NCBI GenBank assembly: GCA_950059285.1
Contig: CATLTV010000022.1
Location: forward strand, 1-42,481
DNA from: an uncultured Pseudomonadota bacterium
GTDB taxonomy: Bacteria > Myxococcota_A > Bradymonadia > Bradymonadales > Bradymonadaceae
Direction of reading: 5' to 3'
Length of the DNA stretch: 42,481 bases
In this document: piece by piece, positions 1 to 42,481 of the stretch
How positions within the stretch are numbered: position 1 is the stretch's first letter
Layout: each line of letters opens with the position of its first letter
The notes under the pieces: generated by a model
The model's database searches: none
What the model was told of the DNA's origin: nothing
Seen by the model: only the letters and a program-made list of their open reading frames with translations
Translations under genes and position numbers: made by a program

Positions 1-1
1 A

Positions 2-1465
2 AACATTCATGACTGCAAAATCAATGATTATGCAGAATCTATTTTCAAAAAGGCCCTGACTATTTCCAGGGTCGAGCCCAGAGTTTATGCAGGACTTGGG
101 GATATTTATTTCGAGGACAAACGTTTCAATGATTCGCTGGCTCAGTTTCAGAGAGCCATTGATTTAAATCCTGCCAATGGGGAGTACTGGGTCAAGCAGG
201 CAAAATCCTATTCCTCAATAGGACAATGGGAAGAAGCGATAGCGTCCTACATGCAGGCGCTGGAAATTGCCCCCGAGAGGGGAACAACCTTCTATCATTT
301 AGGCCTTTTGTATCTGGAACGGAAGGAATTGCGCAAAGCCCGTGAAGCACTCAAAATGAGTGTGAGTCTGGACCTGGATTCTTTTAAGCCGCATGAAGCA
401 TTGAGCCTCCTGTATTCTCGTGAAAAAAAATCTAATAAAGCCATTGCAGAAATCAACGAAGCGATAAAGCTTGAGAATAAAGAACCCCGATTGCATTTAA
501 CTTTGGGAAAACTCCTTCTAGAAAGTGGCAAGGAGAAAGATGCGGAAAAGGCTTTCAAAAAAGCGACAAACTTGTTTCCAGAAAACTTCTCAGCTCAAAT
601 CCGTCTTGCCGACTGGTATTACGTCAAGGGAATGCTTGAGAAGTCTCTTGAAACTTACAAGGTTGCAGAAACCCTTGACTCCGATAATCCTGTGGTCCAA
701 GCACGGCTAGGAAAAATTTATGTAGGTAAAAACCAATATAATAAGGCTCAGGTAGCACTGGAAAAAGCTATCAGGTTAAACCCTAAAGACGCGGAAAGCC
801 ATTATCAATTAGGGAAACTGGTTTCCGGTGAAGGGAAGTTGGGGCGTGCCCAATCTTTATTATCCAATGCCATAGCCCTGGATGCCAAGCATGGGGATTC
901 CCATTATGAATTGGGTGTTGTGTTGTTGGGAAGGGGTAATGTGGACCTGGCCAAGGATAACTTCCAAAAAGCTTTAGATTTGGAGCCCAAAAACTCTGGT
1001 TACATTATGGGATTGGCGATGGCACTGGTTGAGAAAAAGGATCTAGATAGTGCATTGGAAATACTTCTTCCTGTTTCCAAAGAGGAGACGAATAATTCTA
1101 AAATTCATATTGCAATTTGCAAGGTTTATACGAAAAAAGGTTATTTTACAACCGCCACGGGATATTGTGAAAAAGCCTTGAGTTTGAACGCCGATAATTA
1201 TGAGACCATGAATCGACTGGCTTGGTTATACGCCAAGAAAAGCGCTAAGCTTCAGAAGGCATTCGAGCTTTCTAGCAAGACCCTTAAAGCTTTTCCAAAC
1301 CGGCCCGAATTCATTGATACACTTTCGGAAATTTTTTATGTCCAAGGGGAAACTGAAAAGGCGGTGGAAAAAATTCAAGAAGCCATTAAGCTGATGCCCG
1401 ATAACCCTTATTACAAACAACAATTGTGGAAATTTAAGAATATAAGGCCGAAATCACCTGCCTGA
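2..1465 (+). CDS. TPR-repeat protein, 5' end outside the window. The frame is open from base 2, so the ATG at 251 is internal.
   Basis: Continuous ORF from the window start. Repeated 34-aa TPR-like units with the A-x-x-Y-x-x-A-L-x-L-x-P signature throughout. About 38-40% GC, lower than the rest of the window. Confidence 0.8.
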   Translation, partial: NIHDCKINDYAESIFKKALTISRVEPRVYAGLGDIYFEDKRFNDSLAQFQRAIDLNPANGEYWVKQAKSYSSIGQWEEAIASYMQALEIAPERGTTFYHLGLLYLERKELRKAREALKMSVSLDLDSFKPHEALSLLYSREKKSNKAIAEINEAIKLENKEPRLHLTLGKLLLESGKEKDAEKAFKKATNLFPENFSAQIRLADWYYVKGMLEKSLETYKVAETLDSDNPVVQARLGKIYVGKNQYNKAQVALEKAIRLNPKDAESHYQLGKLVSGEGKLGRAQSLLSNAIALDAKHGDSHYELGVVLLGRGNVDLAKDNFQKALDLEPKNSGYIMGLAMALVEKKDLDSALEILLPVSKEETNNSKIHIAICKVYTKKGYFTTATGYCEKALSLNADNYETMNRLAWLYAKKSAKLQKAFELSSKTLKAFPNRPEFIDTLSEIFYVQGETEKAVEKIQEAIKLMPDNPYYKQQLWKFKNIRPKSPA

Positions 1466-1473
1466 AATTGGGT

Positions 1474-2085
1474 TTACAAGCTTCCCGTCCCTTTCAACCC
1501 TATATAAACACAATAAACCAAGATCAATATCGCCCCCGTCAGTTTTCCCAGAGAATGGTTCCCATATCTTATCATTCCCAGCAATAATCCGGTGATGGCG
1601 AAGGTAATGAGCAAGTCCGGTTGTATGGGCTCATTTATATGCAAAGGATGAATGGTTGTGGTTAGGCCCAGAACCATCAGGATATTAAAGATATTGCTTC
1701 CAAAAATATTCCCGATGGCCATTTCTCCATGCCCCCGTTTTGCGGCGATCATGGAGGAAACAATTTCCGGAAGGCTGGTTCCTATGGCAACGATGGTGAT
1801 ACCTATGAACCATTCGCTAATTCCCAGGTTGCGGGCGATTCCCACGCCTCCCGCAACTAGGAATTCAGCGCCTCCAACCAAAAGCCCAAGTCCCACAATG
1901 ATCAGCAATATTTGAAAGTAGAGATCTTTTCCTGCAAAAAGAGGGGCCTCATCTTCCATTTCTTCGACAATATCCTCTTTATGGCTGAATGACCGCCAAA
2001 TGTAGAGAATCAGGAGACAAACCATGAAAAATACGAAAGAAAACACATCCTGCTGCTCAAACTGCTCTTGCTCAAACTGCTGCAA
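1474..2085 (-). CDS. Na+/Ca2+ exchanger (CaCA/YrbG family) membrane protein. It is half-size with a single alpha-repeat unit. The start is uncertain: the ORF begins at a TTG inside a trinucleotide-periodic tract, and internal Met codons are alternatives.
   Basis: Contains GTSLPE followed by GNIFGSNIFNIL, the hallmark alpha-repeat of CaCA exchangers. Hydrophobic helices on both sides. Only about 200 aa, where full-length YrbG is about 320 aa. Confidence 0.6.
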   Translation of the reverse strand: MQQFEQEQFEQQDVFSFVFFMVCLLILYIWRSFSHKEDIVEEMEDEAPLFAGKDLYFQILLIIVGLGLLVGGAEFLVAGGVGIARNLGISEWFIGITIVAIGTSLPEIVSSMIAAKRGHGEMAIGNIFGSNIFNILMVLGLTTTIHPLHINEPIQPDLLITFAITGLLLGMIRYGNHSLGKLTGAILILVYCVYIGLKGTGSL

Positions 2086-2165
2086 GGAGTCTTGCGACTG
2101 CTCATGCGGTTGTCAATGCGACTGCTCCGATTGCAAGGGTGGGCAGTGTTGTTGCTGCCCCTGAA
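2040..2165. repeat. Degenerate trinucleotide-periodic tract, (CTG/TGC/GCT)n on the + strand
   Basis: All three + frames are low-complexity here (Leu-rich, Cys-rich, Ala-rich). The - frames are Gln/Ala/Ser-rich and encode MQQFEQEQFEQQ of the exchanger ORF. Internal direct repeat tgctcaaactgct occurs twice. Confidence 0.6.
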
Positions 2166-2270
2166 TCAGGCCTCAAAATTATCAGGACTTTGTAGGCGCT
2201 CTTTGTTATACTTCAAGTCACCGGGGAATATGCTATTTTATCCCATAACCAGGCCCCGGTGACTCTTCAC

Positions 2271-2867
2271 ATGCCACAGCAAAAAACCATGCTTGATCAA
2301 AACACACAACATCAACTGCTCGAAGATATCGGACGCAACAGAGACATCTTCCTTCGTTACCTGAGCAGGAAAGTATCCTCGCTTGAAGACCAGGAAGATA
2401 TTCTTCACCACGCCTACAACAAGGCGGTGCGATACATCCATACCCTCAAGAGTGAAGATCTCGCGCACGCCTGGTTCCGTGGTATTTTGCGCCACAGCAT
2501 CGCTGACTTTTACACCTCAAAACAAAAGGTCACCTCACGAAGGCAAGTCCTCACGGAAGACCCCACCTTCTGTGATGATGCTCCTGGCGATGATGCCTTT
2601 GTCGCCCCCATTAACCTCTGCCACTGTAGCGAAAAACTGATCCAGGAGTTCCCCAGCGAGACGATCGAACTCATTACGCGCGTGGATCTCAACGATGAGA
2701 AACCTTCCGAGGTTGCACCTTCTCTTGGGCTCACACCCAATGCAGCGCGTGTCAAACTGCATCGCGCCCACACCAAGATTCGTCAACGACTTCAAGAACA
2801 TTGCACCACACCAGGGGACGGTACGCGCTACCAGGATTACCTCGAATGCCAGTGCGTCGAATGCTAA
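2271..2867 (+). CDS. RNA polymerase ECF sigma factor with a Cys-rich C-terminal extension (CorE-like, ECF44-type). Start could also be GTG 2259 or ATG 2289.
   Basis: Sigma-70 region 2 (DIFLRYLSRK..HHAYNKAVRYI..AWFRGILRHSIADFY) and region 4 (IELITRVDLNDEKPSEVAPSLGLTPNAARVKLHRAHTKIRQRL). C-terminal tail HCTTPGDGTRYQDYLECQCVEC, plus CHC in the linker. No anti-sigma gene downstream. Confidence 0.8.
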   Translation: MPQQKTMLDQNTQHQLLEDIGRNRDIFLRYLSRKVSSLEDQEDILHHAYNKAVRYIHTLKSEDLAHAWFRGILRHSIADFYTSKQKVTSRRQVLTEDPTFCDDAPGDDAFVAPINLCHCSEKLIQEFPSETIELITRVDLNDEKPSEVAPSLGLTPNAARVKLHRAHTKIRQRLQEHCTTPGDGTRYQDYLECQCVEC

Positions 2868-2947
2868 CTCTGTTGCATCCTCGATCGATCCTGACTATGG
2901 TCTAACCTCAAACCTTCGCAAACCAGCAACATAGCGTGGAGTAAAGC

Positions 2948-3835
2948 ATGTTTGAGGCGATCAAGAGCCCCTACCTCGTCCCTTTCTATGATAAAAAACC
3001 GTGCGGCTTTCAGGTCGAAGAAGCTCACACCAAGCCACCCGAAGACTCGCCGGGAAGAAAGGCGTGCAAGCGCCTGCTTAAAGAAAAGATCAAGGAACTC
3101 AAGAAGCTACAGGATGTCCTTTACGCCAGTAGCACACACTCCGTATTGATGATCTTTCAGGCCATGGACGCCGCAGGTAAAGATGGCACCATTCGCGCAG
3201 TCATGAGTGGCATCAACCCCGCAGGTTGCCAGGTCTACTCCTTCAAACAACCAAGCAGCGAAGAACTTCAACATGACTTCCTCTGGCGCACCGCCAAACG
3301 TGTCCCGGAACAAGGTCGTATCGGTATTTTTAACCGCTCATACTACGAAGAAGTCCTCGTCGTACGCGTACACCCCGAGTACCTGAACAGCCAGAATATC
3401 CACGTCAAAACTGGCGACATCGATGACCTGTTCAAAAATCGCTACCAATCCATCCGCGATCATGAACTTCATCTGGCACGCAACAACACCACAATCCTCA
3501 AATTCTGGCTCAATGTCTCCAAGGAAGAACAGAAACAACGCTTCCTCTCTCGCATCGAAGACCCCTCCAAGAACTGGAAGTTCTCCATGGGTGATATCCG
3601 CGAACGCGGGCACTGGGACTCCTACATGGGAGCCTACGAAAAAGCCCTCTGTGAGACATCCACACCCTGGGCGCCCTGGTACGCTATCCCCGCAGATAAC
3701 AAACCATTTATGAGGCTCAAAGTTGCAGAAATCCTCGTCGACACACTCCGCTCGCTGCCTATTCAATACCCTGAACTCCCTGAGCACGAGATGAACCGCC
3801 TCCATGAGGCAAAAGAGCTCCTGCTCAGCGAATAA
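2948..3835 (+). CDS. ppk2: Polyphosphate kinase 2 (PPK2 family polyphosphate:nucleotide phosphotransferase)
   Basis: PPK2 motifs: Walker-A-like IFQAMDAAGKDGTIR, then FNRSYYEEVLVVRVH, then lid region. About 295 aa single-domain PPK2. GGAG SD 8 nt upstream of the ATG. Confidence 0.88.
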   Translation: MFEAIKSPYLVPFYDKKPCGFQVEEAHTKPPEDSPGRKACKRLLKEKIKELKKLQDVLYASSTHSVLMIFQAMDAAGKDGTIRAVMSGINPAGCQVYSFKQPSSEELQHDFLWRTAKRVPEQGRIGIFNRSYYEEVLVVRVHPEYLNSQNIHVKTGDIDDLFKNRYQSIRDHELHLARNNTTILKFWLNVSKEEQKQRFLSRIEDPSKNWKFSMGDIRERGHWDSYMGAYEKALCETSTPWAPWYAIPADNKPFMRLKVAEILVDTLRSLPIQYPELPEHEMNRLHEAKELLLSE

Positions 3836-3871
3836 AAAAAGCAGGCAAGAGACAACTCGTCTCTTGCCTGC
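3834..3871. terminator. Bidirectional Rho-independent terminator between ppk2 (+) and msrB (-)
   Basis: Perfect 13-bp stem gcaggcaagagac / gtctcttgcctgc with loop aactc. Run of 7 A on the + side gives a U-tract for the minus-strand msrB transcript. Confidence 0.8.
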
Positions 3872-3924
3872 TTACAGCAAATCAAGAAGAGGCAACCGCG
3901 AGGAAAAGCACACCCGTCAACCTC

Positions 3925-4365
3925 TTAATCAACCTTCTCCAGCGCTACTGCGTTCATACAGTAGCGCAATCCTGTGGGAGGGGGACCATCAGGAAAAACG
4001 TGGCCAAGGTGCGCATCGCACACGGCACATGTTGCCTCAATACGTTCCACAAACAGGGAGCGATCGCTGTGATATGCCACCACATTTTCCTCAATGGGAT
4101 CGGTGAACGAGGGCCAGCCTGAGCCCGAATCAAACTTCGTCTGCGCATCAAACAGGTGTGTCTTGCAGCACGCACACTGGTAAATACCAGGCTCAAACAA
4201 GGCGCATGAGTCCGAGCTAAACGGCCTCTCCGTGCCTGATTTTCGCGTCACATAAAAGACATCCTCATCAAGTTCGGACTTCCACTGCGCCTCGCTCTTT
4301 TCCACACGTCGTGGTGGCGCTGAATTTCCGTTCCTCGCTCGTGTCACAATCTCTTCCCAGTTCAT
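3925..4365 (-). CDS. msrB: Peptide-methionine (R)-S-oxide reductase MsrB
   Basis: SelR/MsrB domain. Two CxxC zinc motifs (CACC, CAVC), conserved GWPSF and HLGHVFPDGPPPTGLRYCMN including the catalytic Cys. Confidence 0.92.
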   Translation of the reverse strand: MNWEEIVTRARNGNSAPPRRVEKSEAQWKSELDEDVFYVTRKSGTERPFSSDSCALFEPGIYQCACCKTHLFDAQTKFDSGSGWPSFTDPIEENVVAYHSDRSLFVERIEATCAVCDAHLGHVFPDGPPPTGLRYCMNAVALEKVD

Positions 4366-4381
4366 CTTCTATCTCCTTGTC

Positions 4382-4975
4382 CTAGGTTTGTTTCATGCGT
4401 TGTTGACGTTGTTCATCAAGCTCCTGCTGGCGCTGACGCTCAAGTTCACGCGCATAGGCAAGCACGCGCGCCTTCTTGCGAGAGCGCCAGTGCGTCACAA
4501 GACTAAAGATGCCGATGCCATAAAACAGAAGCGCATAAATCGACTTCACCACCGAACGTCCCGTGGGCACATCTCGGGAAAGCGTCGCACGCGCTGGCTG
4601 TTGTGGGTCCACATACAGTGTCACCTTTTGATTGGCGCGGTAGCGATTCGCATCACGGCTGGCAAGTTTCGCGTCACGGTATGACATCGCCGTGGCGTGG
4701 TTGTTACCTTCATAATTCTTCTGGTCCACCACGTAACGAAACGCGATATCTGTCACAAAGTCTTTTCCTTCCTGATTTGTCCTGGCGTGCACAATCACAC
4801 CTGGATGTTCCTCAAAACGATCGATATCTCGCACAAGACTCCAGCCTTGCCACGCATCACGCGCAAACGCTGTCCCAAGCGTAAACATCAACGCCGCCAC
4901 CACAAAAATAAACAAATGCACCCAGATTGATGTCCTGTGCTTTGGCATCGCACCCTGTGTCGTCGAATTTTTCAT
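4382..4975 (-). CDS. Hypothetical membrane protein, 2 TM flanking a beta-rich domain, DUF3592-like. ATG at 4975; ORF extends to TTG 4987.
   Basis: N-terminal TM (IWVHLFIFVVAALMFTLG), C-terminal TM (IYALLFYGIGIFSLV), basic/Gln-rich tail. Starts 17 nt after the msrB stop, so likely an operon. Confidence 0.5.
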   Translation of the reverse strand: MKNSTTQGAMPKHRTSIWVHLFIFVVAALMFTLGTAFARDAWQGWSLVRDIDRFEEHPGVIVHARTNQEGKDFVTDIAFRYVVDQKNYEGNNHATAMSYRDAKLASRDANRYRANQKVTLYVDPQQPARATLSRDVPTGRSVVKSIYALLFYGIGIFSLVTHWRSRKKARVLAYARELERQRQQELDEQRQQRMKQT

Positions 4976-5257
4976 CAGAATTACCAAGACTTACATAAAT
5001 ATTTAACGAACTTGAACTACTGCTATTCTCTTCACCACAACGAAGAAAACAACCCACCACCCAAAATCCTTCACATTTGTGGCCTCCCTGTGTGCCACAC
5101 CACACACGTTACATCAATCATTTCAATGACTTTCCACCACCTCAAGTAGGCCTCGCTCGCACACAACACGACAAACCATTAGAATAAACCTAACTAAAAA
5201 TTGATAATTATATGATTTTAACAAAACAACTTTGTACATACATTGTCCTTATTGAGT

Positions 5258-5274
5258 TTGAAGACACAACGTCT
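5258..5274 (+). promoter_or_regulatory. Shared upstream motif copy 1 (TTGAAGACACAACGTCT), about 20 nt upstream of the leader ORF of the yqiJ-yqiK operon
   Basis: Exact 14-mer AAGACACAACGTCT also at 8955-8968 upstream of the giant ATPase gene. Core dyad AGAC-N5-GTCT. Confidence 0.5.
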
Positions 5275-5294
5275 ATCAAAAAAGGAGGACAATC

Positions 5295-5330
5295 ATGTAC
5301 ACTCTACATCCAACATTCAGGCCACCCTGA
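5295..5330 (+). CDS. Putative 11-codon leader ORF (MYTLHPTFRPP-stop) in the 5' UTR of the yqiJ-like operon
   Basis: Strong SD AGGAGG 6 nt upstream of the ATG. Ends Pro-Pro-TGA. About 220 nt of untranslated sequence with small hairpins follows before the yqiJ-like start. Confidence 0.3.
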   Translation: MYTLHPTFRPP

Positions 5331-5552
5331 AAAAGAAAATCAAACACCCTGACAACGCTCACCACACAATCCTTGTCAAGATCGATGCAGTATTGCAGTG
5401 CATCATGTCTATGGTGTAGGTTTGGCGCATAATTCAAAGCCTTAATCACAGGCTTGCCTGCCTACAGTATGTACCCATGAACTGCGCCCTGTATTTGATC
5501 TTCCAAAGATTGAAATCTTGGCGTCAAGTTGTGCCATGATCGGACGTGTACC

Positions 5553-6362
5553 ATGCAAGAGTTTCTACACATCATCCTCAACCTCCCGACAGCCGCATAC
5601 ACACTGCTTTTGGGAGTGGTCATCATCTACTGGATCACCGTGATCCTGGGCGTACTTGACGTCGATCTGTTTGATCTGGATGCCGACCTGGACGCAGACA
5701 TCGATCTCGACGTGGATGTCGATGTGGATGTTGATGTCGACGTCGACGCGGATGTCGACGCTGACGCAGATGTCGATGGAGCATCAGGCATTATCTCTGT
5801 CCTGGATGCGCTGGGACTTGTGGGTGTACCGCTGACGATCTCTCTGAGCCTGTTCACGTTCTACAACTGGTGCGCGACCTTCCTTGGAAGTTACATGCTT
5901 GGCGCAGGTCAAACACCGCTGTCTGGCCTCATGGCAGCAGGCGTCTTCACAGGGTCATTTATCTTGAGCCTGGTGATGACCTCCATGTCCGTCAAGGCAA
6001 TCCGACCCATGTTCCAGAGCAAGGCGGGCGCAAAGGCCGGGCGAGCATTTGTGGGACATACAGTGAAGATCATATCGGGCAGCGTGACGCGCTCGCATGG
6101 ACGTGCAGAGATGCCGATGGATGGAAGCACGGTGAACCTGTCTGTAAGGTGTGATAAGGATCAAAATGGCCTCAAAAAAGGCGATGAAGCCCTGATTATT
6201 GGCTACAACAAGGAGCAACACACCTACATGGTGGAACCTTTGAACACCATGCTCGGAAAATCACCCACACATGAAGACAAGGTCAGCCTTGAGGAGGCGT
6301 TCAAGGAACTTGAAGAAAGCACGCAAGAAGCCAAGGCACATCAAACAAAAAACTCAAACTAA
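5553..6362 (+). CDS. yqiJ: YqiJ-like inner-membrane protein (DUF1449, NfeD-like C-terminal OB fold) with an acidic (DxD)n repeat. ORF track starts at TTG 5529; the ATG at 5553 is preferred.
   Basis: Architecture matches E. coli YqiJ: TM, acidic D/H-rich loop (here DVDLFDLDADLDADIDLDVDVDVDVDVDVDADVDADADVD), TM helices, C-terminal soluble beta domain (GHTVKIISGSV..GDEALIIGYN). Directly upstream of a YqiK-like flotillin, as in E. coli yqiJK. Confidence 0.75.
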   Translation: MQEFLHIILNLPTAAYTLLLGVVIIYWITVILGVLDVDLFDLDADLDADIDLDVDVDVDVDVDVDADVDADADVDGASGIISVLDALGLVGVPLTISLSLFTFYNWCATFLGSYMLGAGQTPLSGLMAAGVFTGSFILSLVMTSMSVKAIRPMFQSKAGAKAGRAFVGHTVKIISGSVTRSHGRAEMPMDGSTVNLSVRCDKDQNGLKKGDEALIIGYNKEQHTYMVEPLNTMLGKSPTHEDKVSLEEAFKELEESTQEAKAHQTKNSN

Positions 6363-6427
6363 CCCTTTACTTTCACTTCTCTTTCTCACTTGAGACACAC
6401 ACCGGATTACTTATAAGGAGGTAACCC

Positions 6428-8824
6428 ATGAGACCCACTCTTGTACTGGCGCAAGTGTCCACAGATGGACTCCCCATCTTCGGCCTCGTCGTCGCCGCCA
6501 TCATCATACTCTTTGTCCTTGGCTTCCTTGCCTTTGTCGCAAAACTGTACAGAAAAGTACAGCAGGGCCAGGCTCTTATCGTCAACAAACCAGGTGGTAC
6601 AAAGGTCTTCTTCACGGGCTCTATCGTGGTCCCGCTGATCCACCGCGCCGAATACATGGATATCTCCGTCAAGGCCATTGAGATCGGCAGGGAAGGCCAT
6701 GACGGTCTGATCTGTAAGGACAACATCCGCGCCGATATCCGCGTGACCTTCTTCGTGCGTGTCAACGAAACAGAGGATGACGTCAAGCGCGTCGCCAAGA
6801 TGGTTGGCTGTGCACGTGCATCTGACCAGGCCACCATCGAGGAGCTCTTTGGTGCCAAGTTCTCCGAGGCGCTCAAGACCGCTGGTAAGCAGTTCGAGTT
6901 TGAAGAGCTCTACCAGGCTCGTCAGGAGTTCCGCGATCTTATCATCAGCACCATTGGTGATGACCTCAACGGCTACACCCTTGAGGATGTCGCGATTGAC
7001 TACCTTGAGCAAACCCGTCGTGACTCTCTTGACCCACACAACATCCTCGATGCTGAAGGTATCCGCAAGATCACCGAACGCACCGAAGAGCAACGTGTCA
7101 GAACTAATGAATTGAGCAACTCCGCCAATAAAAAGATTGGTAAGGATGACCTCGAAACCAAGATGGCGATGCTTGAATATGAGCGTCAACAATCCGATGC
7201 AGAAGCACGTCAACGTCGTGAGATCGAGATCGTTCGCTCCACACAACGTGCTGAAGCAGAACAGGAAAAAGCACGTCAACTCGCGCTTGAGCGCAAAGCC
7301 CAGCTTCGCGCCGAGGAAGAGGTCAACATCCAGGCCATCAACAAAAAGCGTGAAGAGCAGATCGCCGAGAAGAGCCGCGAGCGTGCCATCATCCTTGAGC
7401 AGGAGTCGATCGAGAAAGAAAAAGATCTCAAGATCATCGAGCGTGAGCGCGAGGTTGAGGTCCAGCGCATCCAGAAAGAGCGCCAGCTTGAAGGTGAAAA
7501 ACGCGAGATCGCCGAGGTCGTCCGCGACCGTATCGCCGTCGAGAAAAACGTCGCGCAGGAAGAAGAGAACATCAAAGATCTTCGCGTCCTCGCTGATGCC
7601 GAGCGTACCAAAAAAGCCGTCATCGTACGCGCTGAAGGTGAAGCTCAACAAAAACTCGTCGTCGACATCAAGGCCGCTGAAGCCAACGAAGAAGTCGCAA
7701 AATACACCGCGCGTCAACGCATCATCGAAGCCGACGCTCAACTTGATTCTGCTGACCGTGTCGCCAAGGCAAAGATCCGCACCGCTGAAGGTATTCAGGC
7801 TGAACAGGCCGCCGAAGGACTCGCAAGGGTTCGCGTCGCTGAAGCTGAAGCCAACGTCGTTGAAAAACGCGGCTTCATTGAAGCCAAGGTCCTCAAGGAG
7901 AAGATGAGCGCTGAAGCCGTGGGTGCTGAGGAGCAAGGTCTTGTCCAGGTCCGCTTGCGTCAGGCCAATGCCGATGCTCGCCAGCGCGAAGGCGAGGCAG
8001 AAGCCGATGTCAAACGTGGCACCATGATCGCTGAAGCGGCTGGCTCTGAAGAGCAAGGCATGGTCGAGATTCGCATCAAGCAAGCTCGCGCTGAAGCCAT
8101 CGAACGTGAAGGTCTCGCTGAAGCCAAGGTCATCCGTGAGCGCCTCCTCGCTGAAGCCGAAGGGTCCCGTCAAAAAGGTCTCTCCGACGCCCAGGTCAAG
8201 GAAGCTCTCGCTGCTGCCATCGAAAAACAAGGTATGGCTGAAGCCGTCGCCATGCGTGAGAAACTCCTCGCCGAGGCCGAAGGCATCGAGAAGAAGAACC
8301 TCGCTGATGCCGCTGGTATCCGTGAGCGTCTCATCGCCGAAGCCACGGGTCTTGAGCAGAAGGCTGCGGCAATGAAGCAGCTTGATGACTACAGCCGTCA
8401 GCACGAAGAGTTCAGGCTCGCACTTGAGCACGAACGCGCCATCACCATGGAGCAGCTTCGTACCAACATCGACATGGCTGCATCTCAGGCTGCCGTCTAC
8501 GCTGAAGCGTTCAAGGCTGCTAACATCAACATCGTCGGTGGCGACGAGGGCTTCTACAAGAACTTCCTCGGCTCCGTCTCCCTCGGTCACACACTCGATG
8601 GGTTCGTCTCCAACTCCTCCACCGCTCGCGGTGTCCTCGACCGCCTTGGCATCAATACATCCGCCAAGCCAGGTCAGACCGAGGCTGGTGACACCAAGGA
8701 TGCTGCTGCACCAAAGCAGTCCACATCCGTGGTCTCCCCCATCCCTAACCCTCTTGCAGCAGCAGAGGCCGTTCTCTCCAGCGTGACTGGAAATGCTGAC
8801 ACACAGGACTCCGAAGAGTCCTAA
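6428..8824 (+). CDS. yqiK: Flotillin-like SPFH/band-7 protein (YqiK family) with a long EA-rich coiled-coil C-terminus
   Basis: N-terminal TM, SPFH domain, and the NILDAEGIRKITERTE segment, which matches the corresponding region of E. coli YqiK. About 500 aa of ExxR/AEAEG repeats. Strong SD AAGGAGGT upstream. Confidence 0.9.
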   Translation: MRPTLVLAQVSTDGLPIFGLVVAAIIILFVLGFLAFVAKLYRKVQQGQALIVNKPGGTKVFFTGSIVVPLIHRAEYMDISVKAIEIGREGHDGLICKDNIRADIRVTFFVRVNETEDDVKRVAKMVGCARASDQATIEELFGAKFSEALKTAGKQFEFEELYQARQEFRDLIISTIGDDLNGYTLEDVAIDYLEQTRRDSLDPHNILDAEGIRKITERTEEQRVRTNELSNSANKKIGKDDLETKMAMLEYERQQSDAEARQRREIEIVRSTQRAEAEQEKARQLALERKAQLRAEEEVNIQAINKKREEQIAEKSRERAIILEQESIEKEKDLKIIEREREVEVQRIQKERQLEGEKREIAEVVRDRIAVEKNVAQEEENIKDLRVLADAERTKKAVIVRAEGEAQQKLVVDIKAAEANEEVAKYTARQRIIEADAQLDSADRVAKAKIRTAEGIQAEQAAEGLARVRVAEAEANVVEKRGFIEAKVLKEKMSAEAVGAEEQGLVQVRLRQANADARQREGEAEADVKRGTMIAEAAGSEEQGMVEIRIKQARAEAIEREGLAEAKVIRERLLAEAEGSRQKGLSDAQVKEALAAAIEKQGMAEAVAMREKLLAEAEGIEKKNLADAAGIRERLIAEATGLEQKAAAMKQLDDYSRQHEEFRLALEHERAITMEQLRTNIDMAASQAAVYAEAFKAANINIVGGDEGFYKNFLGSVSLGHTLDGFVSNSSTARGVLDRLGINTSAKPGQTEAGDTKDAAAPKQSTSVVSPIPNPLAAAEAVLSSVTGNADTQDSEES

Positions 8825-8842
8825 ACCCTCCAGAATAAGGGA

Positions 8843-8895
8843 TAGCGAGGCCATATATCTCGCAGATAAACAACCTCGCTATCCCTTATTTATCA
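8843..8895 (+). terminator. Putative intrinsic terminator after the flotillin gene
   Basis: 14-bp inverted repeat aagggatagcgagg ... cctcgctatccctt with a loop of about 19 nt, followed by atttatc. Confidence 0.55.
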
Positions 8896-8952
8896 AAGCT
8901 TTAATTCATGGCCACCCCCTCCCCTTATGATGGCCTGAACAGTTACTATATC

Positions 8953-8969
8953 TTCAAGACACAACGTCT
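8953..8969 (+). promoter_or_regulatory. Shared upstream motif copy 2 (TTCAAGACACAACGTCT), about 20 nt upstream of the giant ATPase gene start
   Basis: Same 14-mer as at 5261-5274. Followed by SD AGGAG and ATG 8990. Confidence 0.5.
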
Positions 8970-8989
8970 GTCTCAGGAGCGTATCGACG

Positions 8990-11900
8990 ATGAGCACCGA
9001 CCCAAGCATCGACACAGAGTCCACCACAGAAGGCCAGGACGCCTCTCTGGAAACAAGCAACTATGAGGTCATCCGCAAGCGCCTTGTGGAGCAAGGACGC
9101 GCGCTCGCCAAAAAGGCGGACACACTGAATGCCCGACGCCAGGAATTCTTCGGCTCCACGGTCATGGATGTCATCGACAACCAGACCATCACCACCGAAA
9201 ATAACTGCATCCCTCAGGATATCATCAACCTCGGCGATCAGCTCCTGTTTGGCTACAACGTTCACCGCAAAATGAGCCAGACTCAGGTCTCCGATGTCTT
9301 CAGCCTCCATAACTTCTCCAAGCAAGGCGACGAGATCATCCTTCAACACGTCGCGCAGGACACCTCCAGCAACTTCCTTGGTCAGGAGAGCTTCATCGAA
9401 GCGTTCAATCAGCTCTATTTCTCCTTTAAAGACGCATTCTTACGCCAGCTCCGCCGCGTCGACGGTCGACTGCTCGCTATCTTTCAGACCGGCTCATCTC
9501 TAAGAGATATTCGTGTCTTTCGTTGGGCTGTCGACGTCAATAACAACGTCGAATACATCGATAACGCAGGCCAAAAAGATAACACCTACATCCCCTCTCA
9601 TGACTTTGAGTGGAACCCCACCAAACGTGAAGACCACATCACGGGTAAACACCCCCACATCTCCATTAAAAACAAGGTCTTTGTGGAGACCGTGGGCGGT
9701 GACCTCACCATTAAACTTGAGGACAACACCTCCGATGGGGAAGGCATCTACTCCGAACCTGTCGAGGACAAAAACCAGGCGCTCGGCGATGCCAGCATCT
9801 TCTGGGCCGAGGTCGGTAACCTTATCCTCCTCAAAATCAAACCCTACCGTGAGGAGAACTGGCGTTACTTCGTGTTCAACACCCTCACGCGCACCGTCGC
9901 ACGTGTCGACAGCATCGGACTCTCCTGCGTCGCACTCCCTGAAGACCATGGCATTATCTTCCCTGGCGGCTATGTCCTTGAGAGCGGTGAGGTCAAGACC
10001 TTTGACAATGACACTGCCAAGATGCGCATCGAACATGTGCAAAAGTCTCCCAATGGTGAAGATGTCCTCTACTCCTTCTATCGCCCTGATGATGGGCTCT
10101 ACTTCCTGCTCTCCTACAACCTGATTCGCAAGGAAGTTCAAAATCCCATCCAGTGCCACGGCTACTCCATCTTTGATGATGGCACCATGATCGTCTTCCG
10201 TGCCACGGATGACCAACAAACTCGCCATCACCCCATGCGTATGTGGAGCACGCCCTACGTCAGTGATGCCTTCGCCGCCGCCGCTCCCACCGATGGCTCG
10301 TTCCTCTCAAAAATCGGTAACGCCGACCTCGTACGCGGTATATCTGATGCATATAGCGTGCGAAAAACAATTAACAATCAGTCACCTACAGTGGAGCTTT
10401 ATGCCTCCATCATCTCTGCTGCCGAGCGCATGCTTGACCAGTATTACTGGTATGGTGACAACGAAGTCGAGGACATGTCCTCGACGCTACGCGAGGTCAT
10501 CAAGACCTGCCAGCTCGTCATCGATGAGTTTGAAAAAGTGCGCGCCATGCAACAGCAGGCTCGCAAGGCGCTCAAGGAAGCAGAAGATGAACAAAAGCGC
10601 CTCTTTGGTGATATTCGCTACGGTAACTGGCGCGAAATTAGCCGCTTTGTCGATGCCCTCGATGGCCTGCGTGGTCAACGTGGCCGCCTGATTACGCTAC
10701 GCGAAATCAAGTACATGGACATCAAGCGTGTTGATGCGCTTGAGCAGGATGTCATCGCTCAGTACGACAAGCTCAGCCAGGCGACGGTGAGCTTCCTCCT
10801 CGGCGAGGATGCGCTGACGTCGTATCGCGACGAGATCAAGAATGTCATTGATACGGTGGAGGAGATCAGCAGCACCGTCGAAGCCAATGAAATCAAGGAA
10901 GAAATCGATCGCATCGGTGAGGGTCTTAACCTCTTGACCGAGGTCATCAGCAGCCTCAAAATCGAAGATCCCAACGCACGTACTCAAATCCTTGAGAGCA
11001 TCGCCGAAGTCCTTGGACAACAGAACCGCTCCCGCGCCATGCTTGAAGCCCGTCAACGCGCGCTCCTTGAGTCCGAAGGCAAGGCCGAATTTGCCGTGCA
11101 GTTCCAACTCCTTGGCCAGTCTGTGACCAGCGCACTCGGCATGAGTGAATCTCCCGAACGCTGCGATGAACAGCTTGAGCGCATGATGGTTCAACTCCAG
11201 GAAATGGAGAGCCGCTTTAGCGAATTTGATATCTTCCTCGCCAAACTCACTGAAAAGCGCGAAGAGATCTACGAAATCTTTGAAGGTCGCAAACAACAGC
11301 TCGTCGAGGAGCGCCAACGCAAGGCCAGCACGCTCGCCACTGCCGCCGAAAAGATCCTCTCGGGTATCACACGACGCGCCCAGAAAATGGACGATGTCGA
11401 GAAGCTTAACGCCTACTTTGCTGCCGATGCCATGGTCCTCAAAGTCCGCGAAATCGCGGATCAGTTGCGTGACCTCAAGGAACCTGTCAAGGCCGATGAC
11501 CTCCAGAACCAGCTCAAGGCCACACGCGATCAGGCTATTCGTACCTTGCGTGATAAGCTCGACCTGTTTGAGGACGGCGACGCCATCATCAAACTTGGCA
11601 AGCATCGCTTTAGCATCAACACACAACCTCTGGAACTCACCATGGTTCCTCGTGATGAAGAGGTCCGCCTCCACATCACAGGCACCGACTTCTATGAGCC
11701 TGTTGAGGATCAAGACTTCCTCGCCACTCGCTATCTCTGGTCACAGCAAATCCCCAGTGAAAACAAGGATGTATACCGTTGTGAATATCTCGCAATGAGC
11801 ATCCTCAACGATGCACGTGCGAAGCGTAAGGAGCACACGCTCAGCAGCCTCCACGAGGTCGCGGTCAATAACAATGAGCTGCTCAAAGTCGTACGCAGTT

Positions 11901-14689
11901 ACATCGAAGATCGCTACGATGAGGGGTATGAACGCGGTGTCCATGACACTGACACCACGCTCATTCTCACTGGCTTGATTAACCTCTATTACACCGCTGG
12001 ACTGCTACGATTCAGAGGTCTTGCGCGCGCACTTGCCACGCTCTACTGGGCCTATCCTCCGCTTGAAAATGAGATCGATGAGCGTCAGGCACGCACACTC
12101 TCACTGGCAGCGCAACAATCCGCCAAGGAGTCCCCTGCACAACGCCGCCGTAAACTCCTTGTACGACGCGCCAGAAGCCTTGGTCGCTTGCGTAAAACCT
12201 TTGAGCAAAGCGAGGCCGCACAGAACCTCATTGAGGAGATCATCGAGGAACTCACAACCTTCTGCCAGGACTATGAACTCACCGATACATTTGCGCCGTT
12301 CATGATCAGAGACTCCGCAGAATACTTGCTCGAAGAGCTTTCAAGCAGTGGTGAGCCCAAGTTTGTACTGGGTGCACAGGCAGAAAACCTCGTCACCAAG
12401 TTCCACGACTTCCTCGACTCCACGGGGAACCGCAAGGACTTTGAAGAGGATCTCCAGACGCTTGAGCGTGAGCTTGAAGCAAGCTGGGAGCTGACCTCGG
12501 GATGGATGGAAGCCTACATCTCTCAACGTCGCGAGGACGAAGTTCCCGTGGCTCATCTCAAAGACGAGGCGATCGGCTACATTCTCACAAAAGGACGCGT
12601 GGATCATGAAGTCTCAAGCGCCCGAATTGAAACCACAATCAAGAGTCTTCTTGGCCAACATCCACGCATTCAAAACCAGGAGCTCACCATCAAACTCGAT
12701 GAGTTCCTGAGCCGTGTTAACCAGTTCATCCATGAGCGTGTCCCTGCGTATCGTGCCTATAGAAAGCTCTCGCACGAGGTCCTTGATCGCTCGCGTAAGC
12801 GCCTCAAGCTCGATGCGCTCAAACCCAAGGTCCTGAGCACCTTCGTACGTAACAAACTCATTGACGAAGTCTACCTCCCACTCATTGGCGACAACCTCGC
12901 CAAACAAATGGGTAGCGCTGGCGATTCAGGCCGCAGTGACCGCCAAGGTTTGCTGCTTCTGATCTCCCCTCCTGGTTATGGTAAGACCACGCTCATGGAG
13001 TACGTCGCAAGCCGACTTGGGCTCACGTTCATGAAGATCAACGGCCCCGCACTTGGGCACAATGTCATCTCGATTGACCCCGCCGAGGCCCCCAACGCCA
13101 CTGCGCGACAGGAAGTTGAGAAGATCAACCTCGCCTTGCAAATGGGTAACAACGTCATGCTCTATCTCGATGATATTCAGCACTGTAACCCCGAGCTGTT
13201 GCAGAAGTTCATCTCATTGTGTGATGCCACACGTCGTATTGAAGGCGTCTGGCAAGGCGACACCAAGACCTATGACCTGCGTGGCAAACGCTTCAGCGTG
13301 GTCATGGCTGGTAACCCCTACACCGAGACAGGTGAGCGCTTCCAGATTCCAGACATGCTCGCGAACCGTGCGGACACCTACAACCTGGGTGATATCCTCG
13401 AAGGTTCTCAGGAAGCGTTTGCGCTCTCCTACATTGAGAACGCCCTGACCGCAAACCCTGTGCTCGCGCCGCTAGCAAACCGTGAAAAGGATGACATCTA
13501 CCTGTTCATTCGCATGGCACAGGGCGAGGATATTCCACTGACAGATTTAAAATATAGCTACTCTGCGGTTGAGGCCAATGAGATCGTTAACGTGCTCAAG
13601 AAGTTGTTTGTATGCCAGGACGTCTTGCTCAAGGTGAACCAGGCCTACATCGAATCTGCATCGCAAGACGACGCCTACCGCACAGAGCCCCCATTCAAGC
13701 TCCAGGGTTCCTACCGTAACATGACCAAACTTGCGGAGAAGGTTGTCAGCGCGATGAACGATGAAGAACTCAACGCTCTGATCGATGACCACTACCTTGG
13801 CGAATCGCAGACACTCACCACACAGGCAGAACAAAACCTTTTGAAATTAAAGGAGATCCGCGATAAAATCACCCCCAAAGAACTGGAGCGACTCGACTCG
13901 ATTCGCGCCGAATTCAGACGCCGTAAAATGATGGGTGGCAGCGGTGATAATGATCCTGTGAGCCGCGTCTCTGGTCCATTGAGCTCTCTGGTACAAAGCA
14001 TTGAGGAGTTACGTGGCACAGTGCAAAACCAAAATGGTCTGAACACACCTCTGATTGAGATTCGCGACGCCATCTCGGGTGCCATGGAAAAACTGCACAC
14101 AGAAGGAATTCACACGCGACAGGAACAACAGAACCAGTCTGCGGGTTTAAATGCCGAAGCACTTCAACATATGGTCGAGGCCATGACCCAGATCGCGAAT
14201 ACACAAAAAGCGCCGCAGGCGGCGCCTGTGTCTGCGCCCGAGGTCAATATCCACTCGGATAACTCGCATCTTGAAACACTGCTCCAGAAGCAAACACTCA
14301 TGTTTGAGACGATCTTTGGCCAGCTCGCCAAGCTCGCGGACTCTCAAATTGAGACAAGTCGACAGAGCGCCCAGGCATTGAAGTCTCTTGAGGAGGTGCT
14401 CGCACAAGGCACACCTCTACGTATGCCTCCGATGTCTGCAATCTCTGGTGTCAGTACAACTGCTGCACCTGCCGCCACACAAGCCCAGGCACAACCACAG
14501 GGTTTTGCGGCAGCAGAGCGTCCTCTTACAGGGGTCAAAAAGCGGGTCCCATTCAAGGAAGTACAGAAACAACGCGAACGTGATGAACAGAGTCAGACCA
14601 CAGCACAGGAAAGCAGCCTCCCCGAGGAGGGTGAAGCCCCTCCGACTCAGAAGCTTCCTGCGGTTAAACTAGAACCCCCATTTGAGTGA
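8990..14689 (+). CDS. Giant (1899 aa) uncharacterized protein. It has a beta-rich N-terminal region, long coiled-coil/helical middle, an AAA+ ATPase domain of AAA_5/MoxR-like type, and a Q/A/P-rich low-complexity C-terminal tail.
   Basis: Single uninterrupted ORF with SD. Walker A LLLISPPGYGKTTLMEY (nt about 12950-12995). Walker B VMLYLDDIQHC (about 13153-13185). Sensor-1 VVMAGNPYTE and Arg-finger region IPDMLANRADTYNL. The DD (not DE) Walker B suggests a modified or slow hydrolysis site. No match to a known named family recognised by eye. Confidence 0.85.
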   Translation: MSTDPSIDTESTTEGQDASLETSNYEVIRKRLVEQGRALAKKADTLNARRQEFFGSTVMDVIDNQTITTENNCIPQDIINLGDQLLFGYNVHRKMSQTQVSDVFSLHNFSKQGDEIILQHVAQDTSSNFLGQESFIEAFNQLYFSFKDAFLRQLRRVDGRLLAIFQTGSSLRDIRVFRWAVDVNNNVEYIDNAGQKDNTYIPSHDFEWNPTKREDHITGKHPHISIKNKVFVETVGGDLTIKLEDNTSDGEGIYSEPVEDKNQALGDASIFWAEVGNLILLKIKPYREENWRYFVFNTLTRTVARVDSIGLSCVALPEDHGIIFPGGYVLESGEVKTFDNDTAKMRIEHVQKSPNGEDVLYSFYRPDDGLYFLLSYNLIRKEVQNPIQCHGYSIFDDGTMIVFRATDDQQTRHHPMRMWSTPYVSDAFAAAAPTDGSFLSKIGNADLVRGISDAYSVRKTINNQSPTVELYASIISAAERMLDQYYWYGDNEVEDMSSTLREVIKTCQLVIDEFEKVRAMQQQARKALKEAEDEQKRLFGDIRYGNWREISRFVDALDGLRGQRGRLITLREIKYMDIKRVDALEQDVIAQYDKLSQATVSFLLGEDALTSYRDEIKNVIDTVEEISSTVEANEIKEEIDRIGEGLNLLTEVISSLKIEDPNARTQILESIAEVLGQQNRSRAMLEARQRALLESEGKAEFAVQFQLLGQSVTSALGMSESPERCDEQLERMMVQLQEMESRFSEFDIFLAKLTEKREEIYEIFEGRKQQLVEERQRKASTLATAAEKILSGITRRAQKMDDVEKLNAYFAADAMVLKVREIADQLRDLKEPVKADDLQNQLKATRDQAIRTLRDKLDLFEDGDAIIKLGKHRFSINTQPLELTMVPRDEEVRLHITGTDFYEPVEDQDFLATRYLWSQQIPSENKDVYRCEYLAMSILNDARAKRKEHTLSSLHEVAVNNNELLKVVRSYIEDRYDEGYERGVHDTDTTLILTGLINLYYTAGLLRFRGLARALATLYWAYPPLENEIDERQARTLSLAAQQSAKESPAQRRRKLLVRRARSLGRLRKTFEQSEAAQNLIEEIIEELTTFCQDYELTDTFAPFMIRDSAEYLLEELSSSGEPKFVLGAQAENLVTKFHDFLDSTGNRKDFEEDLQTLERELEASWELTSGWMEAYISQRREDEVPVAHLKDEAIGYILTKGRVDHEVSSARIETTIKSLLGQHPRIQNQELTIKLDEFLSRVNQFIHERVPAYRAYRKLSHEVLDRSRKRLKLDALKPKVLSTFVRNKLIDEVYLPLIGDNLAKQMGSAGDSGRSDRQGLLLLISPPGYGKTTLMEYVASRLGLTFMKINGPALGHNVISIDPAEAPNATARQEVEKINLALQMGNNVMLYLDDIQHCNPELLQKFISLCDATRRIEGVWQGDTKTYDLRGKRFSVVMAGNPYTETGERFQIPDMLANRADTYNLGDILEGSQEAFALSYIENALTANPVLAPLANREKDDIYLFIRMAQGEDIPLTDLKYSYSAVEANEIVNVLKKLFVCQDVLLKVNQAYIESASQDDAYRTEPPFKLQGSYRNMTKLAEKVVSAMNDEELNALIDDHYLGESQTLTTQAEQNLLKLKEIRDKITPKELERLDSIRAEFRRRKMMGGSGDNDPVSRVSGPLSSLVQSIEELRGTVQNQNGLNTPLIEIRDAISGAMEKLHTEGIHTRQEQQNQSAGLNAEALQHMVEAMTQIANTQKAPQAAPVSAPEVNIHSDNSHLETLLQKQTLMFETIFGQLAKLADSQIETSRQSAQALKSLEEVLAQGTPLRMPPMSAISGVSTTAAPAATQAQAQPQGFAAAERPLTGVKKRVPFKEVQKQRERDEQSQTTAQESSLPEEGEAPPTQKLPAVKLEPPFE
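12940..13480 (+). other. AAA+ (AAA_5/MoxR-like) ATPase domain inside the giant protein
   Basis: Walker A, Walker B, sensor 1 and arginine-finger motifs in canonical order and spacing. Confidence 0.7.
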
Positions 14690-15414
14690 TCATGATGGAC
14701 TATCCGCTGGCAAAACAGGAGAAGACCTATCTCAAGGCGCTGCGCAGATTCCAACAACACCCGATGACCCCTGAAGCTGCGCAGATTCTGGCGAACCAGT
14801 CCTCGCTGATGTGGCCCTTTCGCCTGACGGTATTGCTTGGGACCATCCATTTTCTGTGTGTCATCATCAATCCTGCCGCGTTCTCGTTCTCTTACGTGAT
14901 CACGACCACAGTCATCACCAGCGCTGTGATCGTGATCACGCTGATTAAACTCATTATCGTCAAGAGACGCCTCCTCCACACGACTCAGATTGTCTGGGAA
15001 CGCACACCAGACGAAGCGCTGGACATCCTCGTAAAACATCAGCAGTACCAGCACTTACGCCACAGCAGGCTTCAAAAATCTTACAAGATTTACAAGTATG
15101 CGATCCCATCCATGACCATCTTCGCAGGGCTAAGCATCCTGTGCTTGGTCCTACAATTTATGCCAGTTTTTTCAGCATTTAACATTGGTGGCCAGGCCGT
15201 CTTCGCACTGCTTGCATCATTTATCCTGTTCAACATTGCCTGCGTGCTCGCAATGTCCACACGCGGCAAATTACGCGATCAAGACATCGTACAAAAAAGC
15301 CTGAGATCCTCCATGCCCGAGTTGTTCACCACCGAAGCACTTCAGGGTGCTGTCAGCCTTGATGAAAGGGTACAACAAGGGCAAATCAGCATCTCTGAGC
15401 GCCATGAATCGTGA
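14686..15414 (+). CDS. 4-TM membrane protein, paralog A, translationally coupled to the giant gene
   Basis: GTG 14686 overlaps the stop of the upstream gene (GTGA); ATGs at 14692/14695. N-terminal K-x3-HPMTP motif, two hydrophobic hairpins separated by the basic loop IVWERTPDEAL. Confidence 0.7.
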   Translation: MIMMDYPLAKQEKTYLKALRRFQQHPMTPEAAQILANQSSLMWPFRLTVLLGTIHFLCVIINPAAFSFSYVITTTVITSAVIVITLIKLIIVKRRLLHTTQIVWERTPDEALDILVKHQQYQHLRHSRLQKSYKIYKYAIPSMTIFAGLSILCLVLQFMPVFSAFNIGGQAVFALLASFILFNIACVLAMSTRGKLRDQDIVQKSLRSSMPELFTTEALQGAVSLDERVQQGQISISERHES

Positions 15415-15450
15415 CACTTCGCGCGAACACAACGCAGGTAACGCATATCA

Positions 15451-16173
15451 ATGACCCAACAGCTTGATACACAAAACAATACCATGGTGCTCGCTGATGC
15501 ATTGAAAGAATATGACAAACATCCCATGCATCCTGACATTGCGAGGGATCATTACACATCAAAGAAGAGCCTCGTGACGTGGTTGATCTTCACGCTCTTC
15601 CTTGAGATTTATGCCATTGTCTTGTTCATGATGCTCTCTCCAGCAAACCCCCTTCTCTTCCTTACAACCACTGCGATCATCGTACTGATTCTATTGCTCT
15701 TGCCCCTCCTTGGAAGGCTCCGAAACAAGAAGAAGCTCAAAAAAATCTTGTTGGTCTGGGATAAAGCCCCTGACTACGCTCGTCAAAAGCTCATTTCCCA
15801 CTACAGCACCCCTCCAGAACACTTGCTCACCAAGGCAGGAAAATACCAAAACCTCGCGATTGGTAGTTTTATCATGACTCCCTTGAGCATCGTCATCTAC
15901 TCCAACTTACCGTACATAAGCACTGCACCAGAGCTGTTGATCTTGTTTTTTGTCATTATCCCGCTGTCTTGCATCGCAACCTCCGTGGTGCTCATGATAC
16001 AGTCCAAGCGCTTGAAAAAGAGGAACCTCATGTTGCACGGCGACTTTCATCGTATCAACGCTATCATGCCTGCGCTTATCTCATCCAACGATCTCAAAGG
16101 TGGCCTCAGCCCTGATCATGTGCACGCTCAAGGAAACCTGAGCATGGCCGACACAGAACCACAGGAACACTAA
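15451..16173 (+). CDS. 4-TM membrane protein, paralog B, tandem duplicate of 14686-15414
   Basis: Same architecture and conserved motifs as paralog A (KEYDKHPMHPD; LVWDKAPDYAR vs IVWERTPDEAL). Confidence 0.7.
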   Translation: MTQQLDTQNNTMVLADALKEYDKHPMHPDIARDHYTSKKSLVTWLIFTLFLEIYAIVLFMMLSPANPLLFLTTTAIIVLILLLLPLLGRLRNKKKLKKILLVWDKAPDYARQKLISHYSTPPEHLLTKAGKYQNLAIGSFIMTPLSIVIYSNLPYISTAPELLILFFVIIPLSCIATSVVLMIQSKRLKKRNLMLHGDFHRINAIMPALISSNDLKGGLSPDHVHAQGNLSMADTEPQEH

Positions 16174-16181
16174 AATAAACA

Positions 16182-17303
16182 ATGTTTTCAAACAGATACA
16201 AACACAAAACCCATAGTATTCTTCTTTGTTTTATGCTCCTTACTGTGCCCTCCATCGCATCGGCACAGCAGAGCACAATCACACACACCATTGAAGAGGC
16301 GATGACGTCTGGCGATCACGCAGGGCTCAAGGAGCTGTCATCGCGAGGCGCAAAAATCAAGGAACTCCTGAGCATGGAACACCTCCCCAAAGGAGGTGTG
16401 GCCGCAGAGTTGCTCGTGGAGTTTAAAGGAAAATTACTACGTTACCCTGTCAAACTCATGCGTACAGCAACACATGAGCGCTGTGATAAGGATGTGATGG
16501 GTTGGCAAGTCACGCAGGCCCCTGACAAGGCGTTCACATCTGCGCTGCTCAATGTCTTGACCTCGGGCCAGCTTCCTCAAACCACCGCAGATCTTCCCGC
16601 CTGGACCAAAGAAACTCGCCTGCCTGCGTTGCCTGTCGTGGTGACTCAGAGCAGCATCTTTACACCCTACGGCAAGATTGCATGGAGTGTACTTGAGCAA
16701 GAGATTGACCCAGCCTCCCCCATGGCCGAGGTCGCGCCTCCACAAGAGCTTGTCAAACACAGCCAACGTTGGGTCAATGACTTCCTTGAAGAGGAACCTG
16801 GCGCTGCTGCTGTAGATCTTGTCCTGGACCGACGCATAAGCTGGCAGCTACTCAACCGAACCATCTTTGGTGTCTCGTCGGTGGGCTTGTACAGGCTCAA
16901 CCTGATCACAGAGACCAGCGATGGGTTCAACACACTGGCGGCTTCCGCGCCTGTCTTTGGGAGCTTACCTGGAGTCGAGAAACCCGTACCACTTGTACTT
17001 GGTTATTATCCTGTCGGTGAGAATCATGGCTGGCGAGTATCACAAGGTAAGGCTGTACTCCACGAGGATGATAGCTGTGATGCGGAGATGAGCTTTTGTA
17101 CAACCTCGGAGCAAGCTTTTATCGAAAAGTTTGGTGCTCTGTCCAAACGTATGCGCGCCAAAAAGCCAACAAATCCAAGCTTTGCGACCTTTGCCACCAC
17201 AAAAGATGTCACCGTGGAACAGGCCGTCGTGTTCTGGCAACACGCAGCCGTAGCTCTTGGAATTCTTGAGCGTCGCATTTTTCTTAGCTACATCAAACGA
17301 TAA
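16182..17303 (+). CDS. Secreted hypothetical protein (signal peptide, AxA cleavage site)
   Basis: N-terminal signal peptide ILLCFMLLTVPSIASA-QQ. No recognisable domain. 8 nt after the previous gene. Confidence 0.7.
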   Translation: MFSNRYKHKTHSILLCFMLLTVPSIASAQQSTITHTIEEAMTSGDHAGLKELSSRGAKIKELLSMEHLPKGGVAAELLVEFKGKLLRYPVKLMRTATHERCDKDVMGWQVTQAPDKAFTSALLNVLTSGQLPQTTADLPAWTKETRLPALPVVVTQSSIFTPYGKIAWSVLEQEIDPASPMAEVAPPQELVKHSQRWVNDFLEEEPGAAAVDLVLDRRISWQLLNRTIFGVSSVGLYRLNLITETSDGFNTLAASAPVFGSLPGVEKPVPLVLGYYPVGENHGWRVSQGKAVLHEDDSCDAEMSFCTTSEQAFIEKFGALSKRMRAKKPTNPSFATFATTKDVTVEQAVVFWQHAAVALGILERRIFLSYIKR

Positions 17304-17752
17304 TGAAGTCCATGAACAACCTCGCAAAACACGCAATAAAAAATCTTTTACTTCAATCAATTGCAGCACTCACATTGATTGGTTGCAAGACCACAACGAC
17401 CGCTCCTGACACACAGGATGACGCCTCCGAAGCAGTCAATCAATGCACTCAAGAGCGCGCCACCGATCCACTCCTGAGCATCGAGATCTGGGCCTCAAGC
17501 TCACCTGATGCACAGGATTTAAGCGAGGATGCGCGACAACTTAGATCCTCCTGGGGCGATGCTTCGTTAGAGGTTGTACGTGCATGGAAAAACGAAGATG
17601 GGAGCTGGTCTGCGCTCCTCTCGAACTCGCCAGAACCTGACACAAATGACAAGGTTATTCTTCTTGTAATTCAAAAAGATAGCCAGGGCATATGGTCGCA
17701 AGCCATGCCTGCTCAGGTCACAGATGCCGATACCTTGTGGCCTCAACTTTAA
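17303..17752 (+). CDS. Small lipoprotein (149 aa)
   Basis: TAATG stop/start overlap with the upstream gene. Lipobox LTLIGC. Confidence 0.65.
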   Translation: MKSMNNLAKHAIKNLLLQSIAALTLIGCKTTTTAPDTQDDASEAVNQCTQERATDPLLSIEIWASSSPDAQDLSEDARQLRSSWGDASLEVVRAWKNEDGSWSALLSNSPEPDTNDKVILLVIQKDSQGIWSQAMPAQVTDADTLWPQL

Positions 17753-17772
17753 AACACAGCCGAGATAGGATA

Positions 17773-18759
17773 ATGACTCTTCAATTGCGCATGAATTATG
17801 GGGCAACAGCATTATGTACACTGATCACAATGAGCCTGTTTGGTGCCTGTAAAAACAGCACCCCAAGTCCGACCCCACAGGTCGAGCAACCTCAGGAAAA
17901 TACAACTGAAGCACAAGGCTCCACGTCAGCTCCAAAAACAGAGCAACCTGCTGTAGCCGAGCTAACATCAGAACAAAAACAAAAGATATTCAAAGCACTT
18001 GGATGTCCCGAAGAAGCCATCACAGAGACAGGTTGCAAACAGTGTCCTTCTGCTGTGGAGTACTGGACCACTGCACCTCGCTCGGAGGATGCGCCTGAAG
18101 TAACCATCCAACTTGAGCAGGGTGTTTTCAGCTCTACACATACTGGCCGAGAACAGGTCCTGGCAAGCTTTGGAGATTGTCAGGAGCTTCCCGCTGGACA
18201 GTATTATTTTCAAGAGCTTGCACATTTGACAGAGCAAGAAGATGGGAGCTGGACACTTCATGCGAGCGTGAGCGTTGCAGATCCGCAAAAGTGTGAACAA
18301 ATCAAGGTCTCTGACACACTAACCCACACACTTTGCACAACATATCGTGGGCGCATGGGGTCTTACGAAATGGCAATGGAAGCCTATTCGTGGGACAAAA
18401 CAACCTCTTCTGGTGCGGAATCCTATCCCACGACCACGACGATACTCACAGCCATGGAGTATGACAGTTGTGGCTCAAACCTTGTGATTGGAAATGATAT
18501 CAAGCGTAAGTTTGAGGATGTTGATGGCGACGGCTTAAACGATCTCTCCTTTACCATCACACATATTGAAGGTCCATGGACTGGAGATCAGTCCGAGTGT
18601 ATGGATGGTGATTACGAAGGCGAAGAACTTACGCCCAAACGAGATAAGAAAACCACTTCTCACACCTACACTTATATTGCCATCCCCGAAGGGTACAAGG
18701 AGCAGAACGGAAAGACTGCGTTCATCCCACACTCTGCGGAATTCGATGGCTTCTTCTAA
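17773..18759 (+). CDS. Lipoprotein with a GCPxE..GCxxCP motif and a DxDGDG calcium-binding-like loop, paralog 1. ORF track extends to 17692; the ATG at 17773 is preferred.
   Basis: Signal plus lipobox SLFGAC. ALGCPEEAITETGCKQCPS. C-terminal FEDVDGDGLNDLSF...ECMDGDYEGEEL. Paralogous to 19100-20107. Confidence 0.65.
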   Translation: MTLQLRMNYGATALCTLITMSLFGACKNSTPSPTPQVEQPQENTTEAQGSTSAPKTEQPAVAELTSEQKQKIFKALGCPEEAITETGCKQCPSAVEYWTTAPRSEDAPEVTIQLEQGVFSSTHTGREQVLASFGDCQELPAGQYYFQELAHLTEQEDGSWTLHASVSVADPQKCEQIKVSDTLTHTLCTTYRGRMGSYEMAMEAYSWDKTTSSGAESYPTTTTILTAMEYDSCGSNLVIGNDIKRKFEDVDGDGLNDLSFTITHIEGPWTGDQSECMDGDYEGEELTPKRDKKTTSHTYTYIAIPEGYKEQNGKTAFIPHSAEFDGFF

Positions 18760-18950
18760 GAGCGTAATAAAGAAAGAGTTGTTGGGAAAAGCTCGTAGAA
18801 AGCGCGTATTTTGGTGTCGCAAAAACAGAATGTAACACGGCTACTATTCTTGGTTTTTACTCCTTAAACTCCACGCTTTCTCCTTCGCTTTTCTTCCAAC
18901 AACTCCTTCTCCATCACGCTCTAGCTCAGCCATTGCATGGCCACTACATT

Positions 18951-19025
18951 AAAAGGTCAACCCAAAGTGCTCGTCTTGAAGACGAGCACTTTGGGTTGAC
19001 CTTTTAATGTAGTGGTCAAAATTCT
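18951..19025. repeat. 75-bp perfect palindrome (37-bp arms around one central base) between the two paralogous lipoprotein genes
   Basis: ccactacattaaaaggtcaacccaaagtgctcgtctt-g-aagacgagcactttgggttgaccttttaatgtagtgg. Both arms perfectly complementary. No flanking T-tract on either strand. Confidence 0.9.
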
Positions 19026-19099
19026 AATACAGCACATATTACATCGCCTTTAAAAAAGGCCATACGTTATCAACATACAGTTACAAGTGAGAGCTCCAA

Positions 19100-20107
19100 A
19101 TGAATAAAAAACCTTTCTATCTTATGGCATTAGCGCTGTGTTTTTCCGCATGTAAAACCACCGAAACACATACAATCGCCCCCGAGACCACGGAGAAAGT
19201 AGGCACGCTCACGCCCGATGAAGGCACACCCAAGGAGCAGGAAGAGAAGATCGAGCAAAAGGAAGCACGCGCACCAAAGATCATCGACGAGCCTACTTTG
19301 CCAGAGGAGCTTCATGAAGGGTTGCTATTGGCGATGGGTTGTCCCAAGGAGCTGATTCGTCCTGAAGGATGTCAGATCTGTCCTACTCAGAATGAAGCAC
19401 AACCCATGGCAAGACCGCTGCGCTCTGGTCCTGTGACAGAGGTCCGCTTTACCCGTGGACATTACACAAACCAGGATCGTCTACAAGTTGTTGCGCAGAT
19501 GGGACCATGCCTTGCAAAGGATGGCACAGAAGATATGCATCAGATCGTACTCTTGCAACGTGAGGACAACAGCACATGGACACGCCTTGCCAGTACCGCA
19601 CTACAGGGCGTGCAGTCCTGTGATACGTTGCCTGTAGTGGGTAAAGCAGCCCGCTCTATCTGTCATACAAAGAACAACAATAACGGTCTCCTCGTTGGCG
19701 GTTATTACGGCCTCTCATGGGATGTCCCGGTGAAAACCGAGAATGCAACCTTGCCACAGCCAACCACCACAAAGTTGGTGGACACTGTGGAAGGCTATGG
19801 GTGCGCCGAAAACTGGTCTGTCACACAGGAGGTCAAATATAGCACCAAGGATCAAAATCTTGATGGTATCAATGAGTTGACGCTGGATGTGAACACCACA
19901 GAGGGCATGTACATTGGACCTCTTGATGAGTGCATGTTTGGGGAGTTTGAAAAACCTCTGGAGCCCATCAGAAAGGAACAGATAATCTCGGTACAGTACA
20001 AATACAAGATCGACGCCAATGGCTTTACTGAAAAAGAAGACACTTCTACTAAGCCTGCACTGTCAGACGAATTTAGCAGGCTTATTAAAGAGCGATTGGC
20101 GAAGTAA
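19100..20107 (+). CDS. Lipoprotein, paralog 2 of 17773-18759
   Basis: Lipobox LCFSAC. AMGCPKELIRPEGCQICPT aligned with the paralog. C-terminal DQNLDGINELTL...ECMFGEFEKPL. Confidence 0.65.
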   Translation: MNKKPFYLMALALCFSACKTTETHTIAPETTEKVGTLTPDEGTPKEQEEKIEQKEARAPKIIDEPTLPEELHEGLLLAMGCPKELIRPEGCQICPTQNEAQPMARPLRSGPVTEVRFTRGHYTNQDRLQVVAQMGPCLAKDGTEDMHQIVLLQREDNSTWTRLASTALQGVQSCDTLPVVGKAARSICHTKNNNNGLLVGGYYGLSWDVPVKTENATLPQPTTTKLVDTVEGYGCAENWSVTQEVKYSTKDQNLDGINELTLDVNTTEGMYIGPLDECMFGEFEKPLEPIRKEQIISVQYKYKIDANGFTEKEDTSTKPALSDEFSRLIKERLAK

Positions 20108-20136
20108 TCACCCAATAGAATTCAACATCTTACAGG

Positions 20137-22809
20137 TCACAACCTCTTTGCTCGCAAGAGCAAGGAGTTTGTGACCACGCTGACGCTTGAGAGCGCCATC
20201 GCCCCCGCAGCCAGAGCCGGGACAAGGAGTCCAAGCGCGGCAACAGGTACAAGGATAACGTTGTATCCAAAGGCCCAGAAGAGGTTCTGTCGGATCTTGC
20301 CATAGGTTGCTCTGGCGAGCAGCACGGCCTGGACAACTTGCTCGAGGTTGTGCCCCACGAGAGTCATGGCGGCGGCCTCCATGGCCACATCTGCACCGCT
20401 CCCCATGGCGATGCCAAGATCGGCCTGGGCGAGCGCAGGGGCATCATTGATACCATCACCAACCATGGCCACGACCTTGTCTTGAGCCTGAATATCACGC
20501 ACAATCTGAGCCTTATCACCTGGCAAGACCTGGCTTTTGACGTGGGATGCCTTGATCCCAAGTTCGGCGGCGACGGAGTGCGCGACCTGAGCATCATCAC
20601 CTGTCACCATCCAGACCTCCACGCCCTGAGATTCCAGTGATCGAATCGCCTCTTTCGCCTCATCTCGAGGTGTGTCCATGACCGCAATGACACCAAGAAT
20701 GGTGGATGAATCTGCAAGAAGGACGACGGTCTTGGCTTGCTCTCTGAGTGATTGCACCGTGGATGTATGTTGAGGATCAATGTCAGGATAAAGAGGAAGT
20801 ATCCAGGAGGGTTTTCCAAGACGGTAACGTTCTCCCTGAATAGATGCCTCCACACCATGACCTGCTATCACCTTGAAATCTTTCAAAGATTCATCATCAC
20901 GCCCAACACCATCCTCATCAGCCCTGTTGAGAATTGCAGCTGCGATGGGGTGCTCACTGCCCTGCTCCAGCAAGGCAGCTAACCTGAGGATATCGTGTGT
21001 ATCCTGCGCTGTCTGAGACGTCTTCACATCAAGAGGGGTGATATCTGTGACATGCATTTTACCATGCGTGAGCGTACCTGTTTTATCAAAGATCAGGGCA
21101 TCAAGCCGACTGGCCTGTTCAAGGGCGTTGGCCTCACGAATGAGGATGCCCTGCTTTGCACCACGTGAGGAGCCCACCATCAATGCAGTGGGCGTGGCAA
21201 GTCCGAGTGCGCAGGGACAGGCCACCACGAGCACCGCGATCGCGGGTGCGATGGCTGTAGCCAGGGGCTCCTGAAGGATGAAGAACCACACCACAAACGT
21301 CAGCACAGCGATGGCGATGATTGTGGGGACGAAGATCGCCGAGATTCTATCTGCGAGGCGTTGAATATTTGCTTTGCTCTCCTGAGCAAGTTCAACCTGT
21401 TTGATGATACGAGACAACGCCGTATCACCTGCAGCGCGAATAACTTCGGCCTCAAGAAACCCATCGGTGTTGATGGTAGCCGCCATGATCTCGTCGCCTT
21501 CCGAGCGTGTGACAGGCACTGATTCACCCGTAAGCATTGCCTCATTCATATCGGCGCTACCCTTTTGAATAACAGCATCCACGGGGACTTTCTCACCTGG
21601 TTTGACCGCGATCGTATCGCCCACATTGACCTGATTCACGGGGAGAGTCACCCACTGCCCCTGTTGTAATACAGTCGCGGATTGAGCGCCCAGCGAGAGG
21701 AGCGCCTCCATGGAGGCGCTGGCCGAGCCTCGAGCCTTGACCTCAAGCCATTTTCCAAGACTAATCAGGGTTACGATCATGGCAGCACCATCAAAGTACA
21801 CATGTCCAGAGTGTTCATGACCAAAAGTGGAGAGGATCGTGACCACAAGGGAGTACGTGAAGGCCACGCCAGCCCCAAGAGCCACGAGAGTATCCATGTT
21901 GGCGCTGCCATGCTTCAGACCTTGCCATGCTCCCTGAAAGAAGGGTTTTCCTGTAACCCACAGCGTGAGGGCGGTGAGGTACGCGACAGTGAACAGCGTC
22001 AGCGCAAGCGTGGTGCCATGGAGATGTACACCAAACCACATTGGCCCCATCTGCAAGAGGAGAATAGGTGGCAAAATGGCGAGCCCGAACAGAAAGCGTC
22101 GAAGCCAGGAAGATGCCTTTTTCTGGAGCCTTGATGTGACGGTGGAGGTTGAAGATGCAGAGCTTTCTGCACCATCTGATGTATGTAAGGCATGTTGCTG
22201 GCTTTGATGCGCAGGAGCGTTCGGGTCATCGATGCGCCACGACTCAACCTCATAACCTGATGATTCAACTGCATTTTTCAACTCTTCAGCAAATGCATCC
22301 TCGTCGACAACATCATCAGAAGGAATCACCGTGGCACGTTCGGTGGCATAGTTGACCACGGCAGATTGTGCATTGGGAAGGTCTGCAAGGGCACGCTCCA
22401 CACGAGCGACACAGGAGGCGCAGGTCATGCCACGCACCTCGAGTACAATGCGAGATGATTTACCTGTAGCGATTGCAGTGGGCGTACTATCAGCAGGAGG
22501 TTCCACACTGTGAGTTACGGTTACATCCTCATCTACAGGAGCGGGTGTATTGGAAGTGTGTTCAGCATTGTGAACCCCCTCAACAATGGAGATCACATCA
22601 AAGCCAGCGTCCTCCACTGCTTCGGAGAGCATGAACTTTGTATCGTCATCAAGAGGTGACTGTAGCTGCACGATCGCTTGGTGGTCATCGAGTGAGACCT
22701 GGACATCATGTGTATGCTCAAGATCGTTGAGCATATCATGAACACGTGAGGTGCAATGAGAGCAGGTCATGCCCTCAATACGAATGGATACGGGGTAATA
22801 ATGTTCCAT
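20137..22809 (-). CDS. copA: Copper-translocating P1B-type ATPase with two N-terminal HMA domains
   Basis: GMTCSHCTSRV and GMTCASCVARV metal-binding motifs, CPC transmembrane motif (VVACPCALGLATP), DKTGTLT phosphorylation site, GDGINDAPAL hinge. 890 aa. Confidence 0.93.
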   Translation of the reverse strand: MEHYYPVSIRIEGMTCSHCTSRVHDMLNDLEHTHDVQVSLDDHQAIVQLQSPLDDDTKFMLSEAVEDAGFDVISIVEGVHNAEHTSNTPAPVDEDVTVTHSVEPPADSTPTAIATGKSSRIVLEVRGMTCASCVARVERALADLPNAQSAVVNYATERATVIPSDDVVDEDAFAEELKNAVESSGYEVESWRIDDPNAPAHQSQQHALHTSDGAESSASSTSTVTSRLQKKASSWLRRFLFGLAILPPILLLQMGPMWFGVHLHGTTLALTLFTVAYLTALTLWVTGKPFFQGAWQGLKHGSANMDTLVALGAGVAFTYSLVVTILSTFGHEHSGHVYFDGAAMIVTLISLGKWLEVKARGSASASMEALLSLGAQSATVLQQGQWVTLPVNQVNVGDTIAVKPGEKVPVDAVIQKGSADMNEAMLTGESVPVTRSEGDEIMAATINTDGFLEAEVIRAAGDTALSRIIKQVELAQESKANIQRLADRISAIFVPTIIAIAVLTFVVWFFILQEPLATAIAPAIAVLVVACPCALGLATPTALMVGSSRGAKQGILIREANALEQASRLDALIFDKTGTLTHGKMHVTDITPLDVKTSQTAQDTHDILRLAALLEQGSEHPIAAAILNRADEDGVGRDDESLKDFKVIAGHGVEASIQGERYRLGKPSWILPLYPDIDPQHTSTVQSLREQAKTVVLLADSSTILGVIAVMDTPRDEAKEAIRSLESQGVEVWMVTGDDAQVAHSVAAELGIKASHVKSQVLPGDKAQIVRDIQAQDKVVAMVGDGINDAPALAQADLGIAMGSGADVAMEAAAMTLVGHNLEQVVQAVLLARATYGKIRQNLFWAFGYNVILVPVAALGLLVPALAAGAMALSSVSVVTNSLLLRAKRL

Positions 22810-22840
22810 AAGACTTTGTATAATCGTAGAATTTCATAAA

Positions 22841-22870
22841 AGTGTTCCACTTCAATGAAGCGTGAACACA
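22841..22870. promoter_or_regulatory. Imperfect dyad GTGTTCCACTTCA-a-TGAAGCGTGAACAC in the copA / metallochaperone divergent promoter region
   Basis: Outer arms GTGTTC/GAACAC and inner arms CTTCA/TGAAG. Located about 35-60 nt upstream of the copA start codon. Confidence 0.35.
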
Positions 22871-23061
22871 AGGGAGAGGAAGATAAGCGCGCAACGTGCT
22901 AAAAACAAGGAAGAGGCAGCAAGTGGAGCCACCCCACCACAAAAACGGATCGTCTTTTCCAGGGGCATACGATATAGTCATGGCTCGCTCGCCTTCAGCA
23001 GGGTTGACTGTACCAAGGCGACAAACATTTCAGACATCATCAAAAAAAGAGACATTAAGAC

Positions 23062-23688
23062 ATGAACAATCTCATCAAATCAATGTGTATCATGTGGCTT
23101 TCTGTAGGACTTTTCGCAGGTTGTGAAGAGAAAAAGGCAGTAGATACAAGTAAAGAGGAAGATCCTGTCGCAGAAGCCCCCGAGAAGGTAGGCGAAGCGG
23201 CTGCTGACAAGAAAGAGGATGGAAAAATCGAGGTGACCGCAGCAGGTGCCAAGATCGATCCTCCCGTGGCAAAGGACAAAATCCCGGCAGGCGCATGGTA
23301 CTGTGACATGGGCACAGTGCATTATGCACGCATGGACAAGGGCGATGGCAAGTGTCCCGAGTGTGGCATGATGCTCAAGCAGATGGCGGCTGATGGCGCA
23401 GCTCCTGGTGGAGCAGTTGCAGCGGATGGCGGCGATGCCAAGGCAAGCGACTGCGCCTGCGCCAAGGGTGAGAAGTGTGAAGCCTGTGCAAAAGCTGGAG
23501 AAGAGTGCACATGCGGTACAGACAAGCCATGTGAATCCTGTGGTTGCGGCGCAGCCAAGAAGGATGGCGCAGCAGAGCACGCAGGATGCGACCATCCTGA
23601 AGGCGAAGCATGTGATTGTGGCGGTCATGGCGAGAAGAAAGAAGAAGGCCATGGCGCACATGAGGGTCATGAAGGACACAAGCACTAA
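23062..23688 (+). CDS. Lipoprotein with a heavy-metal-binding domain (YxxMxxxxxxxxGxCPxCGMxL) and a metallothionein-like Cys/His-rich tail. Probable periplasmic copper/metal chaperone or buffer.
   Basis: Lipobox GLFAGC. WYCDMGTVHYARMDKGDGKCPECGMML matches the HMBD motif found at the N-termini of Cu/Ag efflux proteins. C-terminal 80 aa has about 17 Cys plus a GHGAHEGHEGHKH His tail. Confidence 0.75.
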   Translation: MNNLIKSMCIMWLSVGLFAGCEEKKAVDTSKEEDPVAEAPEKVGEAAADKKEDGKIEVTAAGAKIDPPVAKDKIPAGAWYCDMGTVHYARMDKGDGKCPECGMMLKQMAADGAAPGGAVAADGGDAKASDCACAKGEKCEACAKAGEECTCGTDKPCESCGCGAAKKDGAAEHAGCDHPEGEACDCGGHGEKKEEGHGAHEGHEGHKH

Positions 23689-23716
23689 GTTCTGCTGACA
23701 AGATAGAGTTCGACAA

Positions 23717-23750
23717 AAAGAAGAGGGCTTGGCCCTCTTCTTTTTTATTT
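23717..23750. terminator. Bidirectional Rho-independent terminator between the metallochaperone lipoprotein (+) and the TetR gene (-)
   Basis: aaagaagagggc-ttg-gccctcttcttt stem-loop. A-tract upstream and T-tract (ttttttatttta) downstream. Confidence 0.85.
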
Positions 23751-23756
23751 TATCCT

Positions 23757-24443
23757 TCAAATACTTATATCAGAAAAAACATCCAAGCCAACGAGTGTAG
23801 CGGAGCCTGAGAAGATCAGGGAGAGAAACGTGTGAAGGTGTTCCTCGGGAGGCAGGAGTGTGGAGTGAGGATCATTCACAAGATTGATGGCAAGCCCACG
23901 GAAGGTAGCCCAGTAGAGGGTGCAGAGCACATCTGTGCTGACATCTGCATTGAGCAATTCTGCCTGCTGACATTGTTGCACGAGGTCATACATCAAGGAA
24001 TGCGTGCGCATGACTTCAGCCTGAAGCTCAGACATGAGGACGCGTGCATTCAGACGATGATCAAACATAACGCGGTAATGCGATTGATGATTGAGCGCAA
24101 AGTTGAGGTAGGTCAGGAAGAACGCACAGAGCAGGGTCATAGGCTCATCGTGGTCTAACGCATCAAGTTCCTGATTCAGGGAGATATAACCTTGTTGCGC
24201 AACCACAGAGAGGAGCGCATCCTTATCACGAAAGTGATGATAAGTAGCTGCGTGGGTCACATCGAGTTTTTTGGCAAGTTCACGAAGCGTAAATTCACAA
24301 TGGTTGCGTTCAGAGATAAGTTCAACCGCGGTGTCCACCAGAGATTGGCGTAAGTTACCGTGGTGATATCCCTTTTTCTTTTTCGTAGATGGCGTGGAGT
24401 TCAAGACCAGGATCTCTTTATAACAGGGTTCACGCCACACCAT
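23757..24443 (-). CDS. TetR/AcrR-family transcriptional regulator
   Basis: N-terminal HTH LRQSLVDTAVELISERNHCEFTLRELAKKLDVTHAATYHHFRDKDALL. Helical C-terminal ligand domain. Confidence 0.85.
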   Translation of the reverse strand: MVWREPCYKEILVLNSTPSTKKKKGYHHGNLRQSLVDTAVELISERNHCEFTLRELAKKLDVTHAATYHHFRDKDALLSVVAQQGYISLNQELDALDHDEPMTLLCAFFLTYLNFALNHQSHYRVMFDHRLNARVLMSELQAEVMRTHSLMYDLVQQCQQAELLNADVSTDVLCTLYWATFRGLAINLVNDPHSTLLPPEEHLHTFLSLIFSGSATLVGLDVFSDISI

Positions 24444-24622
24444 GTGCGTCGCGAAGCTTAATCGTACAGATGCGATACTTCGTTAGACTTGCACATACAC
24501 ACAGCAAAAATCAAGAGTGATTAACAGACAATAATGATCTTGGGACAGGTCAAACAAACGCGCGTATATAATTTTACATTAGGCAATAAAAACGACCATG
24601 TAGCCAGATTCAATAATATAAC

Positions 24623-24660
24623 AAAAGCGCCATCTCTTCAGGAGATGGCGCTTTTGTTTC
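24623..24660. terminator. Rho-independent terminator downstream of the ERF gene
   Basis: aagcgccatctc-ttcagg-agatggcgctt perfect 12-bp stem flanked by aaaa / ttttgttt. Confidence 0.85.
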
Positions 24661-24689
24661 TAAATACTATAATATCATTTCATTTTTCC

Positions 24690-25478
24690 TTATTCATTTT
24701 CGCCGATAACCCCTTCCACATAATTTTTACGTGCATCGACATTCATGCCACGAAGCTTACGACACATGGCACCAATTTTCTGAGCATCAATTTCATCGAG
24801 GGAAGTTGCGCCCATACGTTTGACGTAGAGGTCCTGGAATGCCTTTTTCTCTTCAGCAGAGACAGCTTCTTCGAGCAAGGCGAGGAACTCGGCGCTGCGT
24901 TCTTGCCAGCGTTCCTTGGGGGAAGGCTGTTTTGAGCTTGGCGCAGCCTGCGTCTCAGGAGCAGGTTTGGAGCTTGACTGTGAGCTGCGAGGCTGACGAG
25001 GAGCGGGAGCTTCTTCATATTCGGGGTCATCACCCGTGGAGATGAGGAAGGTCTTCATGAGGAAGTATTTAATCGCGCCTGTGTAAGCCTTGTAGTAGCC
25101 CTTATCACCGTTATCCATGCCTTGACCAACCCATGTGGTGGTCATCATATCGCCAGATTCACCATCGACGAGTGTAATATCCAGCGTGACCGTGGTGAGG
25201 TAGGAGGTCTTGCGACCTTCGTCGGTTTCTTCCACGGAGTGTGCGGCAACGCTGGGGAAGATGGCCACGCCTTGCTCAGCCAACTTGTCACGAATATGAT
25301 CCACAAGGTCAGCTTCATACACGTAATCGTATTTATGGAAGCTATTTCGACCGTTCTTGGGGATGCGGTGCACATCTGCGAGGACCTGAGCGAGCTTACG
25401 CGCCAGAGGACGACCTTGCACAGGGTAAGTTTGAGCAGGAGGAACGGGGAAGTGAGTGACGTTTGGGTTGGTAGCCAT
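24690..25478 (-). CDS. erf: ERF-family single-strand annealing protein (phage-type recombinase), orphan. ORF track extends to 25541; the ATG for MATNPN at 25478 is preferred.
   Basis: IPKNGRNSFHKYDYVYEADLVDHIRDKLAEQGVAIF matches the ERF superfamily core (KNGKNsF-KYkYasLedi). Ser/Pro/Gln-rich linker and acidic C-terminus. No other phage genes nearby. Confidence 0.7.
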   Translation of the reverse strand: MATNPNVTHFPVPPAQTYPVQGRPLARKLAQVLADVHRIPKNGRNSFHKYDYVYEADLVDHIRDKLAEQGVAIFPSVAAHSVEETDEGRKTSYLTTVTLDITLVDGESGDMMTTTWVGQGMDNGDKGYYKAYTGAIKYFLMKTFLISTGDDPEYEEAPAPRQPRSSQSSSKPAPETQAAPSSKQPSPKERWQERSAEFLALLEEAVSAEEKKAFQDLYVKRMGATSLDEIDAQKIGAMCRKLRGMNVDARKNYVEGVIGENE

Positions 25479-25687
25479 GGTGTGCTCCTTGTATCGAAAA
25501 GAGAAGGTGTGTCGTGCCTTTAGTGTGTATATGCTCCACATGACATGGAGCGAACAAGCGTCATGTTGCGCTTGATTGAGGGGGTCATCATCTCGCCCCT
25601 TACATACTTAAGAATACCCACCCCACAGCGTAAAACAATGTCTTAACCGCTGCGAATACGATCAAAAACCATTCAACGCAAAAAATA

Positions 25688-25729
25688 AACCTGGCGAGCG
25701 TTGCTGCAAAGCAACGCTCGCCAGGTTTA
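25688..25729. terminator. Bidirectional Rho-independent terminator between rmlC (-) and erf
   Basis: Perfect 15-bp stem cctggcgagcgttgc / gcaacgctcgccagg, loop tgcaaa, flanked by aaaaaataaa and tttattctt. Confidence 0.88.
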
Positions 25730-25759
25730 TTCTTAAATAACTGATTTTAATAAGGAATA

Positions 25760-26245
25760 TCAATCCGCCTTGAAGGGGCTATCCTCGTCATCCTCATGTC
25801 GAATCTCATCAATAGGCTGAGAGTAGTTCTCTCCCATGTAAAGTGCGTTGGGGCAATTGATCACCACGCCCGAGTGAGGTGATGTGTTTTTATAGGCGTG
25901 CACCACACCAGGAGGAATGATCACAGCATGAGGAGAATCCTCACCAATAACCACCACTTGCTTGACCCAGTAGGTCTCTGAATCTTCGCGATTATCCCAG
26001 AGATAGAGCTTGAAGTTTCCTGGTCCAAGGAAACAGAAATAATCAGTCTGGTCCACGTGCTCGTGCGGACCACGTACCACACCAGGATAGGTCTGAGAGA
26101 CATATGTCATCACAGGGCGAACCTCTTCCGTGACGTTGTCTGTGCGCCACATCTCGGAGAGCCAACCACGCTCATCCACAAACTTCTTGAGTGGACGAAT
26201 TTCCACGCCCTCGATCTTGCCTTTTGTAAACGGTTTTTCGCTCAT
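25760..26245 (-). CDS. rmlC: dTDP-4-dehydrorhamnose 3,5-epimerase
   Basis: Cupin-fold RmlC. About 160 aa, PGVVRGPHEH and FKLYLWDNRE motifs. Confidence 0.85.
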   Translation of the reverse strand: MSEKPFTKGKIEGVEIRPLKKFVDERGWLSEMWRTDNVTEEVRPVMTYVSQTYPGVVRGPHEHVDQTDYFCFLGPGNFKLYLWDNREDSETYWVKQVVVIGEDSPHAVIIPPGVVHAYKNTSPHSGVVINCPNALYMGENYSQPIDEIRHEDDEDSPFKAD

Positions 26246-26248
26246 GCC

Positions 26249-26977
26249 TTACTTCTCCTGTGCTGCTTCTTGTTCCATAATCAATCGGTTGGCCAGGTGG
26301 AATGAAGGGAACGTCCCTGCATCAGTCCACCATCCTTGAAGGTGACCAAAGCTCATCTCACCGGCTTCAATATATGCGTTATTCACATCGGTAATCTCGT
26401 ACTCCCCACGTGCAGATGGCTTGAGTCCACGGATGAACTCAAACACTCTGGCGTCATAAAAATAAATGCCAGTCACAGCCATGGATGAGGGAGGATCTTT
26501 AGGCTTTTCAATGATCTCGGTGACACGATCACCATCCACACACGCCACGCCATAACGCGCGGGGTCATGGACCTCTTTCAGGAGCACACGAGCGCCCTGC
26601 TCCTGTGCGTTGAACGCCTCGACATCGGAGACAATGGAGTCTTCAAAGATGTTATCGCCAAGCAACACACAGATCTTGTCACCGCCAGCAAAGTTCTCGG
26701 CCAGAGCAAGAGCCTGAGCGATACCACCTGCCTCATCCTGAACCTTGAACGTAAAGTGACAGTTGTAATCCTTACCCGAACCAAGCAAGCCCACGACATC
26801 GCCCATATGTTCGGTACCCGTCACGATGAGAATCTGCTCTACGCCTGCTTCGCGCAGCTTTTCAATGGGGTGCAAGAGCATCGGCTGCTTGCCCACGGGC
26901 AAGAGGTGCTTGTTGGTGACCTTTGTGAGAGGAAACAAACGACTCCCTGTTCCTCCAGCCAATATAACGCCTTTCAT
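26249..26977 (-). CDS. rmlA: Glucose-1-phosphate thymidylyltransferase (short form) or nucleotidyltransferase. ORF track extends to 27034.
   Basis: MKGVILAGGTGSRLFPLTKVTNKHLLPVGKQPM N-terminal nucleotidyltransferase signature. Position between rmlB and rmlC. Confidence 0.75.
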   Translation of the reverse strand: MKGVILAGGTGSRLFPLTKVTNKHLLPVGKQPMLLHPIEKLREAGVEQILIVTGTEHMGDVVGLLGSGKDYNCHFTFKVQDEAGGIAQALALAENFAGGDKICVLLGDNIFEDSIVSDVEAFNAQEQGARVLLKEVHDPARYGVACVDGDRVTEIIEKPKDPPSSMAVTGIYFYDARVFEFIRGLKPSARGEYEITDVNNAYIEAGEMSFGHLQGWWTDAGTFPSFHLANRLIMEQEAAQEK

Positions 26978-27066
26978 ACTATATCCTTTTATGAAGCAGT
27001 ATAATCTGCATGACCACTGCGACATGGCACACACAGCATAGTGATAATCATCACAAGAAGAGAGGA

Positions 27067-28080
27067 CTACATCTCCCAGATCTTCTCAAGATTTTCAAGA
27101 TACCATCGCACAGTAAAGCGCATCGTATGCTCAAACTTCGTGCCTGCCTCCCAGCCAAGCTCATCCTTCAACCTAGAAGCATCAATCGCATAACGGAGGT
27201 CATGACCAGGACGATCCTTCACAAACGTGATCAATCCCTCGGAGTCCTTGGTGCCAAGCTCTTCATCCACAAGTTTGCAGAGCAGCTTGACCAGATCAAT
27301 ATTGCGCCACTCGTTGTTGGTCCCCACGTTGTAAGACCGACCTGTCTCACCCTTGTTAAACACGGTGAACAGAGCGCTACAGTGATCTTCTACATACAAC
27401 CAATCACGAATGTTCAAACCCTCACCATAGACAGGCAGTGGCTTTCTATCGCGAATGTTGCGAATGATGACAGGAATCAACTTCTCGGGGTACTGGTACG
27501 GACCAAAGTTGTTGGAGCAGTTGGTCAACACCACATCAAGCCCATACGTCCTGTGGTAGGCCCTCACGATGTGATCACTGGACGCCTTACTCGCCGAGTA
27601 TGGAGAGGATGGGTTGTAAGGAGTGTCCTCCACAAAGAAGCCATCGTCGCTCTCAAGCTCACCAAACACCTCATCGGTGGAGACATGCAAGAACCTGATG
27701 CGCTCACCTGACTGATGGAGCGCACGCGCGCACTCAAGCAGGACGAATGTCCCCACGATATTGGTCTGAATGAATTCACCTGGACCAGTGATACTGCGGT
27801 CCACATGGCTTTCTGCAGCAAGGTGGTAGACGCCTGTAGGCTTCACCTCGGAGAAGAGTTTTTGCATGGCGGACATGTCTGCGATGTCAGCCTGTACAAA
27901 GCTCACATTGGGGTGATTGAGCGCATCCTCAATGTAACGCTTATTGCCTGCGTATGTGAGCTTATCCACCACGACAAGCTGATCAAAACCGCCCTGCTCA
28001 AGGAGGTAGTGCACCAGGTTTGCTCCGATAAAACCTGCGCCGCCAGTAACAATAAGCCTTTGATTTACATTCACTTTCAA
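27067..28080 (-). CDS. rmlB: dTDP-glucose 4,6-dehydratase. Start probably GTG 28074 rather than TTG 28080.
   Basis: Extended SDR: TGGAGFIGANLV Rossmann motif, YxxxK catalytic motif (YSASKASSDHIVRAY), RmlB-specific C-terminal region. Confidence 0.9.
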   Translation of the reverse strand: MKVNVNQRLIVTGGAGFIGANLVHYLLEQGGFDQLVVVDKLTYAGNKRYIEDALNHPNVSFVQADIADMSAMQKLFSEVKPTGVYHLAAESHVDRSITGPGEFIQTNIVGTFVLLECARALHQSGERIRFLHVSTDEVFGELESDDGFFVEDTPYNPSSPYSASKASSDHIVRAYHRTYGLDVVLTNCSNNFGPYQYPEKLIPVIIRNIRDRKPLPVYGEGLNIRDWLYVEDHCSALFTVFNKGETGRSYNVGTNNEWRNIDLVKLLCKLVDEELGTKDSEGLITFVKDRPGHDLRYAIDASRLKDELGWEAGTKFEHTMRFTVRWYLENLEKIWEM

Positions 28081-28102
28081 ACCTTCCTATCAAGGATCAC
28101 AA

Positions 28103-29053
28103 TCAGGGATACTTCCACTTTCCAGCTTTACCCAACAAGCCATCACGGATACCTGCGAGCAAAAACTGCATACGTCTCTTCTTATCTTTTCTGAGGGTCG
28201 CGCTCAAGCCAAACTCAAGCGCAACTCTGCCTGCAACCACAGACCAGGTCAGACTATTTGACGCGGTACGTTGTGTAATCAGGATCAGGTTGCGCATTTG
28301 ATAATAGGCATACCAGGTGGGTTTATCCGAAATTCGAATCTGGGCGTTGCCCGAGCCATGTGCTTCATATTCGTAACCATCCTCAAAGACAGCATCACAC
28401 ACGACCTCCTGTCGCCAACCATGATCATCAAGCAGTAGTCCATAGCCCCTGTCTTCCCAACCATGCCACAGATCGACCCAGGGAAGCAGGCCACTACGCA
28501 CAGGTTCCAGGTGATAGAGCGCACCATTTGAACTCGCCCAGTAGACAGGAAAGTTTTTGGTGGGCTTGACTGTGGTCCCGACATACGGAATGGGCAGGCG
28601 AGTTCTGCCTGTAAGGTTATACTTTTGAAGATGCGTGGTGTAGCGCAAGGGATAGAGCGCACCAAGTTGCTTTTGATCTGGCTGCGCGTTGGCGTGTTTA
28701 AGCAAGGCATTTAGAGCGTCCAGCTTCACCTCACCATCATCATTAACGGCATAAGCCCAGCGCGCACCTGATTGCTCCGAGGCAATTGTAAGACGTTTGA
28801 AGTGATTCCCAGCAGCGCCAAGGTTTGTAGAGGCATTTTCATAGATAATATCCTCCCATCCAGCCTCATCAATCGCATCAGAGATCGCACCACTTCCAAG
28901 AGAGTCGACCACAATAATTTTGCAAAAAGGGTGTGTGGTGCCATCACCATAGACTCCTCTGAGCAAGCCCAGGACTGATTCATCCTGGCGAAACGTCGAG
29001 ATCACAAGACACACATGAGCCAACGTGGATTCGGTTGCATAAGAGGGAGGCAT
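28103..29053 (-). CDS. Putative GT2-family glycosyltransferase, WbbL-like rhamnosyltransferase
   Basis: N-terminal VCLVISTFRQDE...KIIVVDSLGSG resembles the WbbL-type GT-A fold. Sits immediately upstream of rmlBAC in the same orientation. Confidence 0.45.
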   Translation of the reverse strand: MPPSYATESTLAHVCLVISTFRQDESVLGLLRGVYGDGTTHPFCKIIVVDSLGSGAISDAIDEAGWEDIIYENASTNLGAAGNHFKRLTIASEQSGARWAYAVNDDGEVKLDALNALLKHANAQPDQKQLGALYPLRYTTHLQKYNLTGRTRLPIPYVGTTVKPTKNFPVYWASSNGALYHLEPVRSGLLPWVDLWHGWEDRGYGLLLDDHGWRQEVVCDAVFEDGYEYEAHGSGNAQIRISDKPTWYAYYQMRNLILITQRTASNSLTWSVVAGRVALEFGLSATLRKDKKRRMQFLLAGIRDGLLGKAGKWKYP

Positions 29054-29323
29054 CTACATATCCTTCTGAAAGAGTTCCAACGTAAAATAAATATTCAGGC
29101 TGCGCGAACTTTGGTGGTTGTGCTCGCACAACACATGAGGTCAGCAAGACAGGGGGAGCACCCCATGAATCTGACTCGTTTTTGTTCGAAAAATCGCCCA
29201 CAGCCCGCGTTATACAGTTCGTCAGAAGCCTTGTCCAGACGTTACAACGAGCCAGCACCAAGGTATACACAGCCGATGAAAATGGTATATGCGCCTTGAT
29301 TTTAAATGCGTGCAGACACTCCA

Positions 29324-29339
29324 GGTTCTGTTGACCTAA
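29324..29339. repeat. 16-mer GGTTCTGTTGACCTAA, copy 1, overlapping the stop codon of the minus-strand GT4 gene
   Basis: 15/16 identical to 37903-37918 (GGCTCTGTTGACCTAG), which is placed identically at the stop of pglF. Confidence 0.4.
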
Positions 29340-30562
29340 CGTGACATCAAGAGTGCACGAAGTTTGGCGCTGACGGAGTCCATACCAAACTCCTCGATAG
29401 CGTGCGCCCGAAGGCCCTCGCTCCAGAGTTGACGCTTTGGCTGCAAGGTCTTCACACACCATGATGCACATTGTTCAAGAGAGGTTCTGGTCACATCATC
29501 AACCACATACAGTCCCTCAAGATCTTGAAAACGCTCATCAAGATCGCCAACACCACGAATCATCACAGTGGGCAAACCACACAACATGTACTCCACCACC
29601 TTGATGGGACACACAGCCTGTTGTGAGAATGAAGGTTCTCGCAGGGAAAGCCCAAGGTCACTGGCCGCAATATGTTTGGCCACATCTTCTGGAGGACAAC
29701 GCATCACCGAAATACGCCTGGCAACAGACTCGGGGAGGTCTTGAATGAGGTCATGCATCACATCTTGCATACCGCTCATCACCAGAAGATGTGTATCTTC
29801 GTGGCGCTCTTGCACGAGTCGAAACAGGGCGAGCATCTCTTCAGGATGATATTGCGGGCCGAGAGAACCTGCATAGGCAAGTACCAGAGCATCGTCTGAA
29901 ATCCCAAGCTTTTGACGTACGGCAGTACGTTGTTGAGGCTCAAGAGGCTTGAAGATGGTGTGGTCCTTGGCATTGGGCAAGACATGGATTTTATCAGGAT
30001 CTAACCCTGCACCAGCTCTGGCATGAAGCGTTCGTTTGGCGTGAAAGGATCGTGTAATGACAGCGCGAGCATGGCGTACAGCCTGGGACTCCCAGTCGCG
30101 GAAGAGCCTGTACATGACACCACTGGCTCGCCATCCAGCAAAGTCGACACGTTCATCTGCCATCAAACCGTCCGCATCAAAGACAAGTTTTAATTCGGGG
30201 TTTAAGCGAATGGCAAGCAGGCACATCGCCGCAGGGATGATGCTACGAGGCATAAGCGTATCGATCTTGCGCTGTTTTGCCACGGACACAATCTTCTTGG
30301 CCCCCATCAGGATGGAGAGCGGCACTGCTATTTTTTTGGGGCGTGCAATGGTGGGGACATGTTCGTAATAAAGCCCATGCTGTGCAGCGCTCTTTTGAAT
30401 GCCTTGCACCTGCTCATCAGAAGCCCAGGTGAACTGCAAGACATCAATGCGCAAGTCTTCACACTGTGCGTGTGCAAAGATGGGAAAGAATAACGACTCC
30501 ATATAATTCTGAGCAGGACCGTCCCAGGTCACAAAGAGCGTGTGCGAAGCTTCTCTCATCAA
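29336..30562 (-). CDS. Glycosyltransferase, GT-B fold (GT4/GT1-like)
   Basis: C-terminal nucleotide-sugar binding region. VCPIKVVEYMLCGLPTVMIRGVGD resembles the GT4 E-x7-E region. Confidence 0.7.
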   Translation of the reverse strand: MMREASHTLFVTWDGPAQNYMESLFFPIFAHAQCEDLRIDVLQFTWASDEQVQGIQKSAAQHGLYYEHVPTIARPKKIAVPLSILMGAKKIVSVAKQRKIDTLMPRSIIPAAMCLLAIRLNPELKLVFDADGLMADERVDFAGWRASGVMYRLFRDWESQAVRHARAVITRSFHAKRTLHARAGAGLDPDKIHVLPNAKDHTIFKPLEPQQRTAVRQKLGISDDALVLAYAGSLGPQYHPEEMLALFRLVQERHEDTHLLVMSGMQDVMHDLIQDLPESVARRISVMRCPPEDVAKHIAASDLGLSLREPSFSQQAVCPIKVVEYMLCGLPTVMIRGVGDLDERFQDLEGLYVVDDVTRTSLEQCASWCVKTLQPKRQLWSEGLRAHAIEEFGMDSVSAKLRALLMSR

Positions 30563-30585
30563 AAAATCCTTGCCGTATGATTAAC

Positions 30586-31707
30586 TTAGTCTTCCAAGAT
30601 TGAGAGGTAGAACGCTTCAACATCTGACAAGTAGCGCTCTGTCGAGAATGCAGTTTTGGCCATCTGTTGTGCGGCCTGTCCCAGCGTCTTGCGCTCATCA
30701 GCGTTGCTGAGCAAACGATGAAGAGCTTTGGCAAGTTCGGGAGGATTCTTTGTAGGGGTCAGCAGCCCAGTTTTACCATGGTCTACAATATCAGGGAATG
30801 CACCTGCGTCGCTTGTCACCACAGGAATTCCTGCGCCCATAGCCTCCACCACGACAAGACCAAAAGCCTCACTGGTACTGGGCAAAGAGAAGATATCCAG
30901 GACAGGATACAGTCTGTACGGCTCGCGAATATATCCAGTAAAGACGACGCGTTCGGACACACCAAGCTCATGAGCCATCTCCTTGAGCATGTCAAGGTCT
31001 GGCCCTTTCCCTGCGACCAACAAATAAAGCGGGACATCGTAGTCATCAGGATCAAGCAAGGCAAACGCACGCATAAGATCCGAGAAGCGCTTGAAGCGAT
31101 CATAAATACGACTCATGGATCCAACCACGAGCGCATTAGCAGGAATACCAAGTTCCTGACGATACGCCGCCACTTCAGATGGGGGAGGAGACGGTTCAAG
31201 CGTGATACCATTGGTGATCAGCTGAAGTTTTTCGTCCGAAATGCAGGAGCGCTTTTGCAAGTACCTGAATACGTGAGGAGAGATAGCCACACATTTTTCA
31301 GCAAGCATTGCCGAAAAGGCCATCAGAAGATCTCCCTTCCAACTTCTCCATGTGGTGGCACCAGTCTCCTCTACGATCACATGTGGCACCTGGCCCAAAT
31401 AACCAGCGAGAGATGCCATGTTTACACCTTCAAACACGGCACCATGAATGACATCAGGCTTCCATGTAGCAATCAGCTCAAGAATAGCAGCGATGCTATC
31501 CAGATCAAAAGGGGCCCATGTGCCTGGGACGACATCTATCTGAACCCCTGTTTCGGCCATTCGGTCGGCCACGGCGCCTCTCATTTCCTTACAGATCACA
31601 CGCTGCTCAAACATGTCTGGATCAAGATGTTGAATCAGCCTCAGTCGTCTTTGTTCAACACCACCAGAAGCGATCCACGGCAATACATGCAGGATGCGAT
31701 ACGCCAT
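30586..31707 (-). CDS. Glycosyltransferase family 4
   Basis: FSLPSTSEAFGLVVVEAMGAGIPVVTSDAGAFPDIV, typical GT4 motif. Confidence 0.85.
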   Translation of the reverse strand: MAYRILHVLPWIASGGVEQRRLRLIQHLDPDMFEQRVICKEMRGAVADRMAETGVQIDVVPGTWAPFDLDSIAAILELIATWKPDVIHGAVFEGVNMASLAGYLGQVPHVIVEETGATTWRSWKGDLLMAFSAMLAEKCVAISPHVFRYLQKRSCISDEKLQLITNGITLEPSPPPSEVAAYRQELGIPANALVVGSMSRIYDRFKRFSDLMRAFALLDPDDYDVPLYLLVAGKGPDLDMLKEMAHELGVSERVVFTGYIREPYRLYPVLDIFSLPSTSEAFGLVVVEAMGAGIPVVTSDAGAFPDIVDHGKTGLLTPTKNPPELAKALHRLLSNADERKTLGQAAQQMAKTAFSTERYLSDVEAFYLSILED

Positions 31708-31909
31708 TAAATGTTATCTCCCATAGTACAATTAAAAATGTTCGGTCTTGAAAAACTCACATACCAGAAGTACATGCGGTTCTACATTCTTATGTTGCTA
31801 CATGCAAGCCACAGCGGACCGAACCATGCTCCGTTACAAGCGGCCAGTGCATCAAAGCACGCAAGGAATAGCCCAGAACCTAAAACGATTTAGCCCCCCC
31901 AAATAACAC

Positions 31910-33016
31910 ATGTCCTCACATAAAATTAAAGTTGTTCGCCTGATCCCGGTCCTTGACTTTGGAGGGGTTGAATCCCGATTCATCTTACAGTCCACCCTCA
32001 TGGACAGAGAACGGTTTGATCTGAGGGTGTGTACCTTCTGGAAGCCAGGCGCAGCCGCACAAAAAATACAGGAGCTTGGCATTCCTGTGGATGTGCTAGA
32101 CGTGGACCCTTCTGTGCGAAACCCAATGGCGTCCGTTAAACTGTTCCAATATTTGCAACAGCAAAAACCTGATGTCTTGCATGCCAGTATTGCCGAGGCA
32201 ATGTTTCACGGCGCAATCGCATCATTTCTGGCGCAAGTACCACTCCGAATTATTGAAGACACTGGCGTTCCATCACGAGGCACCGTGGGTCACCTTGCGT
32301 ACAGCGCAATCTCACGACTGGTGCACCATGTCATTGGCGTATCCAAGGCCACATGTCAGTACCTGATCAATGAAGATCACATGCTAGAGGACAGGGTCAA
32401 ACTAATCTACAACTGTGGTAAGCCTGCCTTCTTCAAAGGTGAGCGCTCACGTAAGAGGGCTAAAGACGAGCCATTCAAGATACTTACAGCGGGTCGTCTT
32501 GTTCCTGTAAAAAATCAAGCCATGCTAATCGATATGATGGCGGACCTTGTGCACAAAAAGAAGCTCAACGTTCACCTGAACATCGCTGGTGATGGTGCAT
32601 TAAAAGACGACCTCCAGAAAGCGATCGACGCTGCTGACCTCGGCGCACATGTGACACTCCTTGGTTTCCGCAAGGATGTGCAACACTTGCTCAACACACA
32701 CGACCTCTTTGTCATCCCATCACATAATGAAGGGTGCAGCATCGCGTTGATCGAGGCGATGGCGACAGGAATACCTGTGCTTGGCTCCACAGCGCCAGGC
32801 ATTGCCGAAGTTATGGGTGGGCTGGGTGATGACTACTTGCTCCCTGCCAAGAGCACCGAGGCATGGATCACCAAGGTGAGTGAAGTTGTGGCACAATGGA
32901 GCGAAAAACAACTTGATGAACATGGTCAACGCGGCAAAGTCATTGCACATACCGAGTTCTCCCCTACACGTTATATTGGTGAGTTGGAAACACTCTACTC
33001 ACAGGTCAAAAAGTAG
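31910..33016 (+). CDS. Glycosyltransferase family 4
   Basis: FVIPSHNEGCSIALIEAMATGIPVLGSTAPGIAEVM GT4 motif. Confidence 0.85.
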   Translation: MSSHKIKVVRLIPVLDFGGVESRFILQSTLMDRERFDLRVCTFWKPGAAAQKIQELGIPVDVLDVDPSVRNPMASVKLFQYLQQQKPDVLHASIAEAMFHGAIASFLAQVPLRIIEDTGVPSRGTVGHLAYSAISRLVHHVIGVSKATCQYLINEDHMLEDRVKLIYNCGKPAFFKGERSRKRAKDEPFKILTAGRLVPVKNQAMLIDMMADLVHKKKLNVHLNIAGDGALKDDLQKAIDAADLGAHVTLLGFRKDVQHLLNTHDLFVIPSHNEGCSIALIEAMATGIPVLGSTAPGIAEVMGGLGDDYLLPAKSTEAWITKVSEVVAQWSEKQLDEHGQRGKVIAHTEFSPTRYIGELETLYSQVKK

Positions 33017-33025
33017 AGGCACTCC

Positions 33026-33577
33026 ATGTGGGTTGCAGGCCACCTCGCGACAAGCTATCTATTAGGACACACAACATCCAGGTTGTCACACACACCACTG
33101 TCCCTGAACGTGCTCGCCTGTCTGGCAGGAGGACTGCTCCCTGACCTGATCGATAAACCACTGCTTCTACTCCAATACACGCCTTATGGTAGGAGCGTAG
33201 GCCATAGCATGTTAAGCACACTGCTGGTGTGTGTTGTGGCGGCAGCCACAGTGCTCGTAGCGAGTCGACGTGGACACACGCACACGTCCAACACGATACT
33301 CGCGCTTGCGACAGGCTGGTTCGCTCATCTGGGCATCGATTTTGTGGATGACACCGTTGGGAGCTTTCTCTTTACAGGCCAACTATTTACAGCATGGATG
33401 GGATGGCCCTACCTCACACCAGATGACTGGGATATCAAGGGACCTTTGCTTGGTATACGATGCCATGGGTGTATCACCCCTCTTGAATGGTGCTCACTGG
33501 CCGCTGCATTATCCATCTTCACCATTCGCACATATCGACGCATCATCGTGCATTGGGCGATGAAGAAGACATCTTAG
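33026..33577 (+). CDS. Membrane-bound metal-dependent hydrolase-like protein (YdjM/DUF457-like)
   Basis: Four hydrophobic segments, GHL near the N-terminus, GRSVGHS motif and His-rich loops, about 180 aa. Confidence 0.45.
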   Translation: MWVAGHLATSYLLGHTTSRLSHTPLSLNVLACLAGGLLPDLIDKPLLLLQYTPYGRSVGHSMLSTLLVCVVAAATVLVASRRGHTHTSNTILALATGWFAHLGIDFVDDTVGSFLFTGQLFTAWMGWPYLTPDDWDIKGPLLGIRCHGCITPLEWCSLAAALSIFTIRTYRRIIVHWAMKKTS

Positions 33578-34832
33578 GTGCGTAGCTGAGCAACAGCAAG
33601 ATACTCACATAAAACGGCATCATGGGGATTCGATACCGTGATAACGTACCAATGTTTGTCGTGGCGATTCCCACGACAGCACCAAACAGGACAACAAAAA
33701 GTAATCCTCCCATGATGCCAGGAGTTCCCAATATAAGGCGCACAGTACGCCTGATGCCCTGAACAAACAGAAGCCGCCCCCAGAGAAACAAGAAGAAGGT
33801 GGTCTCCAAAGCATTCAAGAGCAACGCAGCATTGCGTGCTTCAAAGATAAACGGCCTGAACAACGAGAAAAAAAGCCCCAAAGGCAACATCAGCAGTTGT
33901 GTACTTGAATCACGTGCAGGCGCGCTAGAAACCATGTAGTTTGAGCCCCCCGAAGTACGTTGACCAATCACCTGCAAGTTACCAATTTCTTTTGAAATTG
34001 ATGAGAACGAATAGCGTGGAAACAACTCACCAAGCAGCACAATTCCACCCAGGGCCATCGCCACAATCAACAGTAAATACACAGGCTGGTAGATTAATTT
34101 TTTCTTGGATGGGCTGCTTATTTGTGACTGCCAGAAAAAACCAATGAGCATAGCGAGCAGCCAAGGAAATAAAATATAAGCCTTGAAAATAGATACGATA
34201 CCTCCACCAAGTAACACCAGCGCGATCCCCTTGAGGTAGCCACGCCTTAACACCAAGCAAATTGAGCCATAGACCAACGGCCCCATACCAATCATGGCCA
34301 TGGGCTCCTTGAGCATGCCGCTGGTCCAAAACACAGCAGATGGAAGGAGCATTGTTGCCCACAAAACGTAACGGTGGAGCTTGGGATTAAAGAATAACGA
34401 AAATGAACAATATATCAAATACTTACAAAAAAAACCAACCAATGCAATGATCAATGATTGCACGTATAAATAGCCTGGCAGAGGGAGATTAAGCCATGTA
34501 GACAACGCAATCATCGACCCTGTCGATGTCCCCTCGAAATCAAGGTTAATTCCTGATTCTTTTCCAACCAAATAGAGTAAAAATGGCTTGGTGTATGTCA
34601 CAAGATCAGATTGTAACAAGGCCACGCTTTGCAACCCACGGTAGTGATAGGCAAGCAAATCACCACCACCAAAAAAATATTTGGTCATCAGGATTAACAC
34701 CACTGAACTGACAACATGCGCCAAGAAGCTCATGGCAATCCAGGGACGCTCCCAGCTTGGTAACTTCGACTGCCAAGACAACAGGCCCATCACGGCAATC
34801 GCAAGAGTTGTAATAAAGAGCAGCACCTCCAT
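33543..34832 (-). CDS. Polytopic membrane protein, Wzy_C-like (O-antigen polymerase, O-antigen ligase or O-oligosaccharyltransferase family)
   Basis: About 11-12 predicted TM helices with a larger periplasmic loop. Start ATG overlaps the ABC transporter stop (TAATG). Located in the glycan cluster. Confidence 0.5.
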   Translation of the reverse strand: MEVLLFITTLAIAVMGLLSWQSKLPSWERPWIAMSFLAHVVSSVVLILMTKYFFGGGDLLAYHYRGLQSVALLQSDLVTYTKPFLLYLVGKESGINLDFEGTSTGSMIALSTWLNLPLPGYLYVQSLIIALVGFFCKYLIYCSFSLFFNPKLHRYVLWATMLLPSAVFWTSGMLKEPMAMIGMGPLVYGSICLVLRRGYLKGIALVLLGGGIVSIFKAYILFPWLLAMLIGFFWQSQISSPSKKKLIYQPVYLLLIVAMALGGIVLLGELFPRYSFSSISKEIGNLQVIGQRTSGGSNYMVSSAPARDSSTQLLMLPLGLFFSLFRPFIFEARNAALLLNALETTFFLFLWGRLLFVQGIRRTVRLILGTPGIMGGLLFVVLFGAVVGIATTNIGTLSRYRIPMMPFYVSILLLLSYAPKMSSSSPNAR

Positions 34833-36691
34833 TACACATCTTGCTCCAACACAACCCCACCACTATTCCTAACAGAGGCCATGGCCAGCTTGTAGAAAGG
34901 CTCGCAGCCATCCAACAGCTCCTGATAAGAACCGCTTGCCAAAACGCGCCCATGCTCAAGCATAAAAATCGTATCGCAATGCTCAATGGTCGAGAATCTG
35001 TGTGCAATCAACACGATGGTCTTCTCTCTAGACAACCCCTCAATAGCACGCGTAATCTCAGCCTCTGTTTCGTTATCCAGCGCGCTGGTCGCCTCGTCAA
35101 AGATCAGGACTTCGGGGTCTCGATACAGAACCCTGGCAATTCCCAAGCGCTGGCGTTGACCACCTGAAAGCTTGACACCTGACTCACCAATGCTGGTATC
35201 TAACCCTTCGGATAGCCCACGCACAACATCATCAAGCTGGGCCTGCTTCAATGCATTCCACACTCTGTCGTCATCGATCTCATCATCAAAAACACCAAAG
35301 GCAACATTGCGTCTGATCGTGTCATTTAACATATACACAGGCTGACTGATGTAACCCACCTGTCGTTGCCAACTCTGTTCATTTCCCTGAATCGAAACAC
35401 CATCCACTTTGATGTCTCCTGCATCTGGGCTTAACAATCCTAACAACAGATCAATCAAGGTTGTTTTGCCTGCCCCTGAAGCCCCCACAAAAGCAACTGA
35501 AGCGCCACGAGGAATGTGTAAGGAGCAACCGTTTAAAACGTTGGAGCTTGTCTTATCATACGCAAACTCAACGGACTCCAGAGTGATCCTGTCTTCAAAC
35601 GTGATCTCCTGGACAAGGCGCTGTTTGTCATCATCTGCTGACGTACCAAGATCGTCATCCAAAAGGTCATTCACCACATTATCCAACGCAGGGTGATGAA
35701 ATCGAATCAGGGACAGACCCGAAGTAATACGAGTCAATGAGGGCAGTGTTCTAAATGCAACCACGGCAAACAAACCCAGCGTAGGCAACGCATCCTCACT
35801 TGAAGCTTGCTGAAGCAACACAAGCGTCATCAACAACACTGTGAAGATCCCCAGGACCTCAATAGACATCCTTGGGACTTCATAAATTACCGCATACTTC
35901 ACAGCATAATGCTTGTATCTGTCGACATGTTCTCCATAACGAGCAAGAAAGTAGTCTTCCTTATTCATCACCTTGGTTTCTTTCAACGCCCCCAAAGATT
36001 GAATCGTCCACTTGATCATCTCAGCCATTGAACCACGCACATGATTGCCATAGCTGTAGGTGTAACGTTGTGATGTCCTGTACACCACAACACCAAGCGT
36101 ACCAAAGATGGCGATTGCAAGGAGTGTGATGGATACATTACGAACCAACAAGAGCCCTAGCATTCCCAGGGCAATGACACCCTCAACCATCACCAGCAAC
36201 AAGGAACGAATCACATTGTTGTACACACTATGTGTGTCCTGATTGATGTTGCGAATAAGCTCCCCACTATTACGTGAAATATGAACAATATAATCACTAT
36301 GCAAATACTTACGGAGGAGCTTGAGCGCCAACTTAGCCTGAGCGCCTCGAATAAACTTGGCCTGATTATATTGGTACAACAGGTTAAATGTATTCTTGAG
36401 CAGATAGCTAATCAACAATAATACACAGCACACGATAATAGCAGATTGAGCATCATGCTTCCCATACCAACCCAGAGCATACTCAAGCCATGCGTACTCA
36501 TTTATTTTGGAGCTGTTCTCCACAATGGCCAAAAAGGGCAAAAAGAGCGTTGCACAAAGCACCTCAAAGCCCGCCATCATAATCATCATGACATAGATCA
36601 CGATGAGGCTAACATAATGCTCTCTCCCCACACAATAGAGGAGTTTTTGACGAAAATTCATGCTACGACTCTTGTTGTGTTGCTCTGACAT
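34832..36691 (-). CDS. Fused ABC exporter (TMD-NBD), PglK/MsbA-like lipid-linked oligosaccharide flippase candidate. ORF track starts at TTG 36748; ATGs at 36691 and 36661 are alternatives.
   Basis: Walker A GASGAGKTTLIDLL, ABC signature LSGGQRQRLGIARVL, Walker B VLIFDEATSALD, H-loop. Six N-terminal TM helices. Confidence 0.9.
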   Translation of the reverse strand: MSEQHNKSRSMNFRQKLLYCVGREHYVSLIVIYVMMIMMAGFEVLCATLFLPFLAIVENSSKINEYAWLEYALGWYGKHDAQSAIIVCCVLLLISYLLKNTFNLLYQYNQAKFIRGAQAKLALKLLRKYLHSDYIVHISRNSGELIRNINQDTHSVYNNVIRSLLLVMVEGVIALGMLGLLLVRNVSITLLAIAIFGTLGVVVYRTSQRYTYSYGNHVRGSMAEMIKWTIQSLGALKETKVMNKEDYFLARYGEHVDRYKHYAVKYAVIYEVPRMSIEVLGIFTVLLMTLVLLQQASSEDALPTLGLFAVVAFRTLPSLTRITSGLSLIRFHHPALDNVVNDLLDDDLGTSADDDKQRLVQEITFEDRITLESVEFAYDKTSSNVLNGCSLHIPRGASVAFVGASGAGKTTLIDLLLGLLSPDAGDIKVDGVSIQGNEQSWQRQVGYISQPVYMLNDTIRRNVAFGVFDDEIDDDRVWNALKQAQLDDVVRGLSEGLDTSIGESGVKLSGGQRQRLGIARVLYRDPEVLIFDEATSALDNETEAEITRAIEGLSREKTIVLIAHRFSTIEHCDTIFMLEHGRVLASGSYQELLDGCEPFYKLAMASVRNSGGVVLEQDV

Positions 36692-36747
36692 GCTCACTAT
36701 AGGCGCTCCTAGTATGCCTCTAAACCTTGAACCGAGTTCGACAGACA

Positions 36748-37899
36748 ATGATCCATGTACTTCACATCACCACAGTGCCAAAATCACTACGTTTCATCCA
36801 AGGCCAGATCCCTTTTATGAATCAGCGAAACGTATCCCTATCCTTTGCGACCTCATCAGCTGCTGAATTGGATCACTTCAAGCAACTCACGGAGGCCAAA
36901 GTCTACACCATTGAGATGCCTCGCAAGATCTCTCCCCTTGCCGATCTGAAAGCAGTTGTCAAGCTTACACAACTTATCCTTACCCTCAAGCCTGATATTA
37001 TTCATGCCCATACCCCAAAAGGCGGCCTTCTTGGTATGCTCGCTGCCACCCTCTGCAACCACCCTGCACGCGTCTACCACATGCGAGGCCTCCCCTTCAT
37101 GACCGCCACAGGAGCAAAGCGCCTACTCCTCACGTTGACAGAGGCCATCTCTTGCACCTGCTCCCATCAAACCATCTGCGTGAGCAACTCACTGCGCGAG
37201 GTCGCGCTCTCACACAGGCTCATCCCTGACACCAAGATCAAGGTGATGGCTGGTGGTAGTGGCCAGGGTGTAGACGCACTTCAACGCTTTCATCCTGACA
37301 ACTACAGCGCAGAACAGCGCCACACATTGCGCACATCGCTTGGTATCCCAGAGGATGCCACGGTCATTGGTTTCATTGGACGACTGGTCAGAGACAAGGG
37401 CGTCTGCGAGCTTGCACAGGCATGGGAGACGCTCCACACACAGTACCCCAATGCGCATATGGTCTGTGTCGGTGATTTTGAAGAACGCGACCCCGTACCT
37501 GACCATGTACAACAACAGCTGGCAAACTTGCCTCGCCTCCACATGGTCGGCTGGAGAGAAAACACACCTGACTACTACAACATCATGGACATAGTCACAC
37601 TCCCCACATACCGGGAAGGATTCCCTAACGTACCTCTTGAAGCAGCAGCCATGGCTCTTCCCGTGGTAGCCACACACATTCCAGGGTGTGTGGACGCTGT
37701 GCAGGATGGTGTCACAGGTATTCTTGTCCCAAGTAAAAATACCAACGCACTACAGGAGGCGTTGGCACTCTATCTGGAAGATGAAGAGCGACGCTTGCGC
37801 GATGGGCAAGCAGGACGCTCACGTGTGCTGGCACACTTTCTTCCCGAGCAAATTTTTCAGGACATCTACACAACGTATCAGTCCCTCATGACACGCTAG
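36748..37899 (+). CDS. Glycosyltransferase family 4
   Basis: TLPTYREGFPNVPLEAAAMALPVVATHIPGCVDAV GT4 motif. ORF track start is TTG 36727. Confidence 0.85.
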   Translation: MIHVLHITTVPKSLRFIQGQIPFMNQRNVSLSFATSSAAELDHFKQLTEAKVYTIEMPRKISPLADLKAVVKLTQLILTLKPDIIHAHTPKGGLLGMLAATLCNHPARVYHMRGLPFMTATGAKRLLLTLTEAISCTCSHQTICVSNSLREVALSHRLIPDTKIKVMAGGSGQGVDALQRFHPDNYSAEQRHTLRTSLGIPEDATVIGFIGRLVRDKGVCELAQAWETLHTQYPNAHMVCVGDFEERDPVPDHVQQQLANLPRLHMVGWRENTPDYYNIMDIVTLPTYREGFPNVPLEAAAMALPVVATHIPGCVDAVQDGVTGILVPSKNTNALQEALALYLEDEERRLRDGQAGRSRVLAHFLPEQIFQDIYTTYQSLMTR

Positions 37900-37902
37900 T
37901 AG

Positions 37903-37918
37903 GCTCTGTTGACCTAGG
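37903..37918. repeat. 16-mer GGCTCTGTTGACCTAG, copy 2, overlapping the pglF-like stop codon
   Basis: See 29324-29339. Confidence 0.4.
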
Positions 37919-39854
37919 ATGCGCTCTTCTTGTGGCCATGCAAGGAGACCACATTCTTACGCAGTGTGGGGGTTACATACGTCGGGATAAGATCTCTGAG
38001 CTTCTCTCTGACCTGGTTATTATCGCCATCATGAGCGCTCGAAAGAAGATCACCTTTGTGCTCGTGCAGCTCATCAAGACCTGTCACTTCCTTGCGTGCA
38101 ATAAAGATCTTCTTGTGGCGAGTGGTGTCAACCTCGTCTTCGTTAATGGCGAGCTCTTCAAAGAGTTTTTCGCCAGGTCGAATGCCTGTGTATGTGATCT
38201 CGATCTCATCTTCAGTCAAACCACTGAGACGAATCATATCACGCGCGAGATCTGCAATCTTCACAGGCTCGCCCATATCGAGGATGAAGATCTCACCACC
38301 CTGACCAAACGCACCAGCCTGAAGCACAAGCTGTACAGCCTCAGGGATGGTCATGAAGTAACGTGTCATCTCCTGGTGAGTTACGGTGACAGGACCACCC
38401 TTCTTGATCTGCTCTCTGAAGATTGGCACCACCGAACCGTTAGACCCAAGCACGTTACCAAAACGCACCGCGCAGAAACGTGTCTGGTTCTCCTCACGAC
38501 GCTGAATACTCATGATAAGCAGCTCGGTGATGCGCTTGGTCGCCCCCATCACGCTGGTGGGGTTCACAGCCTTGTCCGTGGAAATCAACACAAACGTGCC
38601 AACCTGAAGCTCACTGGCAAGCTCGGCGATAACCTGTGTACCTTCGATGTTGTTTTTAACTGCCTCACAAGGGTTTGCCTCCATCAAAGGCACATGTTTG
38701 TAGGCTGCGGCATGTAAAATCACATCTGGTTGATGCTGGTTAAAAATCTCACGCATACGCGCCTTGTCACAGATGCTGGACACATAAGGCACAAGGATAT
38801 CTTCGTGCTCAGCTCGCAACTCTTTGTGAATAAAGAATAGAGGCGTCTCGGCCATCTCCACCATGACCAGCTCGGCAGGAGCAAAACGAAGCACCTGACG
38901 GCAAAGCTCGGAGCCAATGGATCCACCTGCCCCCGTCACAAGCACCCTACGCCCCTGCAAAAACCTTCCAATCGACTGCATATCAAGTCGCACGGGCTCT
39001 CGCCCAAGCAAGTCAGAAATGGAGACCTCTCGAAGTTGTCTGACAGAAAAGTCTGCGCTCAGAATGTTTTCCACCGCAGGGAGAATCTTTGTCTCGACAT
39101 GAGCTTGCTTACTCAACTCCACCACTCGACGAAGTTGCTCACTGCTTGCTGAAGGCATCGCGATCAACACCGTGCTCACGTTATGCTTGTCCACAAAGTG
39201 CTTCAAACGATCAATCGGACCAAGAACAGTAGCGTTCTGAATCTTCAACCCCTGCTTGTTGGGCGCATCATCAAGAAAACCAATCACCTTGTAAGGAAGA
39301 TTGATATTCTTGTTCACCTCACGAAGCAACGTCTCACCCGTGTCACCCGCACCAATAATCAACACGTTCTGACGATCTGGACTGGAGGGAAGATAAGCGG
39401 TAAGCGCCTCTCGAATCAAACGCAAGCTGCCTCGTGCACCACCAATCAAGACAAGCGACAAACCAAAGTCGAGCACATAAATTGAGCGGGGCGGAGACAA
39501 CACATCGCCAAAAATACACAACGCCAAAAAGAGCGCTCCAGACACGGCAAGAGCCCTTGCCAGATCAAGGAGATCGTACAGACTCACATAGCGCCACCAC
39601 CCTTGATACATCTTGAAGATGCCAAAGACAGCCAACTTGATCCCAAGAATAATAGGCATCCCCTTCCACATCACGGACAGCCATGCATCAGGAATCGTCA
39701 GGTCAAAACGTACAGCAAATGCCCCCACATACGCCAACGCAAACAACAGCAAGTGCATACTCGCCACAATGATCATGCGTGCGCCCGTGGGCAATTCTGT
39801 TAATCCTTGCAAGAGCCTTATAAAGGTTGGGGAATTCTTGCTCTCGGACATCAT
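37914..39854 (-). CDS. pglF: Membrane-anchored UDP-GlcNAc 4,6-dehydratase (PglF/WbpM/CapD family)
   Basis: Four N-terminal TM helices. Two Rossmann regions (VLIIGAGDTGE; VLVTGAGGSIGSELCRQV). YKHVPLMEANPCEAVKNNIEGT, CapD signature. Confidence 0.9.
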   Translation of the reverse strand: MMSESKNSPTFIRLLQGLTELPTGARMIIVASMHLLLFALAYVGAFAVRFDLTIPDAWLSVMWKGMPIILGIKLAVFGIFKMYQGWWRYVSLYDLLDLARALAVSGALFLALCIFGDVLSPPRSIYVLDFGLSLVLIGGARGSLRLIREALTAYLPSSPDRQNVLIIGAGDTGETLLREVNKNINLPYKVIGFLDDAPNKQGLKIQNATVLGPIDRLKHFVDKHNVSTVLIAMPSASSEQLRRVVELSKQAHVETKILPAVENILSADFSVRQLREVSISDLLGREPVRLDMQSIGRFLQGRRVLVTGAGGSIGSELCRQVLRFAPAELVMVEMAETPLFFIHKELRAEHEDILVPYVSSICDKARMREIFNQHQPDVILHAAAYKHVPLMEANPCEAVKNNIEGTQVIAELASELQVGTFVLISTDKAVNPTSVMGATKRITELLIMSIQRREENQTRFCAVRFGNVLGSNGSVVPIFREQIKKGGPVTVTHQEMTRYFMTIPEAVQLVLQAGAFGQGGEIFILDMGEPVKIADLARDMIRLSGLTEDEIEITYTGIRPGEKLFEELAINEDEVDTTRHKKIFIARKEVTGLDELHEHKGDLLSSAHDGDNNQVREKLRDLIPTYVTPTLRKNVVSLHGHKKSAS

Positions 39855-40006
39855 GCGCTCCTTTTGATCTCTTGAAAGAACTCAAGAGTATTACTATTTA
39901 TCGTATACTCGAAACGCCTCACATCATGAGAGTGAGGCCCTAATCGACGTAAATTTAACCAGACGACTTATCCTCTCTCTCAGAAAATGATCAAAGGATC
40001 AAGCCC

Positions 40007-40681
40007 ATGTCCACAAAACTTGGTAGCAACTTCGTAACAAATCTAATCATCATGGGTGCAGGTGGTCATGCCAAAGTCACTGCAGATATTATTAGGGCCC
40101 TCCACCTTAATGTCACAGGATTAACAGACCAAAACCCCGAGATGCTCAACACCGTCGCGGAGCCAGGTGGAGCCAAAGTTATCCTCACGCAGGACAAACT
40201 CCTTGAACATCTTGAGAACTATCAAAAACTCCCTGACCCCATCTCGCATGGTGTCGTGGCGATAGGTCATAACGGAGTCAGACTCAGGCTATCTCGTCAA
40301 CTTGGACACACACTCGCCCCCGCGCTGGTACACCCCGCAGCCACAATCAGCCCATCGGCTACACTTGGCGCGGGCACAACTGTACTGCCTCGTGTCGTCG
40401 TGAATGCAAACGCCTCCATTGGCCTGGCTGCGATACTCAACACAGGATGTATTATTGAACATGATTGCGTACTTGGAGATGGCGTTCACATCTCTCCTGG
40501 TGCCACACTGTGTGGCAATGTGACTGTAGGGGATCGCAGCTGGGTTGCTGCTGGAGCGACCGTCATCCCAGGTGTACGCATTGGTAAGGATGCAATCATT
40601 GGAGCAGGTGCGACCGTCATTCGTGACGTACCCGATGGCACAACTGTGGTGGGATCGCCTGCAAAACCACTCTCCAGATAA
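40007..40681 (+). CDS. pglD: Sugar N-acetyltransferase, left-handed beta-helix (PglD/NeuD family)
   Basis: N-terminal IIMGAGGHAKV Rossmann-like motif followed by hexapeptide repeats (GDGVHISPGATLCGNVTVGDRSWVAAGATVIPGVRIG). Confidence 0.85.
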   Translation: MSTKLGSNFVTNLIIMGAGGHAKVTADIIRALHLNVTGLTDQNPEMLNTVAEPGGAKVILTQDKLLEHLENYQKLPDPISHGVVAIGHNGVRLRLSRQLGHTLAPALVHPAATISPSATLGAGTTVLPRVVVNANASIGLAAILNTGCIIEHDCVLGDGVHISPGATLCGNVTVGDRSWVAAGATVIPGVRIGKDAIIGAGATVIRDVPDGTTVVGSPAKPLSR

Positions 40682-40684
40682 ATA

Positions 40685-41299
40685 TCACGCCAACGGTGAG
40701 TCACCTGTAAATTCACTCATGGTCGCCTCACCCTCGGCGCTAATGCCATCCTGTCTTAACACTTTAAACACAGTCATCAACAGGATCCTGATGTCCAACG
40801 ACATGGAACGGTTCTGTACATACCAGCAATCCAGGCGAAGCTTTTCGTTCCAGCCCAACGCATTGCGCCCATTGACCTGCGCCCATCCTGTGATACCTGG
40901 CTTGACATCGTGACGTCGCATTTGCTCTGGTGTGTAGCGCTCCAGATACTCCACCAGCAATGGCCTCGGCCCAACCAGACTCATCTCTCCCTTGAACACG
41001 TTCCACAACGTGGGAAGCTCATCAATACTGGTCTTTCGCAAAAACTTTCCAAGACGAGTTAGCCTCACGCCGTCTGTCCCCAACATATCCTCACCAGCCC
41101 CCAGTGTTCTCATCGTACGAAACTTCCGAATATAAAAAGATTTCCCGTACAAACCTGGGCGCTCTTGCATAAAGAAGATTGGTCGCCCCATGGCAATGTA
41201 AATTGCCGCTGCTGCTGGCAACGTCACTGGTGCCGTTGCCAGCAAGCCAAGTCCTGATGCGCTGATATCCAGCGCTCGTTTAAGCCCTTTGTAAATCAT
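40685..41299 (-). CDS. pglC: Initiating phosphoglycosyltransferase (bacterial sugar transferase, PglC/WbaP C-terminal domain family). ORF extends to TTG 41308.
   Basis: Single N-terminal re-entrant helix, RPGLYGKSFYIRKFRTM, SLVGPRP and DxxYV..SLxLDxxI motifs typical of small PGTs. Confidence 0.88.
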   Translation of the reverse strand: MIYKGLKRALDISASGLGLLATAPVTLPAAAAIYIAMGRPIFFMQERPGLYGKSFYIRKFRTMRTLGAGEDMLGTDGVRLTRLGKFLRKTSIDELPTLWNVFKGEMSLVGPRPLLVEYLERYTPEQMRRHDVKPGITGWAQVNGRNALGWNEKLRLDCWYVQNRSMSLDIRILLMTVFKVLRQDGISAEGEATMSEFTGDSPLA

Positions 41300-41510
41300 T
41301 GTGTTCAAGGCGCCTCCAGCTCCTGATTATTCACCAAATTACACGCCATACCTGCCGACACCCTAACATACGTCCAAGAACTCGTCGTGCCAGAAAATAG
41401 CGCTTGACTTCTTTTACGCCTTCTCCTCAACTGCACTCAAGACCACAACAAGTCAAATGCTTCATTTGACGTCGGCCTTCCACCAACTCTCTCGACCTTG
41501 GAGATCCACT

Positions 41511-42481
41511 ATGAGCGCTGAACAGCAACCTCGCATCTACCTCTCTCCTCCAGACATTGGCAAACAGGAACAACTCTTTGTTCAGGAAGCCTTTGACACA
41601 AACTGGATCGCACCACTTGGCCCCAATGTGAACGCCTTTGAGGAGGAATTCTGTGATGCCGTGGGCGCACCTCATGCCGCAGCGCTTTGCTCCGGCACAG
41701 CAGGCTTACACCTTGCCATGATCCTGAGCGGCATTCAGCCGGGTGACACGGTTATGGTCTCGACCCTGACTTTCATCGCATCCGTCAATCCCATCCTCTA
41801 TTGCGGTGCAAAACCGATCTTCATCGACAGCGAGGAAGACTCCTGGAACCTTGACCCCAAACTTCTGGAAGAAGCTCTCGAGAAGTTGAGCAAGGAAAAT
41901 GCGCTCCCAAAAGCTCTAGTCCTGGTTCACCTCTATGGCCAAAGCGCTGATATCGATCCTATCATGGAGCTCTGCGCGCACTACAACATCACCGTCATTG
42001 AAGATGCTGCTGAAGCCCTGGGCGCGACCTACAAGGAACGCTCTCCTGGTACATTTGGACGCTTTGGCATCTACTCCTTTAATGGCAATAAAATCATCAC
42101 CACGTCAGGTGGTGGAATGCTTGTGGGAAAAACACAGGAAGACATTGAACAGGCAAGGAAACTTGCCACACAAGCAAGAGACAATGCGCCTCATTACCAA
42201 CACTCAGAAGTAGGGTTCAACTACCGCCTCAGTAACATCTGCGCAGGCGTAGGACGAGGACAGCTCATGAGCCTTGAGGACAAGGTCAACAAGCGCCGCC
42301 AGAACTTTGATAACTATGTCAACGCACTTGGCGATCTTCCTGGCGTCACCTTTGCTCCAGAAGCATCCTGGGGACGACACACGCGCTGGTTAACATGCTT
42401 GACCATTGATCCAACTCAGGCCAACACAGATCGCGAGACTATCCGCGAACATCTCACAGCATTAAACATCGAAGCTCGCCC
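41511..42481 (+). CDS. pglE: DegT/DnrJ/EryC1-family PLP-dependent sugar aminotransferase (PglE-like), 3' end outside the window
   Basis: Not in the ORF track because it has no stop in the window. FNGNKIITTSGGGM with a PLP-lysine context. N-terminal FDTNWIAPLGPNVNAFEEEF typical of DegT aminotransferases. Confidence 0.88.
   Translation, partial: MSAEQQPRIYLSPPDIGKQEQLFVQEAFDTNWIAPLGPNVNAFEEEFCDAVGAPHAAALCSGTAGLHLAMILSGIQPGDTVMVSTLTFIASVNPILYCGAKPIFIDSEEDSWNLDPKLLEEALEKLSKENALPKALVLVHLYGQSADIDPIMELCAHYNITVIEDAAEALGATYKERSPGTFGRFGIYSFNGNKIITTSGGGMLVGKTQEDIEQARKLATQARDNAPHYQHSEVGFNYRLSNICAGVGRGQLMSLEDKVNKRRQNFDNYVNALGDLPGVTFAPEASWGRHTRWLTCLTIDPTQANTDRETIREHLTALNIEAR

Follow-up and report, generated by a model that had tools for sequence, protein, structure and literature searches.

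Which family does an AAA+ protein of 1899 residues belong to when its gene directly follows a flotillin operon, and could such a protein act on the flotillin? The question is raised by a stretch of metagenomic DNA of 42,481 nucleotides (hereafter the window), in which a preliminary description made from the letters alone had pointed to a candidate undescribed membrane-associated ATPase. The role of bacterial flotillins is still debated, and we know of no enzyme that acts on them.

Domain organization of the ATPase

The gene and the regions of its product were delimited by translation, family profiles and an AlphaFold2 model, and are as follows (coordinates are those of the window).

8990-14689, + strand: ATPase gene, 1899 aa, DUF3686/DUF7902/AAA+, ATG start; "DNA repair ATPase" in public records
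9104-10447, + strand (aa 39-486): DUF3686 region, comprising an N-terminal helix, a divergent beta-propeller (strands at aa 60-420) and the first helices
10301-11569, + strand (aa 438-860): long-helix or coiled-coil stalk (AlphaFold2), which contains DUF7902
10808-11059, + strand (aa 607-690): DUF7902, inside the stalk
11585-12802, + strand: small beta domain (aa 866-905) followed by a helical domain (aa 930-1271), both from AlphaFold2
12839-13429, + strand (aa 1284-1480): single AAA+ module, with GYGKT at 1329-1333, LDD at 1393-1395, N1442 and R1460
13430-13969, + strand (aa 1481-1660): conserved helical region after the AAA+ module, with an invariant PPFKLQGSYRNM motif
13970-14686, + strand (aa 1661-1899): C-terminal tail, low-complexity, A/Q/E/P-rich and non-conserved

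The single 5.7-kb open reading frame described earlier is real, and the AAA+ motifs quoted from it were all located in the protein: Walker A SPPGYGKTT (aa 1326-1334, nt 12965-12991), Walker B LYLDDIQ (aa 1391-1397, nt 13160-13180), sensor-1 AGNPY (aa 1440-1444), and LANRAD (aa 1457-1462). Walker A and Walker B belong to the same AAA+ module, at a distance of 60 residues, and the motifs of that module (aa 1326-1462) are the sole NTPase motif set in the protein. In an alignment of 20 family sequences, the GYGKT of Walker A, D1394/D1395, N1442, and R1460 were invariant. The Walker B LDD carries Asp where Glu is usual and, given that this DD rather than DE is invariant in the family, hydrolysis of ATP by the enzyme may be slow or switch-like. 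A Kyte-Doolittle scan of the ATPase found no transmembrane (TM) segment, in agreement with the earlier description, and the protein is taken to be cytoplasmic because it has neither a signal peptide nor a TM segment.

The AlphaFold2 model starts with a helix at aa 24-54 and continues with a beta domain at aa 60-420, matching the beta-rich N-terminal region that had been noted by eye; Foldseek returned propeller matches for this part. The small beta domain that follows the stalk contains a GxHxF..TQ..E motif that is invariant in the family alignment. Over most of the stretch from aa 866 to 1271 the pLDDT was 85-94, and Foldseek gave no match to a solved structure at E≤1e-3 for the small beta and helical domains. 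The tail proposed to be Q/A/P-rich indeed has an A/Q/E/P-rich composition past about aa 1660, the point beyond which the family consensus of the 20-sequence alignment also fails.

Family membership and the AAA+ module

The ATPase matched Pfam DUF3686 (PF12458) with E=5e-190 and 632 bits (cut-off 25) over profile positions 2-448 of 448, and DUF7902 (PF25472) with E=7e-25 and 87.5 bits (cut-off 26). More than 7000 homologs were found with ∼50% identity over roughly 1650 aa; they carry the same Pfam set at similar lengths and are named "DNA repair ATPase" by NCBI. Clustering at 50% identity left 714 representatives, the full-length ones being mostly about 1600-1930 aa. By these profile matches the protein is a clear member of the giant AAA+ family defined by DUF3686 plus DUF7902. 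The view that it was undescribed and belonged to no named family is thus wrong, all the more as the operon had been reported by Ravi et al. 2024 (mSystems, PMC11237479). Both the family and the operon were catalogued before this analysis, and the window by itself is a modest result, adding one more metagenomic member, probably from Myxococcota, to a catalogued, uncharacterized family. Literature searches with DUF3686, PF12458, and DUF7902 returned no experimental work on any family member.

The AAA+ module had been labelled AAA_5 or MoxR-like. AAA_5 is indeed the best-covering Pfam AAA+ model, with a weak match of 33.4 bits (cut-off 22; E about 5e-8) over positions 2-125 of 139, corresponding to aa 1322-1445; the Pfam AAA model matched equally weakly (E about 5e-8) and over positions 1-69 of 131 only. 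Since both matches are weak, we retain "MoxR-like" as a lead rather than as a placement. The best TM-score for the module was to the MoxR-class NorQ (E about 0.012), in a part of the model where confidence is low: the pLDDT of the AAA+ core is below 50, and a predicted hairpin at aa 1416-1429, ahead of sensor-1, lies in the same low-confidence region. Fold matches to such a core are weak evidence, and the AAA+ clade was therefore left unassigned. Alignment of the AAA+ profile by hhalign with single Escherichia coli proteins did not discriminate among RavA (probability 16%), FtsH (34 columns aligned), and McrB (28 columns, P-loop only). PDB sequence searches with the whole ATPase and with the AAA+ profile returned P-loop matches only, those of the profile ending after the P-loop and beta2. 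No VWA-domain partner occurs among the window neighbors or the recurrent neighbor clusters of the homolog loci, no McrC-like gene neighbors the ATPase, and PADLOC was blank for the ATPase, the flotillin-like protein, and six downstream products. The partner genes expected of the well-characterized McrB-like and MoxR-VWA families, raised earlier as possible homes of the protein, were absent.

The upstream genes and conservation of the operon

Two genes precede the ATPase gene on the same strand.

5541-6362, + strand: YqiJ/YuaF membrane protein (NfeD2-type, DUF1449-like), 273 aa, start according to the ENA gene call
6428-8824, + strand: flotillin-like SPFH protein, 798 aa, from its translation and hhalign against YqiK

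The translation and a TM scan showed that the YqiJ-like protein has about 4 hydrophobic segments, a TM pattern that fits the YqiJ type, along with an acidic loop of D/V/A repeats and a soluble domain at the C-terminus; its Hymenobacter ortholog is listed by NCBI as a "DUF1449 family protein". In the flotillin-like protein, an N-terminal membrane anchor is followed by a divergent SPFH/Band-7 domain, a long coiled coil rich in E/A/R, and a C-terminal region of flotillin type. The identification of this pair as yqiJ-yqiK was upheld by hhalign of the family profiles against the E. coli proteins, with a probability of 99.9% for YqiK (E=6e-33; 405 columns spanning the TM segment, the SPFH domain, and the coiled coil) and of 83% for YqiJ (E=8e-6), which is moderate support. 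NCBIfam FloT matched the flotillin-like protein weakly, and Pfam Band_7 missed it and found 1 of 15 members of its subfamily. A PDB search with the flotillin-like profile found nothing, and one with the YqiJ-like profile gave no informative match either. Judged by its sequence, the window flotillin is a member of a divergent SPFH subfamily, about 28% identical to YqiK.

Homolog loci of the ATPase were recovered by a metagenome contig scan with the family alignment (a genome-contig scan with the single protein gave 2 loci). Among the 58 loci with enough upstream DNA, the flotillin-like gene was situated directly upstream of the ATPase gene and on the same strand in 52, and the YqiJ-like gene was upstream on that strand in 51. 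The three-gene arrangement spans at least five phyla and is also present in annotated cultured bacteria, namely Pseudomonas fluorescens (pQBR103), Streptomyces, Hymenobacter, and Deinococcus; ATPase homologs were additionally found in Proteus mirabilis and Vibrio campbellii. The ATPase gene comes third in a conserved operon, in which a YqiJ/NfeD-like gene is followed by the flotillin-like SPFH gene and then by the ATPase gene, and the flotillin/NfeD linkage seen in the window is strongly conserved.

Other genes recur at these loci. PspA was found in 18 and DUF2170 (CesT/Tir-like) in 17 of the 44 loci with enough upstream DNA, about 40% in each case, and a rhomboid protease and phospholipase D (PLD) were each found in 7 of the 62 loci with enough downstream DNA. 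These frequent neighbors reinforce the theme of envelope stress or membrane remodelling that had been suggested for the window. The homolog loci reproduce the full operon of Ravi et al. 2024, consisting of DUF2170/CesT-Tir, PspA, the YqiJ-like gene, the flotillin-like gene, and the ATPase gene, with or without PLD. Those authors described the operon, AAA+ ATPase included, by gene-context inference, with no mechanism or experiment; its three core genes have the same order as in the window, and the domain description of the ATPase is the same. DUF3686 is not named in that work, so the equivalence rests on architecture and neighborhood rather than on a shared accession. In contrast to the full operon, the 42-kb window has no PspA, DUF2170 (CesT/Tir), rhomboid, or PLD gene that could be detected with HMMs built from the locus homologs. 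Having no CesT/Tir-PspA dyad, the window holds the "abbreviated" operon form, which the same paper also mentions.

Comparison with known systems

E. coli YqiJ-YqiK and Bacillus subtilis YuaF-FloT are NfeD2-SPFH2 flotillin pairs (Hinderhofer et al. 2009, PMC2636767), homologous to the upstream pair of the window and encoded in the same gene order. Unlike the window, E. coli K-12 has no ATPase gene after yqiK, where sibD/ibsD come next. HflK/C-FtsH is an SPFH cage enclosing an AAA+ machine. The window operon may be likened to it conceptually, in that both combine an SPFH scaffold with an AAA+ ATPase at the inner membrane; however, FtsH is a membrane-anchored protease of the classical clade with about 640 aa, whereas the window ATPase is soluble, three times larger, and devoid of a protease domain, and the sequence likeness of the two is confined to the P-loop. 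The MoxR chaperones of the AAA_5 group (RavA-ViaA, NorQ-NorD, and CbbQ-CbbO) have a motif string past Walker B that looks alike by eye, but the ATPase is 4-6 times larger, carries a propeller and a stalk, has DD in Walker B, and comes without a VWA partner. The pairing of an ATPase with a membrane-remodelling polymer, as in Vps4/ESCRT-III and PspF/PspA, follows the same logic, the ATPase family being often encoded beside PspA/IM30. In contrast to Vps4 and PspF, the ATPase has no MIT domain or sigma-54 activator features, it shows no homology to them past the AAA+ P-loop, and PspA is missing from this window.

Proposed function and alternatives

In at least five phyla the ATPase is encoded beside a single flotillin subfamily, and its sequence is unusually conserved, which makes it a natural candidate for a flotillin-acting enzyme; the flotillin-ATPase association had been noted once before, computationally. 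We propose, with confidence that is evenly balanced, that the protein is an ATP-driven remodeller that works on flotillin/PspA assemblies, or inside them, on the inner face of the membrane, with a role in membrane maintenance or envelope stress. Each step of this mechanism is drawn from gene context and fold. The ATPase would be cytoplasmic and would form oligomers by way of its one AAA+ module, the probable form being a hexamer with a mass of about 1.3 MDa. The beta-propeller and the coiled-coil stalk could dock onto a flotillin assembly, at its cytoplasmic coiled coil or cap, and the YqiJ-like partner may help to anchor and organize this assembly. ATP would be used to assemble, open, or disassemble the flotillin scaffold, plus PspA polymers where present; as an alternative, the enzyme might pass membrane clients into and out of the scaffold. 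Taken as a whole, the system would serve membrane maintenance and envelope-stress repair, in analogy to Vps4 on ESCRT-III or FtsH inside HflK/C cages. Several points count against this proposal: about 10% of the homolog loci have no adjacent flotillin gene, the window is devoid of PspA, DUF2170, rhomboid, and PLD genes, Walker B is DD, and the AAA+ core was modelled at low confidence. A stronger version, offered tentatively and with some doubt on our part, is that the DUF3686 protein could be the dedicated ATP-driven motor of a flotillin cage, coupled to PspA/ESCRT-III repair, and that aa 930-1271 might form a new adaptor fold. If so, this protein would be the first enzyme known to open, close, or disassemble a flotillin/SPFH assembly, and the operon would be a genetic and biochemical handle on bacterial flotillin function. 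The hypothesis is directly testable, since homologs exist in tractable bacteria (P. fluorescens with pQBR103, P. mirabilis, V. campbellii, and Streptomyces).

Instead of the scaffold itself, the ATPase could act on clients of the scaffold. Lacking a protease domain, it would be an unfoldase or maturation chaperone of the MoxR or FtsH kind and would extract, unfold, or mature particular membrane proteins; the flotillin and YqiJ-like proteins would then be a platform or gate that concentrates these clients as HflK/C does for FtsH. The AAA_5 match and the structural matches to NorQ lean toward the MoxR class, the rhomboid protease recurs in the operon, and individual literature statements have SPFH scaffolds housing AAA+ proteases and Staphylococcus aureus FloA-NfeD stabilizing unfolded proteins. 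Against these points, the operon conserves neither a VWA partner nor a protease domain nor any obvious client gene, and the comparisons with RavA, FtsH, and McrB do not fix the AAA+ clade. Context data alone do not separate a client-acting from a scaffold-acting ATPase, and we regard action on clients as possible but somewhat unlikely. A second alternative, which the preliminary description had kept in view, is an anti-phage or conflict system: infection would be sensed by the giant NTPase, which would act with flotillin/PspA either to trigger or to prevent damage to the membrane, much as in abortive infection. Conflict systems commonly contain giant NTPases whose sensor domains are propellers or coiled coils, several ATPase homologs reside on megaplasmids such as pQBR103, and the distribution over phyla is patchy. 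A defence role is nevertheless unlikely, and clearly so, considering the blank PADLOC result, the lack of any ATPase homolog in 2.9 million viral contigs, and the housekeeping genes that flank the operon in the window (PPK2, MsrB, Cu-ATPase, and polysaccharide synthesis). Moreover, no domain of an effector nuclease, protease, or toxin was found, and for a defence gene the family is unusually conservative, since its members keep one architecture and ∼50% identity over 1650 aa from phylum to phylum.

Taken at its word, the public annotation would make the protein a DNA repair ATPase like SMC/Rad50 or RuvB. It agrees with the Pfam description of DUF3686 ("ATPase involved in DNA repair"), with long coiled coils that superficially resemble those of SMC or Rad50, and with the presence of recJ downstream in 5 related loci and of lexA next to the Hymenobacter operon. 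The matches to RuvB that could be cited in its favor are weak, with scores of about 19 bits where the cut-offs are 282-299, and they cover the P-loop only. The protein has no ABC-type split head, nuclease, or DNA-binding domain and no SMC/Rad50 match in Pfam or NCBIfam, its conserved neighbors are all membrane proteins, and we found no support for the name in the literature. We consider a function in DNA repair highly improbable, and the public name probably misdirects.

Downstream genes and regulatory elements

The gene that follows the ATPase gene either begins 2 nt beyond the ATPase stop codon or shares a GTGA overlap with it, and a hydropathy scan of the downstream products revealed 4-TM proteins, one protein with a signal-peptide-like N-terminus, and lipoprotein-like proteins. 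The tight junction on which a partnership with membrane and secreted proteins had been based is thus present. These genes were found on the window's own contig (L001) and in one 70% relative (L002) and were absent at the other 80+ homolog loci; being confined to L001 and L002, the genes for the 4-TM, secreted, and lipoprotein-like products are lineage-specific, and we place them outside the conserved system.

Three elements were found in the DNA around the operon.

5261-5274, + strand: 14-mer AAGACACAACGTCT, copy 1, exact, about 270 nt upstream of the YqiJ-like gene
8833-8891, + strand: hairpin with an 18-bp stem between the flotillin-like and ATPase genes, from RNA folding
8956-8969, + strand: 14-mer AAGACACAACGTCT, copy 2, exact, 21 nt upstream of the ATPase start codon

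The 14-mer that had been reported upstream of both genes does occur in two exact copies, a match count that was reached by no shuffle; copy 1 lies 22 nt upstream of a Shine-Dalgarno sequence and ATG that open an 11-codon ORF (5296-5331). Apart from the window's own ENA contig, none of the 85 fetched loci, L002 among them, has the 14-mer, which is therefore not a family-wide operator; it is a candidate lineage-specific regulatory site. An ECF-type promoter (-10 CGTCT) was considered for the 14-mer and set aside, as no convincing -35 element was seen by eye at the right spacing. The intergenic hairpin (-33 kcal/mol, z=-8.2) appears to be terminator- or attenuator-like and, if the ATPase does remodel a flotillin scaffold, could keep the enzyme sub-stoichiometric to that scaffold. 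A hairpin of different sequence, followed by a T-run, is present at the same intergenic position in L002.

Sequence and predicted structure of the giant ATPase

The ATPase gene, an uninterrupted ORF with an ATG start (8990–14689, + strand), encodes 1899 residues and is certainly real. A word-indexed search returned more than 7000 homologs, the best 120 of which share 50–85% identity and are nearly all full-length. In a 20-sequence alignment of the family, mean column identity was 54% over ∼1650 residues, and the Walker A motif and the DD pair in Walker B were invariant, along with N1442 and R1460; the A/Q/E/P-rich tail after residue ∼1660 is the sole unconserved part. All of the motifs quoted in the preliminary description were located (SPPGYGKTT, residues 1326–1334; LYLDDIQ, 1391–1397; AGNPY, 1440–1444; LANRAD, 1457–1462), and a hydropathy scan found no TM segment, in agreement with its account of a protein lacking one. 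Pfam places the protein unambiguously:

Residues 39–486: DUF3686 (PF12458), E = 5e-190, full-length match
Residues 607–690: DUF7902 (PF25472), E = 7e-25
Residues 1322–1445: AAA_5, E = 5e-8, positions 2–125 of 139 covered
Residues 1322–1399: AAA, E about 5e-8, positions 1–69 of 131 covered

With the DUF3686 region as query, an exhaustive HMMER search recovered 714 representatives of clusters at 50% identity, 238 of them at E ≤ 1e-30, and since the full-length representatives are mostly ∼1600–1930 residues long, the family architecture is fixed. Homologs are named "DNA repair ATPase", "MoxR-like ATPase", or hypothetical in NCBI and JGI records; NCBIfam holds no specific model for the protein, which gave only sub-threshold RuvB P-loop matches.

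The N-terminal portion was modelled from a 12-sequence alignment (residues 1–720, pLDDT 80) as a helix (residues 24–54), a beta-rich domain (60–420), and long helices (438–719). When Foldseek was used to compare this model with the PDB, the matches were beta-propellers (CyRPA, paraoxonase, the prolyl-oligopeptidase propeller, the clathrin N-terminal domain, IFT-A, and Elp1; E = 1e-5 to 1e-3, TM-scores low), which indicates that the predicted beta-rich domain is a divergent propeller. In the C-terminal model (residues 721–1680, pLDDT 74), the long helices continue to residue ∼860 and are followed by a small beta domain (866–905), an invariant RYDEGYERGVHD motif, and a helical domain of ∼340 residues (∼930–1271, window 11777–12802, pLDDT 85–94). 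Foldseek found no PDB counterpart of this model or its helical domain at E ≤ 1e-3, AAA+ ATPases being the only matches, and the modelled helical domain may be a new fold.

The AAA+ core itself, which precedes a helical post-AAA region, was poorly modelled (pLDDT below 50). Its structural matches were weak (E ≥ 4e-3), the top TM-score being that of the NorQ hexamer of the MoxR class (0.45 normalised by target, probability 1.0, with the core at the low pLDDT just given). PDB sequence and profile searches reached no further than the P-loop and its surroundings in classical AAA proteins and RuvB, and hhalign against single RavA, FtsH, and McrB sequences did not discriminate among the three. On the basis of these results, we describe the protein as a divergent single-module AAA+ for which AAA_5/MoxR is the nearest Pfam model, with no clade assignment implied. 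The earlier label "AAA_5/MoxR-like" was thus a fair lead but is not a placement.

Conservation of the flotillin-like and YqiJ-like genes

Two genes precede the ATPase gene:

5541–6362, +: YqiJ-like gene, multi-TM protein that carries an acidic D/V repeat
6428–8824, +: flotillin-like gene, 798 aa; hydrophobic anchor at the N-terminus, SPFH-like region, long coiled coil rich in E/A/R

Pfam Band_7 misses the flotillin-like protein and detects 1 of 15 orthologs, and the window flotillin is a member of a divergent subfamily. Profile alignment of Escherichia coli YqiK with the 15-ortholog profile spanned 405 columns (probability 99.9%, E = 6e-33), and E. coli YqiJ matched the YqiJ-like family profile with a probability of 83% (E = 8e-6). 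NCBI names the Hymenobacter ortholog of the latter "DUF1449 family protein", its label also for YqiJ. The reading of the pair as a yqiJ-yqiK-like operon is therefore correct. Inside the gene for the YqiJ-like protein, a tandem array (6/12/18 nt, degenerate; 5677–5777) specifies the acidic run DLDADLDADIDLDVDVDVDVDVDVDADVDADADVD between TM segments. An acidic loop, not the repeat itself, is retained at this site in orthologs, and the loop may be cation-binding or length-variable.

Six-frame ORFs of 80 metagenomic loci with ATPase homologs at 43–53% identity, and of a few genomic loci, were searched with the proteins of the window. Upstream DNA extended for 3.5 kb or more in 58 loci; in 52 of these, the flotillin-like gene lies immediately upstream of the ATPase gene on the same strand, preceded by the YqiJ-like gene in 51, and both are absent in six. 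The proposed flotillin/NfeD linkage thus holds across homologs. Clustering of all flanking ORFs revealed recurrent accessory genes, namely PspA/IM30 (18/44) and DUF2170, a YjfI-type CesT/Tir-like chaperone (17/44), where upstream DNA sufficed, and a rhomboid protease and a PLD-family hydrolase (7/62 each) where downstream DNA sufficed. None of the four occurs within the window. Annotated replicons agree with the metagenomic loci on gene arrangement:

Hymenobacter plasmid: Tir chaperone, PspA, DUF1449, hypothetical, "DNA repair ATPase"
Pseudomonas fluorescens pQBR103: PspA, rhomboid, DUF2491, DUF350, DUF1190, glutathionylspermidine synthase, hypothetical, SPFH, "DNA repair ATPase"
Streptomyces plasmid: hypothetical, flotillin, ATPase
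Deinococcus plasmid: hypothetical, hypothetical, ATPase

On pQBR103 (85–98 kb; strain SBW25), the three genes lie directly 3' of the yjf-type block running from PspA to glutathionylspermidine synthase, with an MvaT/MvaU gene next; this well-studied megaplasmid is a convenient genetic system for their function. On another locus, a high-GC metagenomic contig (L032, 1–720), the flotillin reading frame runs on from its C-terminus, via a linker rich in Ala, Arg, and Pro, to the start of the ATPase. If the fusion is natural, it would count as Rosetta-stone evidence that flotillin and ATPase interact; otherwise, the assembly has lost a stop codon or introduced a frameshift.

Full-text literature searches for DUF3686, PF12458, and DUF7902 returned nothing. 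Hinderhofer et al. (2009) described the NfeD-SPFH2 pair, with no ATPase. Ravi et al. (mSystems 2024, PMC11237479; preprint 2020) described operons combining, among other parts, CesT/Tir-PspA and a YqiJ/YuaF-type 3TM protein, with PLD in some Proteobacteria, and found abbreviated operons with only flotillin, YqiJ, and sometimes the ATPase to be more widespread. Because the recovered loci agree gene for gene with that description, the window locus belongs to a system already on record from computational work and adds no biology beyond what is catalogued. With this and the DUF3686 and DUF7902 matches, the term "undescribed" does not stand.

Proposed function of the ATPase

The protein is soluble and joins a predicted propeller and a long helical stalk to a single AAA+ module whose catalytic residues are invariant. 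Its placement after flotillin and a YqiJ partner is conserved and co-transcriptional, and the frequent added association with PspA, the CesT-like chaperone, rhomboid, and PLD is one with membrane-dynamics or membrane-turnover functions. The membrane theme of the preliminary description survives on these grounds. We propose that the ATPase would oligomerise via its AAA+ module, that the propeller and stalk would dock it onto the cytoplasmic flotillin assembly, and that ATP would be spent on remodelling the scaffold and/or PspA polymers, or on moving clients in or out, analogous to Vps4 with ESCRT-III and FtsH with HflK/C. The invariant DD in Walker B suggests, from sequence, slow or switch-like hydrolysis.

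An ATP-driven remodeller acting on the flotillin scaffold and/or PspA polymers is our main explanation, and we give it about an even chance of being correct. A closely related possibility, a client-directed chaperone on a flotillin platform, seems rather unlikely. Carriage of homologs on megaplasmids would fit a defence system; yet PADLOC returned nothing, no homolog occurs among viral contigs, the protein is highly conserved, and its flanks are housekeeping genes (PPK2, MsrB, Cu-ATPase, polysaccharide synthesis), leaving that role improbable. A function in DNA repair, whose sole basis is database naming, is very improbable indeed, as the protein lacks an SMC/Rad50-type head as well as any nuclease or DNA-binding domain and its conserved neighbours are membrane proteins. 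The DUF3686 family is a strong, testable candidate for a flotillin-directed motor.

Intergenic elements

The exact 14-mer AAGACACAACGTCT occurs twice in the window, each time 21–22 nt 5' of an SD+ATG. The copy at 8956–8969 precedes the ATPase gene, and that at 5261–5274 precedes only an 11-codon ORF (5296–5331, MYTLHPTFRPP) ∼250 nt before the YqiJ-like gene. The 14-mer may serve both sites as an operator, a promoter, or a translational element, and the short ORF may encode a leader peptide; among 86 fetched loci, the 14-mer is found only in the window's own ENA contig (L001). A strong hairpin (8833–8891; 18-bp stem, −33 kcal/mol, z = −8.2) lies 3' of the flotillin gene, ahead of the ATPase gene, and a 70% relative (L002, 9850–9905) has a hairpin of other sequence in the same position, followed by a T-run. 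The hairpin is conserved in position, not sequence, and may set a lower ATPase-to-scaffold ratio.

Downstream genes and window flanks

The first downstream gene begins 2 nt past the ATPase stop codon, in a cluster (14686–20107) that contains paralog pairs and in which Pfam recognises no family:

Two 4-TM proteins (242 and 240 aa), paralog pair
Two lipoprotein-like proteins (355 and 335 aa), paralog pair, Cys after a hydrophobic leader in each
373-aa protein with a signal-peptide-like N-terminus
149-aa lipoprotein

All six genes tested match the window's own ENA contig, two also match the 70% relative, and none matches any other fetched locus. The cluster is lineage-specific, and the suggestion that its membrane and lipoprotein products are partners of the ATPase is not upheld.

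The window and L001 are only 96–99% identical, with the near-identical ATPase proteins differing in at least one residue. Window 15390–16263, which holds the strongly divergent second 4-TM paralog, has no blastn match in L001, and the single 355-aa ORF of the window (17692–18759) is replaced in L001 by a tandem pair of lipoprotein paralogs (315 and 331 aa). These differences make the region 3' of the ATPase gene variable among strains. The window's own pair of lipoprotein paralogs flanks a perfect palindrome with a 20-bp stem (18955–19001), followed by the T-rich run CTTTTAAT. It matches L001 in inverted orientation and, because it scored as terminator-like on both strands, may be a bidirectional terminator.

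An ERF-superfamily single-strand annealing recombinase gene (24690–25541, − strand), near a TetR regulator gene and between the Cu-ATPase gene and the polysaccharide-synthesis cluster, may be a prophage or mobile-element remnant. That cluster (26249–39854) encodes a nucleotidyl transferase, a dehydratase, several GT4 glycosyltransferases, an ABC exporter, and a Polysacc_synt_2 protein; the Pfam model 'GT4-conflict' also matches two of these glycosyltransferases.

Follow-up and report, generated by a model that had tools for sequence, protein, structure and literature searches.

A 75-bp perfect palindrome at an operon end in a Bradymonadaceae genome, best filed as a probable variant of the bidirectional-type intrinsic terminator

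In bacteria, perfect palindromes with 30-40-nt arms are regarded as unstable. One with arms of 37 nt lies between two lipoprotein genes of an uncultured bacterium assigned to the Bradymonadaceae, and we asked what such a structure may do at this place and how it could have become so long and so perfect. All coordinates below refer to the window, by which we mean the whole stretch of 42,481 nt that was analysed (contig CATLTV010000022.1 of NCBI assembly GCA_950059285.1).

The palindrome and its variation among strains

An earlier note, made from the letters of the window, had described a perfect 75-bp palindrome, its two 37-nt arms separated by one central G. This description is correct, except that the note placed it at 18951-19025; the true site begins 10 bases further to the left (Table 1). 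Its unusual length was borne out as well, with about 2e-17 such palindromes expected at random in 42 kb, and the lipoprotein genes on its two sides are true paralogs, as had been proposed (27% identity, E value 4e-30). The inner 23 bp (GGTCAACCCAAAGTGCTCGTCTT, 52% G+C) are preceded by AAAA and followed by TTTT, and beyond these runs another 10-13 bases are paired (CCACTACATT / AATGTAGTGG). When the 340-nt intergenic region was folded, it formed two hairpins, the first of them a 164-bp repeat resembling a miniature inverted-repeat transposable element (MITE) and the second the palindrome. As plus-strand RNA, the full structure with 40-nt arms (18938-19018) folds at -70.1 kcal/mol with 39 consecutive pairs, and the core alone folds at -45.4 kcal/mol on either strand.

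Table 1. Positions of the palindrome, the neighbouring MITE-like repeat and the adjacent genes in the window
Feature	Coordinates	Strand	Remarks
Upstream lipoprotein paralog, 328 aa	17773..18759	+	Last operon gene before the hairpins; recombinant relative to the three-paralog strain
MITE-like repeat, 164 bp, long imperfect hairpin, AGAGCGTAATAAAGAA...CCATCACGCTCT	18759..18922	+	Inverted-repeat arms 18759-18790 / 18891-18922
Spacer, 15 nt, from right end of the MITE-like repeat to the palindrome	18923..18937	.	Equals the spacer from stop codon to hairpin before insertion
Palindrome with extended 40-nt arms	18938..19018	.	One G:T mismatch (18940/19016); perfect over 40 nt in L002
75-bp perfect palindrome	18941..19015	.	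Arms 18941-18977 and 18979-19015, centre G18978
Terminator-like core of the palindrome	18951..19005	.	AAAA 18951-18954, 23-bp stem 18955-18977 / 18979-19001, TTTT 19002-19005
Downstream lipoprotein paralog, 335 aa	19100..20107	+
Convergent heavy-metal P-type ATPase gene	20137..22809	-	29-nt spacer to the paralog, without a hairpin

To see how the palindrome varies, we compared the strains in which it is fully assembled, namely the window, L002 and L003, which are 97-98% identical throughout. Since these strains have diverged by only 2-3%, conservation alone is no sign of selection. The palindrome is identical in L001, an independent ENA assembly. L002 (NCBI GCA_041242055.1), about 98% identical overall, has A for G at 18940, which gives 40 perfect pairs. 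In L003, another ENA assembly, the arms are 27 nt long; the stem carries one C-to-T change (plus strand) that leaves a G:U pair, the central G is a C, and the left outer flank reads ACAACATCACTACC in place of CCACTACATT, with outer arms that pair imperfectly. The core of A4, 23-bp stem and T4 is therefore what all three strains have in common, with the one G:U-compatible change in L003. The outer arms, perfect in some strains and imperfect in L003, may have been either perfected or degraded, as the direction of the change needs an outgroup. The operon is also present at more distant orthologous loci (L008, L009 and L011), at about 50% amino-acid identity, but the 16-21 kb available for each showed no comparable hairpin, and the corresponding intergenic region of L008 folds no better than shuffled sequence. 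There is thus no deep conservation of the hairpin, and these relatives cannot serve to polarise the changes.

A further strain, L038 (GCA_041241415.1, 96.8% identical), is represented by a contig that begins 6 nt to the left of the palindrome centre. Here the apex pair T-A is replaced by C-G on both arms, and the right arm has three more differences, the partners of which lie outside the assembled sequence. These four differences in 40 nt, against a background of 3.2%, indicate that the palindrome changed faster than its flanks in this strain. The contig of L039 begins 11 nt to the left of the centre, and assemblers evidently break at the palindrome. Such ends recur in short-read assemblies, at the palindrome centre or within the MITE (L038 position 1, L039 position 1 and L041 position 4016). 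In practice, palindromes of this kind and the 164-bp MITE break short-read assemblies exactly at their centres.

A terminator-like core and long palindromes at other gene ends

The reading that we favour, with moderate confidence, is that the palindrome is the Rho-independent-type terminator and 3'-end hairpin of the upstream operon and that its outer arms were perfected by template switching. On its sequence features, it would best be filed as a variant of the bidirectional-type intrinsic terminator, out of the ordinary only in the length and perfection of its stem and situated beside a newly recognised MITE. We infer that transcripts end at the palindrome, that it may terminate transcription in two directions and that template switching was the perfecting mechanism.

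Several observations point to this reading. The earlier note had held that no U-tract adjoins the palindrome on either strand and that it is not a canonical intrinsic terminator. The claim about the U-tract fails because the tract sits within the arms of the palindrome, where TTTT directly follows the core stem and AAAA mirrors it; the palindrome as a whole (75-81 nt) is indeed not canonical, but it should not be rejected as a terminator for want of a U-tract. The G+C-richer stem of the core (18955-19001) is followed by TTTTAATGT, which holds only four consecutive T, and while the full palindrome, with its 1-nt spacer, exceeds the canonical size, the 47-nt core would fit. The working unit would accordingly be the inner A-tract, the 23-bp stem and the T-tract. 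The position is also suitable: the palindrome lies 15 nt past a MITE that abuts the stop codon of the last operon gene, and without the MITE it would begin about 18 nt past that stop codon, the normal place for a terminator. We suggest that the MITE inserted later, at the TA of the stop codon, and so moved the hairpin 164 nt downstream. Five other hairpins of the window (at 3839, 8834, 23715, 24620 and 25684) have the same build of A-tract, stem and T-tract, with perfect arms of 14-22 nt, and lie 10-40 nt after stop codons, which suggests that this organism uses hairpin terminators of the symmetric type.

Because the core unit is symmetric, it could also stop read-through on the minus strand from the convergent ATPase gene. 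A consensus scan flagged the core as terminator-like on both strands, with TTTTAAT after the 23-bp stem and ATTAAAA as its mirror. Minus-strand transcription could reach the palindrome only by reading through from the ATPase gene antisense to the downstream paralog; with no hairpin in the 29-nt spacer between these two genes, the palindrome is the first strong hairpin that such transcription would meet. The two genes, separated by 20108-20136, would be transcribed into mutual antisense unless transcription is otherwise stopped.

Compared with known terminators, the palindrome resembles the bidirectional intrinsic type in its G+C-richer stem with mirrored A and T runs, in its place near a stop codon once the MITE is discounted, in being flagged on both strands and in having related palindromes between convergent genes. 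It differs in its dimensions. Terminators in well-studied bacteria have stems of 20-35 nt over both arms and a median loop of 4 nt, and TransTermHP accepts stems of at least 4 bp, loops of 3-13 nt and stem-loops of at most 59 nt, with typical stems of 10-17 bp (PMC12207403). Here, the core has a 23-bp stem and the full structure one of 37-40 bp, the loop is effectively 1-3 nt, the total length is 81 nt, and pairing runs 10-13 bp past a T-tract of only 4 nt. Standard terminator predictors with a stem-loop limit of 59 nt would miss such palindromes.

These dimensions, beyond the canonical limits, also speak against a terminator, as does the T-tract, which is short and is base-paired to the A-tract within the full hairpin. 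Likewise, the hairpin has no equivalent in the more distant relatives that share this operon. Finally, we found no convincing sigma-70 promoter between the palindrome and the co-directional downstream gene, so a strong terminator would silence the paralog unless there is read-through or an unrecognised promoter.

We surveyed about 150 kb of JGI metagenome contigs that bear the MITE, cataloguing their palindromes by a repeat search whose distance setting was opaque in its effect. Where the two can be compared (L031 against the post-MITE part of L040), these contigs match an NCBI strain of the species at about 95% identity, and L040 comes from the same NCBI assembly as the lipoprotein locus; the JGI contigs come from the same or a very close species. 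The survey yielded 14 palindromes with arms of 30-40 nt and at least 94% complementarity, 8 of them perfect, and about 13 more with arms of 20-29 nt. Their sequences are all different, and their spacers range from 0 to 7 nt. Palindromes with 30-40-nt arms occur about once per 10 kb. All 10 whose context was checked lie at gene 3' ends, 5 of these between convergent genes, and several touch or overlap stop codons, in some cases those of both convergent genes. With those in the window counted in, the set comprises 28 palindromes. In 21 of them, a G+C-richer inner stem is followed by a T-rich tract, and about 12 of the 28 pair for at least 7 nt beyond the T-tract, as ours does. The remaining seven or so have no clear T-tract, a further point against the terminator reading. 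Contigs in which we noted many unique palindromes of this kind, with 30-40-nt arms, 0-5-nt spacers and locations at gene 3' ends, are L013, L014, L016, L017, L020, L024, L029, L032 and L034.

We consider the abundance of long gene-end palindromes across the lineage to be the part of these results that deserves follow-up; the palindrome of the window alone changes little. It is conceivable, though in our judgment doubtful, that this lineage marks most of its gene or operon ends with unique, nearly loop-less palindromes of 50-80 bp, about one per 5-10 kb, which are kept perfect by copying between the arms. If so, the palindrome studied here would be one instance of an unusual genome-wide system at 3' ends. 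Such a system would be either a separate way of terminating or processing transcripts, in effect a bacterial "hairpin rule," or an unusually active mutational process that perfects palindromes and is tolerated by the cell. With long palindromes recurring at gene ends and with arm and loop changes between strains that are 2-5% diverged, the lineage offers a natural setting in which one could measure how hairpins are built and maintained by template switching and explore the limits to the length of a terminator stem.

Possible signs of copying between the arms, and two other readings

Termination would leave the outer 10-13 paired bases and the near absence of a loop as dispensable features. We suggest that both came from arm-to-arm copying at the DNA level, that is, from template switching at hairpins during replication (quasipalindrome correction), and that this process appears to act on many gene-end hairpins of the lineage. 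An RNA hairpin needs no self-complementary loop. Nonetheless, in 16 of the 28 palindromes the gap is no wider than 2 nt, whereas a requirement for nothing more than an RNA loop of 3-4 nt would predict about 25% (p about 3e-4). Loops also appear inverted between strains: in one palindrome (L031 1405-1461 against L040 4161-4213), the 3-nt loop is GCA in one and TGC in the other, which are reverse complements, and the central base of our palindrome is G in the window and C in L003. In the stem of the MITE, two positions are perfectly paired in the window and in L003 with different bases, and L002 carries the mismatched combination of the two. Judging from these patterns, a single templated event would explain the changes in paired arms and the loop inversions better than several point mutations.

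Template switching at hairpins is a proposed source of perfect stems, compensatory changes and loop inversions (PMC8794818), and for proteobacteria a preference for correcting imperfect inverted repeats has been deduced (PMC5941160). Given the perfect stems, compensatory changes and loop inversions seen here, we read the outer arms and the missing loop as the product of a DNA-level process acting on a terminator seed. The likeness to quasipalindrome correction (Ripley/Lovett; PMC8794818, PMC5941160, PMC7202029) lies in an arm that is imperfect in one strain and perfect in others, in joint changes on two arms, in reverse-complemented loops and in a "mismatched" intermediate haplotype in a third strain. 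The difference lies in scale: every perfect inverted repeat in E. coli K-12 had arms shorter than 20 bp (PMC5941160), whereas arms of 30-40 nt are common here, where the mechanism is suggested by patterns of variation.

The same evidence could be read as showing a feature of the DNA without any transcript function of its own, either an originally small hairpin that grew neutrally by template switching until no free intergenic space was left or a cruciform or protein-binding site. Several of the features described so far agree with this: the outer 10-13 bp have no role in termination, palindromes of the class abut, and in some cases overlap, the stop codons of both neighbours, loop-less symmetry is in excess with loops inverted between strains, and the palindrome changed faster than its flanks in L038. 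However, the strict location at gene 3' ends and the layout of A-tract, G+C core and T-tract point to a functional seed, the unique sequence of each palindrome speaks against a shared protein-binding site, and no candidate gene for a binding protein or nuclease was found nearby. A DNA-level by-product is possible for the outer arms, though it leaves the gene-end location and the inner layout unexplained; as an account of the whole palindrome, we think it rather unlikely.

Alternatively, the palindrome may act in the RNA, as an element of processing or stability that is cut as a duplex by RNase III or that blocks 3' exonucleases. The hairpin would then define where the operon mRNA ends, in the manner of a "hairpin rule" for 3'-end formation, or it would let the upstream message and that of the downstream paralog decay independently of each other. 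RNase III needs roughly two helical turns of duplex. The perfect duplex at -70 kcal/mol is far longer than the 20 bp or so of uninterrupted double-stranded RNA that this implies. Several class palindromes without T-tracts still lie at gene 3' ends, and a co-directional downstream gene without an evident promoter would favour read-through combined with processing. Yet most members of the class carry the A-tract and T-tract signature of intrinsic terminators, and L003, in which the outer arms are imperfect, retains exactly the terminator core; in addition, a role in RNA leaves the loop symmetry and the loop inversions unexplained. We therefore consider it unlikely that processing is the primary role, although a role in 3'-end formation or stability is compatible with termination and the two may coexist.

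Palindromic signals at 3' ends are known from Mimivirus, according to the account in PMC3058096. As far as that account goes, the Mimivirus "hairpin rule" (Byrne et al. 2009, cited in PMC3058096) is alike in that palindromes of unique sequence lie at gene 3' ends genome-wide. It differs in that it concerns polyadenylation in a eukaryotic virus and A+T-rich hairpins; our palindromes are those of a bacterium, have terminator-like cores with A- and T-tracts and are known from sequence alone.

The neighbouring MITE and the lipoprotein genes

The earlier note had also raised the possibility that the palindrome is a remnant of a MITE-like element, and it had remarked on a CT-rich tract at 18841-18950. 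The tract is real, and it is mostly the right arm of the 164-bp repeated element; the MITE-like element is thus this neighbouring hairpin and not the palindrome. Its terminal inverted repeats are 32 nt long and 81% matched, and the element starts on the final base of the TAA codon that closes the upstream lipoprotein gene. It folds with z-scores of -7.0 on the plus strand and -12.7 on the minus strand. Specifically, the minus-strand RNA reaches -92.9 kcal/mol with 7 G-U pairs and the plus-strand RNA -67.4 kcal/mol with 1 G-U pair; the stronger minus-strand fold could reflect a role of a minus-strand RNA or a strand-biased mutation.

The central 28-mer of the element was found on 26 contigs of one JGI metagenome, often at contig ends. 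In this related metagenome population, there are at least 17 left ends, at least 17 right ends and 8 complete copies of 164 nt. In alignment, the copies have sharp ends and unrelated flanks, and most have T and A on their two sides; these T...A flanks fit a TA duplication or, equally, a part of the terminal repeat. The ends often form the stop codon of a long open reading frame or lie within a few bases of it, in either orientation, and the stem co-varies between copies. We class the element as a MITE, a short sequence without coding capacity that has terminal inverted repeats and occurs in many copies, each sharply delimited and set in unrelated sequence. It resembles the MITEs derived from TA-targeting IS630/Tc1-mariner elements in its 164-bp length, lack of coding capacity, terminal inverted repeats and long hairpin, as well as in its dispersed copies with unrelated flanks, its T...A flanks and its insertions at stop codons. 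It differs from them in that no parent transposase was found, and the palindrome lies outside the element. Neither a cognate transposase nor an empty insertion site was found in our searches for them.

Two minor observations concern copies of the MITE elsewhere. A truncated left-end fragment lies just upstream of a gene start in L034 (4264-4297). One NCBI contig (L040 3997-4160) joins the MITE of this locus to the flank of another MITE copy, which is likely a repeat-mediated chimera or a real rearrangement.

The palindrome itself behaves otherwise. The search for further copies that the earlier note had proposed found it to be single-copy in all sequence searched, and it is not a generic dispersed repeat. 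Within the window, no second copy was found by a search allowing 3 mismatches or by blastn and nhmmer, and among 41 fetched loci it occurred at orthologous sites only. A 20-mer scan of the GTDB representative genomes gave only four chance matches, inside response-regulator genes, and the exact apex pattern had no match in the JGI metagenomes and IMG/VR. These collection scans are weak negatives, because they used exact patterns that include the apex, the bases of which differ between strains, as in L038; the conserved 19-mer of the palindrome is CACTTTGGGTTGACCTTTT. No related copies at unrelated loci, as would be expected of a dispersed repeat, MITE or REP element, were thus found in the searched sets. 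Rfam gave nothing at the gathering threshold in the window, and below the threshold there were only generic long-hairpin matches to miRNA precursor models. Nor does the palindrome qualify as a site of site-specific recombination or telomere resolution (attC or protelomerase target): its odd-length centre breaks exact dyad symmetry, and no integrase, resolvase or transposase domain was found in the main open reading frames of the 42-kb window.

A recombination site behind the lipoprotein duplication had been a further suggestion of the earlier note. The array has two paralogs in the window (17773-20107) and three in L003 (8997-12346) and L040 (1997-3996). In alignment, the upstream gene of the window follows paralog 1 in its 5' part and paralog 2 in its 3' part, a fusion that points to unequal recombination within coding sequence. 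In L003, both the MITE and the palindrome are absent from the 56-nt spacer that separates paralogs 1 and 2. As the breakpoints between two and three paralogs lie inside coding sequences and this spacer lacks a palindrome, the palindrome is not the recombination site.

It is accordingly very unlikely that the palindrome derives from or belongs to a mobile element (a MITE, a REP or the end of an IS), or that it is the recombination site of the duplication. The case for such an origin is one of proximity, in that the palindrome is only 15 nt from a genuine MITE, that 5 of 16 MITE copies, including that of the window, have a long palindrome 0-15 nt past their right end, that the outer arms resemble the MITE terminus in L016 and L031, and that the number of paralogs differs between strains. 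But the palindromes beside other MITE copies are unrelated in sequence, and many equally long ones have no MITE nearby. The adjacency can be explained by insertion of the MITE at the TA of stop codons and by palindromes that start right after stop codons. For the same reasons, with MITE ends forming stop codons in both orientations, we had no need to suppose that the MITE targets hairpins.

An assembly artefact, in the form of a fold-back chimera, can be dismissed almost with certainty: two short-read assemblies (L038 and L039) do end exactly at the palindrome centre, and assembly near the MITE is error-prone (L040 and L041), but the same palindrome is found inside contigs of independent assemblies (L001, L002 and L003) and, with unique flanks on both sides, is contig-internal in four independent assemblies from three data sources, which carry strain-specific differences in it.

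The favoured reading, a terminator with outer arms perfected by template switching, concerns a conserved operon region (6428-20107) that encodes a 798-aa protein, a 1899-aa DUF3686/DUF7902/AAA ATPase, two membrane proteins, a 373-aa protein, a 149-aa lipoprotein and the lipoprotein paralogs. PADLOC gave no match on the operon. At its start, two open reading frames of about 800 codons are fully antisense to each other (6407-8854 on the minus strand and 6428-8824 on the plus strand); neither has a Pfam match, and of the two, just the plus-strand frame is consistent with the operon. Among 5.8 billion proteins, the lipoprotein family forms only 2 clusters. A gene at 24690-25541 on the minus strand encodes a stand-alone single-strand-annealing protein of the ERF family and adjoins a TetR regulator; it is probably a host gene and not prophage cargo, being found at the same position in the distant L008, and any link between it and the dynamics of the palindromes is speculation. 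The operon and the convergent heavy-metal ATPase gene are syntenic in L008, L009 and L011, down to about 50% amino-acid identity.
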